Positions 1 through 64,000 of a stretch of 64,000 nt of DNA are shown here, piece by piece. Below the pieces are notes generated by a model. It was given only the letters and a program-made list of their open reading frames with translations, made no database searches and had not been told where the DNA came from. Position 1 is the first letter of the stretch, and every line of letters starts with the position of its first letter. Source of the stretch: Eledone cirrhosa. Lineage: Eukaryota. A program made the position numbers and the translations under genes. Where the stretch lies: positions 352,160,001 to 352,224,000 of the forward strand of contig OZ024743.1 of assembly GCA_964016885.1 (NCBI GenBank). Reading direction: 5' to 3'.

Positions 1-1645
1 GTACGTGCCGGCTTGCACTATGCTATGTCGGATGTCTCCGCCTCGACGACATGCCGTCTAGAACTCGTCCGCCCCGCCTGCACGTTAACGGCCGCCCTCC
101 ACCTCCGCTCCGTCTTCCGCCTCCGATGCGTGTTCCGCCGTTAATGCGTGCCCAGTTGGCCGCCTCCGACCCGTGTGGCTGCAGGGGAATCGAGCCGATG
201 TCGACGCCCGGACGGCGGCGTGTTGTAGCTTGGTCGACGCGACGACAACACGCCGCCAACTTGCTTCCTTCGGGGAGGCCCCGTGTAGACGGCGGAAAGA
301 AATCCATTCCGCCGGCTAGGCGGTTCCGCCGCCGACCCGTACTTTTACGAGTAGCTGCCGGGAAAGACAGGCGGCAAGACGGCGTGTACACGCGACACGA
401 AGCCTTCCGCCTCGTACCCGGTAAACGTTCCGCCGTTGATGCGTGCCGAGTCAGCCGCGTCCGACCCGTGGTGGCTGCAGGGGAATCCAGACGAACGGCG
501 AAGTGGTGTAGCTTCGCCGACGACACGCCGCCTTCTATCTCTCTAGCCATTCTAGGTCCCGCATCGACAGCGGGACCGAAGCCAACCCGCCGACTAGGCG
601 GTTCCGCAGCCGACCCGTGGCCGGCGGATCGTCCTTGGGGGATTTGCAACGATTCCGGAGGATGCAGCACGGCCAGGGGGTCCTGTCTATTATAGAGGGT
701 AAGCTTGATCGGACGAGCTCGAAGAAAACGATTCCGGGTGCTACCCGTTGAGAGTCGTGAATATTCCGTTTTCAAGACGGGTACGTGCCGGCTTACCCTA
801 TGCTATGTCGGATGTCTCCGCCTCGAACGACATGCCGTCCAGAACTCGTCCGCCCCGCCTGCACGTTAACGCCCGCGCTCCGCCTTCCCCCAGCGATGCG
901 TGTTCCACCGTTAAGGCTTGCCCAGTTGGCCGCCTCCGACCCGTGTGGCTGCAGGGGAATCCAGCCGATGACGACGCCCGGACGGCGGCGTGTTGTGACT
1001 TGGTCGACGCGACGACAACACGCTGCCAGCTAGCTTCCTTCGGGGAGGCCCCTTGTAGACGGCGGAAAGAAATCTATTCCGCCGGCCAGGCGGTTCCGCC
1101 GCCGACCCGTACATTTACGAGTAGCTGCCGGGAAAGACAGACGGCAAGACGGCGTGTATACGCGAAGCGAGGCGAAGTTCCCCGACGCGACACGACGCCC
1201 TCCGTCTTCCGCCTCCGACCCGGCAAACGTTACTTCATTTGTCCACGCCTTCCCGCTTCGATCGCGGAAAGAAATCCATTCCGCCGGCTAGGCGGTTCCG
1301 CCGCCGACCCGTACTTTTACGAGTAGCTGCCGGGAAAGACAGGCGGCAAGACGGCGTGTATACGCGAAGCGAAGCGAAGTTCCCCGACGCGACAGGACGC
1401 CTTCCGTCTTCCGCCTCGAACCCGGCAAACGTTCCTTTATTCGTTCACGCCTTCCCGCTTCGATCGCGGAAACAAATCCATTCCGCCGGCTAGGCGGTTC
1501 CGCCGCCGACCCGTACTTTTACGAGTAGCTGCCGGGAAAGACAGGCGGCAAGACGGCGTGTATACGCGAAGTTCCGCCACGCGACAGGATCCATTCCGTC
1601 TTCCGCCTCGAACCCGGCAAACGTTCCTTTATTCGTTCTCGCCTT
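1..1645. repeat. GC/CpG-rich hierarchical tandem repeat (780-bp unit that passes into ~202-bp subunits)
   Basis: GTACGTGCCGGCTT...TGCTATGTCGGATGTCTCCGCCTCG recurs at 1 and 781. The block AATC(C/T)ATTCCGCCGGC...GAGTAGCTGCCGGGAAAGACAG recurs at 301, 1071, 1273 and 1475. Confidence 0.85.
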
Positions 1646-3262
1646 GCCGAGTACTGACTTTAGAAAGTACATTGAAAAATCTTGGAAGAGATACCTTGAC
1701 GACTGTTTCATCATCTGGACAGAATCTCTAGATACTCTGGATGAGTTCAATATCCTCCTGAATAACCTAGACTCATCTCTCCAATTCACAAAAGAGATGA
1801 GTAGGACCAAATTACCATTCCTAGATATAATGATAATCAAAAACGACACCACCATTACCACGGATATATATTATAAACACACAGACACCCATCAATATCT
1901 GAATTTTATGTCGTGCCATCCACCTCATACAAAACGCAACATCCCATACTGCCTAGCCAGAAGAATTTGTACCATTGTAGAAGATACGAATACCAAGTAC
2001 AAACGCCTAACAGAACTAAGAGAATTTTTGCTCAAACAAAAATACCCATCTCTACTTATAGAAAATGGCATACAGCGGGCTATAAAAATACCTATACAAC
2101 AACTTAGAACAACCCAAGGAAGAAGAAACCAAGAACTGGTCATACCATTTATAATGACACACAACCCATGTCACCAGAATATATTCAACACTGCCAAAGC
2201 AAACCTACCGATCATTGCTCAAAGTAATGAATTAAAAGGCTTAATCACAGATCGATCTTTGACTCTTAGTAAAAGACAGAGAAAAAATTTGAAGCAATGA
2301 TAATCGATGCGGCACATGTCAATCCAAACAGGCCGGTCAATATATGAAAACAAAAACTGGAAAAATATTCCCAAATGCAATTATGAACTGCAAAAGCAGA
2401 AATCTGCATTAAATGCCCGAATTGTGAAGAACTATATGTCGGTCAAACTGGAAATGCACTATCGGAACGTGCACGGGTACACCGTCAACAAATCAGAGAC
2501 CCAAATGTCCGTCAGATACCCCTAAGCGGCCACCTGGCAACATGTGGTCAGGGAATATTTATAATATTCCCATTCTACAAATTACACAGCCCAAGTGAAA
2601 TCAAGAGAAAAATCAAAGAAAATAATTTTATTGATAAATTCAAACCCAAGCTAAATGAACAATAATAACGCCTAGGGATATTATTTCTACTACCACTATG
2701 ACCACGACCACTAACAACAACCACAACAACAATAATAATAATAATAAAAGTGATGTTGATGGTGATGATTAATAGAAAATGCTATTTTCATCATTTCAAA
2801 AAGCAAAACAATTGATACGTTGGGTATGACTATTGGTCGTTAGCATGCTCAACCAGCCGTGACGCTTAAACCAATCAGCTGTAGTAATTCAGTGAAACTA
2901 CACACTGATTGGTCGAAATACAGTTTACAGGGCTTTGCATTCCGGGGCCACTTTTCTCTGTATAAAATGTATAAAAGGTAGTAAATTTACCCATCTCATT
3001 ACAGTTGAAAATTGCAAAATCGACTGTCACCACATATCATGAACCTGAAGATTGCGAAAGCATGAAAGTACTTGTTCAATTAACACTTAGAATTTAATAT
3101 TCTATCATACTATTTCATTATAATACCATATTATATTATATATATTTTAAAGGATTGTAAATAAAACGAGTAAATCAGACAAAGTTGGAATTCCTCTTAT
3201 TAATATAATCTTCTATACACAATCATACACACCCGTGTATATTTACCTATCTATATCTATAT
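1646..3262 (+). mobile_element. 5'-truncated Penelope-like retroelement (RT C-terminus, GIY-YIG remnant, 3' pLTR)
   Basis: ORF 1644-2300 has RYLDDCFIIW, LPFLDIMI and YYKHTDTHQYLNFMSCHP, which are PLE RT/thumb motifs. Frameshifted sequence at ~2420-2480 reads YVGQTGNALSERARVHRQ (GIY-YIG-like). The 3' end carries an HHR. Confidence 0.88.
3040..3078 (+). ncRNA. Minimal type I hammerhead ribozyme in Penelope pLTR
   Basis: TGAAC-CTGAAGA-T TGC GAAA GCA T-GAAA-GTAC-TT-GTTCA: perfect stem I, GAAA-capped stem II and palindromic stem III. Confidence 0.85.
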
Positions 3263-3980
3263 ATATATATAGAGAGATTTATATATATGCATACATACAC
3301 ACAAGCACACACACACACACACATTTGCAACTCTGCAGCACGTTTATTCTTATATTTACACATATTTTTTCTCCCGCTATGACCCGTCTATTTCGTTCTT
3401 ACTGCTTCCTCTTTCTCTGTTCTTTACCCTCTCTAACAGTTACTCTCTCTGTTAGCCTCTTCCTCACCCTTCACTCACTCACTCTCTGTTACTACCTCTC
3501 CTCCTCCTCCTTCTTCCCGTTTGACCTGTGCGTAATTCTTTTCTTTCGCACGCTTGGTCAGGCTGGTTGGCATTTTTTCTCTCTCTCGTCTACGATTTCA
3601 CAGAACTTATGTTTACCGAATTCACAGACTAGACCCCTTCTTCCTCCCGTTAGACCTGTGCTAAATTCCTTCCTTGCTCACATTTCAACCAGGTTTGGTG
3701 GTCTTTATTCTCTCTCGTTCACGATTTCACAGAACTTATATTCATGGAAATTTTTGGACTTGACTCGCTCTTCCTCACTTTTCGTTGCTTCACCATCTTT
3801 GTTTGTTTACACTCTCGCTGTTCCCTTTATTTACATGTCCCAACGACTTTCTTTTGCTGTTGTTCGCACCAACCGGAGGTATATGGTCTTTAAAGTGAAG
3901 AAATACCGATGATGGTTGGAAGATCACTGATGAAGGGCCACTTTATTCATATATATATATATGTGTGTGTGTGTGTGTTC

Positions 3981-5676
3981 CACATTGCAAGGCAGTGTGT
4001 CAATGCAAATCAGGATGTTGTTGGAGATAAATGTGTCCGGGATGATGCCGGTGTACTTAGTGTCACAAATGATCAGAAAAAGGAGGCCTGGAAATGTCAT
4101 TATGAGAGACTGATGAATGTGGAGAACGAATGGGAGAGAGAGAAATTACCCTTAGTAGATCCAACAGAGGGACCAGCTATTGAGATTGACGAATATAGGG
4201 TTCAAGAGGCGATTAAGGAAATGAAAAATGGTAAGGCTGCTGGACCATCGGGAATAGTTGCTGAGATGCTGAAGGCATCAGGGGACGTAGGCACTAAACT
4301 GGTTGCACACATCATCAATCAGGCTATATATGGTGTTGTCATACCCAAGGACTGGTGCAGCAGTATTCTCATAAATTGCTACAAAGGTAAAGGGGATGCT
4401 CGGGAGAGGAGCAATTATAGGGGTATAAAACTGATGGATCAGGTTATGAAAGTGGCAGAAAGGATATTAGCACAACTAATTAGAGAAAGGGTCAAACTAG
4501 ATGAGATGCAGTTTGGTTTTGTGCGTGGGAAGAGTACAACAGATGCCCTCTTCTTGGTGAGACAATTGCAAAAGAGGTTCTTAGAGAAAAATAAGCCACT
4601 ATACTTAGCCTTTGTTGACCTAGAGAAGGCCTTTGATAGGGTAGCCCGATCTGTCATCTGGTGGTCCCTAAGGAAGCTAGGTGTTGAGGAATGGCTTGTG
4701 AGGACAGTGCAAACTTTGTACAGAGGTACTCTCAGTAAAGTCAGGGTAGGAATGGAGTTTAATGAGGAATTCCAGATACAAGTATGAGTACATCAAGGTT
4801 CGGTCCTCAGCCCGCTCTTGTTCATTATAGTCCTCCAAGCCATAACAGAGGAGTTTAAGACTGGCTGTCCATGGGAACTTCTCTATGCTGACGATCTGGT
4901 TCTTATAGCAGAATCAGTAGAGGAGCTAGAGAATAAATTCTGACTATGGAAACAGGAGTTGGAAGCAAGAGGACTGAGAGTGAACCTAGCTAAGACAAAA
5001 GTGATGATGAGTAGAAAAGAAGACAAAACTCTGATTCCGTCAGGGAAATGGCCATGTTCGATATGCAGAAAAGGAACTGGCATAAATTCTATAAAATGCA
5101 CACAATGCAGATCCTGGGTACACAAGAGATGTAGCGGGATAGCAGGCAAACTAACAGGTAGGGAGAAATATGTATGCAGTAGATGTACAGGGAAATTAGA
5201 CACTAGAAGTCGCATTGATAGACACATTTTTCAAATGCAGGAGGGCGCTATAGAAGTGGTGGATAGCTTCCGGGACCTAGGAGATCAGATTAGCATGGGA
5301 GGAAGGTGTTCCGAGGCCATAGTATCAAGAATAAGGACGGGTTGGAAGAAGTTTAGGGAGCAGCTTCCTCTGCTGACGAAGAAGTGGTTCTCCCTGCGTA
5401 CGAAAGGCCGGTTGTATGATGACTGTGTGAGGAGCGTGATGCTGCATGGTAGTGAGACACGGGCAGCAACTGCAGAGGATATGCGACGGCTGGAGAGAAA
5501 TGAAGCAAGCATGCTCCATTGGATGTGCAGTGTAAATGTGCGTGAATGACCCAGCATAAATGTGTTGAGAGAGAAACTGTGGTCTGATAGGGATAGAATG
5601 TAGTGTACAGGAGAGGAGACTGAGGTGGTATGGACATGTGATGCGCATGGAGAATGACCGATGGGTGAAGAAGTGC
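3981..5676 (+). mobile_element. RTE-clade LINE fragment (RT plus Cys-rich insert), disrupted by stop codons
   Basis: Motifs KAAGPSGI, NYRGIKL, QFGF, AFVDLEKAFDRV, LYADDLVL, CSICRKG...CRSWVHKRCSG and [10 protein letters not shown], with internal stops. Confidence 0.9.
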
Positions 5677-6128
<452 letters not shown>

Positions 6129-6176
6129 CAACCAGTAAGACCCCGACGGCTGAGCTCAAGCCGTTTCGACGGCTAA

Positions 6177-6453
6177 TTCATAATTGTGGTGACAGTCAAG
6201 TTTGCAATTTTCAACAGTTGAAAGTTGCAAACTTGACTGTCACCACACATTATGAACCTGAAAATTGCGAAAGCATGGAAGTACTTGTTCAATTAACACT
6301 TAACATTTAATATTCTACCATACTATTTCATTCTAATACCATTATAAATTTTAAAGGATTGTAAATAAAACGAGTAAATCAGACGAAGTTGGAATTCCTT
6401 TTATTAATATAATCTTCTATACTCAATCATACACACCCGTGTATATTTATCTA

Positions 6454-6470
<17 letters not shown>
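6177..6470 (+). mobile_element. Solo Penelope pLTR (copy of ~2999-3262) with a short inverted 5' arm and a core-mutated HHR at 6253-6291
   Basis: Close match to 2999-3262. Segment 6177-6256 is an inverted repeat. The core reads CTGAAAA...GGAA instead of CTGAAGA...GAAA. Confidence 0.8.
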
Positions 6471-7411
<941 letters not shown>

Positions 7412-7538
7412 AAAGTTCTATTTAAATTGTTGGGATACAACAAGCAAATATTTTTATAACTGATATAAAGCACTCAACAAATAATTAGAGTAAAAATACG
7501 ATATTAACAAATGGAAACTATATTTATAAAACCATATT

Positions 7539-7603
7539 TATTTCATTATACATATTTCAAGGACACCAAGTTAAATTATGGTGTGCTTTCATCAGATAAA
7601 ATA
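7539..7603 (-). ncRNA. Type I hammerhead ribozyme
   Basis: Minus strand reads TATTTTAT-CTGATGA-AAGCACACCA..TGGTGTCCTT-GAAA-TATGTA-TA-ATGAAATA. Confidence 0.8.
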
Positions 7604-7754
7604 TAATATAGAGCAGTTTTATAAATAAATATTGACATACTCTTAAAGAATGCAACCATTATTATTGGAAGCTCCCGGATAGTGGAGTTATATCTTTAAT
7701 TATACTATTAGGTAAGTTAGTATTGGATATTTTTAAATAAGCCGTTGGGTTACG

Positions 7755-7795
7755 GAGAAAGAGAAAGAGAGAGAGAGAGAGCAGAACAACAGAGA

Positions 7796-7826
<31 letters not shown>

Positions 7827-7827
7827 G

Positions 7828-7896
<69 letters not shown>

Positions 7897-7915
7897 AAGA
7901 GACAGGAGAGAGAGC
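7755..7915. repeat. (GA)n microsatellite
   Basis: Read directly from the sequence. Confidence 0.95.
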
Positions 7916-8477
7916 GAAAACTCTAAGTCATATCTTGTTGAGTTATCTTGACATTTGAGATGAAATGAATAAATAAAATTAGAAATGTTAATAATCATGA
8001 ATGGAAGATACATATATAATATGAGAAATTTAACCATTGTTTAAATATGATTAAATGTTTAGTTAGTCAGTTAAAATATTGAGATCAATACATTAAAAAT
8101 TGAGATCTATATATTAAGAAATCTATATATTATTATTAAGACTATATTATTAAAAATCTATATATTATATAACACATGCACACGCAAAAATTATTACTAA
8201 CAATTTTAACTATTTTAACAATTTTAACTATTTTAACAATTTATCAACTATAATAGAAAACCTTACAATAATTCCGAAAACAAAAAAAGAAATAGAACTA
8301 GGAACATATTATGGTTCGCTCCTCCTTTCTCATTAAATATTAAAACCCCTATTGCTAAACTATTTTTTAAAGCTCTTGACAAATGCTTCCCTAGAACACA
8401 TAGATATTATTCAATCTTTAATAGACGTACAATAAAATTAACTTATTCTTCCACCAAAAACTTAGTGCAAAATATTA

Positions 8478-11613
<3,136 letters not shown>

Positions 11614-11869
11614 CTTCTGGCTCGTTAATTTAATAACCTGCCATAGAACCACATTGGCATACGGTTGGATAATACATGTGTCCCTATATGCATTTTTTGC
11701 ATGTAGGAAAACATACTTTATTATTATTAATTTCCTCTGGTCGAGATAACATTTTGGTCGTTTTAACTGCTGCTATTTCTAGTGGCAGTACATTGACCTT
11801 TCCGCCCTTGCCTTCTATCTTTATACACGACACTGTGTGTAAAGAAAAGATGTACATCTACCTATGTTA

Positions 11870-12715
11870 GCTGGGGTTTCCCCTATCTTGTTCGGCAAGT
11901 GGGGAAAAGGAAGATGTTGCAGCCACCCCGGGTCATTAGGGGTTTTGAGGGCGAAGTAAGTCCTACGCAATCGATGTTTACATGCTGTTACAAGTTCTTC
12001 TTTTTTGTTTAGGGGTTGGTCCTTCGTAAACAGCATTTGTAATGTTTCCTCCGAGCATAAGTTACACGGACGGCGTCCTCTCGTGTAGGAGTTAGCCCCG
12101 GACAATAAAGTTGTAGGGTGATTTTAAATCCCCAGTCCTGGAAGAAGTTGATTAGTTGTTTACTGACCCGGTTTGTACTACTGGGGTTGTACCCTTTGAG
12201 GGTAAGGAGCCCATCGTCTCGGTACAATCCACCGCCGAATGCAGGAAACATTTCGGTGAGTTTATGTAGTAGGAATAATTCTATAAGATCGGTCACGTTG
12301 GCCGAGTCGGTCACGCCCATACTGACGTCGAAGGGGGAGTCGGGAGCTCTCTTTATCCATTTGGAGTTGTCGAAAAGAAGGACTGTCTTCCTGGCGTGGA
12401 GAATGATGTTTCTTTCTTGGTCGGTGATGGGTGTAAGTGTTTTGGCAAAGTCCAAAGCGGGCGTAAGTAGCGGTAAGGTAATAGAAGCGTAATAGCTCAC
12501 TATGTCGAACTGGATGAATTTGGTGTCCTGTTTGTCCTTAATATTCCTGAGCCATGAGATGACTTCCTGGGTGCTGACCCAAAGGCTAAGTCTCGCGTTT
12601 TGCTTAACTTTTGGTATAACGTGGTCTAGGATCTGTTTACTGATTCTCCCTATGTCCGACTTCGTCGTTTTCCTCATCAGTTGTCTACTGGGGGTCTCGG
12701 ATATTTCTACGCTTT
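11870..12715 (-). mobile_element. Internally deleted Penelope-like element (RT joined to the GIY-YIG C-terminus)
   Basis: RT motifs FIQFDIVSYY, FDVSMG and GGLYRDDGL are joined near 12105 to the terminal motif CNLCSEE...LNKKEELVTACKHR. Confidence 0.8.
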
Positions 12716-13043
12716 AAAGACAAGATATTTATCCTCAGAGCGTCAATAACTGGATAAGTTATTATTATTGAATCTGAGAGAATCAGTTTTTATCCATGGA
12801 CAGTTATATATTGGTTGTTCACGAGTGGGAACATCTAGAAATCTTCATATACTTTGCACGAACGGCAAAACAAAGAATCTGGCGTATTTGGAAGTTTTTT
12901 TACTTTTTTTTTTTGTCACACAGACACATCACGGTTTCGCCTCATACTGTAAACCAGACAACGCATCCAATACAGTCGTTTTCTCTTCTACTTGTCTTCT
13001 CTTATTAACTGTTCAGCCGGGCGAAGCCGGGTACCTCATCTAG
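12716..13043 (+). mobile_element. Helitron 3' end (PIF1-like helicase C-terminus, hairpin, CTAG)
   Basis: Peptide VFIHGQLYIGCSRVG...TKNLAY. The terminus reads CCGGGCGAAGCCGG...CTAG|T. Confidence 0.85.
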
Positions 13044-13849
13044 TATGATATAATATGCACACTACATATGCTAACAGAAAACCGCCCCGGGGTGATTCTT
13101 CTGATAGTATTTATAATGTTATCCTAAAGAAAATCTGTTTTATATGTGTAGCGATAGGGTCACGTCCATGTAACTGTTAAAATGTATTCTTCGTAGGATG
13201 AATGATAAAAAGAATGATGAAGAATTGTGATGTCGTTGACAACGTTTATTTTGTAATAATAAAAGTCACTTGTTGGTACATCGAATATTGAGTAATAAAA
13301 ACGTGAGAATGACAGGAAGTCAAAAGGTTAGATAAAGTGTATAAGGGACAATAGAAGGAAACCTACTGTGTGTGTGTGTGTTAATCCGTAGCAAACGTGG
13401 TTTCTTTAGTAGCGGTCAGTCCATCTCTCTAATTCCCTGTCTGTCGAGCGAGTAAGAAATGTGAGAGAATAGTAAATAGAAGACTGTATTCGTGAAGAGA
13501 ATCCATAGTGTTAGTAGAACAGTTCTTCTGTCGTCTGTGTTAGCCACTATCTCTAATTTGGTTCTCGTAGCGCTTGTATTTATAAGAATATTATAGCTAG
13601 AACAACGTGTATATGGCTTTTGAGACAATAGCCAGGCCATTTGCCTATCGACTGTCAAGTGTATTGGCTCACAGGTCAAATGATATATAACATAGTTGTA
13701 GAGTGTTTTATGACCACTATAGAAAATTAATGGTTTGGCCATTTTACTATTTTATTTACTCCAATTTAGAAATAGTATCAGAAGGCGGTAGGCTGCGTTT
13801 AATGTCAATTGGATTGGCAGAACGAGATCTAGTCGCAACAGTTTGAACA

Positions 13850-14060
13850 CAGAATATTTATTTATCGAAGAACATATTTTTCAATCGTGTTTGTGAATGT
13901 GAACAAGCAGAATACATTTGAACTTGTTAAGAGTACAAGGGTGTTTGCGGATAGTACAATGTTACCTCTGCTGGTTGTCAAGACATTATGGATGTCTAAT
14001 ATCCAGTTGGTAGATTAAACATAGCACTCTCGGGTTAGGCATATTTCGCGCCACGTGTCG
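13850..14060 (-). repeat. Old dispersed repeat; diverged inverted copy at ~18735-18935 (and ~45625-45825)
   Basis: The reverse complement aligns by eye (AACTGGATAT...CCAT.ATGTCTTGACAAC...GAGGTAACATT...GAAAA.ATGTTCTTCG). Confidence 0.6.
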
Positions 14061-14689
14061 CATGTTGAGGACAGCAAATTATTACGTGTTTCTGGTCTGA
14101 AACTATCTGCTCTACTCTTGCTTTCGGGTTTGGCACAATGCATTACTCATCCGATAGATAGCTGTATCAGATCGTTGGCTGGCTAATAGTTAGGTGAGGT
14201 GAGTTAGTGCAACAGGAATTAACGCGTGTAAATTTACCTATTTATCTGTTCACTACATTACCTTCCGTTTAGATCGAAGGTCGATATCAATATATAAGCC
14301 AAGGCAAAACTATGTGGGTTGCAACTCTTCACGTATTACATGAGTAGTGCTAAATATGCAATATGTCTACATGACATCAAACAATAAAAAATCATCGGGT
14401 ACACAGAGAAAAGATACATGCATGAATACAACCGAGAAAAATGAAACATAACATAATTGAACAAGCAAAAGTAATTGTTTTCAGAAGAGTCAAAAGTTTG
14501 AACAATATCAAAGTTCATATATAGATTGCTTTACTCAATCTCTGAGGCCAATGCACTCTACGACCACTACGAGTCGTCGTAACATATGTTGGTGAAGGTA
14601 AGGAAGGTGTGTGTGATGTTGTGGCTGAGTATGCTCGTGAAGGTTCAACATGCAATGTATTGTATGTGGGGGTGTATGGGATTCAACTG

Positions 14690-16340
14690 GTGGAGCGTTT
14701 GTAAAGGCCTGTTTAATCCTATCTACTGAAACTGTGTATTTCCTACCACAAACGTCTATGGTAGGGTCCTGTATAGGGTGGTACCAGTGGTCCTTTCACT
14801 GAGTCTTTACGTAGAAAAACGTGAGTCCAAGAAGTAGTGTTTTTAGGAACCGAAGCTTTAATTGTCTGTTGACGTGTTCCCATAGGCTTAAGATCATTGA
14901 AATATGATCGCAATCGGTTAATATATAACGTAGGATCTTCCCGTGATGCGTCGACTGTGACTAACATCTGTCCCGGCAAGGATGAAGGTGTTCCGTACAG
15001 CAATTCCGCTGGGGACTATCCGAGATCCCCCCTGACCGCCGCGCAACAGCCAAGAAGAACAATTGGTAGATATTCACTCCATTTTTGCTGGTCGGGATAA
15101 GCACGCAATGCTGCTTTTAATTGTCGATGAAAGCGTTCTATCATGCCATTTGACGCCGGATGGTAACTATAGTTCTAATACGATGTATCCCTAAAATTTT
15201 AGAAAGTTCATGGAAGAGATGTCATTCAAATTGTCCGCCACGGTCAGTGGTGATCGTGGAAGGGACACCGTATCGCGAAATCCAGCCAGACATCAGAGCT
15301 CATGCTACCGATTCTGCTGAAATCTCTTCGAGAGGAATGGATTCAGGCCAACGTGTAAAACGGTCGATACACGTAAGAAGGTATGTGTATATCCATGGCT
15401 GACCGGCCAAAGTCCAACTAGGTCGATATGAATATGGTCAAAGCGGGCATATGGAGCGTTGAATGTGCCCAGAGGTGCTCGAATGTGTTTGTGCACCTTA
15501 GACTTCTGGCAAAGTATGCAGGAACGAGACCATGCAGTGATATCTCGTCTCATATTTGGCCAAAAGAATCTAGCCGTAATGAGTTTCACTGATGAAAGGA
15601 TTCCAGGGTATGAGAGGTTGTGTAACGTGTCGAAAACTGTTCGCCGATGAAGTTCCGGAACGAAGGGTCGAGATGAATCAGTCGATATGTCATACAGGAT
15701 GCTTGTGTCAGAATTGTGTAAAGGTAATTGTTTGAATTTGCACGTCGCAATTTCGGTTGCAGCTAAATCCAAATCGTCCAAAGCAGGCTGGTTAGCAACG
15801 AGCAAACGTAGATCAATATCGGTTTTTGTCGATAGTGAGTTGATAAGTAAACGAGATAATGCATATGCCGCTAAATTCTGTGATTCAGGAATATGACGTA
15901 TATCACTAGTGAATTGTGATACATAATCTAAATGTCGAGTTTCACGTGGCGAGTATCTTTCGAGTTTCGCTTTGAGAGCAAATGTCAAAGGACGATGGTC
16001 GGTGAAAATCGTAAACTGGCGTCCTTCCAACGAATGCTGGAAGTGTTTGATTGCCAAGTACATCGCTAACAGTTCTCTGCCGAAAGTACTGTATCAGGTT
16101 TCAGCGGGTTTAAGTTGTGTTGAGAAATATGCAAGTGGTTGCATACTCTAATTGTGATACTGTTGCAAAACTGCACCTACTGCTGTGCTTGATGCGTCAA
16201 CGACCAGTGAAAACTGGGCATCAGGCACAGGATGTGCAAGCAGGGTGACATCAGCTAATTCCTGTTTCACTCTGGAATAAGCTTCGAGGTGAGCAGGGTC
16301 TAAAGAAATAGACTCGTTTTTGGCTAGGGGTGTGGTTGAA
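14690..16340 (-). mobile_element. Ty3/Gypsy pol remnant (RNase H, integrase)
   Basis: Motifs LVVDASSTAVGAVLQQ, YLAIKHFQHSLEGRQFTIFTDHRPL, the integrase zinc finger (LHNLSYPG...CILCQKSK), HIDLVG and PPYTGPY, with frameshifts. Confidence 0.92.
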
Positions 16341-16676
16341 GAAAATGCAGAAAAAAAGCACATAAAATCATTTAGGCAAAATGAAAGAAAAAATGCTAAG
16401 CAAATTTGTATCAGCTACATATGTATAAGAATTTTTTTTTAATATAATATTAATGTAAATCACTTTTAAGCTATGACGGTGAATCATATTTGTGGTCTAC
16501 TATATTTCAGAGGCATTCAGGCGCCATATTCATTTCTATGTTGTCTATAGCATTTATAATAGTATCCAGATAAAGAAATAGTGATTCAAATGAATATAAA
16601 TAAATATACACAGGTACAATACAACAACCACGAAAGAAAGAATGAAAACACACACACACATGCACAGATGCATGAA

Positions 16677-16715
<39 letters not shown>

Positions 16716-16918
16716 AAAATAGAATAGACATTACAACGAGAGGAAATATAAAATCACCCCACATGATTCACAGACGTGTACTGGAATAACTTTAATAGAC
16801 TATATATATTTTTTTAACCTCACTCAATCAACGATAAACGTTGATTTCAAGCTAAATTAACAGAAGCGAAAACCAATCCAAATCAAACAGTGAGTGTGTT
16901 TTATTATTATTTCTGGCA

Positions 16919-17112
16919 AAGGGCGGTGGATTGGCAGTGTCGGTAGAGGGTCGGACGCCATGCTTTCCAGCATAGTTACGTCCCTTTACGATCTGAGTTC
17001 AAATCCCGCCGAGGTTGACTTTGCCTTTCATCCTTACGGGGTCGATAAAATAAAGTACCAGTGATGCACTGGTTAATTGCTGGCCTTGTGCCTAAAGTAG
17101 AAACAATTATTA
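16919..17112 (+). mobile_element. tRNA-derived SINE
   Basis: A box TGGCAGTGTCGG, B box GAGTTCAAATCC, central GCCTTTCATCCTTACGGGGTCGATAAAATAAAGTACCAG and an (ATT)n tail. Many copies occur in the window. Confidence 0.88.
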
Positions 17113-18583
17113 TTTCTGGCAATATTATATAACAATATGACACTCCAAATATAACAATGTATATCTGTTAGAACACGAAAAGTGTGAAACAACAGAATGT
17201 TCACTTTTCGTGTTCTAACATATATGCCTAGCTTCTTTAAAAATTTTTCGGGGATAGCCGTGGTGGTGGTGATCGTATGTCATTGGCTAATTTTCAACCA
17301 ATCAGAGTACCTCTCTCTATATCTCTTCCACTGTTACTTACGCCTGTTTCTCTCTATCTGTTCCGTCTCTATATATATCTCTTACTCTTTCGCTTTGCAC
17401 TCCTCCCCTTCAATACCATCTCTCCCCCTCTCTATATATTTGTTACTCTATCGCTGCACGCTCCTCTCCTTCAATATATCAATTACACACGCTTTACACT
17501 CCTTTATCCCCAGCGCCCCTATATATACACCCCCCCTCTCCCGCATCTATATTTTAATGTACCGTTGCACCGTGAATATATGTGTCTATATATATATACA
17601 TATATATTGTATATACACATTCATGTATGTGTATACACACTCATGTATGTATATACACTGGTTTTATGTGTGTATTGTAAATTTGTACTGTTAAAACACG
17701 AAACTAACATTCGATTGACACTTTGATTACCTGTACAGGCAATAGTTATTAGAATGCTGTTGAAGTGTGTATATATTTTGGGGGGACATCCTGTATATAC
17801 ACACATTATATATAATACAATAAACAGATAAATACACACATATATATATATGAGCTTATTTAATTATAAATATTGTGAATTTTTAACTCAGTTCAATTAT
17901 ATATATAAATGGCTTCTACAGGACTAGAACTGTTTCATTCGAAAGAAATCATCATAATATTGAGAGGGGGGACTAGATAAAATATTTCAAATCAAATGTG
18001 TATAAGTTATAAGTTAAAATGTATAAATAGAGACGATAGTGGAGGTATATCTGTTTAGTGGAACAGTAGACGATAGAATTAAATACAGACGAGAATCTCC
18101 CTTTAATGAAACAGCAGACGATAGAATTAAGGCAATTTAAATTTTAAGCATTTGCATTTTTGCCTTTCATCGTTACGGGGTCGATAAAATAAAGTACCAG
18201 TAATACACTGTCACTAGACGACTTTCAAATTGAATTGTTGGTTCCATTTCTTTAGTATTTTCAATTGTAGTTATCTACTTAAAAAGCGTTACACGGTTAG
18301 AGACATAATTCGTAAGTTATATCTTCCCTATTAAACCATTGCATTATTTCGCCTACAATAGAACAAAAATGAAATGTTCTTTAAAGAAACAGGAATATAA
18401 CTTTATAAAAAAAAAAGTTGCATCCGCTTCTTTTATCATTGATAATTTTTTCGTTTTAATATTAATTGTTTTTTGTAGTTGTTTATATTAAAAATCTTAC
18501 TGTAATATTTACTTAAACGAAGGCAAACATCTAAACTTATAGATTAATCTTGAGCGAAGGACTAGATAAATCTCTCTCTCTCC

Positions 18584-18622
<39 letters not shown>

Positions 18623-19004
18623 AACGAAGAATGATAAAATTTCAAGCAAAGAGTTTAATTAGGTATATTTTGTAATATTATTAACTAATTATTATAATTA
18701 ACGCGCATATTTTGCTATCCTCAAACACGTTTACACATGGCATGAAATATAACTAATCCGAGATGGCTAGGTTTCATCTTCTAACTGGATATACGAAATC
18801 CATTATGTCTTGACAACAACATGAGGTAACATTATGTTATTCACAGACACACTTTGTACACTGTTCCATATCAGAATGTATTTCCTTCGTCACATTCACA
18901 AACAGTATTGAAAATATGTTCTTCGGCAAATAAAAATGTTTTGTTCATAATATTTCAACTAGCGATTGCTCTACTCCACGCACGACCACCATAAATTAAT
19001 GACC

Positions 19005-19190
19005 AGCTCAACACAAGTATTGGTAGAGCGTCAGACACCATGCTTTGCAGTATTGTTATGGTCCTTTGCATTCTAAGTTCAAATCCTGCCGAGGTTAACT
19101 TCGACTTTCATACTTACTAATTCGATAAAATAAAGTACCAGTAATGGACTGCCGTAATGGATTTGTGCCGAAAAATAGAAACACTATTAA
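19005..19190 (+). mobile_element. Diverged tRNA-SINE copy (a partial copy lies at ~18160-18210)
   Basis: AAGTTCAAATCC B box and the CGATAAAATAAAGTACCAG core. Confidence 0.75.
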
Positions 19191-19742
19191 TGTACAATAA
19201 GAGCAAAATATAACGACATTGCTCAATTATTTTATCTAATGTTGTAATAACACAAGGAAATGTTGTTTGTGTATTTTTTTTTATATTTGCTCATAGGCTT
19301 TTACAATTTCGCTCAGCCAACAACTATTAAAAAGTGAGTTGCTTAAGATAACAATTTAATCACAAATTGTTGCTATCTTTTAATACACTCCAACAAGTCA
19401 TCAAATTATGTACAATAAAAACAAATCTTATTAATTTGCTCAGGGAATATAAAGAAAATGTATATACACTGATAATTGCAATTGTATGTAAATATTTTGT
19501 TTTTGTATTGTATATTTTATGTTTTCTATTATGTATAATATATTGATTTAATATTGATTGTTTTTTTGTAGTTGTTTATATTAAAAGTCTGAAAATATTT
19601 TTATACATCTTACACTAATATTTATAAGATAATTTATAATAACAATTACATAATCTAATTACATTACAACGATAATTTATTATTAATATATATATCCTGT
19701 TTAACTAGAGTTATTACAAGCGTTGCCTTAAAAAAATATTAA

Positions 19743-20699
19743 ACTAGACATGAAAAATGCGCAAGCTCAAAAGTGCCACAGAATGTTATAATAAACCTTC
19801 AAAAGTGTGGGACTAGAGTTGTTGCTAAAAAATATTGTAATCATTATATATCGTACATTCTGTGGCATCCTTTATAAAAATAGCTTAAACCAACGAAGCC
19901 TTTATTTTTACGCTATTTCACTTAGTTAATTCTTAGAGTGTAACATATAAAAATAAATACATCTATGTTTAATGTAATAACAGCTATAAATAATTACGTA
20001 ATATTATTATCATATACTCATAGTAACAAAATAATTGTGTTGAAACTTAATATGATGCTTATATGAACGATCAAATCTATAATGATAATTTCTTAAATAT
20101 ACTAATAGTAAAATAATTTAGTTATCTATTGTTACATTTTCATAGAACTATAATATTAACAATCGTATTGCATTATCAAATTTTTATCACTACAAACTTT
20201 CATATTGGAATTACCTTAAGCCACTTATTATTACTTCGCTTTCGTACTTTTACAGCTGTAGATATTGCGCTGTATCTTATATCTAATATCAATATCTCGT
20301 GGTAATTTGCATGAAGTGTAAAATAGGTTTATTAATAACTTTAATATGAAATGTATTATACAGGGCTGCGGAGTCGGCCAAAAATTGACTGGCTCCAACT
20401 CAGGATCCGATACTCCATTATTTCCTAAATTTCAGCTCCGCAGCTCTGTTATTATATTAATTAATTTATTTTATAGTTGTAAATCATATTTTTATATGTT
20501 ACACTCTAAGAATTAACTAAGTGAAATAGCGTAAAAATAAAGGCTTCGTTGGTTTAAGCTATTTTTATAAAGGATGCCACAGAATGTACGATATATAATG
20601 ATTACAATATTTTTTAGCAACAACTCTAGTCCCACACTTTTGAAGGTTTATTATAACATTCTGTGGCACTTTTGAGCTTGCGCATTTTTCATGTCTAGT
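19743..20699. mobile_element. Non-autonomous foldback/MITE with ~213-bp near-perfect terminal inverted repeats
   Basis: 19743-19955 is the reverse complement of ~20487-20699 (ACTAGACATGAAAAATGCGC...). Confidence 0.85.
20361..20448. mobile_element. Tiny hAT-type MITE nested in the foldback element
   Basis: TIRs CAGGGCTGCGGAG / CTCCGCAGCTCTG with 8-bp flanks GTATTATA / TTATTATA. Confidence 0.7.
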
Positions 20700-20867
20700 A
20701 TATATATGTGTGTATATATTGACAGAACTATAGGGACATATTAATTTGTCCATTTTTTCTTTCAGACACATACACATACACAGACACACATTGGACACAA
20801 CCATCCACAACCATCTGATGGTTGTGTATGGTTGTGTTTAGAAACATTTTGATGACACCCCCATTAG

Positions 20868-20901
<34 letters not shown>

Positions 20902-21276
20902 GTGCATACCCCCCCCCCCCTCTCTTGCTGCCATACCAATTCATCGCATCAATAGAAGTTTAGTAAATACATTTTTAATAATACTTTTGCAAGCAAACAC
21001 GTATACACATCATACCTTTATAATCAAAAATATATAATAATTATTTAAAATAACATAACAGGGGTCGACGTCCTGTTCAATAGGCCGTCCTCGTCAGAGT
21101 ATTTCTCATTTAAAAAAATATAATTTAATATGTAACTATCAAGCAATGACCATGCTGTGAATTATGTTTCAGAGCCATTCAATTATCATATTTACAGGTG
21201 AGACAGGTTTTCTTTGTCACACACACACGCATATATATACACACACACCTTCCCACCCGGCCCACACCCCACCTCT

Positions 21277-22516
21277 TCACCTTAGACATTAAATCCCTCT
21301 AAACAGTCATTCCCTACGCCGACAGCCTACGCGCCCTCCGGCACTACCTCGACCTTCGTCCGTCCCCCCCCCCCCGTCCCCTCGACCCCACCTCCTCTGC
21401 CTCGTCTTTCTGTCTTCCTTCAGTTGCAACGTTTTTCGAAATATTTACTCCTGCGTTCACAGATTGATTCTTTTAGTTTCAGATCCCGTTATGGGTGAAA
21501 GCAGCGATTCTTTGCTTAAACTTTAATCTGTTATTTTAATAAATATTTGCTCTACAGTACTTATATATTTGATATATATTTATCCTTATCGAGCCCTCTT
21601 TGGATTTTAGTCTTCAAATTTATTATTATTACTATATATATAATATTTCCAAATTGAAGGATGAGTATTTAAAACTTTATTTTATCATGAGTTAAGGCTC
21701 TATTGATTTTTCCCTGGATTTCACTAAATTCTGTTGGATGAATCTATATCCTGATTCTTTTTGAATTGAGTTTGAATTATTTTTCCCGCATCTTACGTTA
21801 ACTATTTTCCCATTTTGACGCTATAGTCACTTATATATTATGAAATACTGTGTGCTCCTTGCTCATAATAATTTCTATACTTTTCATTTATATTTATACT
21901 CGGATTTCTTTCCTAGAGTGCTTAAATTATTTGTGACTAATCCTGGTCTTTTTTTTAAAAAACCGCGATAATATTGCTTTTTCTGAACTCCTTATTGTAG
22001 AGTTTTTTTCGGAATGTTTGTGACTGTTATTTCATGTAAACAAACATATGTCTCATTCTGACGTCACCAGCCCTGTCTCCACATGTGCGTTTTATTTTCA
22101 TAATTACGCATGATGTTGAACTAGCCTGCTTTTAAATTCCCTTTCTGGCATATTATAATCAGTGAGATTTTGGTTATCGTGTTGAGCTCTGCTGATGATC
22201 TAATCCAACCGTGACCATCACCACTGAAAGTTTCGTGAAATAGTCTTTTCAAGACTATACAGAGCATTTGTAGTTTTTCCAAATTGAAGGATGAATATTT
22301 TAAACTTTATTTTATCATGAGTTAAGGCTCTATTGATTTTTTCCCTGGATTTCACTAAATTCTGTTAGATGAATCTATATCCTGATTCTTTTTGAATTGA
22401 GTTTGAATTATTTTTCCCACATCTTACGTTAACTATTTTCCCATTTTGACGCTATAGTCACTTATATATTATGAAATACTGTGTGCTTCTTGCTCATATT
22501 AATTTCTATACTTTCC

Positions 22517-22521
<5 letters not shown>
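21277..22521 (+). mobile_element. Penelope RT fragment followed by a terminally redundant pLTR-like unit (~245-bp direct repeats ~630 bp apart)
   Basis: ~21277-21365 translates as FTLDIKSL*TVIPYADSLRALRHYLDLRP, similar to PLE RT motif A. Direct repeats lie at ~21646-21893 and ~22275-22521, with an HHR between them. Confidence 0.7.
22186..22265 (+). ncRNA. Type I hammerhead ribozyme with a full stem III
   Basis: GCTCTG-CTGATGA-(38 nt, poorly paired)-GAAA-TAGTCTT TTC AAGACTA-TA-CAGAGC. Confidence 0.75.
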
Positions 22522-22587
<66 letters not shown>

Positions 22588-24670
22588 TTATATCGTGATG
22601 ACTGTCTTCTTCTTTCCACTAATCTTAGCCTATCAGCAATTGAAAAAAATAAAAAACTTATTAGAACTTTCCTCAAAGACTATTACAATCTCACTATTAC
22701 ATTTGAAAACACCAGTAAAATAGTCAATTTCCTAGATATAACTTTAGACTTGTCTACGGGAATCTACCAACCTTACCATAAACCTGACCAAAATTTACAT
22801 TACATACACTCACAATCCAGTCACCCTAGATCTATCCTTAAAAACCTAGCATATAATATCTCACTCAGAATCTTTAACCTTTCATCTTAAACAAATTAGT
22901 CTATATACCTTGCACCAATAATACTTCAAACATACAACCCAATATTACCAACAAACACCAAATGAAAAACCCACACCTAAATGCTACTCATACTACACCC
23001 AAAAATACCAACCTAAAACTTAATTTCTCTACCTCTTCTCACATAAAATATAATGACTTTCAAAAAACCATTCATCCTAATAATACTCCAATATATGTTA
23101 ACAACATTACTAACAAAATTCCTAATAATCAGACTAAAACACCTAAATCAGTCAATCTAACTAAACCTATATATAATAAATTCACTAATAGTAACTCTCT
23201 TAGTAAACATCCTGATACATCGTATAAATATTTTTAAAAAATATCGAAACCGTAATAGACGGGTTACTTGGTATAATGCTCCATTTAATCTACGAATTAA
23301 AGATAATATCCTTAAAAAGTTTTTTACTATCCTAGAGAAAAACTTCCCGCCAAACCATAAATACCATCAAATTTTAAATAGATCAACTGCCAAATTTTCA
23401 TACTCCACTACCAAAAATATACAACAAAATATAAGTGCGTACAACACATATAAATGTTAAAAAAAATCAAATATACCACCAACACATCAAACCAACCATA
23501 ATACTAAAATAAACCGCAACAAACCACCATCTCCTTCACCTGTAACAAGTCGAGTAACTCCCCTGATATAATATTCACGAGTGGTTGTAACTGTAGAATC
23601 AAAAGAAATTGCCCATTAAAAGGAAATTGTCTTATTAATAACATAGTCTATAAATGTAAAATTAGCACTAAGGACTCCACTTATTCATATATAGGAGCTA
23701 TGTCTAACCAATTTAAAGTAACATAGTTTTAAAAATGCTGCATTAGCTAATACAACATCCTTGGCTGAAACAATTAATAATTATAGAAAGAAGAATATCG
23801 ATTACAACCTGACCTGGAGTGTGCTCAAAAGGGCCACCCCTTATCAAAATAACAGATACGAGTGTAGACTATGCTCCCAGGAACTTTTTGAAATCATGAA
23901 CTCTAAGGATATCCTATTAAATAAGCGACAGGAATTAATTATATCTTGTAATCATAGAATTAGAAGAACCTTCAAATATTATAAACCTAATTAATATACA
24001 CCTTACACTTATATTTTAAATATTATTATAATTAGTTTTTTAATTTAGTTAACCTATAATTAGTACTTTACTACAGAGAACTTCATAATTTTATTTCCCT
24101 CTTACAGCTCTCTTTTCCGAAAAATTATTACCTAAAAGTATACCTATAAATTAATTTAATTTGCTGTTATGAATCTAGATTCCTTGTAGTTTATATAAGA
24201 TTGGTATTTCTCACTACTACCCCTATCCCTATAACATCAAATTTTCGTGTACCTTTCACTGGCTTGATCTCTTTTCATCCCCAAAGTATTCTTTACATTC
24301 AAAGTATTCTTTTCATTCAAAACATAAGTCTGCACTCCTCTACCCCTAAATTAAATTTCTACTACTACTATTCTATCAACTTGACCTCTAACTACTTTTC
24401 TATTGGTCAATTCAAAACCTGTTCCCAAGCAGACCTTTTATATTAAATCTTTGTTGGTTTTTGTTTCAATAAACAAATTTCATCATTTCTGAAGACAGCA
24501 TATATATGTGAAGGTATGTATATTTCCTCTGATAGTTTGTAATATTTTTACATAGATCTATATGATATACATACCAACACACATATACATCCTAGAAACG
24601 ATCGTAAAATGATGAATTTTTTAATATAAGGAACTTGTTCTTTGTTTTTATTTCATTGCTTTTATTAATT
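22588..24670 (+). mobile_element. Decayed Penelope-like element with 3' pLTR
   Basis: Remnants LYRDDCL, VNFLDITLDL...YQPYHKP, WYNAPF, CNCRIKRNCPLKGNCL and CRLCSQE...LNKRQELIISCNHR. Confidence 0.85.
24479..24616 (+). ncRNA. Type I hammerhead ribozyme with an extended (~100 nt) stem II
   Basis: TTCATCATTT-CTGAAGA-long hairpin (GGTATGTATAT/ATATACATACC)-GAAA-CGATCG-TA-AAATGATGAA. Confidence 0.8.
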
Positions 24671-24766
24671 TATATATATATATATATATAGTTATGTAAT
24701 ATCCACACATGCACACACGCACATATACATACACATACACATACACATATACACACACATACACAT

Positions 24767-24875
<109 letters not shown>

Positions 24876-24931
24876 CATACATACACACATACATACACAT
24901 ACAAATACACATACACACAAATACACAAACG

Positions 24932-24995
<64 letters not shown>

Positions 24996-25394
24996 TGTAA
25001 TAAACAACATAAGGCAATTATTTCATTTACCAGTGGTTTCTTGAAAGCAAACAAATTTTGCTTTCAATTATCAGAATGAAAAAATCCTGGTGTATTTATT
25101 GACATTAGATTTTAAAAACAAATATATAATCTATATGAAAGTGAGGCTGGAAAAGGAAGAAGGAAAGGAAAAATAAACACACATGCACACACACACGCAA
25201 TTACATACACACACATATATACATACACATATATATACATACATATATATATATATGCATACATACACATATACATACACGTACAAATACACATACATAT
25301 ACATATACATACATACACACACACATATATATCAACATATCTATACATAGATACACACAAATACACAAGCACAGACACATGTATATATTTCTCT

Positions 25395-25560
25395 CTAAGG
25401 CGGGTAAAATTCCCGAGATCCATGGACGAGTTCTCTTCAGCGGTCTCTGTCCATCATTATCGCTGTCATGTCCTGCGTCTCCAACAGACCAGTGTCTGTC
25501 CTTAGGGCATCAACATACGTTAACCTTGGTCTTCCTCTTCTAGTGTGTCCATGTAGGGGC
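25395..25560 (-). mobile_element. 3' end fragment of an RTE-type LINE
   Basis: HGHTRRGRPRLTYVDALRTDTGL...AIMMDRDR resembles the RTE C-terminus. Confidence 0.65.
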
Positions 25561-25577
25561 ATATATATATATATATG

Positions 25578-26092
25578 TGTAGAAGTTATATTTAACTTGT
25601 TGGGATACAACAAGCAACAAATTATTGGAGTAAAAATACAATATATTAACAAATGGAAACTATATTTATAAAACCATATCTATTTCATTATACATATTTC
25701 AGGGATATCATATTAACAATATGTTATGCCTTCCTCAGACAAAATACAATATAGACAGTTTTATAGATAAATACATTTGACATACCGTTCAACATCGACT
25801 TGTATTTGAAAAAGTTGATTTAGCAGATCAACTTTTTCAAATACAAGTCGATGTTGAACGGTATGTCAAATCTATTTATCTATAAAACTGTCTATATTGT
25901 ATTTTGTCTGAGGAAGGCATAACATATTGTTAATATGATATCCCTAAAATATGTATAATGAAATAAATATGGTTTTATAAATATAGTTTCCATTTATTTA
26001 ATATCGTAAATATACTCCAAATACTTGTTGAGTGCTTTTATATCAGTTATAAATATTTACTAGTTGTAACCCAACAATTTAAATATAACTTT

Positions 26093-26095
<3 letters not shown>
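25578..26095. mobile_element. Foldback (head-to-head) pair of pLTRs, centre ~25823
   Basis: The inner arms are near-perfect inverted repeats. It belongs to the same family as 7409-7650. Confidence 0.85.
25681..25746 (-). ncRNA. Type I hammerhead ribozyme (the mirror copy at 25900-25965 has GAAA->AAAA)
   Basis: Minus strand reads TATTTTGT-CTGAGGA-AGGCATAACATATT..AATATGATATCCCT-GAAA-TATGTA-TA-ATGAAATA. Confidence 0.78.
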
Positions 26096-26157
<62 letters not shown>

Positions 26158-26355
26158 GATAAATCTACCAAGAGTTTACGGTAGTGTCCAATCCGTATGA
26201 AGAACTCAATGTAATCCGGATATCATGGAAAGAAGAGATGCAATGAAAAATCACTTTCGGTGAAAGATAAACGGAATACAGAGTCAAGATAAAATATTAA
26301 AAAAATAATGAATAAAACAATGAAACAGTTCCTTATATTAAACAAAAAAAGTTCA

Positions 26356-26501
26356 TTATTTAACGATCGTTTCTGGGATATATATGTGTTAGAATTGGCA
26401 TGTATATTTAACAGATCTATGTACAAAATTATACAAAATTATACAAACTATCAAAATTAAATATACATACCAACTCATATATATGCCGTCTTCAGAAATA
26501 A
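26356..26501 (-). ncRNA. Type I hammerhead ribozyme with long stem II (left arm)
   Basis: Mirror image of 26515-26662; the core is intact. Confidence 0.75.
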
Positions 26502-26514
26502 AATTATAATAATG

Positions 26515-26662
26515 ATTATTTCTGAAGACGGCATATATATGAGTTGGTATGTATATTTAATTTTGATAGTTTGTATAATTTTGTATAATTTTGTACATAG
26601 ATCTGTTAAATATACATGCCAATTCTAACACATATATATCCCAGAAACGATCGTTAAATAAT
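26515..26662 (+). ncRNA. Type I hammerhead ribozyme with long stem II (right arm)
   Basis: ATTATTT-CTGAAGA-..GAGTTGGTATGTATATTTAA..TTAAATATACATGCCAATTC..-GAAA-CGATCG-TT-AAATAAT. Confidence 0.8.
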
Positions 26663-26719
26663 GAACTTTTTTTGTTTAATATAAGGAACTGTTTCATTGT
26701 TTTATTCATTATTTTTTTA

Positions 26720-26789
<70 letters not shown>

Positions 26790-26792
26790 CAT

Positions 26793-26947
26793 AATTGTAT
26801 CTACTTTAGGCACAAGGCCAGCAATTAACCAGTGCATTACAGGTACTTTATTTTATCGACCCCGTAAGGATGAAAGGCAAAGTCAACCTCGGAGGGATTT
26901 GAACTCAGATCGTAAAGGGACGTAACTATGCTGCCAATCCACCGCCC
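26793..26947 (-). mobile_element. tRNA-derived SINE (internally deleted)
   Basis: Reverse complement of the SINE at 16919. Confidence 0.85.
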
Positions 26948-27309
26948 TATATATACATACACATAATCATACATATATACACACGTACATACACACATAT
27001 ACATACACACATATATACACGCATACATATGCATACACAAATATAGATATATGTACACACACCTACATACGCACACACACAATTAATTATAAGAAAAAAT
27101 ATGATAATAAAAATATCGTCACATAAGAATAAAAATAAATGTAAAAATTATTATAAAGTTGACAGCGATACAGGCAACAAATAAATGAACAAACACACGT
27201 GGTAAGCAATACACACAATTGCACATACACATACATACATAAAAATAAATACATACACACACACAAACATACATATGCATATATACATACATACACATAT
27301 ACATACACG

Positions 27310-27359
<50 letters not shown>

Positions 27360-27455
27360 TACATATACACACACACATACATATAAATACATACACACAC
27401 ATGTATGTGTTTAAAACTCATTCTTAGATGTATTCATTGAATCTTGTTTAACTCT

Positions 27456-27542
<87 letters not shown>

Positions 27543-28880
27543 ATATATACATATAAATGTATATATATATACATATACACACACACATATATATATAAGA
27601 AAATACATAAATATTATCTAATATATATTTGTGAAATGGGCGGTGGCTGAAATTCAAATGTGCACGGTTAAATGGTAGTAGACGTGGTCGGACGGACGTG
27701 AAAATTTACACACCTATATAAAAAGTACCAAGGAAGCAAATAGACGAGGTGTCAAATCTCTAACTTGAAAAATGTGGTCCCTGGGGTCCCAAAACTATCG
27801 CGTTCGGTGAGTTATTTCCCCCTGTTCTAATACTTTTGTCTAAAAAAACATATCAAAGACAACGTTATTTCGCTGTTAATAAACTTTTGGCTACTACAGT
27901 ACGTTTCATTTTCATTTTTAAAATACAATTGCTCTATATTAAATTTAAATAATTCTATAACGATCATACAGTACTGTTTTATGAAATCGATTCTGCAGTA
28001 GAATTTTACGAAATGCCAAATCGAAAAAGTAACTGTTTTCTAACAAAAGAAATAAAACCCATACATTGCGAACCCTCTGTTCTAATACTGGGGTTAGTTA
28101 TTTCCCCCTCTTCTAATAAATATCTAATGCTGACCAGGGCAATCAAAGTGTAAACTATCATACAGTACCGTTTTATGAAATCAATTCTGCAGTACCATTT
28201 TACGAAATGCCAAACCGAAAACAGTCACTGTTTTCCATCAAAAGAAATAAAACCCTTAAATTGCGAAGAAGGGAGTCATGTTCTCAAGTACGTTTTTTCA
28301 GATATCATTTTCATTTTATTTCTAATATATGTTAACCACAACTAACAGTAACTAGTATTTTTCAATTCATTGTCTTATTTAAAATAACATATCAAAGACC
28401 ACGTTATTTCGCTGTTAATAAACTTTTGGCTACTACAAGCTTCCATGGTTACGGAGAAAATCGATGAAACAGGAATTTCCCATTCAAATTGAACTGAGAG
28501 TAATCTGTGAACGCAGAAGTAAATATTTCGAGAAACGTTGCAACCAAACGAAAACAGGAAGACGATATTTTGGTTCGTGAAGACGTTCCCTGGCAAGGAA
28601 CGGGAAAAAAGCGAGGATAATACATCGTTATGTGGAGCGTGAAGAACAATTTCATACAAAGACAAGTTTATGGTATAAATGGAGTCGTTAGGCTAATATT
28701 CTATTTAAAATAACAGAATGGTTTCCAGCCCCGGATTTTAAGAATGATGTAAATAAAATTGAAAACGAAAATGACAGAGGTTATTAAAATAGTAAAAGTA
28801 AATAGTGAAGATTTAGGCCAGTACATACGTATGCCCCGACGAATATACACATACATACGCACACACAAATACACACACAC

Positions 28881-28911
<31 letters not shown>

Positions 28912-28929
28912 CACGAACGCACGCGCGTA

Positions 28930-29390
28930 TGTATAAACCTTATACATTTCTACAGTATTTTCACCAAACTTAAGACATAGGTTACTTATGTACTCCGGAT
29001 GGTCATGGGCACTGTCATTTTTCCAGATATTGATTATAGCCCCCAACCCCCCCCCCCCCTCCCCGGCAGATAACCCCTTTAACCACTTTAACCACTTCCT
29101 TGGAGTCGACTGAAGCACTGCAGTGCAATGCAACAAAACGTCATAACTTCTGGAGTTCGCAACCGATTTTCACAAAACTTGACACATGGGCTACGTTTGT
29201 CTTACAGATGAATGTGAACTCTCAGAATTAGCACATATTGGGTAGGGGAACCCTGGGGGCAGGAAGCCCCTTTTGGAAAAAGCGGATGATTTTGTAAAAG
29301 TATAGTTTTCGAAGCAGCACTGTAGTATTGACATAAATGGTATACACAACTGCTATTTAATATCCGAGCAACGCCGGGTACCTCTGCTAG
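28930..29390 (+). mobile_element. Non-autonomous Helitron (3' end clear, 5' end approximate)
   Basis: The terminus CCGAGCAACGCCGGGTACCTCTGCTAG|T closely matches the Helitron end at 13043. Confidence 0.7.
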
Positions 29391-29873
29391 TATATATATA
29401 AAAATAAAAAGGTAAAAGGGGTAAACAAATAGTTGGGAATACGACAAATAATAAATAGATAAATAATTAGAAAAGGGTATAAATGTTTATAGCTGATTTA
29501 GAGCATTCAACAAGTTCCTGGAGCAAATGATCAATGAAAATAAGCAGTAAATCATTGTATGTAATTATGCATATACATACACATACACATATACATATAT
29601 ATATACACACACACACAACCATACAAATACACATATATATACATACATATACATATACATATATATATATATATATATAGGAAAAAGTATGACCCCGACG
29701 GCAGAGCTCAAGCCGTTTCTGAGGCTATTATATATATATACACACATAAACAATTATATAAAAATACACATATACACACACCCACCACATATCTACAAAA
29801 ATTATATATATATATACGTATATATATATATATATACGTATATATATATATATATACGTATATATATATATAC

Positions 29874-29970
<97 letters not shown>

Positions 29971-29977
29971 CGTATAC

Positions 29978-30008
<31 letters not shown>

Positions 30009-30009
30009 T

Positions 30010-32553
30010 CATAGGTTCTCAACCCATTTAGACCAAACGCCCCCTTTTGTCCCTCGAAATCACGAAACGCCCCTACCCTATTTTTACATTTTTCAATATA
30101 CTACTGATTTTGATATCTGTAGATTATTAAAAAATTGATTAACAATATTCCAAAGATACCATTGCAGGCAGCTGAGAGTATAAATACATTCCTTGAAAGG
30201 AAATATATAAATTTCAAGAAAAGGAACATAAATGTTCTTTTTTATGAATAAGGACCAGTTGAATTTGTTATTTCCCACCAGGCGATACCAACTGTTTTGA
30301 AAATTTATACAAGAGCAACTCTATCCAAAGAGTGCTCTTATCTGGAAGAAAGTGGCAATTATATCATTTCAAAGCTTTCCAGTTTTCCCTTTAATGAAAC
30401 AGACAGAATAAATGTTGATATCTAACTTGATGTCCTCTCTGCTTTGTGAGCTTAGAGACCACGGAAGAGGGTTTTCATGACCACGCGGGAGGGTGTATTT
30501 ATTAGTAAATGGTAAAATATAAACAACAAATGAGTAAGTGAATTGTAGTAGATGGTTTCCAGTCCAGTCAGACTGCAACTACAAATAAAAAAAAATGTTA
30601 GTTTGCTTTGTAACAATAGCATATCTAAGTTTTCGGATAAATCAACTTACTTTAACTTTGACCTCATTTCAATGGGACCCTTGAACTTCATGGAGTCTAG
30701 CTAACTCTTTGACGTCAGTCTGGATTTTCGTAAGATTTAGCCGGAAATCTCCACATGTAATTACACTGTAGTGGTTGCGAGCCTTACTGTGCAGTCTGGA
30801 AACAGCACCAAACCTCCTCTTGACTAAGTATGAGCTTGGAAAAGGCAGAGCAAATCTCTTAGCCTCTGCATGTAGGTGTGGAAATCGACGCTGAATTTCC
30901 TCTTGCATCCAAAAAAGGGGTTCACCTATTTTGGGAAATCTAATTTTGATCATGTCATCTGCTTGAAGTTCAATGAATTCTTCCTGAAATATAACGTCCA
31001 AATCATCGACGTTAACTATAAAGGGATCTGCTACCCACATTGGGATGTCCATCGGCAAAAGGTCGACAAACCGTTCTCTCATGTTGTCTTGTAGCGCACG
31101 GTGGTGAGTGGTATAAATTTGGAGTTGATCATCGCTTACAATGTTTTGAACATTGGCGACACTAGGAAAATTATAGAATTCCCGTCAACAAAGATTCCTT
31201 TCGATGACATTCAATTTGGCCAGGAATGTTTTCAAGCAAGGTGATCTTCTCCTGCAAAGCCAAAATGACGCTGTTGCATTTGTCGAAGATGTCGGTGAGG
31301 TAGGCGCAGTTTTGCCTCATATCGAGGGTTTTCTTGTACAGTTTTGTGTTGCATCCTCGCAGAAACTCAATCATAGAGTCAAACAGTTCAAAGAAGTGAG
31401 TAAGGCACTTGCCATTTGAAAGCCACCTCACTTCATTATGAAGGAGCAACTTGACAAATTCTTCGTCATTATCTTGGCACAGTTGCCGGAAAATTCGTTC
31501 ATTGAGGGAATGCCGTTTGATAAAATTGATGACATCAATGGCCACCAGCAAGTTTCTTCACAGCCAAGTGTTGTCGATGAATGACACAATGAACAACAAA
31601 TACAGATAGACTTTCTCTCTTCAGAAGAGTGACGAAACCCTTATGTTGGCCGACCATTGCTCTTGCGTCGTCCTAGATGTATGTATTACCTGCCTGTGTG
31701 TGGTAGGTAGTCATGGATGTATGTATTACCTGTTTATGTATTGCATGTGGTCCTAGATGTATGTATTACCTGATTATGTGTTGTATGTGGTCCTAGATGT
31801 TTGTATTACCTGATTATGTGTTGTATGTGGTCCTAGATGTTTGTATTACCTGCTTATGTGTTGTATGTGGTCCTAAATGTATGTATTACTTGCCTGTGTG
31901 TTGTATATGGTTCTAGATGTGTGTGCTACCTCCTTATGTGTTGCATGTGGTCCTAGATGTGTGTATTACCGACTTATGTGTTGTATGTGGTCCTCGATGT
32001 GTATATTACCTGCTTATGTATTGTATATGGTCCTAGATGTGTGTATTATCTGATTATGTGTTGTATGTTGTCCTAGATGTGTGTGCTACCGGCTTCTGTG
32101 TTTTTTTTTGTTTTTTTTATTTGCAATATTATTTATACAATAGGTTAAAATAGATCTACATAGTGTTAACTTGTTACGGTTGAGTTAATAATTTCAAACA
32201 TGAAATACATTGTTATCAGTGAAGGAAAGGCAAGATACTAACTGGCTGCGGTTGAAGTTTCATTGATCCAGATGACTGTGGGTTTTTCCATTGTTAGGAT
32301 CTCAATTGCTGGTTAATGTCTAAACACGCCGTCAGACCATAGTTAAGCAATCTGCATGCTCATTCAAATGCATTCACTCTGGCTGTCTCAAAGACATACA
32401 AATATGGCTTATAATACTTACCAAAATAAAGAGCCTTCCAGTGCACTCCAAAGCTCAAAACGCCACCCCCCTAATGTCCCCTTGCTCCCAAACGCCCCCC
32501 CCCCTGAGTTCCGAAACGCCCCTGGGGGTGCATATACCCCCATTGAGAACCTT

Positions 32554-32555
<2 letters not shown>
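30010..32555 (-). mobile_element. hAT (Charlie/Buster-type) DNA transposon with a decayed transposase
   Basis: TIRs CATAGGTTCTCAA / TTGAGAACCTTTG. Transposase motifs HCVIHR, VINFIK, LLLHNEVRWLSNGK, YLTDIF and LPFPSSYL. Inserted in (TA)n. Confidence 0.9.
31670..32098. repeat. 40-bp minisatellite (~10.5 units) inside the hAT element
   Basis: Unit GTCCTAGATGTATGTATTACCTGATTATGTGTTGTATGTG. Confidence 0.92.
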
Positions 32556-32615
<60 letters not shown>

Positions 32616-32919
32616 CAAATTTTGCAAAGAGAAGAAAACGGACAAATGAACTAGATACATCTCACTGTCCCCCACCACCACAATAATGTCTACACTCTCT
32701 CCCCACCATCACATGTCATTACCCTATCTAGACTAAAGTCATCGACCTGTTGTCAAACTCTCTACTCTGTATTGAATGTGTATATATATGTATGTAGGAG
32801 GTGAGTTTTATTGTAGTACAATAAAGCAATGCAGATATCGGATAAGAAGCACTCTACTGTTTGTAGGACTGGAGTATACATAATATATAAGATCAAAAGA
32901 TGGTTAAATGAGTGCCATG

Positions 32920-32990
32920 TATTTTATTATGCGCATTTCAAAAACAAATATCATCATGCAATAACATTTGTGTTTTCATCAGATAAAATA
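32920..32990 (-). ncRNA. Type I hammerhead ribozyme
   Basis: Mirror image of 33115-33185. Confidence 0.85.
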
Positions 32991-33114
32991 GGAAGACATG
33001 ATATGAAGGTTAAAAACACTTGTGGATAGTGCAGTTTTAAATCAACATATCAATATATGTTGATTTAAAACTGCACTATTCACAAGTGTTTTTAACCTTC
33101 ATATCATGTCTTCC

Positions 33115-33185
33115 TATTTTATCTGATGAAAACACAAATGTTATTGCATGATGATATTTGTTTTTGAAATGCGCATAATAAAATA
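33115..33185 (+). ncRNA. Type I hammerhead ribozyme
   Basis: TATTTTAT-CTGATGA-AAACACAAATGTTATTGCATGATGATATTTGTTTTT-GAAA-TGCGCA-TA-ATAAAATA. Confidence 0.88.
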
Positions 33186-33559
33186 CATGGAACTCATTTA
33201 ACCATCTTTTGATCGTATATATTATATATATATGTATGTATATGTGTGTATATACATCACTCAGTCAAACGACCAGATTTCAACCCCAACATCTACAACA
33301 CCGGCACTAATGTTTACAGCAACAACAGCTTCAGAATGAATTGAAATGAACATTTACAACAACAACAACAGCGGCATAAAACGATAACCCCCCCCCCCCC
33401 AAAAAAAAAACCACACAAACAATAAAAAAAGCTCAAAATAACAAAACACACACACACACGCACACAACACAACAACAACATCAACTGCCACCACCACCAC
33501 CGCCGCCGCCATCACCATCACCAGCGACCGGGCCTTAAGAAAACAACTTCAATAATAAT

Positions 33560-33870
33560 AATTTTTCTGTTTTTGGCACGGATCCAGCGACTTGTCCAGC
33601 GCATTACTGGTACTCTCTTTTGTTGACTCCGTGGGGATGAAAGACAAGGTTGACCTCGGCGGGATTTAAGCTCAGAACGTGGAGAGCCATAGCTCTATGC
33701 TGTAAAGCAATTATAATAATTGTTTCTACTTTTGGCACAAGGCCAGCAATTATCACAGTGCGTTACTGGTACTTTATTTTATCGACCCCGTAAGGGTGAA
33801 AGGCAAAGTTAACCTACGCGGGATTTGAACTCAGACCGCAAAGGGACGTAACTATGCTGGAAAGCATGTT
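33560..33870 (-). mobile_element. Two adjacent tRNA-SINE copies
   Basis: Reverse-complement SINE core at ~33605-33680 and ~33765-33868. Confidence 0.8.
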
Positions 33871-33970
33871 ATAATAATACTGGACTGTAATACGAACGGC
33901 TTCAACTATACAAACTCTTGAAAGTCAACAGTTGACATAATCTTGTAATCTTGTATCAGTAATGACGGTA

Positions 33971-34008
<38 letters not shown>

Positions 34009-34139
34009 AAGTGAGTAGCGTGTGTGTGTTTGTTTGTATGTATGAGTGTTGCTGTGTGGGCGCGTATGTATGCGCGTGTGTGTATGTCGTACGTATAAGT
34101 GTCAATAAGTGAGTTTTTTTTTTTTTTTTTGCGCGCGGG

Positions 34140-37100
34140 GACATAGAAATAATCGGGCTGGATGCCCGATCGCGCAGTTAAACCACTGGGAGTGCAGAAC
34201 CCCTAGCCCTTGTCAGAGCATTCTTCTAGGAGAAGGCATCTCAGGAAACTGGGTTAACTCTGACATAAAACCTACGGCTCAGTAGTTACCGATGATGTCG
34301 ATCTTTTCTTCTTTTCGGGTTATAGCTACTGTCGCTCAGAGAGTGGGATTGGCTCAGTGCACAGTCTTTCCTCACTTTAAAAATATTCGTCACGCACAGG
34401 CATTGCACGAGTGCATTAATAATTATTAATAGTGTATTATTATTATTATTGTTACTATTATTATTACTTTTCTTTTTCTTTTTTTCTTATTCAATGATGT
34501 TCCAGAACAATATAAAAGAGATAATTGGCAATTTAGGTTCTGGAACAAAAAAGATAATTGGCAATGAGGGCCCGCTCGTCATCGTGCCATTGTAATAGAG
34601 CCAAACAGTCTTGGCTGCTGGAGCGTACGGACGCTGCTTGACAGGAATTCCTTGGAGCGTCCTGAACGAAGGACCGCTCTTGTTGCAAAGGAGCTTCGAC
34701 GTTACGATCTTGACTTTATCTGAGACGAGGTTAGCTGGAGATGGTCATCTTACAGAATTTTGTGGAGAATATACATTCTTCTGGAAAGGAAGAGATGAAG
34801 GAACCAGAAGAGAGGCTGGGGTAGGATTTGCTGTTAAGACTGTTCTTGTGAATAAATTAGAAGAATTCCCAGTAGGGATTAGTGAGCGTCTTATGTCCAT
34901 GAGAATTCCGCTGGACAAAGGAAGATATGCGACCCCGGTGAGTGTGTATGCTCCAACTATGAATTCTGTCGATGAAGAAAAAGTGTCCTTTTACCATGCC
35001 TTGAAAGGTGTTTTAAGAAATATCCCTCAGGCAGACAAAGTCATCGTGCTTGGTGACTTTAATGCTAGAGTGGGTAGGGATTTTAACACATGGAATGTAA
35101 TCGGAAGGCATGGGGTGGGAAAGTGTAACAACAATGGTATGCTCCTCTGCAGATGTGTGAGGAGCTGGATCTGCGTGTTACCAACACCATGTTCCAACAA
35201 AAGAACAAATTCAAGACCACATGGATGCACCCTGCATCTAAGGAATGGCATCTTTTGGACTACGTCCTAGTCAGGATGCGTGACAGACAGGATGTGCAGT
35301 GTGTTCGTGCTCTTCGTGGAGCTGAGTGCTGGACGGACCACCGCCTGGTACGCGCAAAAGTGAAACTAATCACTAAACGTAAAATCCGGGCTCCTGGTGT
35401 TGCTCTGCCCAAAAGATTGAATGTTGCTCGTCGTAAGGATAAAAATGTGAAGAGGACATTGGAAGAAGAGATGCAGGCTGCAGATCTTGGTGAGGATTGG
35501 CCGATCCTTAAAAAGTCGGTTTATGATGTAGGCATGCGTGTTCTGGGATTGGTGCAGAGAAAACATCAGGACTGGTTTAATGAGAATGATGTACATATAG
35601 AAGACTTGTTGGCTGATAAGAGGCGTGTTACTTGACGGCAAAACCACAGGAGAGGAATACGTTGCATGAGGAACTCAAGGGTGTAAAATTACGTGTTAGA
35701 CGGAGTCTTTCTCAGATGAAGGATCAGTGGTGGAGTGAGAAGGCTGGTGAGATACAAACTGCGTCAGATTCCAATAACACAAAGCTGTTGTACAGTCTCT
35801 TGCGTGAGGTTTATGGACCGTCTTCTTCTCTGGTGACACCGCTTCGCAGCAAGGATAGCAAAGAACTTCTTCGTGACTCACAAGGAATTCTACGAAGGTG
35901 GCGAGAGCACTTTGATGATCTTTTGAATCAGCCGTCTGTCGTCAGTGAAGATTTCCTCAATCTCATTCCAGAAAGTCCTGTGAAAGTAACTCTCGCAGAA
36001 CCTCCGACGCTTGTGGAGGTTGCAGTGGCTATCTCGAAGCTGAACAGTGGAAGGTCTCCAGGTATGGATGGCATACATGCTGAGCTCCTACAATATGGTG
36101 GTGAGTGACTTCTGCAACATCTTCACTCTTTGTTTGGCAGGATATGGGCTAATGAATCCGTACCTGAGGACTGGAGAGATGCAGTAATGGTGGTCTTGTA
36201 CAAGGGAAAGGGTAACAGGAATGATTGTGGGAACTACAGAGGTATATCATTGCTTTCTGTCGTAGGGAAAGTTTTATGTAGGGTGCTTCTGGACCATCTG
36301 CTGACACACATTGCAGATTGTGTTCTTCCTGAAAGTCAATCTGGTTTTCGTGCTGGACGCGGCACTACTGATATTATTTTCTCAGCTAGACAGCTCCAGG
36401 AGAAGTGCATGGAATAGGGTTTGGATCTGTATCAGGTTTTTGTCGATCTGACAAAAGCTTTCGATACTGTTAACAGAGGTGCATTTTGGAAGGTTCTCCA
36501 GACACTTGGTTGCCCTGATAAGTTCCTTGCTTTAGTTAGGTCTTTCCATGACGACATGAAGGCTTGGGTTAATGTCGGAGGTAACATGTCGGAGCCTATC
36601 TCAGTAAAAAATGGAATGAAACAGGGGGATATTCCAGCACCGACCCTGTTTGCCATATAATTTGCAATGGTTTTCTGTATTGCATTCAGGAATTGCGAGC
36701 ATGGTGTTTACATCCGATATCGAACCTCAGGCAGCATATTTAACATCAGGCGCTTTGCTGCAAAGACAAAAGTATTTACATCAATCATAAGAGACCTCTT
36801 GTATGCAGATGATTGCGATCTTGTAGCGCACACAGAGAGTGATATGCAGCACATTTTGAATGCATTTTCTGACGCTTGCACTGCCCTAGGATTGACTGTC
36901 AGTCTCAAGAAAACCGTCGTCATGTACCAACCTGCCCCTGGTAAGCAGTACACTGAACCAAATATCTATGTGTATGGTAAACGACTTGGAGTGGTTGATC
37001 AATTTGTCTACCTGGCAAGCACTGTCAATCGATACGGCAACCTTGACAGTGAAATCTCCCTTAGGATTAGGAAAGCAAGTGATGCTTTCGGAAAGCTAGA

Positions 37101-37990
37101 AAGGGGACTCTGGGGTCGGCGAGACATATGCAGGAGGACAAAGGTAAAGGTATACAAGGCATGTGTGCTCTCTTGTCTTCTTTATGCCTGCGAGACCTGG
37201 GTCACATATCGACACCACCTTAAGCAATTGGAGCGTTTCCATCAGATGTGTCTCAGATGGATCCATGGCGTTCACTGGAGGGACCACATCAGTGATGTCG
37301 AGATTTTTGAAAGCTGTATGTGTGACAGTATAGAAGCTCTTGTGCTTAAGCAACGACTCCGTTGGAGTGGTCACCTTGCCAGGATGAAGGATTCTAGAAT
37401 ACCAAAACAACTCTTTTATGGAGAGTTGGTTAAAGGAAAACGACCGCCACATAAACCAAAAAAGAAGTATAAGGATTCGTTGAAAGCCTCTTTGAAAGAC
37501 GCTAACATCTCTGCTGATACATGGGAAAATATTGCTGTTGATTGTAATAGATGGAGAAAGACTGTATATGAGGGAAAAGTTGCCTTTGAGGCATCTCGAA
37601 TCGCATACGAGAAAGTAAAGCGGGATGTGAGGAAGGGCATTGCTGTTGCACTTCCAGACGGCGAGGGTCCTCCTATGGTGCTGACATGCAGCGTCTGTGC
37701 GAGACTCTGCCTAAGCAAAGCTGGACTGGAAAGTCATTTTCGCAGTCATAAAGTAAGGCCAGTGGTTGACTATCAGACTGCTGTTAGAGATGCTACTCAT
37801 CATGCTTGCCAAGCATGTGGTAGAGAATGTAAATCAGCAGGAGGGCTCAAACGACATGCAAAAGTACATGAACTCCAACCACAGCCGGGTATTCGCAGTG
37901 AATGTTTTGGTTGCCGACTCTGTGCAAGACATTTTAGATCATTGGCTGGGCTAAAAAGCCACATTCGATCGCAGCGCTGTTAGTTGCTAT
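34140..37990 (+). mobile_element. Near full-length RTE (BovB-like) LINE: APE, RT and C-terminal C2H2 fingers; inactivated
   Basis: APE motifs LSETRL, SVYAPT, LGDFNARVG and WTDHRLV. RT motifs NYRGISLL, FVDLTKAFDTV and LLYADD. Three C-x2-C...H-x3-H fingers at the C-terminus. Several stops and frameshifts. Confidence 0.93.
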
Positions 37991-38077
37991 CGTGTGTGTG
38001 TGTGTGTGTGTGTGTAGATATGTTTATGTGTGTGCGTGTGTGTGTATATATATATGTATATTATTATTGTTGTTGTC

Positions 38078-38119
<42 letters not shown>

Positions 38120-38381
38120 GTTATTAATGTATATGTGTGTATGTATATATATATGTGTGTATATATGTATATGTATGTGTGTATATATATATATATATTT
38201 CTTTTTTTATTTTATTTTATTTTTTATTTATTTATTAATATATATATATATTTTTTTTTCTCCCGGTGCAATGGCCATACTCGATAACGAGGGGGCAGCC
38301 ATCATATATATATATATATATATATTTCGTTTCTGAATTTGTTTAGCAAGATTGTTTATCTGAAATCGTGTGTTGAAACCG

Positions 38382-38532
38382 ATATTGTTATACTTTGGGA
38401 GGGTCATGTTGCCAATAAGAAACACACGCACCAGTTGCTTTCACTTCAATTTATTATAATAAATTGAAGTGAAAGCAACTGGTGCGTGTGTTTCTTATTG
38501 GCAACATGACCCTCCCAAAGTATAACAATATA
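38382..38532. repeat. Perfect ~150-bp palindrome, centre ~38457
   Basis: ATATTGTTATACTTTGGGAGGG...AATTTATTATAATAAATT...CCCTCCCAAAGTATAACAATAT. Confidence 0.9.
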
Positions 38533-38676
38533 TATATATATATATATAATGTAGGAGGTGAGTTTTATTGTAGTACAATAAAGCAATGCAGATATCGGAT
38601 AAGTAGCACTCTACAGTTTGTAGGACTGGAGTATAAATAATATATAAGATCAAAAGATTGTTAAAAGAGTTCCATG

Positions 38677-38747
38677 TATTTTATTATGCGCATTTCAAAA
38701 ACAAATATCATCATGCGATAACATTTGCGTTTTCGTCAGATAAAATA
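38677..38747 (-). ncRNA. Type I hammerhead ribozyme in the inverted pLTR
   Basis: Minus strand reads TATTTTAT-CTGACGA-AAACGCAAATGTTATCGCATGATGATATTTGTTTTT-GAAA-TGCGCA-TA-ATAAAATA. Confidence 0.88.
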
Positions 38748-39250
38748 GGGAGACATGATATGAAGGTTAAAAAACACTTGTGAATAGTGCAGTTTTAAAT
38801 CAACATATGAAACGTAGTTTTAGATTGATGTGTGATATTGGGAAAAAAAAAATTGAGGGGGGGGGGGGGCGGGGTTGGAAAGGATGAAAAAGAGGAGGAG
38901 ATGAGAGTAAAAAGTGGAGGGGAGGAGTATAATGAGGAAGGATGAGATAGGAGGAGAGATGGGTGATAGAGAGAGAGAGATATCTTTTATAACTGAGAAA
39001 AATATATTGTTTTACATAGAGAGGTTAAAAAACCGTTGGAAGATAATATATAAATTAAAAGAATTTGAAAATTAACGAAGAGAAAAATTTAGAATAATGT
39101 TAAATTAAGGTTTGTATATTGGAGGGTTTAATAATATGGGCGATGAAAAGAAATTGTTAATATGTATTAAGAATAATATTTAAGGGTTTAATAATATGTG
39201 CGATGGAAAGAAATTGTTGATATGTATTATTAAAAAATGGTACTTCTGAA

Positions 39251-40930
39251 GTGATTGGTTGGTTCAACAAATTGAATAAGAAAAACAAACAAAAATTTAT
39301 TCAATTTGATATTGCCAGCTACTATTCTTCTATTTCGCCCTCACTTCTCAACAATGCTCTATCTTTCGCTTACAAATATTCAGACATCACCACATATGAA
39401 CTTCACATCATTCTCACCGCACGTAAAACCATCCTACAGTTCAAGAATGAATATTGGACCAGAGCTGATACCTCTAACAACTTTGACATCACAATGGGAG
39501 CATCCGATTCATCCCAATTGACAGATTTAATTGGTATCTTTATTTTGAACTCTTTGAATCGGAAAATTCCTCAACTTCGCGGTGGAATTTATCGTGACGA
39601 TGGACTCTTTACTATCTTAAATTGCAACATAGTTAACCTTAATATTATTAAGAACAATATACGTAATCTCTTTAACCAACATAACTTAAAAATTGAATTT
39701 GATAACAGCATCAAACTAGCTAATTTCTTGGATGTATCTCTTAATCTTGACACTGGCCTATATTACCCTTACCATAAAAACAATGAGAACCTAAATTATG
39801 TTAATTTTAAATCTAACCACCCCACTAATATTAAGAATGCTATAGTTAGTAATATTGGAAAAAGAATATCCAACCTATCTTCTAATAAAAACATCTTTGA
39901 TGCTAACGCCAATTACTATAATAACGCGCTTTCTAAAGCCGGTTATCCTGATAAAATCAAATATAGTAAAGAAACAAATGCTAGAAGATCTTACAGTAGA
40001 ATAATTAATCATGATCATTCCAATAATTTTAATAAAAGACCTAGATACAAAAGCATAATCTGGTATAATGCTCCTTTCTCCATCTCTATTAATAATAATA
40101 TTCCTAAATTATTCTTTAGTGCCTTAAATAAATGCTTCCCTCCCTCACATATCTATAGTAAAATATTTAACAAACACACTATAAAATTTTCCTATTCGAC
40201 CTCCTCCAACATCTCCAACATTATCTCTAAACACAACAATAAAATACTAAATACTAAATCTCTTCCTTCCAACACTGAATATCATAATAATAGTAATAGT
40301 ACTCCCGACGTCATTGTTAACTCTAGGCTAATTTCTGCAAACCCAAATACAACGTCAAACGCAACTTCGTTAAATGTTCTCAATCCCATTCTAAATCAAG
40401 AAACTATTATTCCTATCGTAAATAACTTCTCCAATCCAATTCCTTCTATAGATAACAGTAGGTCACTTGTTAATAACTCTGTTAATTTCTCTAATCGCAA
40501 TTGTAATTGCCCTGTTAAAAATAAATGTCCTCTCAACAACCATTGTCTTGAAAAAAACTTAATCTACGAATGTAAAGTTATAACTGACACCAATTCCTTT
40601 ACCTATTTTGGCTCCACTTCCACCTCCTTTAAAGCTCGTCTTTATAATCATCATTCGTCTTTTAAATACCAACTTAAAAGAACCAACACGGCACTCTCAG
40701 AACTCATATGGTGCTTGAAAGACAAACATATTAACTATAACATCTCTTGGAAGAAGGTTTGTTCTGCTTTTCCATACTTGAATAATTCTCTATCCAAGAC
40801 ATGCAATCTCTGTTTATGTGAAAAATTTACCATTATATCTAATTTAGATCCTATAATAAATAGACGCACTGACTTGTTTTCGCTCTGCTTTCATAAATTC
40901 CACAGAACATTCCATAAAGTATACAGCTAA
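39251..40930 (+). CDS. Penelope-like RT + GIY-YIG endonuclease ORF (5'-truncated, uninterrupted for 559 aa)
   Basis: Motifs FIQFDIASYY, FDITMGA, GGIYRDDGL, ANFLDVSL, CNCPVKNKCPL, LIYECKV...YFGST...FKARLYNH and CNLCLCEK. Confidence 0.85.
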   Translation: MIGWFNKLNKKNKQKFIQFDIASYYSSISPSLLNNALSFAYKYSDITTYELHIILTARKTILQFKNEYWTRADTSNNFDITMGASDSSQLTDLIGIFILNSLNRKIPQLRGGIYRDDGLFTILNCNIVNLNIIKNNIRNLFNQHNLKIEFDNSIKLANFLDVSLNLDTGLYYPYHKNNENLNYVNFKSNHPTNIKNAIVSNIGKRISNLSSNKNIFDANANYYNNALSKAGYPDKIKYSKETNARRSYSRIINHDHSNNFNKRPRYKSIIWYNAPFSISINNNIPKLFFSALNKCFPPSHIYSKIFNKHTIKFSYSTSSNISNIISKHNNKILNTKSLPSNTEYHNNSNSTPDVIVNSRLISANPNTTSNATSLNVLNPILNQETIIPIVNNFSNPIPSIDNSRSLVNNSVNFSNRNCNCPVKNKCPLNNHCLEKNLIYECKVITDTNSFTYFGSTSTSFKARLYNHHSSFKYQLKRTNTALSELIWCLKDKHINYNISWKKVCSAFPYLNNSLSKTCNLCLCEKFTIISNLDPIINRRTDLFSLCFHKFHRTFHKVYS

Positions 40931-41305
40931 TATCTAATACTTTACCAATTTAAAATCCTTTTCTCAAAGGCACATATATATATATATACATATATATTTC
41001 TTTAAAAATATACCCATCTTTCTACCTTATTTCAATGTTATTTATTATACATTATATAATACTAGTTACTCATTCTATATCACTCCTATTTATCACTTCC
41101 CTTTCTTTCTTTTTTCCTTTTTTCTTTTCTTTTTTCTTTTAATTTCTAACCTCTAATCTGTACCTTTTCTTCCTAGATACTTCTCAATTCTCATTATTAC
41201 CCACCACAATATATCCTTACTTTATATCACCTTGAAAAATCCTTCGTAAACATAAACATTTTTTTGACGTTAGATTATTCATCATCAATTCATTATTTTT
41301 TTCTC

Positions 41306-41490
41306 GGATTGGCAGTATCGGTAGAGGGTCGGACGCCATGCTTTCCAGCATAGTTACGTCCTTTTACGATCTGAGTTCAAATCCCGCCGAGGTTGACTTT
41401 GCCTTTCATCCTTACGGGGTCGATAAAATAAAGTACCAGTAATGCACTGGATAATTGCTGGCCTTGTGCCTAAAGTAGAAACAATTATTT
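41306..41490 (+). mobile_element. tRNA-derived SINE inserted in the Penelope 3' UTR
   Basis: Nearly identical to the copy at 16919. Confidence 0.88.
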
Positions 41491-41805
41491 TTTTCTCCCT
41501 TTCATGCTCAACTAACTTATACATATTACACTTATTCATCCACTCTACTTCTTTTCACAATATATCCTTAATTACATTACTATTGTTATATTTTTATATT
41601 TTTTAATAATACATATCAACAATTTCTTTCCATCGCACATATTATTAAACCCTTAAATATTATTCTTAATACATATTAACAATTTCTTTTCTTCGTAATA
41701 TTATTAAACCCTCCAATATACAAACCTTAATTTAACATTATTCTAAATTTTTCTCTGCGTTATATAAGGTATGTATATACGTTCAACAATCTGGCAGGAA
41801 GTTAT

Positions 41806-41848
41806 ACGTTGCTGACGATAGCTAACAAGCTTGAAACTAGTACAGCGT
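41806..41848 (+). ncRNA. Minimal type I hammerhead ribozyme (inverted unit)
   Basis: ACGTTG-CTGACGA-T AGCT AACA AGCT T-GAAA-CTAG-TA-CAGCGT. Confidence 0.88.
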
Positions 41849-42780
41849 TCCTTTGTCAGTGTTGAACAAACGAGCAACGGTGGTTGCTAGACACTACGGC
41901 TTAATACAGGATGTTTGTTTACAAACACACCGAGCGTTATAATAAATGTGCGGTGACTCCATACGTGCATATAAATATATGTGCATGTATGTATATATAT
42001 ATATACATACTACTGTACGTCTGTATACATATATGTATGTACGTGTACATACTTATATTTAAGTAAAAGCCGTACTAAGAATGGGAAATGAAATTTCGTT
42101 TCATTTTTTCCGTTTATCGTTTTCCCACACTTAGTACGGCTTTTACTTAAATATAAGTATGTACACGTACATACATATATGTATACAGAGGTACAGTAGT
42201 ATGTATATATATATATACATACATGCACACATATATATATGTACGTGTGGATTCACCGAACATTTATTATAATGCTCAGCGTGTTTGTAAACAAAGATCA
42301 CGTATTAAGCCGTAGTGTCTAGTAACCATCGTTGCTCGTTTGTTCAACACTGACAAAGTAACGCTGTACTAGTTTCAAGCTTATTAGCTAACGTCAGCAA
42401 CGTATACCCACCTGCCAGATTGTTGAACGTATATACTTACCTTATGCATATTAACGGCTGAGTAGCCCAATTTGCATATCGAGTGGGTTAATCGGCCGGG
42501 TGCACTGAAAACGATAAACGGAAAAGATGAAACGAAATTTCATTTCCCACTCTTAGTACGGCTGTTACTTAAATATAAGTATGTACAGGTACATACATAT
42601 ATGTATACAGACGTACAGTAGTATGTATATATATATACATACATGCACACATATATATATGCACGTATGGATTTACCGAACATTTATTATAATGCTCGGT
42701 GTGTTTGTAAACAAACATCCCGTATTAAGCCGTAGTGTCTAGCAACCACCGTTGCTCGTTTGTTCAACACTGACAAAGGA

Positions 42781-42823
42781 ACGCTGTACTAGTTTCAAGC
42801 TTGTTAGCTATCGTCAGCAACGT
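42781..42823 (-). ncRNA. Minimal type I hammerhead ribozyme
   Basis: Reverse complement of 41806-41848. Confidence 0.88.
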
Positions 42824-43199
42824 ATACCTTCCTATCAGATTGTTGAACGTATATATTACCGTATGCCTATTAACGGGTGAGTAGCCCAATTTGCATATCG
42901 AGTGGGTTAATCGGCCGGGTGCAACGAAAACGATAAACGGACAAAATGAAACGATATTTCATTTCCCACTCTTAGTACGGCTGTTACTTAAATATAAGAA
43001 CGTACACGTACATACATATATGTATACAGACGTACAGTAGTATGTATATATATATACATACATGCACATATATATATATTCACGTATAGATTCACCGAAC
43101 ATTTATCATAATGCTCGGTGTGTTTGTAAACAAACATCCCGTATTAAGCCGTAGTGTTTAGCAACCACCGATATTCGTTTGTTAAACACTGACAAAGGA

Positions 43200-43242
43200 A
43201 CGCTGTACTAGTTTCAAGCTTGTTAGCTATCGTCAGCAACGT
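43200..43242 (-). ncRNA. Minimal type I hammerhead ribozyme
   Basis: Reverse complement of 41806-41848. Confidence 0.88.
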
Positions 43243-43619
43243 ATACCTTCCTGCCAGATTGTTGAACGTATATATTTACCTTATGTATATTAACGGCTGA
43301 GTAGGCCAATTTGCATATCGAGTGGGTTAATCGGGCGGGTGCACCGAAAACAATAAGCGGAAAAAATGAAACGATATTTCATTTCCCACTCTTAGTACGG
43401 CTGTTACTTAAATATAAGTACGTAAACGTACATACATATATGTATACAGACGTACAGTAGTATGTATGTATATATACATACATGCACACATATATATATG
43501 CACGTATGGATTCACCGAACATTTATTATAATGCTGGGTGTGTTTGTAAACAAACATCCCGTGTTAAGCCGTAGTGTCTAGCAACCACCGTTGCTCGTTT
43601 GTTCAACACTGACAAAGGA

Positions 43620-43662
43620 ACGCTGTACTAGTTTCAAGCTTGTTAGCTATCGTCAGCAACGT
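43620..43662 (-). ncRNA. Minimal type I hammerhead ribozyme
   Basis: Reverse complement of 41806-41848. Confidence 0.88.
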
Positions 43663-44039
43663 ATACCTTCCTGCCAGATTGTTGAACGTATATACTTACC
43701 TTATGCATATTAACGGCTGAGTAGCCCCATTTGCATATCGAGTGGGTTAATCGGCCGGGTGCAGCGAAAACGATAAACGGAAAAAATGAAACGATATTTC
43801 ATTTCCTGCTCTTAGTACGGCTGTTACTTAAATATAAGTATGTACACGTACATACATATATGTATACAGACGTACAGTAGTATGTATATATATATACATA
43901 CATGCACATATATATATATGCACGTATGGATTAACCGAACATTTATCATAATGCTCGGTGTGTTTGTAAACAAACATCCCGTATTAAGCCGTAGTGTCTA
44001 GCAACCACCGTTGCTCGTTTGTTCAACACTGACAAAGGA

Positions 44040-44082
44040 ACGCTGTACTAGTTTCAAGCTTGTTAGCTATCGTCAGCAACGT
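44040..44082 (-). ncRNA. Minimal type I hammerhead ribozyme
   Basis: Reverse complement of 41806-41848. Confidence 0.88.
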
Positions 44083-47000
44083 ATACCTTCCTGCCAGATT
44101 GTTGAACGTATATACATACCTTATGTATATTAACGGCTGAGTAGGCCAATTTGCATATCGAGTGGGTTAATCAGGCGGGTGCACTGAAAACGATAAACGG
44201 AAAAAATGAAACGATATTTCATTTCCCACTCTTAGTACGGCTGCTACGCTATCTGTTCCGTCTCTATATATATCTCTTACTCTTTCGCTTTGCACTCCTC
44301 CCCTTCAATACCATCTCTCCCCCTCTCTATATATTTGTTACTCTATCGCTGCACGCTCCTCTCCTTCAATATATCAATTACACACGCTTTACACTCCTTT
44401 ATCCCCAGCGCCCCTATATATACACCCCCCCTCTCCCGCATCTATATTTTAATGTACCGTTGCACCGTGAATATATGTGTCTATATATATATACATATAT
44501 ATTGTATATACACATTCATGTATGTGTATACACACTCATGTATGTATATACACTGGTTTTATGTGTGTATTGTAAATTTGTACTGTTAAAACACGAAACT
44601 AACATTCGATTGACACTTTGATTACCTGTACAGGCAATAGTTATTAGAATGCTGTTGAAGTGTGTATATATTTTAGGGGGACATCCTGTATATACACACA
44701 TTATATATAATACAATAAACAGATAAATACACACATATATATATGAGCTTATTTAATTATAAATATTGTGAATTTTTAACTCAGTTCAATTATATATATA
44801 AATGGCTTCTACAGGACTAGAACTGTTTCATTCGAAAGAAATCATCATAATATTGAGAGGGGGGACTAGATAAAATATTTCAAATCAAATGTGTATAAGT
44901 TATAAGTTAAAATGTATAAATAGAGACGATAGTGGAGGTATATCTGTTTAGTGGAACAGTAGACGATAGAATTAAATACAGACGAGAATCTCCCTTTAAT
45001 GAAATAGCAGACGATAGAATTAAGGCAATTTAAATTTTAAGCATTTGCATTTTTGCCTTTCATCGTTACGGGGTCGATAAAATAAAGTACCAGTAATACA
45101 CTGTCACTAGACGACTTTCAAATTGAATTGTTGGTTCCATTTCTTTAGTATTTTCAATTGTAGTTATCTACTTAAAAAGCGTTACACGGTTAGAGACATA
45201 ATTCGTAAGTTATATCTTCCCTATTAAACCATTGCATTATTTCGCCTACAATAGAACAAAAATGAAATGTTCTTTAAAGAAACAGGAATATAACTTTATA
45301 AAAAAAAAAGTTGCATCCGCTTCTTTTATCATTGATAATTTTTTCGTTTTAATATTAATTGTTTTTTGTAGTTGTTTATATTAAAAATCTTACTGTAATA
45401 TTTACTTAAACGAAGGCAAACATCTAAACTTATAGATTAATCTTCTGCGAAGGACTAGATAAATCTCTCTCTCTCTCCCTCTCTCCCTCTCTCTCTCTCT
45501 CTATATATATATAAACGAAGAATGATAAAATTTCAAGCAAAGAGTTTAATTAGGTATATTTTGTAATATTATTAACTAATTATTATAATTAACGCGCATA
45601 TTTTGCTATCCTCAAACACGTTTACACATGGCATGAAATATAACTAATCCGAGATGGCTAGGTTTCATCTTCTAACTGGATATACGAAATCCATTATGTC
45701 TTGACAACAACATGAGGTAACATTATGTTATTCACAGACACACTTTGTACACTGTTCCATATCAGAATGTATTTCCTTCGTCACATTCACAAACAGTATT
45801 GAAAATATGTTCTTCGGCAAATAAAAATGTTTTGTTCATAATATTTCAACTAGCGATTGCTCTACTCCACGCACGACCACCATAAATTAATGACCAGCTC
45901 AACACAAGTATTGGTAGAGCGTCAGACACCATGCTTTGCAGTATTGTTATGGTCCTTTGCATTCTAAGTTCAAATCCTGCCGAGGTTAACTTCGACTTTC
46001 ATACTTACTAATTCGATAAAATAAAGTACCAGTAATGGACTGCCGTAATGGATTTGTGCCGAAAAATAGAAACACTATTAATGTGCAATAAAAGCAAAAT
46101 ATAACGACATTGCTCAATTATTTTATCTAATGTTGTAATAACACAAGGAAATGTTGTTTGTGTATTTTTTTTTATATTTGCTCATAGGCTTTTACAATTT
46201 CGCTCAGCCAACAACTATTAAAAAGTGAGTTGCTTAAGATAACAATTTAATCACAAATTGTTGCTATCTTTTAATACACTCCAACAAGTCATCAAATTAT
46301 GTACAATAAAAACAAATCTTATTAATTTGCTCAGGGAATATAAAGAAAATGTATATACACTGATAATTGCAATTGTATGTAAATATTTTGTTTATGTATT
46401 GTATATTTTATGTTTTCTATTATGTATAATATATTGATTTAATATTGATTGTTTTTTGTAGTTGTTTATATTAAAAGTCTGAAAATATTTTTATACATCT
46501 TACACTAATATTTATAAGATAATTTATAATAACAATTACATAATCTAATTACATTACAACGATAATTTATTATTAATATATATCCTGTTTAACTAGAGTT
46601 ATTACAAGCGTTGCCTTAAAAAAATATTAAACTAGACATGAAAAATGCGCAAGCTCAAAAGTGCCACAGAATGTTATAATAAACCTTCAAAAGTGTGGGA
46701 CTAGAGTTGTTGCTAAAAAATATTGTAATCATTATATATCGTACATTCTGTGGCATCCTTTATAAAAATAGCTTAAACCAACGAAGCCTTTATTTTTACG
46801 CTATTTCACTTAGTTAATTCTTAGAGTGTAACATATAAAAATAAATACATCTATGTTTAATGTAATAACAGCTATAAATAATTACGTAATATTATTATCA
46901 TATACTCATAGTAACAAAATAATTGTGTTGAAACTTAATATGATGCTTATATGAACGATCAAATCTATAATGATAATTTCTTAAATATACTAATAGTAAA

Positions 47001-47743
47001 ATAATTTAGTTATCTATTGTTACATTTTCATAGAACTATAATATTAACAATCGTATTGCATTATCAAATTTTTATCACTACAAACTTTCATATTGGAATT
47101 ACCTTAAGCCACTTATTATTACTTCGCTTTCGTACTTTTACAGCTGTAGATATTGCGCTGTATCTTATATCTAATATCAATATCTCGTGGTAATTTGCAT
47201 GAAGTGTAAAATAGGTTTATTAATAACTTTAATATGAAATGTATTATACAGGGCTGCGGAGTCGGCCAAAAATTGACTGGCTCCAACTCAGGATCCGATA
47301 CTCCATTATTTCCTAAATTTCAGCTCCGCATATTAATTAATTTATTTTATAGTTGTAAATCATATTTTTATATGTTACACTCTAAGAATTAACTAAGTGA
47401 AATAGCGTAAAAATAAAGGCTTCGTTGGTTTAAGCTATTTTTATAAAGGATGCCACAGAATGTACGATATATAATGATTACAATATTTTTTAGCAACAAC
47501 TCTAGTCCCACACTTTTGAAGGTTTATTATAACATTCTGTGGCACTTTTGAGCTTGCGCATTTTTCATGTCTAGTATATATATGTGTGTATATATTGACA
47601 GAACTATAGGGACATATTAATTTGTCCATTTTTTCTTTCAGACACATACACATACACAGACACACATTGGACACAACCATCCACAACCATCTGATGGTTG
47701 TGTATGGTTGTGTTTAGAAACATTTTGATGACACCCCCATTAG

Positions 47744-47787
<44 letters not shown>

Positions 47788-49060
47788 ATATCTCCCCCCC
47801 CCTCTCTTGCTGCCATACCAATTCATCGCATCAATAGAAGTTTAGTAAATACATTTTTAATAATACTTTTGCAAGCAAACACGTATACACATCATACCTT
47901 TATAATCAAAAATATATAATAATTATTTAAAATAACATAACAGGGGTCGACGTCCTGTTCAATAGGCCGTCCTCGTCAGAGTATTTCTCATTTAAAAAAA
48001 TATAATTTAATATGTAACTATCAAGCAATGACCATGCTGTGAATTATGTTTCAGAGCCATTCAATTGTCATATTTACAGGTGAGACAGGTTTTCTTTGTC
48101 ACACACACACGCATATATATACACACACACCTTACCACCCGGCCCACACCCCACCTCTTCACCATAGACATTAAATCCCTCTAAACAGTCATTCCCTACG
48201 CCGACAGCCTACGCGCCCTCCGGCACTACCTCGACCTTCGTCCCTCCCCCGTCCCCTCGGCCCCACCTCCTCTGCCTCGTCTTCCTGTCTTCCTCCAGTT
48301 GCAACGTTTTTCGAAATATTTACTCCTGCGTTCACAGATTGATTTTTTTAGTTTCAGATCCCGTTATGGGTGAAAGCAGCGATTCTTTGCTTAAACTTTA
48401 ATCTGTTATTTTAATAAATATTTGCTCTACGGTACTTATATATTTGATATATATTTATCCTTATCGAGCCCTCTTTGGATTTTAGTCTTCAAATTTATTA
48501 TTATTACTATATATATAATATTTCCAAATTGAAGGATGAGTATTTAAAACTTTATTTTATCATGAGTTAAGGCTCTATTGATTTTTCCCTGGATTTCACT
48601 AAATTCTGTTGGATGAATCTATATCCTGATTCTTTTTGAATTGAGTTTGAATTATTTTTCCCGCATCTTACGTTAACTATTTTCCCATTTTGACGCTATA
48701 GTCACTTATATATTATGAAATACTGTGTGCTCCTTGCTCATAATAATTTCTATACTTTTCATTTATATTTATACTCGGATTTCTTTCCTAGAGTGCTTAA
48801 ATTATTTGTGACTAATCCTGATCTTTTTTTAAAAAAACCGCGATAATATTGCTTTTTCTGAACTCCTTATTGTAGAGTTTTTTTCGGAATGTTTGTGACT
48901 GTTATTTCATGTAAACAAACATATGTCTCATTCTGACGTCACCAGCCCTGTCTCCACATGTGCGTTTTATTTTCATAATTACGCATGATGTTGAACTAGC
49001 CTGCTTTTAAATTCCCTTTCTGGCATATTATAATCAGTGAGATTTTGGTTATCGTGTTGA

Positions 49061-49140
49061 GCTCTGCTGATGATCTAATCCAACCGTGACCATCGCCACT
49101 GAAAGTTTCGTGAAATAGTTTTTTCAAGACTATACAGAGC
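49061..49140 (+). ncRNA. Type I hammerhead ribozyme (duplicate of 22186-22265)
   Basis: Same motif; one C->T change in stem III leaves a U-G pair. Confidence 0.72.
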
Positions 49141-49391
49141 ATTTGTAGTTTTTCCAAATTGAAGGATGAATATTTTAAACTTTATTTTATCATGAGTTAA
49201 GGCTCTATTGATTTTTTCCCTGGATTTCACTAAATTCTGTTAGATGAATCTATATCCTGATTCTTTTTGAATTGAGTTTGAATTATTTTTCCCACATCTT
49301 ACGTTAACTATTTTCCCATTTTGACGCTATAGTCACTTATATATTATGAAATACTGTGTGCTTCTTGTTCATAATAATTTCTATACTTTTC

Positions 49392-49465
<74 letters not shown>

Positions 49466-51357
49466 TTTATATCGTGATGACTGTCTTCTTCTTTCCACTA
49501 ATCTTAGCCTATCAGCAATTGAAAAAAATAAAAAACTTATTAGAACTTTCCTCAAAGACTATTACAATCTCACTATTACATTTGAAAACACCAGTAAAAT
49601 AGTCAATTTCCTAGATATAACTTTAGACTTGTCTACGGGAATCTACCAACCTTACCATAAACCTGACCAAAATTTACATTACATACACTCACAATCCAGT
49701 CACCCTAGATCTATCCTTAAAAACCTAGCATATAATATCTCACTCAGAATCTTTAACCTTTCATCTTAAACAAATTAGTCTATATACCTTGCACCAATAA
49801 TACTTCAAACATACAACCCAATATTACCAACAAACACCAAATGAAAAACCCACACCTAAATGCTACTCATACTACACCCAAAAATACCAACCTAAAACTT
49901 AATTTCTCTACCTCTTCTCACATAAAATATAATGACTTTCAAAAAACCATTCATCCTAATAATACTCCAATATATGTTAACAACATTACTAACAAAATTC
50001 CTAATAATCAGACTAAAACACCTAAATCAGTCAATCTAACTAAACCTATATATAATAAATTCACTAATAGTAACTCTCTTAGTAAACATCCTGATACATC
50101 GTATAAATATTTTTAAAAAATATCGAAACCGTAATAGACGGGTTACTTGGTATAATGCTCCATTTAATCTACGAATTAAAGATAATATCCTTAAAAAGTT
50201 TTTTACTATCCTAGAGAAAAACTTCCCGCCAAACCATAAATACCATCAAATTTTAAATAGATCAACTGCCAAATTTTCATACTCCACTACCAAAAATATA
50301 CAACAAAATATAAGTGCGTACAACACATATAAATGTTAAAAAAAATCAAATATACCACTAACACATCAAACCAACCATAATACTAAAATAAACCGCAACA
50401 AACCACCATCTCCTTCACCTGTAACAAGTCGAGTAACTCCCCTGATATAATATTCACGAGTGGTTGTAACTGTAGAATCAAAAGAAATTGCCCATTAAAA
50501 GGAAATTGTCTTATTAATAACATAGTCTATAAATGTAAAATTAGCACTAAGGACTCCACTTATTCATATATAGGAGCTATGTCTAACCAATTTAAAGTAA
50601 CATAGTTTTAAAAATGCTGCATTAGCTAATACAACATCCTTGGCTGAAACAATTAATAATTATAGAAAGAAGAATATCGATTACAACCTGACCTGGAGTG
50701 TGCTCAAAAGGGCCACCCCTTATCAAAATAACAGATACGAGTGTAGACTATGCTCCCAGGAACTTTTTGAAATCATGAACTCTAAGGATATCCTATTAAA
50801 TAAGCGACAGGAATTAATTATATCTTGTAATCATAGAATTAGAAGAACCTTCAAATATTATAAACCTAATTAATATACACCTTACACTTATATTTTAAAT
50901 ATTATTATAATTAGTTTTTTAATTTAGTTAACCTATAATTAGTACTTTACTACAGAGAACTTCATAATTTTATTTCCCTCTTACAGCTCTCTTTTCCGAA
51001 AAATTATTACCTAAAAGTATACCTATAAATTAATTTAATTTGCTGTTATGAATCTAGATTCCTTGTAGTTTATATAAGATTGGTATTTCTCACTACTACC
51101 CCTATCCCTATAACATCAAATTTTCGTGTACCTTTCACTGGCTTGATCTCTTTTCATCCCCAAAGTATTCTTTTCATTCAAAGTATTCTTTTCATTCAAA
51201 ACATAAGTCTGCACTCCTCTACCCCTAAATTAAATTTCTACTACTACTATTCTATCAACTTGACCTCTAACTACTTTTCTATTGGTCAATTCAAAACCTG
51301 TTCCCAAGCAGACCTTTTATATTAAATCTTTGTTGGTTTTTGTTTCAATAAACAAAT

Positions 51358-51495
51358 TTCATCATTTCTGAAGACAGCATATATATGTGAAGGTATGTAT
51401 ATTTCCTCTGATAGTTTGTAATATTTTTACATAGATCTATATGATATACATACCAACACACATATACATCCTAGAAACGATCGTAAAATGATGAA
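51358..51495 (+). ncRNA. Type I hammerhead ribozyme (duplicate of 24479-24616)
   Basis: Same motif. Confidence 0.8.
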
Positions 51496-51635
51496 TTTTT
51501 TAATATAAGGAACTTGTTCTTTGTTTTTATTTCATTGCTTTTATTAATTTATATATATATATATAGTTATGTAATATCCACACATGCACACACGCACATA
51601 TACATACACATACACATATACACACACATACACAT

Positions 51636-51694
<59 letters not shown>

Positions 51695-51990
51695 CATACA
51701 TACACACATACATACACGTACAAATACACATACACACAAATACACAAACGCACACACACACATATATATATATATATGTATGTAATTGCGTGTGTGTGTG
51801 CATGTGTGTTTATTTTTCCTTTCCTTCTTCCTTTTCCAGCCTCACTTTCATATAGATTATATATTTGTTTTTAAAATCTAATGTCAATAAATACACCAGG
51901 ATTTTTTCATTCTGATAATTGAAAGCAAAATTTGTTTGCTTTCAAGAAACCACTGGTAAATGAAATAATTGCCTTATGTTGTTTATTACA

Positions 51991-52070
<80 letters not shown>

Positions 52071-52126
52071 CATACATACACACATACATACACATACAAA
52101 TACACATACACACAAATACACAAACG

Positions 52127-52210
<84 letters not shown>

Positions 52211-52893
52211 TGTAATAAACAACATAAGGCAATTATTTCATTTACCAGTGGTTTCTTGAAAGCAAACAAATTTTGCTTTCAATTATCAGAATGAAAAAAT
52301 CCTGGTGTATTTATTGACATTAGATTTTAAAAACAAATATATAATCTATATGAAAGTGAGGCTGGAAAAGGAAGAAGGAAAGGAAAAATAAACACACATG
52401 CACACACACACGCAATTACATACACACACATATATACATACACATATATATACATATATATATATATATGCATACATACACATATACATACACGTACAAA
52501 TACACATACATATACATATACATACATACACACACACATATATATCAACATATCTATACATAGATACACACAAATACACAAGCACAGACACATGTATATA
52601 TTTCTCTCTAAGGCGGGTAAAATTCCCGAGATCCATGGACGAGTTCTCTTCAGCGGTCTCTGTCCATCATTATCGCTGCCATGTCCTGCGTCTCCACCAG
52701 ACCAGTGTCTGTCCTTAGGGCATCAACATACGTTAACCTTGGTCTTCCTCTTCTAGTGTGTCCATGTAGGGGCATATATATATATATATGTGTAGAAGTT
52801 ATATTTAACTTGTTGGGATACAACAAGCAACAAATTATTGGAGTAAAAATACAATATATTAACAAATGGAAACTATATTTATAAAACCATATT

Positions 52894-52959
52894 TATTTCA
52901 TTATACATATTTCAGGGATATCATATTAACAATATGTTATGCCTTCCTCAGACAAAATA
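52894..52959 (-). ncRNA. Type I hammerhead ribozyme (duplicate of 25681-25746)
   Basis: Same motif; the mutated mirror copy lies at 53113-53178. Confidence 0.78.
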
Positions 52960-53532
52960 CAATATAGACAGTTTTATAGATAAATAGATTTGACATACCG
53001 TTCAACATCGACTTGTATTTGAAAAAGTTGATTTAGCAGATCAACTTTTTCAAATACAAGTCGATGTTGAACGGTATGTCAAATCTATTTATCTATAAAA
53101 CTGTCTATATTGTATTTTGTCTGAGGAAGGCATAACATATTGTTAATATGATATCCCTAAAATATGTATAATGAAATAAATATGGTTTTATAAATATAGT
53201 TTCCATTTATTTAATATCGTAAATATACTCCAAATACTTGTTGAGTGCTTTTATATCAGTTATAAATATTTACTAGTTGTAACCCAACAATTTAAATATA
53301 ACTTTCCATATATATATATATATATATATATGTAGATAAATCTACCAAGAGTTTACGGTAGTGTCCAATCCGTATGAAGAACTCAATGTAATCCGGATAT
53401 CATGGAAAGAAGAGATGCAATGAAAAATCACTTTCGGTGAAAGATAAACGGAATACAGAGTCAAGATAAAATATAAAAAAAATAATGAATAAAACAATGA
53501 AACAGTTCCTTATATTAAACAAAAAAAGTTCA

Positions 53533-53839
53533 TTATTTAACGATCGTTTCTGGGATATATATGTGTTAGAATTGGCATGTATATTTAACAGATCTATGTA
53601 CAAAATTATACAAAATTATACAAACTATCAAAATTAAATATACATACCAACTCATATATATGCCGTCTTCAGAAATAAAATTATAATAATGATTATTTCT
53701 GAAGACGGCATATATATGAGTTGGTATGTATATTTAATTTTGATAGTTTGTATAATTTTGTATAATTTTGTACATAGATCTGTTAAATATACATGCCAAT
53801 TCTAACACATATATATCCCAGAAACGATCGTTAAATAAT
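53533..53839. ncRNA. Back-to-back hammerhead pair at 53533-53678 (-) and 53692-53839 (+), duplicate of 26356-26662
   Basis: Same motifs. Confidence 0.78.
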
Positions 53840-53896
53840 GAACTTTTTTTGTTTAATATAAGGAACTGTTTCATTGTTTTATTCATTATTTTTTAA

Positions 53897-54016
<120 letters not shown>

Positions 54017-54536
54017 CATAATTGTATCTACTTTAGGCACAAGGCCAGCAATTAACCAGTGCATTACAGGTACTTTATTTTATCGACCCCGTAAGGATGA
54101 AAGGCAAAGTCAACCTCGGAGGGATTTGAACTCAGATCGTAAAGGGACGTAACTATGCTGCCAATCCACCGCCCTATATATACATACACATAATCATACA
54201 TATATACACACGTACATACACACATATACATACACACATATATACACGCATACATATGCATACACAAATATAGATATATGTACACACACCTACATACGCA
54301 CACACACAATTAATTATAAGAAAAAATATGATAATAAAAATATCGTCACATAAGAATAAAAATAAATGTAAAAATTATTATAAAGTTGACAGCGATACAG
54401 GCAACAAATAAATGAACAAACACACGTGGTAAGCAATACACACAATTGCACATACACATACATACATAAAAATAAATACATACACACACACAAACATACA
54501 TATGCATATATACATACATACACATATACATACACG

Positions 54537-54573
<37 letters not shown>

Positions 54574-54674
54574 GCACATACATATACACACACACATACA
54601 TATAAATACATACACACACATGTATGTGTTTAAAACTCATTCTTAGATGTATTCATTGAATCTTGTTTAACTCT

Positions 54675-54745
<71 letters not shown>

Positions 54746-55041
54746 GAAACAAAATGAAAACGAAATTTCATTTCTCACTCTTAGTATGGCACTTACTTAA
54801 ATGTAAGTATGCATGTATACGTACATACATATATGTATACAGACGTACAGTAGCATGCACATATATATATATATATACATATATATATACATATGCATAC
54901 AGGTACACATACATATATGCACGTATCAGTTTAGCGGCGCTAACATCGCTTTGTTCGTTTGTAAACAAACTGAACAGCCTGAATTTATGCCATACGGTGT
55001 TAAGGCAACCACGTCACCTTTTTGTTCAACACTGACACAGG

Positions 55042-55086
55042 AACGATGTACTAGTTTCAAGCTTGTTAGCTATCATCAGCACCGTT
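55042..55086 (-). ncRNA. Minimal type I hammerhead ribozyme
   Basis: Minus strand reads AACGGTG-CTGATGA-T AGCT AACA AGCT T-GAAA-CTAG-TA-CATCGTT. Confidence 0.9.
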
Positions 55087-55507
55087 TACCCATCTGCCAG
55101 ATAGTTGAACGTTCGAAAGTATATACTTTCCTTATGAAAATTAACGGCTGAGCAGCCTAATTTGCATATTGAGTGAGTTAAATCGGTCAGGCATACCGAA
55201 AACGATAAATTGAAACAAAATGAAAACGAAATTTCATTTCTCACTCTTAGTATGGCACTTACTTAAATGTAAGTATGCATGTATACGTACATACATATAT
55301 GTATACAGACGTACAGTAGCATGCACATATATATATATATATACATATATATATACATATGCATACAGGTACACATACATATATGCACGTATCAGTTTAG
55401 CGGCGCTAACGTCGCTTTGTTCGTTTGTAAACAAACTGAACAGCCTGAATTTATGCCATACGGTGTTAAGGCAACCACGTCACCTTTTTGTTCAACACTG
55501 ACACAGG

Positions 55508-55552
55508 AACGATGTACTAGTTTCAAGCTTGTTAGCTATCATCAGCACCGTT
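55508..55552 (-). ncRNA. Minimal type I hammerhead ribozyme
   Basis: Identical to 55042-55086. Confidence 0.9.
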
Positions 55553-55973
55553 TACCCATCTGCCAGATAGTTGAACGTTCGAAAGTATATACTTTCCTTA
55601 TGAAAATTAACGGCTGAGCAGCCTAATTTGCATATTGAGTGAGTTAAATCGGTCAGGCATACCGAAAACGATAAATTGAAACAAAATGAAAACGAAATTT
55701 CATTTCTCACTCTTAGTATGGCACTTACTTAAATGTAAGTATGCATGTATACGTACATACATATATGTATACAGACGTACAGTAGCATGCACATATATAT
55801 ATATATATACATATATATATACATATGCATACAGGTACACATACATATATGCACGTATCAGTTTAGCGGCGCTAACGTCGCTTTGTTCGTTTGTAAACAA
55901 ACTGAACAGCCTGAATTTATGCCATACGGTGTTAAGGCAACCACGTCACCTTTTTGTTCAACACTGACACAGG

Positions 55974-56018
55974 AACGATGTACTAGTTTCAAGCTTGTTA
56001 GCTATCATCAGCACCGTT
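55974..56018 (-). ncRNA. Minimal type I hammerhead ribozyme
   Basis: Identical to 55042-55086. Confidence 0.9.
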
Positions 56019-56453
56019 TACCCATCTGCCAGATAGTTGAACGTTCGAAAGTATATACTTTCCTTATGAAAATTAACGGCTGAGCAGCCTAATTTGCATA
56101 TTGAGTGAGTTAAATCGGTCAGGCATACCGAAAACGATAAATTGAAACAAAATGAAAACGAAATTTCATTTCTCACTCTTAGTATGGCACTTACTTAAAT
56201 GTAAGTATGCATGTATACGTACATACATATATGTATACAGACGTACAGTAGCATGCACATATATATATATATATACATTCAGGCTGTTCAGTTTGTTTAC
56301 AAACGAACAAAGCGACGTTAGCGCCGCTAAACTGATACGTGCATATATGTATGTGTACCTGTATGCATATGTATATATATATGTATATATATATATATAT
56401 GTGCATGCTACTGTACGTCTGTATACATATATGTATGTACGTATACATGCATA

Positions 56454-56502
<49 letters not shown>

Positions 56503-57842
56503 ATATATATACATATAAATGTATATATATATACATATACACACACACATATATATATAAGAAAATACATAAATATTATCTAATATATATTTGTGAAATG
56601 GGCGGTGGCTGAAATTCAAATGTGCACGGTTAAATGGTAGTAGACGTGGTCGGACGGACGTGAAAATTTACACACCTATATAAAAAGTACCAAGGAAGCA
56701 AATAGACGAGGTGTCAAATCTCTAACTTGAAAAATGTGGTCCCTGGGGCCCCCAAACTATCGCGTTCGGTGAGTTATTTCCCCCTGTTCTAATACTTTTG
56801 TCTAAAAAAACATATCAAAGACAACGTTATTTCGCTGTTAATAAACTTTTGGCTACTACAGTACGTTTCATTTTCATTTTTAAAATATAATTGCTCTATA
56901 TTAAATTTAAATAATTCTATAACGATCATACAGTACTGTTTTATAAAATCGATTCTGCAGTAGAATTTTACGAAATGCCAAATCGAAAAAGTAACTGTTT
57001 TCTAACAAAAGAAATAAAACCCTTACATTGCTAACCCCCTGTTCTAATACTGGGGTTAGTTATTTCCCCCTCTTCTAATAAATATCTAATGCTGACCAGG
57101 GCAATCAAAGTGTAAACTATCATACAGTACCGTTTTATGAAATCAATTCTGCAGTACCATTTTACGAAATGCCAAACCGAAAACAGTCACTGTTTTCCAT
57201 CAAAAGAAATAAAACCCTTAAATTGCGAAGAAGGGAGTCATGTTCTCAAGTACGTTTTTTCAGATATCATTTTCATTTTATTTCTAATATATGTTAACCA
57301 CAACTAACAGTAACTAGTATTTTTCAATTCATTGTCTTATTTAAAATAACATATCAAAGACCACGTTATTTCGCTGTTAATAAACTTTTGGCTACTACAA
57401 GCTTCCATGGTTACGGAGAAAATCGATGAAACAGGAATTTCCCATTCAAATTGAACTGAGAGTAATCTGTGAACGCAGAAGTAAATATTTCGAGAAACGT
57501 TGCAACCAAACGAAAACAGGAAGACGATATTTTGGTTCGTGAAGACGTTCCCTGGCAAGGAACGGGAAAAAAGCGAGGATAATACATCGTTATGTGGAGC
57601 GTGAAGAACAATTTCATACAAAGACAAGTTTATGGTATAAATGGAGTCGTTAGGCTAATATTCTATTTAAAATAACAGAATGGTTTCCAGCCCCGGATTT
57701 TAAGAATGATGTAAATAAAATTGAAAACGAAAATGACAGAGGTTATTAAAATAGTAAAAGTAAATAGTGAAGATTTAGGCCAGTACATACGTATGCCCCG
57801 ACGAATATACACATACATACGCACACACAAATACACACACAC

Positions 57843-57873
<31 letters not shown>

Positions 57874-58816
57874 CACGAACGCACGCGCGTATGTATAAAC
57901 CTTATACATTTCTACAGTATTTTCACCAAACTTAAGACATAGGTTACTTATGTACTCCGGATGGTCATGGGCACTGTCATTTTTCCAGATATTGATTATA
58001 GCCCCCAACCCCCCCCCCTCCCCGGCAGATAACCCCTTTAACCACTTTAACCACTTCCTTGGAGTCGACTGAAGCACTGCAGTGCAATGCAACAAAACGT
58101 CATAACTTCTGGAGTTCGCAACCGATTTTCACAAAACTTGACACATGGGCTACGTTTGTCTTACAGATGAATGTGAACTCTCAGAATTAGCACATATTGG
58201 GTAGGGGAACCCTGGGGGCAGGAAGCCCCTTTTGGAAAAAGCGGATGATTTTGTAAAAGTATAGTTTTCGAAGCAGCACTGTAGTATTGACATAAATGGT
58301 ATACACAACTGCTATTTAATATCCGAGCAACGCCGGGTACCTCTGCTAGTATATATATAAAAATAAAAAGGTAAAAGGGGTAAACAAATAGTTGGGAATA
58401 CGACAAATAATAAATAGATAAATAATTAGAAAAGGGTATAAATGTTTATAGCTGATTTAGAGCATTCAACAAGTTCCTGGAGCAAATGATCAATGAAAAT
58501 AAGCAGTAAATCATTGTATGTAATTATGCATATACATACACATACACATATACATATATATATACACACACACACAACCATACAAATACACATATATATA
58601 CATACATATACATATACATATATATATATATATATATATAGGAAAAAGTATGACCCCGACGGCAGAGCTCAAGCCGTTTCTGAGGCTATTATATATATAT
58701 ACACACATAAACAATTATATAAAAATACACATATACACACACCCACCACATATCTACAAAAATTATATATATATATACGTATATATATATATATATACGT
58801 ATATATATATATATAT

Positions 58817-58927
<111 letters not shown>

Positions 58928-58934
58928 CGTATAC

Positions 58935-58969
<35 letters not shown>

Positions 58970-58970
58970 T

Positions 58971-61270
58971 CATAGGTTCTCAACCCATTTAGGCCAAACG
59001 CCCCCTTTTGTCCCTCGAAATCACGAAACGCCCCTACCCTATTTTTACATTTTTCAATATACTACTGATTTTGATATCTGTAGATTATTAAAAAATTGAT
59101 TAACAATATTCCAAAGATACCATTGCAGGCAGCTGAGAGTATAAATACATTCCTTGAAAGGAAATATATAAATTTCAAGAAAAGGAACATAAATGTTCTT
59201 TTTTATGAATAAGGACCAGTTGAATTTGTTATTTCCCACCAGGCGATACCAACTGTTTTGAAAATTTATACAAGAGCAACTCTATCCAAAGAGTGCTCTT
59301 ATCTGGAAGAAAGTGGCAATTATATCATTTCAAAGCTTTCCAGTTTTCCCTTTAATGAAACAGACAGAATAAATGTTGATATCTAACTTGATGTCCTCTC
59401 TGCTTTGTGAGCTTAGAGACCACGGAAGAGGGTTTTCATGACCACGCGGGAGGGTGTATTTATTAGTAAATGGTAAAATATAAACAACAAATGAGTAAGT
59501 GAATTGTAGTAGATGGTTTCCAGTCCAGTCAGACTGCAACTACAAATAAAAAAAAATGTTAGTTTGCTTTGTAACAATAGCATATCTAAGTTTTCGGATA
59601 AATCAACTTACTTTAACTTTGACCTCATTTCAATAGGACCCTTGAACTTCATGGAGTCTAGCTAACTCTTTGACGTCAGTCTGGATTTTCGTAAGATGTA
59701 GCCGGAGATCTCCACATGTAATTACACTGTAGTGGTTGCGAGCCTTACTGTGCAGTCTGGAAACAGCACCAAACCTCCTCTTGACTAAGTATGAGCTTGG
59801 AAAAGGCAGAGCAAATCTCTTAGCCTCTGCATGTAGGTGTGGAAATCGACGCTGAATTTCCTCTTGCATCCAAAAAAGGGGTTCACCTATTTTGGGAAAT
59901 CTAATTTTGATCATGTCATCTGCTTGAAGTTCAATGAATTCTTCCTGAAATATAACGTCCAAATCATCGACGTTAACTATAAAGGGATCTGCTACCCACA
60001 TTGGGATGTCCATCGGCAAAAGGTCGACAAACCGTTCTCTCATGTTGTCTTGTAGCGCACGGTGGTGAGTGGTATAAATTTGGAGTTGATCATCGCTTAC
60101 AATGTTTTGAACATTGGCGACACTAGGAAAATTATAGAATTCCCGTCAACAAAGATTCCTTTCGATGACATTCAATTTGGCCAGGAATGTTTTCAAGCAA
60201 GGTGATCTTCTCCTGCAAAGCCAAAATGACGCTGTTGCATTTGTCGAAGATGTCGGTGAGGTAGGCGCAGTTTTGCCTCATATCGAGGGTTTTCTTGTAC
60301 AGTTTTGTGTTGCATCCTCGCAGAAACTCAATCATAGAGTCAAACAGTTCAAAGAAGTGAGTAAGGCACTTGCCATTTGAAAGCCACCTCACTTCATTAT
60401 GAAGGAGCAACTTGACAAATTCTTCGTCATTATCTTGGCACAGTTGCCGGAAAATTCGTTCATTGAGGGAATGCCGTTTGATAAAATTGATGACATCAAT
60501 GGCCACCAGCAAGTTTCTTCACAGCCAAGTGTTGTCGATGAATGACACAATGAACAACAAATACAGATAGACTTTCTCTCTTCAGAAGAGTGACGAAACC
60601 CTTATGTTGGCCGACCATTGCTCTTGCGTCGTCCTAGATGTATGTATTACCTGCCTGTGTGTGGTAGGTAGTCATGGATGTATGTATTACCTGTTTATGT
60701 ATTGCATGTGGTCCTAGATGTATGTATTACCTGATTATGTGTTGTATGTGGTCCTAGATGTTTGTATTACCTGATTATGTGTTGTATGTGGTCCTAGATG
60801 TTTGTATTACCTGCTTATGTGTTGTATGTGGTCCTAAATGTATGTATTACTTGCCTGTGTGTTGTATATGGTTCTAGATGTGTGTGCTACCTCCTTATGT
60901 GTTGCATGTGGTCCTAGATGTGTGTATTACCGACTTATGTGTTGTATGTGGTCCTCGATGTGTATATTACCTGCTTATGTATTGTATATGGTCCTAGATG
61001 TGTGTATTATCTGATTATGTGTTGTATGTTGTCCTAGATGTGTGTGCTACCGGCTTCTGTGTTTTTTTTTGTTTTTTTTATTTGCAATATTATTTATACA
61101 ATAGGTTAAAATAAATCTACATAGTGTTAACTTGTTACGGTTGAGTTAATAATTTCAAACATGAAATACATTGTTATCAGTGAAGGAAAGGCTGCGGTTG
61201 AAGTTTCATTGACCCAGATGACTGTGGGTTTTTCCATTGTTAGGATCTCAATTGCTGGTTAATGTCTAAA
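58971..61270 (-). mobile_element. hAT transposon (duplicate; right TIR lost by deletion), includes the 40-bp minisatellite at ~60631-61059
   Basis: Duplicate of 30010-32324. Confidence 0.88.
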
Positions 61271-62039
61271 CCATCTTTTGATCTTATATATTATATATAT
61301 ATGTATGTATATGTGTGTATATACATCACTCAGTCAAACGACCAGATTTCAACCCCAACATCTACAACACCGGCACTAATGTTTACAGCAACAACAGCTT
61401 CAGAATGAATTGAAATGAACATTTACAACAACAACAACAGCGGCATAAAACGATAACCCCCCCCCCCCCAAAAAAAAAAAAACACAAACAATAAAAAAAG
61501 CTCAAAATAACAAAACACACACACACACGCACACAACACAACAACAACATCAACTGCCACCACCACCACCGCCGCCGCCATCACCATCACCAGTGACCGG
61601 GCCTTAAGAAAACAACTTCAATAATAATAATTTTTCTGTTTTTGACACGGATCCAGCGACTTGTCCAGCGCATTACTGGTACTCTCTTTTGTTGACTCCG
61701 TGGGGATGAAAGACAAGGTTGACCTCGGCGGGATTTAAGCTCAGAACGTGGAGAGCCATAGCTCTATGCTGTAAAGCAATTATAATAATTGTTTCTACTT
61801 TTGGCACAAGGCCAGAAATTATCACAGTGCGTTACTGGTACTTTATTTTATCGACCCCGTAAGGGTGAAAGGCAAAGTTAACCTACGCGGGATTTGAACT
61901 CAGACCGCAAAGGGACGTAACTATGCTGGAAAGCATGTTATAATAATACTGGACTGTAATACGAACGGCTTCAACTATACAAACTCTTGAAAGTCAACAG
62001 TTGACATAATCTTGTAATCTTGTATCAGTAATGACGGTA

Positions 62040-62077
<38 letters not shown>

Positions 62078-62208
62078 AAGTGAGTAGCGTGTGTGTGTTT
62101 GTTTGTATGTATGAGTGTTGCTGTGTGGGCGCGTATGTATGCGCGTGTGTGTATGTCGTACGTATAAGTGTCAATAAGTGAGTTTTTTTTTTTTTTTTTG
62201 CGCGCGGG

Positions 62209-64000
62209 GACATAGAAATAATCGGGCTGGATGCCCGATCGCGCAGTTAAACCACTGGGAGTGCAGAACCCCTAGCCCTTGTCAGAGCATTCTTCTAGGA
62301 GAAGGCATCTCAGGAAACTGGGTTAACTCTGACATAAAACCTACGGCTCAGTAGTTACCGATGATGTCGATCTTTTCTTCTTTTCGGGTTATAGCTACTG
62401 TCGCTCAGAGAGTGGGATTGGCTCAGTGCACAGTCTTTCCTCACTTTAAAAATATTCGTCACGCACAGGCATTGCACGAGTGCATTAATAATTATTAATA
62501 GTGTATTATTATTATTATTGTTACTATTATTATTACTTTTCTTTTTCTTTTTTTTCTTATTCAATGATGTTCCAGAACAATATAAAAGAGATAATTGGCA
62601 ATTTAGGTTCTGGAACAAAAAAGATAATTGGCAATGAGGGCCCGCTCGTCATCGTGCCATTGTAATAGAGCCAAACAAGGCATTTAGTCTTGGCTGCTGG
62701 AGCGTACGGACGCTGCTTGACAGGAATTCCTTGGAGCGTCCTGAACGAAGGACCGCTCTTGTTGCAAAGGAGCTTCGACGTTACGATCTTGACTTTATCT
62801 GAGACGAGGTTAGCTGGAGATGGTCATCTTACAGAATTTTGTGGAGAATATACATTCTTCTGGAAAGGAAGAGATGAAGGAACCAGAAGAGAGGCTGGGG
62901 TAGGATTTGCTGTTAAGACTGTTCTTGTGAATAAATTAGAAGAATTCCCAGTAGGGATTAGTGAGCGTCTTATGTCCATGAGAATTCCGCTGGACAAAGG
63001 AAGATATGCGACCCCGGTGAGTGTGTATGCTCCAACTATGAATTCTGTCGATGAAGAAAAAGTGTCCTTTTACCATGCCTTGAAAGGTGTTTTAAGAAAT
63101 ATCCCTCAGGCAGACAAAGTCATCGTGCTTGGTGACTTTAATGCTAGAGTGGGTAGGGATTTTAACACATGGAATGTAATCGGAAGGCATGGGGTGGGAA
63201 AGTGTAACAACAATGGTATGCTCCTCTGCAGATGTGTGAGGAGCTGGATCTGCGTGTTACCAACACCATGTTCCAACAAAAGAACAAATTCAAGACCACA
63301 TGGATGCACCCTGCATCTAAGGAATGGCATCTTTTGGACTACGTCCTAGTCAGGATGCGTGACAGACAGGATGTGCAGTGTGTTCGTGCTCTTCGTGGAG
63401 CTGAGTGCTGGACGGACCACCGCCTGGTACGCGCAAAAGTGAAACTAATCACTAAACGTAAAATCCGGGCTCCTGGTGTTGCTCTGCCCAAAAGATTGAA
63501 TGTTGCTCGTCGTAAGGATAAAAATGTGAAGAGGACATTGGAAGAAGAGATGCAGGCTGCAGATCTTGGTGAGGATTGGCCGATCCTTAAAAAGTCGGTT
63601 TATGATGTAGGCATGCGTGTTCTGGGATTGGTGCAGAGAAAACATCAGGACTGGTTTAATGAGAATGATGTACATATAGAAGACTTGTTGGCTGATAAGA
63701 GGTGTGTTACTTGACGGCAAAACCACAGGAGAGGAATACGTTGCATGAGGAACTCAAGGGTGTAAAATTACGTGTTAGACGGAGTCTTTCTCAGATGAAG
63801 GATCAGTGGTGGAGTGAGAAGGCTGGTGAGATACAAACTGCGTCAGATTCCAATAACACAAAGCTGTTGTACAGTCTCTTGCGTGAGGTTTATGGACCGT
63901 CTTCTTCTCTGGTGACACCGCTTCGCAGCAAGGATAGCAAAGAACTTCTTCGTGACTCACAAGGAATTCTACGAAGGTGGCGAGAGCACTTTGATGATCT
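62209..64000 (+). mobile_element. RTE LINE 5' half (duplicate of 34140-35921)
   Basis: Nearly identical ORF fragments with shared frameshifts. Confidence 0.92.

Follow-up and report, generated by a model that had tools for sequence, protein, structure and literature searches.

The window analysed here, 64,000 nucleotides of the Eledone cirrhosa genome, contains a 420-bp repeat with a hammerhead motif in every unit, which raises the question of what this repeat is and how its copies have spread. The original prediction took it for a retrozyme mobilised by a Penelope-like element (PLE). The tandem part lies on the minus strand (period 420, 5.1 copies, 94% matches) and faces an arm on the opposite strand. 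Together they hold six hammerhead motifs, five in the tandem units and one on the plus strand, at the places predicted.

41764..42124, plus strand: opposite-strand arm, monomer positions 342-420 and 1-280; a separate insertion, its own end and spacer likely deleted
41781..41867, plus strand: hammerhead including the extended helix I
41806..41848, plus strand: type I hammerhead motif, predicted cleavage after 41842
42121..44247, minus strand: tandem array, 5.1 × 420 bp; remnant of a longer satellite, its end at 44248 being the junction of a tandem duplication of 27-28 kb
42361..42403, minus strand: hammerhead copy with an A9>U core change and a loop II change, likely impaired by motif comparison
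42781..42823, minus strand: hammerhead copy, intact by motif comparison
43200..43242, minus strand: hammerhead copy, intact by motif comparison
43620..43662, minus strand: hammerhead copy, intact by motif comparison
43773..43832, minus strand: 'tail' of one unit, about 59 nt between the short (about 214-217) and long (273) 3' ends, the inferred reverse-transcription start sites
43841..43931, minus strand: AT-rich long hairpin of one unit, monomer 115-205
44040..44082, minus strand: hammerhead copy, intact by motif comparison

Over the 43-nt motif, five of the six copies are identical, as had been claimed for four tandem copies and the inverted one. The exception is the copy at 42361, where a core mutation had rightly been noticed, and the GUA before the predicted cut in the plus-strand copy does end at 41842. 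The region has a GC content of 0.37, the longest ATG ORF in the 420-bp unit encodes 53 aa, and the loci mapped for insertion ends display no LTR structure. The predicted circular fold of the monomer has a z-score of -6.2 against 30 shuffles, partly owing to the AT hairpin. Judged by its sequence, the 420-bp repeat has the features that define animal non-LTR retrozymes. The retrozymes of coral, mussel and axolotl, as far as the main accounts describe them (PMC7229834; 10.64898/2026.07.22.740005), are likewise non-coding tandem units of a few hundred bp with GC below 50%, one type I hammerhead per unit, thousands of copies and a self-paired predicted circle, and PLEs occur in the same genome.

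The window array is not a fresh insertion but a rearranged fragment cut from an old and long satellite. At C4:351.90-351.94 Mb, a sister locus comprises about 109 units and ends at position 217 on (TA)n; at C4:351.94 Mb, its two arms face each other over a spacer of ~580 bp, both short-ended (position 217). In the lineage of the window, the centre of the inverted locus was lost and the 27-28 kb tandem duplication severed the array at 44248, while the last duplicate retains about 32 units. The sister-locus array shows higher-order periodicity and neutral decay of the core. This later life of long arrays would also fit a satellite that originated in a dead Penelope pLTR and was spread through recombination of DNA, with the ribozyme as a relic.

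The hammerhead fold has a helix I of 6 bp, a helix II of 4 bp closed by a U-U mismatch, which is also found at the helix II base of axolotl HHR_Amex2, and a helix III formed by a two-pair palindrome. Beyond an internal loop, helix I goes on for 14-16 further pairs. The original prediction called this a minimal hammerhead of the PLE type; with this extension it is instead a canonical metazoan type, which by the description in part of PMC4209133 would be expected to act as a dimer. The Rfam covariance models proposed for its detection gave no hammerhead match in the repeat scans and none among the 150 of 253 window rows listed.

Is the ribozyme maintained, or is it a relic? Among the five tandem copies, mismatches fall at 2/215 positions in the ribozyme and 47/1390 in the rest (P=0.054), so that the better conservation asserted for the ribozyme holds in direction but is only marginal by itself. 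Covariation was examined in 56 distinct copies, one per locus, in which 94.2% of paired cells keep their pairing. One helix I pair occurs as U-G (32), G-U (16), A-U (4) and C-G (1) and is unpaired in 2, with double-sided changes in 22 cells, a result matched in 0/500 shuffles; these changes covary between subfamilies and represent only 2-3 evolutionary events, not 20. The 50 common polymorphic columns, a set biased by locus choice, include only position 7 and loop II inside the core region. The same two sites are the only places within the ribozyme with variants above 8% in the unselected contigs of the deep run X1. These contigs come from four runs, of which three shallow ones (other organism labels, 2-24 contigs) possibly represent carry-over and were left out as evidence from other species.

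In dispersed copies, variation is 0.8% in the core and 8.3% in the rest, a contrast inflated by locus choice. The core has no advantage in conservation over the rest of the unit in three long arrays (4.3 vs 3.8, 2.6 vs 3.2 and 4.9 vs 3.0%), and an intact core remains in 59/97, 23/31 and 17/31 units. Absence of excess core conservation had been named as grounds for rejecting the retrozyme, and the long arrays do lack it, but they are the wrong place to look: the core decays there like the rest and yet the helices covary, which points to selection on source lineages rather than on copies at rest. From these sequence patterns, we consider it very probable that the ribozyme is under selection.

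The repeat is abundant. The core pattern has 24,910 exact matches in the 3.0-Gb assembly and the 28 bases directly past the cut site have 26,047, with no match to either control. As these counts are nearly equal, there can hardly be a large subfamily with a dead core and, with decay allowed for, we infer roughly 50,000 units in the genome. At the majority of sampled loci, the repeat forms a short, dispersed insertion in (TA)n. A sister subfamily of 466 bp is 75% identical to the 420-bp repeat. A second ribozyme family of 310 bp has 9,305 core matches genome-wide and aligns to the 420-bp family only over the 31-nt core, with helix II and the helix III palindrome swapped and the pairing kept. 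Metagenome contigs contained no match to the repeat.

The way these insertions end bears most directly on how they were made. We mapped ends at 70 of 109 loci, 58 from the first 22 Mb of C1 (the first 98 matches listed) and 12 from elsewhere, leaving out overlapping loci and long arrays and filtering matches to microsatellite only. These loci yielded 129 arms, 126 with a visible 3' end: 55 end at about 214-217, 50 at about 273 and 21 elsewhere. Thus 105/126 visible ends lie at two fixed sites, about 214 and 273 nt beyond the cleavage site, each directly 3' of a predicted hairpin, and AT-rich DNA adjoins 96 of these 105. Among 39 head-to-head pairs, 13 have a damaged end and 26 have both ends at fixed sites. 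All 26 intact pairs combine one long with one short end; with one duplicate removed, the chance of this is 0.5^25 = 3e-8. For the 38 arms without a mapped partner, we found a short long-ended partner in 3 and a near-long one in 1, and none in 34.

The 310-bp family repeats the pattern with other ends: nine insertions were fetched, and 8/8 complete ones are long+short, ending at 139 and 165-170. So does the Penelope family next to the window array, whose pLTRs end at 605-607 or 702-708 in 22/26 further loci, with six long+short pairs and one long+long exception. The tail between the two sites differs in length across the three families (59, 26 and 101 nt).

A young insertion of the 466-bp subfamily shows the same anatomy within the window.

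27459..27597, no strand: empty (TA)n site, duplicate twin of the 466-bp insertion site
54742..56463, no strand: young 466-bp insertion with a 3.3-unit minus arm (long end), a short plus arm (short end) and (TA)n on both sides

Its units differ at 2/1107 positions, and it is missing from the (TA)n of its duplicate twin, so that the two sites form a filled/empty pair. The original prediction mentioned neither this insertion (54742-56463) nor the Penelope ORF at 39221-40930 described below.

Among PLEs, inverted insertions are known to bear a tail on one of their two sides (parts of PMC8557442 and PMC3846280). For PAc, the tail spans two internal start sites of reverse transcription, a dimer nicking both strands has been predicted, and the tail has been described as unique to PLEs (PMC11167929). 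We regard the long+short, tail-type ends as the strongest evidence that a PLE protein copied the retrozyme RNA. Copy number, helix covariation and the long/short inverted ends support both the retrozyme identity and the Penelope mobilisation put forward in the original prediction, and a PLE-mobilised element is highly likely.

Two other routes have to be weighed here. The fixed 3' ends on (TA)n, the random 5' ends, the long+short pairs, the filled/empty twin site and the helix covariation are all left unexplained by recombination of a dead-pLTR satellite, and no ORF-bearing element with a monomer-like pLTR, as its parent would be, was present among the loci examined. For dispersed copies this origin is already contradicted, and overall we judge it extremely improbable. 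The mover might instead be a microsatellite-targeting LINE, such as RTE. LINE-type reverse transcriptase fragments, RTE among them, are present in the window, and twin priming by LINEs can also yield inversions. However, both arms start at fixed sites and run outward onto (TA)n, as in the PLE families of the host, and the tail is described as confined to PLEs (PMC11167929). A LINE as the mover is thus very unlikely, though slightly less so than the dead-pLTR origin.

A Penelope-like element lies next to the array.

38531..39238, minus strand: inverted pLTR of a Penelope-like element, with its long end on (TA)n and its own hammerhead at 38677-38747
39221..40930, plus strand: 5'-truncated Penelope-like ORF with RT motifs, a C-terminal GIY-YIG-type endonuclease and Hydra-clade motifs
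40931..41762, plus strand: 3' region of the Penelope-like element with its truncated pLTR, adjoining the retrozyme arm

The ORF has a CxCX5C linker and CxxC and CxH around E and N, and the element has a hammerhead and a (TA)n target; by these motifs, compared with part of PMC8557442, it is assigned to the Hydra-clade PLEs. Pfam gave no match to the ORF at 39221-40930, and its 22 homologues show 32-41% identity. No convincing kinship of the monomer to a PLE pLTR appeared in a small sample of 18 downstream regions of PLE endonuclease matches and three pLTR-like repeats. In octopods, (TA)n is also the target of Naiads, according to a supplement row.

We considered the Penelope-retrozyme 'chimeras' (the window locus, L005, and L146) as products of template switching, but nested insertion followed by deletion fits their junctions equally well, so they are not counted as proof of a partner. 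Such a nesting is present at L147, and at L096 the insertion lies in a PLE and is accompanied by a 9-bp duplication. Newt satellite 2 has an snRNA-type promoter whose octamer and PSE also occur in the snRNA genes of its host. A promoter of this kind was rejected for the repeat: the octamer is absent upstream of 4 host U2 genes, and there is no convincing match to a PSE. A Pol III promoter is unlikely, judging by eye from the T runs in the sense strand.

What, then, was copied? Only 2/87 arms have their 5' end within about 6 nt of the cleavage site (2.5 expected), and in one insertion this end is 3 nt from the cut. One cut is crossed by 83/87 arms, two by 21 and three by 6. Since 5' ends do not pile up at the cut, cleaved linear monomers did not serve as the principal template. 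How far units diverge inside an arm follows how far the two arms diverge from each other (rho 0.84, n=20, medians 2.6 and 2.7%). Columns were compared in 18 multi-unit insertions: 239 are singletons, 25 are partly shared, and 21 rare variants are common to all units. The units of any one insertion appear to derive from a single template. Neighbouring units in long satellites are 5.5-7% different, so those arrays did not act as donors. The 310-bp family provides two further cases: 18 of the 26 full units in one insertion are identical, and in another a 2-nt deletion recurs in each of the 20 units that make up its two arms. A circle is the simplest account of this sharing; it would also explain why cleavage is selected though no end lies at the cut. 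On these sequence grounds, a circular RNA template is likely.

The chief rival is a non-autonomous Penelope passenger whose template is an uncleaved linear multimer, transcribed from young homogeneous arrays, with the ribozyme serving another job such as RNA stability, export or a later step. It accounts equally well for the two ends and for arms that read across the cut. In vitro, PAc uses uncleaved RNA, and prefers it, ribozyme mutations have no effect and no reads end at the cut site (PMC11167929); in Xenopus, 8/9 dimers showed no cleavage in the part of the account considered here (10.64898/2026.07.22.740005). Identical young insertions occur at different loci (nearest distance 0.000), so homogeneous donors exist, and expansion after insertion could homogenise units too. 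Yet the 5' ends show no pile-up marking a transcript start, the long arrays are too heterogeneous as donors, and the 26-unit insertion and the deletion shared by 20 units also speak against it. An uncut 27-mer of intact ribozymes would be hard to reconcile with selection for cleavage. We consider the linear multimer unlikely, though a good deal less so than a LINE mover.

Our preferred reading is a non-coding, non-autonomous retrozyme with Penelope-type ends in (TA)n, whose transcripts would self-cleave and circularise and whose circles would be copied in trans by a Penelope-like RT/endonuclease; we think this is probably correct. Transcription of tandem copies would run along the ribozyme strand. 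Probably joined as dimers by the palindrome of helix III, the hammerheads would cut the RNA every 420 nt, and a host ligase would close the monomer. To judge from the ends, a Penelope protein, probably a dimer, would then nick both (TA)n strands and begin cDNA synthesis on one RNA from two fixed internal positions separated by about 59 nt. The product is seen as DNA: two arms of variable length, placed head to head, one with the long and the other with the short end, which run through the cleavage site. Some arrays are seen to have grown later to tens of kb and decayed neutrally, of which the window has a rearranged piece. A stronger version, in which we place even odds, is that the insertions record rolling-circle reverse transcription: a dimeric Penelope enzyme would use one RNA circle, made by the ribozyme, at two fixed sites, prime both (TA)n strands at once and go round up to 27 times, and at least two unrelated families of viroid-like circles would parasitise the PLEs of the host in this way and seed satellite DNA.

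The retrozyme family is new and its kind is already known; the insertion anatomy is the new part. The sequence families of 420/466 and 310 bp differ from the described animal non-LTR retrozymes, and no parent pLTR was found for them. The main texts of PMC7229834 and 10.64898/2026.07.22.740005 make no mention of double 3' ends or tails, inverted pairs, (TA)n targeting or cephalopods, and the word 'ribozyme' is absent from the part considered of a paper on Octopus vulgaris repeats (PMC13282606). In the literature outside supplements and most subscription journals, we found no description of the family or of tail-type ends on retrozymes.

Hydra-clade PLEs (part of PMC8557442) and PAc (PMC11167929) resemble the retrozyme in having inverted 5'-truncated arms and a one-sided tail, in starting reverse transcription internally, downstream of the ribozyme, and in targeting (TA)n. 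The retrozyme differs from them in having no ORF, a tail of about 59 nt against 30-40 in PLEs, a short helix II against the long PLE type, and arms that circle the same unit many times. Its strict pairing of the two starts also sets it apart from PAc, for which pairing by strand was not seen in vitro (PMC11167929). Chlamys/MRC1 elements, as presented in part of PMC8557442, are likewise non-autonomous PLE passengers with multicopy head-to-tail insertions. Most Chlamys elements, however, have no canonical hammerhead and resemble the 3' end of their partner, whereas the retrozyme has a hammerhead and we found no such likeness.

The proposal that Penelope enzymes copy animal retrozymes from RNA circles has been based, as far as these sources go, on co-occurrence and kinship to pLTRs, without insertion-level evidence. 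Here, retrozyme families bear the Penelope tail footprint on non-coding RNA with exact start sites named, which opens the question to the PLE system already established in vitro. The strict pairing of long with short ends indicates in what way the two start sites may serve a PLE dimer in vivo, and the loci of Eledone cirrhosa display a route from retrozyme insertion to satellite DNA.

Alongside the 420-bp hammerhead array, the window contains the following features:

32781-33230, pLTRs of the neighbouring Penelope family as a solo inverted pair, with two hammerheads
22684-23973, 49563-50852, 12201-12572 and 8285-8431, fragments of other Penelope-like families
34599-37983, broken LINE-like element with endonuclease-like, RT and C2H2 zinc-finger regions
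15305-16093, LTR-retrotransposon-like fragment, hit by the Pfam models for RNase H and the integrase zinc-binding domain
41306-41493 and 16928-17115, among other places, 190-bp repeat resembling a SINE
25561-26112, 52774-53325 and 7344-7640, pLTR-like inverted pairs of another family
3038-3085, one of the additional type I hammerhead-like motifs that belong to other families; the rest lie at genomic loci L104:716, L034:190 and L028:1048
17354-44248 and 44249-64000, tandem segmental duplication in units of 27-28 kb
31670-32102 and 60631-61063, 40-bp minisatellite, 10.8 copies

The solo pLTR pair terminates in one short and one long end, and the other Penelope-like fragments share 37-53% identity with the neighbouring Penelope ORF. 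A SINE-like copy sits within the 3' region of that element. The LINE-like element is presumably an RTE. In the pLTR-like pairs of the other family, we observed hammerhead motifs with a long helix II (25681, 52894 and 7539); at other loci, this family has two recurrent ends approximately 100 nt apart.

The segmental duplication comprises at least four units, and its junction coincides with the edge of the 420-bp array. Long arrays of the 420-bp family on C4 (L150-L064) and C28 (L152-L153) display higher-order periodicity, with divergence dropping at a lag of 32 and 8 units, respectively.

All units of both the 420-bp and 466-bp subfamilies carry an octamer motif (42471-42478 and equivalents), and a splice-donor-like word lies around monomer positions 345-352. 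We sought a role for both in these units and found nothing supporting one. In the tandem U2 snRNA gene array (C3:307349256-307453739, period ~2.2 kb), the octamer is absent upstream of both copies inspected.

We also notice a second, younger retrozyme-like family in the host genome, a 310-bp repeat whose core pattern matched 9,305 times (for example at C1:20777655-20779800, covering L155 and L103, and C1:36482096-36490619, L159, among others). Its arms are homogeneous and long, reaching at most 27 units, with ends at positions 139 and 165.

Follow-up and report, generated by a model that had tools for sequence, protein, structure and literature searches.

An array of hammerhead-bearing repeats inside a (TA)n tract of the Eledone cirrhosa genome raises the question of how a repeat without coding capacity is written into DNA as a multimer, and by which machinery. 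The spread of animal retrozymes and the origin of the inverted one-tailed insertions of Penelope elements are, as far as the sources discussed below go, both open. We analyzed a window of 64,000 nt (G000:C4:352160001-352224000), to which all window positions refer. From sequence comparison we conclude, with a probability of roughly 0.8, that the array is a non-autonomous hammerhead retrozyme of two head-to-head arms, likely the one-event product of a Hydra-clade-like Penelope RT/GIY-YIG protein. The anatomy of the array, the combination of one tail with one short end, the variants common to both arms, the fusions with Penelope family H1, and the gain of the array toward two copies of the host segment are directly observed in the genome.

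Anatomy of the array

A tandem-repeat search of the window returned the array at 54742–56278 with a period of 466, 3.3 copies, and 99% matches. Unit 1 differs from units 2 and 3 by a single mismatch each (A versus G at window position 54945, the 204th base of the array unit), which confirms an earlier reading of the letters alone (the sequence-only reading) that had described three near-identical 466-bp units with one A/G difference. On the ribozyme strand, this sole inter-unit difference, located on the plus strand at 54945, is a C to T change at a CpG at unit position 104, where positions of unit parts and arm ends are counted from the predicted cleavage site. The same CpG change occurs at 9 separate loci, a recurrence far above that of other CpG sites. 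None of the 22 listed open reading frames that we checked provides a frame of at least 200 codons over the array, which has no coding capacity.

The array is organized in two arms that meet head to head. The long arm (minus strand, 54742–56278, 1,537 nt) comprises 3.3 retrozyme units and runs from a 5′ end at 56278 (unit position 169) to a 3′ end at 54742, the “tail” site (position 307). The short arm (plus strand, 56277–56457, 181 nt) covers unit positions 65–245, has its 3′ end at the “short” site, and corresponds to the inverted segment of ∼180 bp that had been reported here. Both arms overlap by 2 nt at their junction (56277–56278), and the insertion is flanked by a left (TA)n target tract of 64 nt (54678–54741) and a right (TA)n tract of ∼38 nt (56458–56495). 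The two fixed sites recur in an internal copy at 55205–55270 (minus strand), with the short site (positions 245–251) at 55264–55270 and the tail site (position 310) at 55205; the tail that separates them measures 59–65 nt. The internal short site lies in the loop of a predicted hairpin, and the long TA/CA-rich hairpin of the unit occupies 55271–55395 (minus strand; monomer folding z = −8.2).

Head-to-head inverted and tandem arms with two fixed 3′ ends that set a tail constitute a Penelope-type anatomy. The inverted segment had been likened to the 5′ inversions of Penelope insertions; the Penelope likeness stands, whereas the segment, having a fixed 3′ end of its own, is a second arm and not a 5′ inversion of the L1 type. 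In L1 twin priming, both target ends prime cDNA and give an inverted arm, as proposed for this array, but the position of the second L1 site varies and there is hardly any overlap between the arms, in contrast to the two fixed sites and freely overlapping arms seen here.

The hammerhead ribozyme and its repeat family

The minus strand carries three type I hammerhead cores (55042–55086, 55508–55552, and 55974–56018; core ends at 55079, 55545, and 56011). The second and third are identical to the first, for which a cut is predicted between 55049 and 55048. Helix I has 7 bp, helix II has 4 bp plus a U-U, and helix III consists of 2 bp capped by a 2-nt palindromic loop. When six related sequences are compared, 94% of the 84 cells of this fold are paired, a value that 0 of 500 shuffles reach. 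None of the 144 Rfam matches at E ≤ 0.1 is to a hammerhead family, and the ribozyme call therefore leans on the core motif and the covariation. The matches themselves, microRNA look-alikes of TA-rich hairpins that all fell under their cut-offs, were rejected.

The description of these three hammerheads as intact holds for the catalytic core, which is complete, and fails for the canonical closure of helix II, where U-U replaces G10.1-C11.1. This closing pair is absent (U-U) in the 466 and 420 subfamilies and is G-C in the more distant family B. Since helix II lacks it, the sequence suggests that self-cleavage may be weak or slow. In a modeled dimer cofold, the palindrome of helix III pairs between two molecules; a 2-bp palindromic helix III is described in PMC4209133 as the usual, dimer-working form of metazoan type I hammerheads.

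Tandem units a few hundred bp in length that carry a type I hammerhead, are non-coding, and are dispersed in many copies place the repeat among the non-LTR retrozymes. The genome holds 10,391 exact matches to the 36-nt ribozyme core, 11,727 matches to a 45-mer beside it, and 1,077 exact copies of the window's young 72-nt hairpin variant. Of four sequencing runs, X2 yielded 5,335 short contigs of the family and the other three yielded none. ADAR editing was considered and rejected, with 21 A>G and 22 T>C distinct changes in 52 young loci (36 versus 24 when counted per locus).

An array of 420-bp units at 41764–44247 (minus strand), which matches the 466-bp unit over two blocks at 82% and 74% identity, is a sister subfamily. 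Its full form (G000:C4:352284600-352298750) has ∼32 units and a tail-to-tail inversion without TA, which is a separate rearrangement unlike the arm junctions; one array end is fused to the 3′ UTR of H1 and the other to an inverted piece of Penelope family H2. Family B (L203–L223, G000:C1:5738327-5752443) has a ∼466-bp unit, 7,846 core matches, the same layout, and one arm of 31 units, and resembles the window's family at only ∼67% in its best block.

One tail and one short end

The pairing of one tail with one short end was noticed in earlier loci and then tested on 35 new loci in genome order, namely the clusters of the first 100 of the 1,077 matches to the 72-nt variant, less one seen earlier. 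Of these loci, 24 are two-armed and 11 single-armed. Among the two-armed loci, 20 have a clean tail and short end, 3 a variant tail and short end, and 1 is unresolved, and none has two ends alike, so that one tail and one short end occur in 20/20 clean unselected two-armed loci (P about 1e-6). The same combination was found in 12/13 cases of a second set of 17 loci (1 aberrant), in 18/18 older insertions with both ends readable (52 loci), in 4/5 loci of family B (1 not parsed), and in all 4 readable autonomous H1 insertions (42 loci). Among 47 close neighbors in the first 100 matches, 17 are head-to-head and 0 tail-to-tail.

Arm 3′ ends cluster at positions 244–251 (short) and 302–310 (tail), and (TA)n is what 89 of the 91 ends lead into, bearing out the (TA)n targeting that had been put forward as a check. 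Circularly permuted ends, suggested along with it, were not found: the 3′ ends lie at two fixed sites, and the central junction alone varies. The array in the window fits this family rule. One tail plus one short end is the “tail” signature of the two Penelope start sites, here as a strict rule, and the family comprises thousands of young clean insertions that follow it.

A few loci require comment. L077 may be short/short, its second end being eroded, and many old copies have lost one end into an internal TA run. At L236, the script picked an inner 41-nt piece; the outer ends are tail and short. Arms with ends outside both bins (e.g. L244 and L250) were excluded from the variant, cleavage-crossing, arm-containment, and flank counts.

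Nature of the template

A common indel marker agrees between both arms in 26/26 cases (18 without and 8 with the indel; P about 5e-7), and rarer variants are likewise common to both arms. Nine different variants are each fixed in every covering unit of single insertions, a count made without L226, L227, and L232 (mixed subfamilies or duplicate parses). In L012 and L057, two unit types alternate in the order ABAB. The 5′ ends of the arms are scattered over the unit, with 0/91 lying 5 nt or less from the cleavage site, and no indel occurs within 6 nt at 172 crossings of this site, indicating that the template is continuous there. The clean crossing together with the variants common to both arms favors a circular RNA. 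We regard a circular template as probable, with a monomer circle, and sometimes a dimer circle, as the simplest account suggested by these sequences.

In 6 of 35 pairs, neither arm includes the other, and therefore the arms were templated separately. The overlap at the junctions averages 1.63 nt versus 0.78 nt expected (n = 27, P = 0.002), and 8/35 junctions carry inserts of 1–18 bases. This combination of microhomology excess and inserts resembles alternative end joining.

A linear template would leave the two-ended Penelope insertion unchanged and replace the circle with a long uncut multimer transcribed from an existing array. Arrays of ∼30 units exist, the ribozyme looks weak as a monomer, ribozyme cleavage was unnecessary in the in vitro work of PMC11167929, the array at L253 shows an irregular variant pattern, and the clean crossing of the cleavage site fits a linear multimer equally well. 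However, such a transcript is expected to pass on the unit mixture of its parent, yet many distinct variants are fixed in all units of both arms, and this fixation requires a one-unit bottleneck. We consider a linear template unlikely, although it is the most serious competitor of the circle.

Clearly less probable is an inverted arm made by fold-back self-priming, which has been proposed for Penelope elements (PMC3846280), possibly on an antisense template, or by copying of the first cDNA. The two 5′ ends lie ≤15 nt apart in 4/35 junctions, as a fold-back would have it, but about 2.3 such junctions are expected by chance; a few older junctions fall on palindromes of the unit. The pairs in which neither arm includes the other, and insertions that combine arms of different element families, argue against this route. 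As a general route it is largely refuted, and it may hold for a minority of junctions.

Less credible still is the insertion of a monomer or short terminal repeat from which the tandem grew locally by unequal crossover, a scenario discussed in bioRxiv 10.64898/2026.07.22.740005. The host segment is itself tandemly duplicated, and very long arrays may expand secondarily. Against local growth, the inverted arms are often both multimers with the same variants, spread over several contigs, the arm lengths correspond to non-integer unit numbers, and the same array is present in two copies of the segment, copies 2 and 3.

Filled and empty sites in five copies of the host segment

The host segment of ∼27 kb exists in four tandem copies and an inverted fifth copy ∼240 kb upstream; the two further tandem copies downstream and the inverted copy go beyond what the sequence-only reading had described. 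Its claim that the (TA)n tract of the array is empty in copy 1 proved correct, the empty site being a pure AT run of 76 nt at 27459–27534. Only copies 2 and 3 carry the array, that of copy 3 being one base longer, and copies 1, 4, and 5 are without it. The AT repeat amounts to ∼102 nt at the filled site versus 76 nt at the empty site, and any target-site duplication would be masked by (TA)n. The same tract holds an unrelated ∼75-bp piece in copy 4 (G000:C4:352270027-352270200), similar to the end of the palindromic element at window 26290–26730, and a different, truncated Penelope-like element of 1.6 kb in copy 5 (L152, G000:C4:351957700-351959350), which belongs to another clade, with GIY-YIG, CCHH-type residues, and its own hammerhead. 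A single TA tract thus took three different inserts across five paralogues. A 420-bp retrozyme array stands at every junction of the tandem segmental duplication.

Site patterns were scored over ∼12 kb of flank in the five copies and rooted on copy 5. Pattern 1234|5 is found at 87 sites, 15|234 at 22, 1|rest at 8, 145|23 at 7, 2|rest at 4, 4|rest at 3, and the conflicting 125|34 at 3, and one site has three states. With this rooting, copies 2 and 3 share 7 derived sites and lie inside a group of copies 2, 3, and 4 (22 sites), with 3 sites in conflict. Because its carriers form a derived clade, the array is an insertion, and because copies 2 and 3 both carry it, the insertion is older than their separation. 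A single gain on their common branch accounts for the occupancy, and the insertion is very recent (under about 0.1% divergence).

These results agree with the recent mobility that had been proposed. The suggested order, with the insertion after the duplication, is right in that copies 1 and 4 had already split off and wrong in that the insertion predates the split of copies 2 and 3. The idea that the multimer was written in a single reverse-transcription event gains support from the arm anatomy and the shared variants. Although flanking TA runs could recombine and remove an insert cleanly, as happens to the ends of older copies, and although copies 2 and 3 may represent two haplotypes that the assembly placed in tandem, it is highly improbable that the array is ancestral and deleted elsewhere, a possibility raised in that reading as its own refutation, or that it is an assembly artefact, because absence from copies 1, 4, and 5 would take three losses in place of one gain, the derived sites shared by copies 2 and 3 count against it, and the anatomy of the array follows the family rule.

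A U6-type promoter motif

The host U6 genes (two single genes and a cluster), the best U6atac match, and MRP have a conserved 13-nt element at −77 to −79 and a TATA at −30; the element is absent from five other U6atac matches and the U2 genes of the same genome. A 13-nt match to it occurs on the minus strand of the array at 55156–55168 and again at 55622–55634 and 56088–56100, with a TATA-like box at 55120–55125 (minus strand). In the 466 unit, the element lies ∼90 nt ahead of the ribozyme core. On the ribozyme strand of three retrozyme families, it scores 20.2, 16.7, and 15.9, and 0, 1, and 0 of 1,000 null sequences score as high. We infer that the motif acts as the unit's own promoter, with a predicted transcription start near unit position 420. 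A promoter on the opposite strand was rejected (best antisense score 9.0 versus 20.2 for sense).

Downstream T runs would halt Pol III inside one unit, and therefore read-through or Pol II would be needed. The spacing from the element to the TATA is 42 nt in the retrozyme versus 46–47 nt in U6 and MRP, and by analogy with insects, we assume that the shorter spacing may point to Pol II. Internal promoters of the snRNA type and the Pol III type, in newt satellite 2 and the schistosome hammerhead satellite, are cited in PMC2220036; compared with these, the motif found here is a match to the host's own U6/U6atac/MRP element, with a shorter TATA spacing.

Variant U6 genes and U2 genes form tandem clusters at G000:C19:31.78-31.84 Mb and G000:C3:307.35-307.45 Mb, respectively. 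At L265 and L266, U6atac copies stand right behind (TA)n runs, one of them adjoining the tail end of Penelope-like family H4, and are possibly retrocopies made by the same machinery.

A candidate Penelope-like partner and chimeric insertions

The window contains, at 39221–40930 (plus strand, ORF), a 5′-truncated copy of the Penelope-like family H1 (RT and C-terminal GIY-YIG), a candidate for the family that mobilizes the retrozyme. H1 is young and has many frames of around 820 codons that are open (elsewhere in the genome, the full ORF counts about 821 codons). It is marked by a C-terminal GIY-YIG, a CxCX5C linker, a hammerhead, (TA)n flanks, and no CCHH, and its two ends lie 88 nt apart. All of these marks except the end spacing are shared with the Hydra clade as the accessible text of PMC8557442 describes it, with (TA)n as target; H1 differs in having RWT and DKS where the clade has RWK and DKT and in measuring ∼3.7 kb with UTR where the clade is under 3 kb. 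Because of these differences in motifs and length, H1 is labeled “Hydra-clade-like”. Atlas look-alikes of H1 carry GIY-YIG, RVT_1, and HTH_animal on some members, and a Pfam search with H1 gave zero significant matches. Neptune, first considered as the partner clade, was rejected since CCHH is absent from H1 and CxCX5C is present.

Of 87 retrozyme loci, three hold a single insertion that joins retrozyme and H1. L092 has an H1 tail arm, after which H1 ORF passes directly into retrozyme with a short end; L096 shows the reverse switch, with H1 short and retrozyme tail; and L225 combines an H1 tail with a short end of retrozyme, the two being separated by ∼230 nt of other sequence. Arms are also fused with H3 (L226 and L232) and H4 (L071), and therefore the partner is not unique. 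Five of the six readable chimeras have one tail and one short end, and L226 is short/short. Some chimeras could be explained by later rearrangement at crowded TA tracts. L082 was rejected as a chimera, since other sequence separates its two parts.

Between the retrozyme unit and the H1 terminal repeat, comparison within the families of the fetched loci gave no alignable stretch and only a loose look-alike at the short site. Families H3 and H4 (L091, L108, L253, and others) have two fixed ends ∼80–85 nt apart in (TA)n, and the fetched loci contain several more hammerhead families. Other Penelope-like ORF fragments lie at window 1494–2300, 12009–12713, and 22684–23973. LINE-like and LTR-like fragments are found at window 3894–5549, 8475–9650, 15305–16093, and 34599–37983.

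Proposed insertion mechanism

In the mechanism that we propose, the unit would use a U6-like promoter of its own, immediately upstream of the ribozyme, for transcription, paired hammerheads would cut the transcript, and a host ligase would seal a monomer circle. A Penelope protein, probably a dimer, would cut both (TA)n strands. Of the two DNA ends, one would prime reverse transcription at the tail site, its counterpart would do so at the short site, and each cDNA would run round the RNA for a random length. The cDNA ends would then join via 0–6 nt of microhomology or a small insert, followed by mutual fill-in. Cutting, two-site priming, and joining, taken together, have a high probability.

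More tentatively, and with somewhat less than even confidence, we suggest an asymmetric Penelope RT dimer that opens (TA)n and whose subunits are fixed to tail and short while rolling along one RNA circle made by the ribozyme, the retrozyme being a self-sufficient parasite with a captured U6-type promoter. Both cDNAs would be joined end to end, and therefore no dedicated second-strand priming would be needed. The machine would load or jump between retrozyme, H1, H3, and H4 RNAs and keep to the tail-plus-short combination. With the two start sites named, a candidate promoter, and a candidate enzyme whose reading frames are intact in this genome, the mechanism is testable in vitro.

Relation to known retrozymes and Penelope elements

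The repeat is a retrozyme of a known kind in most respects; what is new is the insertion anatomy and the direct evidence of movement. Retrozyme circles were shown, and Penelope elements proposed as mobilizers, by Cervera and de la Pena 2020 (PMC7229834). Li et al. 2026 (bioRxiv 10.64898/2026.07.22.740005) add co-occurrence and repeat similarity and suggest local array growth; the accessible part of their text mentions no tail, target site, microhomology, or promoter. Like the metazoan non-LTR retrozymes of these two accounts, the present repeat is tandem, AT-rich, and highly folded, with a type I hammerhead and no ORF, and its 466-bp unit is slightly above the 150–450 bp quoted for them. Whereas the Penelope link is drawn there from co-occurrence and repeat similarity, with insertion anatomy absent from the available text, the repeat described here has the Penelope end signature, end asymmetry, fusions with a Penelope ORF, and a U6-type promoter motif. 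It gives direct evidence from the genome for an insertion of retrozyme multimers that is two-ended and Penelope-driven, which would account for retrozyme spread.

Inverted arms with an optional one-sided tail are described for Penelope elements in PMC8557442 and PMC3846280. The array shares with Hydra-clade elements, as described in print, the head-to-head inverted and tandem arrangement, a tail at one end, two internal starts, (TA)n, and a hammerhead near the 3′ end; it differs in that the repeat is non-coding and both arms may be multimers. The tail measures 59–65 nt in the retrozyme (59–88 nt including H1), versus 30–40 nt in the accessible Penelope descriptions, and in clean cases it is never at both ends or neither, whereas the Penelope tail is called “optional” or “often at one end”. 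In the openly available literature, we found no paper listing chimeras of retrozyme and Penelope or a tail/short rule that is strict; supplements and subscription papers may bear on both. In vitro, PMC11167929 reports that synthesis starts at two internal sites and that both strands are cut and extended, and it predicts a dimer. According to its accessible text, no difference in start site was seen between the strands and ribozyme cleavage is unnecessary, both of which we count against our explanation.

The window also holds repeats of other kinds. A MITE-like, near-perfect 440-bp palindrome lies between TA runs at 26289–26728 and 53466–53905, with relatives at 7344–7640, 24580–24770, and 25615–26030. 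A GC-rich 202-bp tandem repeat occupies 1–1649 and continues upstream, and a 40-bp tandem repeat occurs at 31670–32102 and 60631–61063.

Follow-up and report, generated by a model that had tools for sequence, protein, structure and literature searches.

The window analysed here, a 64,000-nt stretch of the Eledone cirrhosa genome, holds two tandem arrays of short units that each carry a type I hammerhead ribozyme motif, together with inverted arms, the target tract of one insertion and the corresponding empty site:

27459..27597: empty site, where the first copy of a 27-kb duplication has the corresponding (TA)n tract but lacks the element
41764..42124, plus strand: inverted 420-type arm with one hammerhead (core from 41812), joined 3'-to-3' to the 420-bp array
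42121..44247, minus strand: 420-bp array of 5 units, with 15-27 differences between units, four intact hammerhead cores and one with A9 changed
43620..43662, minus strand: 420-type hammerhead taken for comparison, U-G pair at 43659/43623
54678..54742: (TA)n target tract to the left of the 466 insertion
54742..56278, minus strand: 466-bp array of 3.3 units with three hammerheads, its 3' end the fixed end A, running into (TA)n
56273..56457, plus strand: inverted second arm, joined 5'-to-5' to the 466-bp array and stopping at the fixed end B in (TA)n

Part of a 27-kb tandem segmental duplication, with three or more copies that are about 99% identical (17352-44248, 44249-71904, which extends beyond the window, and the next from 71904), lies in the window; the 420-bp array sits at the duplication unit boundary and the 466-bp array occurs in copies 2 and 3 only. 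The two full units of the 466-bp array are identical to each other, and its further hammerheads lie on the minus strand at 55508-55552 and 55974-56018. The motif recurs five times in the 420-bp array, with an inverted sixth copy, and the 3'-to-3' joint of its inverted arm (41764-42124) is the reverse of the usual layout and is probably a secondary rearrangement. The duplication also contains a GC-richer coding-like stretch resembling a LINE fragment (34600-35921 and 62686-64000) and a 40-bp minisatellite (31670-32102). A different type I hammerhead at 3033-3080 on the plus strand is the same as one found downstream of reverse transcriptase (RT) plus GIY-YIG frames at five other loci (L190, L194, L195, L199 and L206) and is read as what is left of a pLTR from an autonomous Penelope-like family. 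At 7344-7640, 25615-26030, 52828-53243 and 53466-53905, fold-back repeats combine hammerhead-like core strands with a long helix II; they are possibly further Penelope-type families, perhaps scrambled-hammerhead relatives.

A type I hammerhead with a one-pair helix III

The hammerhead of the 466-bp unit and the structures around it all lie on the minus strand:

55042..55086: type I hammerhead of the 466-bp unit, assigned from sequence, with self-cleavage predicted
55086-55080 paired with 55048-55042: helix I
55079-55073: core CUGAUGA
55071-55060: helix II
55058-55055 and 55054-55051: GAAA strand and palindromic loop CUAG
between 55049 and 55048: predicted cut
55024..55110: predicted extension of helix I by about 16 pairs, interrupted by internal loops and a conserved UA bulge, which closes the unit into a rod (fold z, pair counts)
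55120..55167: octamer-like motif (55167-55160) and TATA-like motif (55125-55120) upstream of the hammerhead (sequence; exact matches to a 30-nt block)
55250..55462: long-range 8-bp helix between unit positions about 53-60 (near 55458) and 258-265 (near 55253)

From 55086 to 55042 the order is helix I 5' strand, CUGAUGA, U AGCU AACA AGCU U, GAAA CUAG UA and helix I 3' strand, and the core letters C3 U4 G5 A6 N7 G8 A9, G12 A13 A14, the A15.1-U16.1 pair and H17 are all present, with H17 being A here and U in an older subfamily. Helix I has six or more pairs and helix II has four, and 97-99.5% of their cells are paired across 56 distinct rows of the alignment. The base of helix II is a U.U mismatch (10.1-11.1), and what had been called stem III is a single A-U pair closed by the palindromic loop CUAG. 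Given this one-pair helix III and palindromic loop, a double hammerhead is predicted: the ACUAGU palindrome could form helix III in a dimer, and the computed dimer fold reaches -59.6 kcal/mol compared with -42.8 kcal/mol for two singles, an advantage of about 17 kcal/mol. The 96-nt region folds with z of -3.7 and -3.5 on the ribozyme strand versus -1.0 and -1.3 on the opposite strand. Whole units folded as circles give z of -8.6 and -6.5, and the opposite strand of the circular unit reaches a similar z owing to its palindromic TA tracts. We take the octamer-like and TATA-like motifs at 55120..55167 to be a possible internal promoter.

Hammerhead variants with a minimal helix III score low in Rfam. 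Nothing in Rfam matched the hammerhead region at gathering score, and the best sub-threshold match was Hammerhead_HH9 (RF02275; E=0.043, 18.5 bits against a gathering score of 52), to which the core, helix I and its conserved UA bulge align, whereas helix III is nearly absent from the Eledone motif; the bulge may make a tertiary contact with loop II.

An abundant, young family of dispersed tandem units

A 31-nt core pattern has 24,001 exact matches in the 3.0-Gb genome and none in a reversed control, and the motif therefore exceeds chance by far; leaving helix II free gives 28,412 matches genome-wide, and the 30-nt block upstream of the hammerhead gives 19,307 exact matches, all of these numbers being counts of pattern matches. 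The units are short, tandem and of low GC content (0.36), are dispersed in many copies, carry a type I hammerhead each, and contain only short TA-derived frames, none common to the 466 and 420 units. Contigs from four sequencing runs of unspecified kind contain the family with the same variable sites. The family is young, with rare changes at 1-2% per site, and a profile search for distant relatives over 0.96 Mb returned one weak match.

For variation we aligned 160 copies of the hammerhead region from 85 regions, all within the first 37 Mb of one contig; 98 of these copies, in 69 regions, were chosen by the upstream block, a motif outside the ribozyme, so their choice carries no selection bias on the ribozyme. 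The tree holds 86 of the 160 copies, a copy being omitted if more than 15% of it was masked or if it shared locus and pair state with another. The tests took columns to be independent, and the tree is blurred by recombination between subfamilies; chimeric copies switch subfamily at many places. Covariation was assessed by pair counts, tree counts and permutation tests, and in the pair counts two positions that pair only in some subfamilies were treated as internal loops.

The third pair of helix I changed once on both strands

Over the 42-nt motif the compared 420 and 466 hammerheads differ at three letters, N7 and the two members of the third helix I pair. The sequence-only reading had described both changes correctly: the core reads CUGAUGA in the 466 unit (N7 at 55075) and CUGACGA in the 420 unit (N7 at 43652), and the third pair is G-U in the 466 unit (55082/55046) and U-G in the 420 unit (43659/43623). 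Its statement that stems II and III are identical is right in that the motif differs nowhere else, but stem III amounts to one pair, and the seventh position, just beyond the six helix I pairs, is A-U in the 466 unit and U.U in the 420 unit. It had also confined the differences to tolerated positions, which is true between the compared units but not of one of the five in-array 420 hammerheads (about 42367-42397), where A9 has become U, so the copies are not all intact. The monomers it called clearly diverged do differ at 59 of 368 aligned columns outside the motif, but the other 309 are identical (84%), which makes the 420 and 466 units subfamilies of one family. Within this pair of units the hammerhead does not stand out: 3 of its 42 positions differ, compared with 59 of the 368 beyond it (p=0.17), equal conservation is reached by 45 of 327 windows of 42 columns taken outside the motif, and the longest identical run, 35 nt, lies outside the ribozyme. 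The expected contrast in divergence inside and outside the hammerhead is thus not significant in the two-unit comparison.

Among the 56 distinct rows, 1 of 28 pairs in the hammerhead-region helices changes on both sides, and an R-scape-like test would therefore have almost no power. That pair is the third of helix I, with states U-G (27 rows), G-U (17), A-U (9), C-G (1) and unpaired (2), while the common one-sided helix changes (C-G/U-G, G-U/A-U and A-U/G-U) all retain pairing. On a tree built without the third-pair columns, the copies with the 3' change to G form a single clade of 36, apart from one stray copy, and A-U to G-U arises twice among the 86 copies. The swap is thus real and structure-preserving, and it is a single inherited event; linkage alone makes diagnostic sites covary. 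As an argument for selection or for replication through RNA it is weak, because the two-unit comparison is not significant and the tree places the swap once.

Mismatched third pairs also occur. On one background genome-wide, with the A-U and G-U classes outside the count, we found 5,281 U-G, 210 U.U, 60 G.G and 77 A.G matches, and the mismatches exceed what point mutation would roughly predict by a factor of 2-5. On the tree, three U.U copies branch close to the base of the U-G clade. A clean U.U intermediate clade was not established, as the sampled mismatch loci (20 U.U, 10 G.G and 10 A.G) lie on mixed backgrounds, and mutation and recombination therefore both contribute. One insertion (L144) has two arms with reciprocal mismatches, U.U and G.G, which is what a template of a U-G unit and a G-U unit would give.

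Subfamilies keep the core and the whole RNA fold

Across the 69 loci chosen by the upstream block, none of the 15 columns of the core plus CUAG is variable between subfamilies, compared with 39 of 115 elsewhere (p=0.005), a depletion that supports selection on the ribozyme. In a stricter set without the most diverged stretch the core remains at 0 of 15 versus 19 of 83 (p=0.04), with p=0.09 for the whole hammerhead. Rare post-insertion changes do reach the core (14 in the 69 loci), and tests of shared against rare changes give p=0.04-0.14 for the core. On the tree, internal versus terminal changes number 1/14 in the core and 127/241 elsewhere (p=0.025), and helices I and II together show no significant deficit of shared relative to private changes (p=0.24). 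In an older subfamily, numbering 814 copies, the only changes are at 10.1, 11.1 and H17 (A to U). As a control, 8 of 45 units of a long satellite-like array have a broken core. We conclude with moderate confidence that the hammerhead core is under selection in source elements.

More convincing compensatory changes are found beyond the hammerhead. Two pairs of the long-range helix have changed on both sides, C-G/U-A (94 and 10 regions) and U-A/A-U (77 and 18 regions), and a hairpin outside the hammerhead forms an A-U, G-U, G-C series. When the fold of one unit was given the substitutions of the other, 6 pairs were broken versus 16.7 for random placement (0 of 5,000 draws as low), and the reciprocal test gave 10 versus 17.2 (P=0.016), this test excluding the TA-rich part. 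On the opposite strand it was weaker (P=0.11 and 0.08), and an excess over chance of changed pairs that stay paired reached only P=0.07-0.10 on the sense strand. Selection thus acts on the whole RNA fold, and since helices outside the ribozyme are constrained too, catalysis is not its sole target. The larger alignment accordingly bears out part of what the sequence-only reading anticipated: the core is depleted of subfamily-level change at 69 loci, in favour of selection on the ribozyme, but the covariation amounts to one two-sided pair of 28 and one event, and the constraint extends beyond the ribozyme.

Insertion ends point to passage through RNA

We aligned the ends of 156 of the 160 copies; 42 ran on or off, leaving 114 terminating arms. 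Of these, 95 stop at one of two sites, A and B, about 57 nt apart, and 83 of the 95 run into (TA)n. All 18 two-armed insertions with both ends classed combine A and B (hand count), as does the array in the window. Arm 5' ends are scattered: only 2 of 228 fall at the cut site, where about 4 are expected, which rules out the cut site as a hot spot of 5' ends, and in 226 of 228 arms the RT read through it. The template was therefore an uncut multimer or a ligated circle. About 11 unselected 5' ends cluster at about -5 to +2 of the first core base, a cluster that selection bias could have produced; promoter dependence was rejected as its cause, as the position is the same in both subfamily types and does not shift with the TATA motif. 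On the ribozyme strand A>G changes outnumber T>C (44 versus 21, p=0.025 in one of six tests), a weak hint of change at an RNA stage.

The insertions combine a partial tandem, an inverted 5'-truncated arm, a tail at one end and a microsatellite target, the signature that Craig et al. 2021 (PMC8557442) set out in their account of Penelope-like elements (PLEs), with a one-sided tail. The likeness extends to Neptune/Nematis-type PLEs, which share the (TA)n target, internal RT start and dimer-type hammerhead, and the Poseidon RT, as characterised by Frangieh et al. 2024 (PMC11167929), starts internally and nicks both strands of AT-rich DNA. Unlike the PLEs of these accounts, the Eledone element has no ORF and its tail is about 57 nt rather than 30-40. 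The genome encodes RT plus GIY-YIG in intact frames, 1025 and 932 aa long, with the Cys-rich linker of Neptune/Nematis type, as compared with sequence in PMC8557442. No sequence-sharing autonomous partner of the Eledone element turned up among 50 loci: none of its unit sequence was shared with an autonomous element in 50 of the 150 GIY-YIG places listed (10,596 candidates), and three GIY-YIG loci held family arrays at about chance density.

Fixed ends, back-to-back arms and the empty site show passage through RNA better than the swap does. The claim that the element replicates through RNA therefore stands as retrotransposition, with ends, arms and empty site as its evidence; it does not stand as viroid-like RNA-to-RNA copying, nor does the swap imply it. 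The conclusion of the sequence-only reading was probably right and its argument insufficient.

Among six arrays that contain at least three full units, two show an alternating ABAB pattern. At L217:820-5017 and L119:2084-3768 the alternating units are 420 and 422 bp, with 13-16 differences between A and B units and 0-5 between like units, and the L217 array ends cleanly at A and B in (TA)n. Such arrays fit a dimer template and also fit later DNA-level doubling. Satellite-like arrays of more than 20 units with higher-order repeats and shared core-breaking changes occur at L215-L216, L218 and L219, and the 45-unit array apparently grew at the DNA level.

Discussion

The family is a non-LTR retrozyme, a known class, and the finding is an ordinary one. 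Metazoan non-LTR retrozymes are described from coral, mussel and axolotl (Cervera and de la Pena 2020, PMC7229834; Li et al. 2026, 10.64898/2026.07.22.740005), and the Eledone family resembles them, as presented there, in its tandem non-coding low-GC units, one type I hammerhead in each, and tens of thousands of copies; its one-pair helix III with a palindromic tetraloop is that of HHR_Amex1 and its U.U at the base of helix II that of HHR_Amex2. Compensatory variation in such hammerheads has already been reported, "covariations and compensatory changes" in PLE hammerhead families having been noted in the text of Cervera and de la Pena 2014 (PMC4209133). The Eledone units are longer (420-500 nt, compared with the 170-400 nt RNAs reported in 2020 in PMC7229834), and, as non-LTR retrozymes, they would be expressed as linear and circular unit-length RNA. 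Fixed A and B ends are not part of the descriptions of that class consulted here. A literature search for hammerheads or retrozymes in octopus, or for Penelope-like non-autonomous tandem elements, returned no cephalopod study; supplements may list cephalopod retrozymes.

Our preferred reading, at a probability of about 0.78, is that both arrays are subfamilies of an abundant non-LTR retrozyme with predicted double-hammerhead self-cleavage, likely copied into (TA)n in trans by a Penelope-type RT/endonuclease. A tandem transcript would fold so that the two ends of each unit pair in the extended helix I and neighbouring ACUAGU palindromes build helix III, and the double hammerhead would then cleave to release unit-length RNA, likely ligated to circles. 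For metazoan type I motifs, excision of unit-length RNA by a double hammerhead is described in PMC4209133; of the predicted Xenopus retrozyme dimers in the account of Li et al. (10.64898/2026.07.22.740005), only 1 of 9 cleaved in vitro. Priming by the RT would use both target strands, at two sites next to hairpins, and synthesis would continue across the junction. New subfamilies would be founded only by source elements with an intact core and fold, so that differences between subfamilies would preserve structure. Inserted copies decay neutrally.

Movement through RNA does not by itself make cleavage the selected function, and a published suggestion is that hammerheads may simply parasitise PLEs. 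What is selected could instead be the promoter and the fold or sequence seen by a Penelope protein, with the hammerhead carried along or protein-assisted and its cleavage unneeded. Constraint reaching from the extended helix to the promoter-like block and remote helices would fit, as would read-through of the cut site in nearly every arm, and a weak enzyme is suggested by the U.U mismatch under helix II and by the single pair of helix III; in the Poseidon system, hammerhead cleavage is given as dispensable for insertion in vitro (PMC11167929). Against this, all 11 unpaired letters of the core are fixed and the variation at N7, loop II, 10.1/11.1 and H17 is just what catalysis allows, and DNA-amplified units lose the core freely, and we consider this account distinctly improbable.

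The remaining accounts question the route itself. A young satellite spread at the DNA level, its conservation due to recent ancestry and linkage only, would agree with the low rate of rare changes, with the expectation that any two diagnostic sites covary in a clonal family, and with the long arrays that do grow in DNA. It explains neither the scattered short insertions, whose 3' ends are fixed and 5' ends variable and whose arms pair A with B, nor the empty site in the duplicate, nor the strand bias of fold and wobble pairs; the end analysis has already largely refuted it, and it is very unlikely. Replication from RNA to RNA as in viroids or satellite RNAs, with only secondary writing into DNA, draws on the highly paired circular unit with its hammerhead, but the hammerhead occurs on one polarity only, the opposite strand owes its similar z to palindromic TA tracts, and the variation is organised as retroelement subfamilies, which leaves this account the least credible of those considered.

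The family has its value as population-level evidence that the ribozyme core and the whole-RNA fold matter to source elements, a matter on which the cited papers do not decide, and it offers a young, intact substrate/enzyme pair. A bolder extension, tentative and on balance doubtful, is that the 24,000 and more copies form a mutational record of a cleave-ligate-copy cycle, in which a Penelope RT would copy ligated circles from two fixed starts, ABAB arrays would come from heterodimeric circles, ribozyme junctions would form across subfamilies, and U-G would have arisen through a mobile U.U intermediate. If true, the proposed life cycle of retrozymes would become directly testable.
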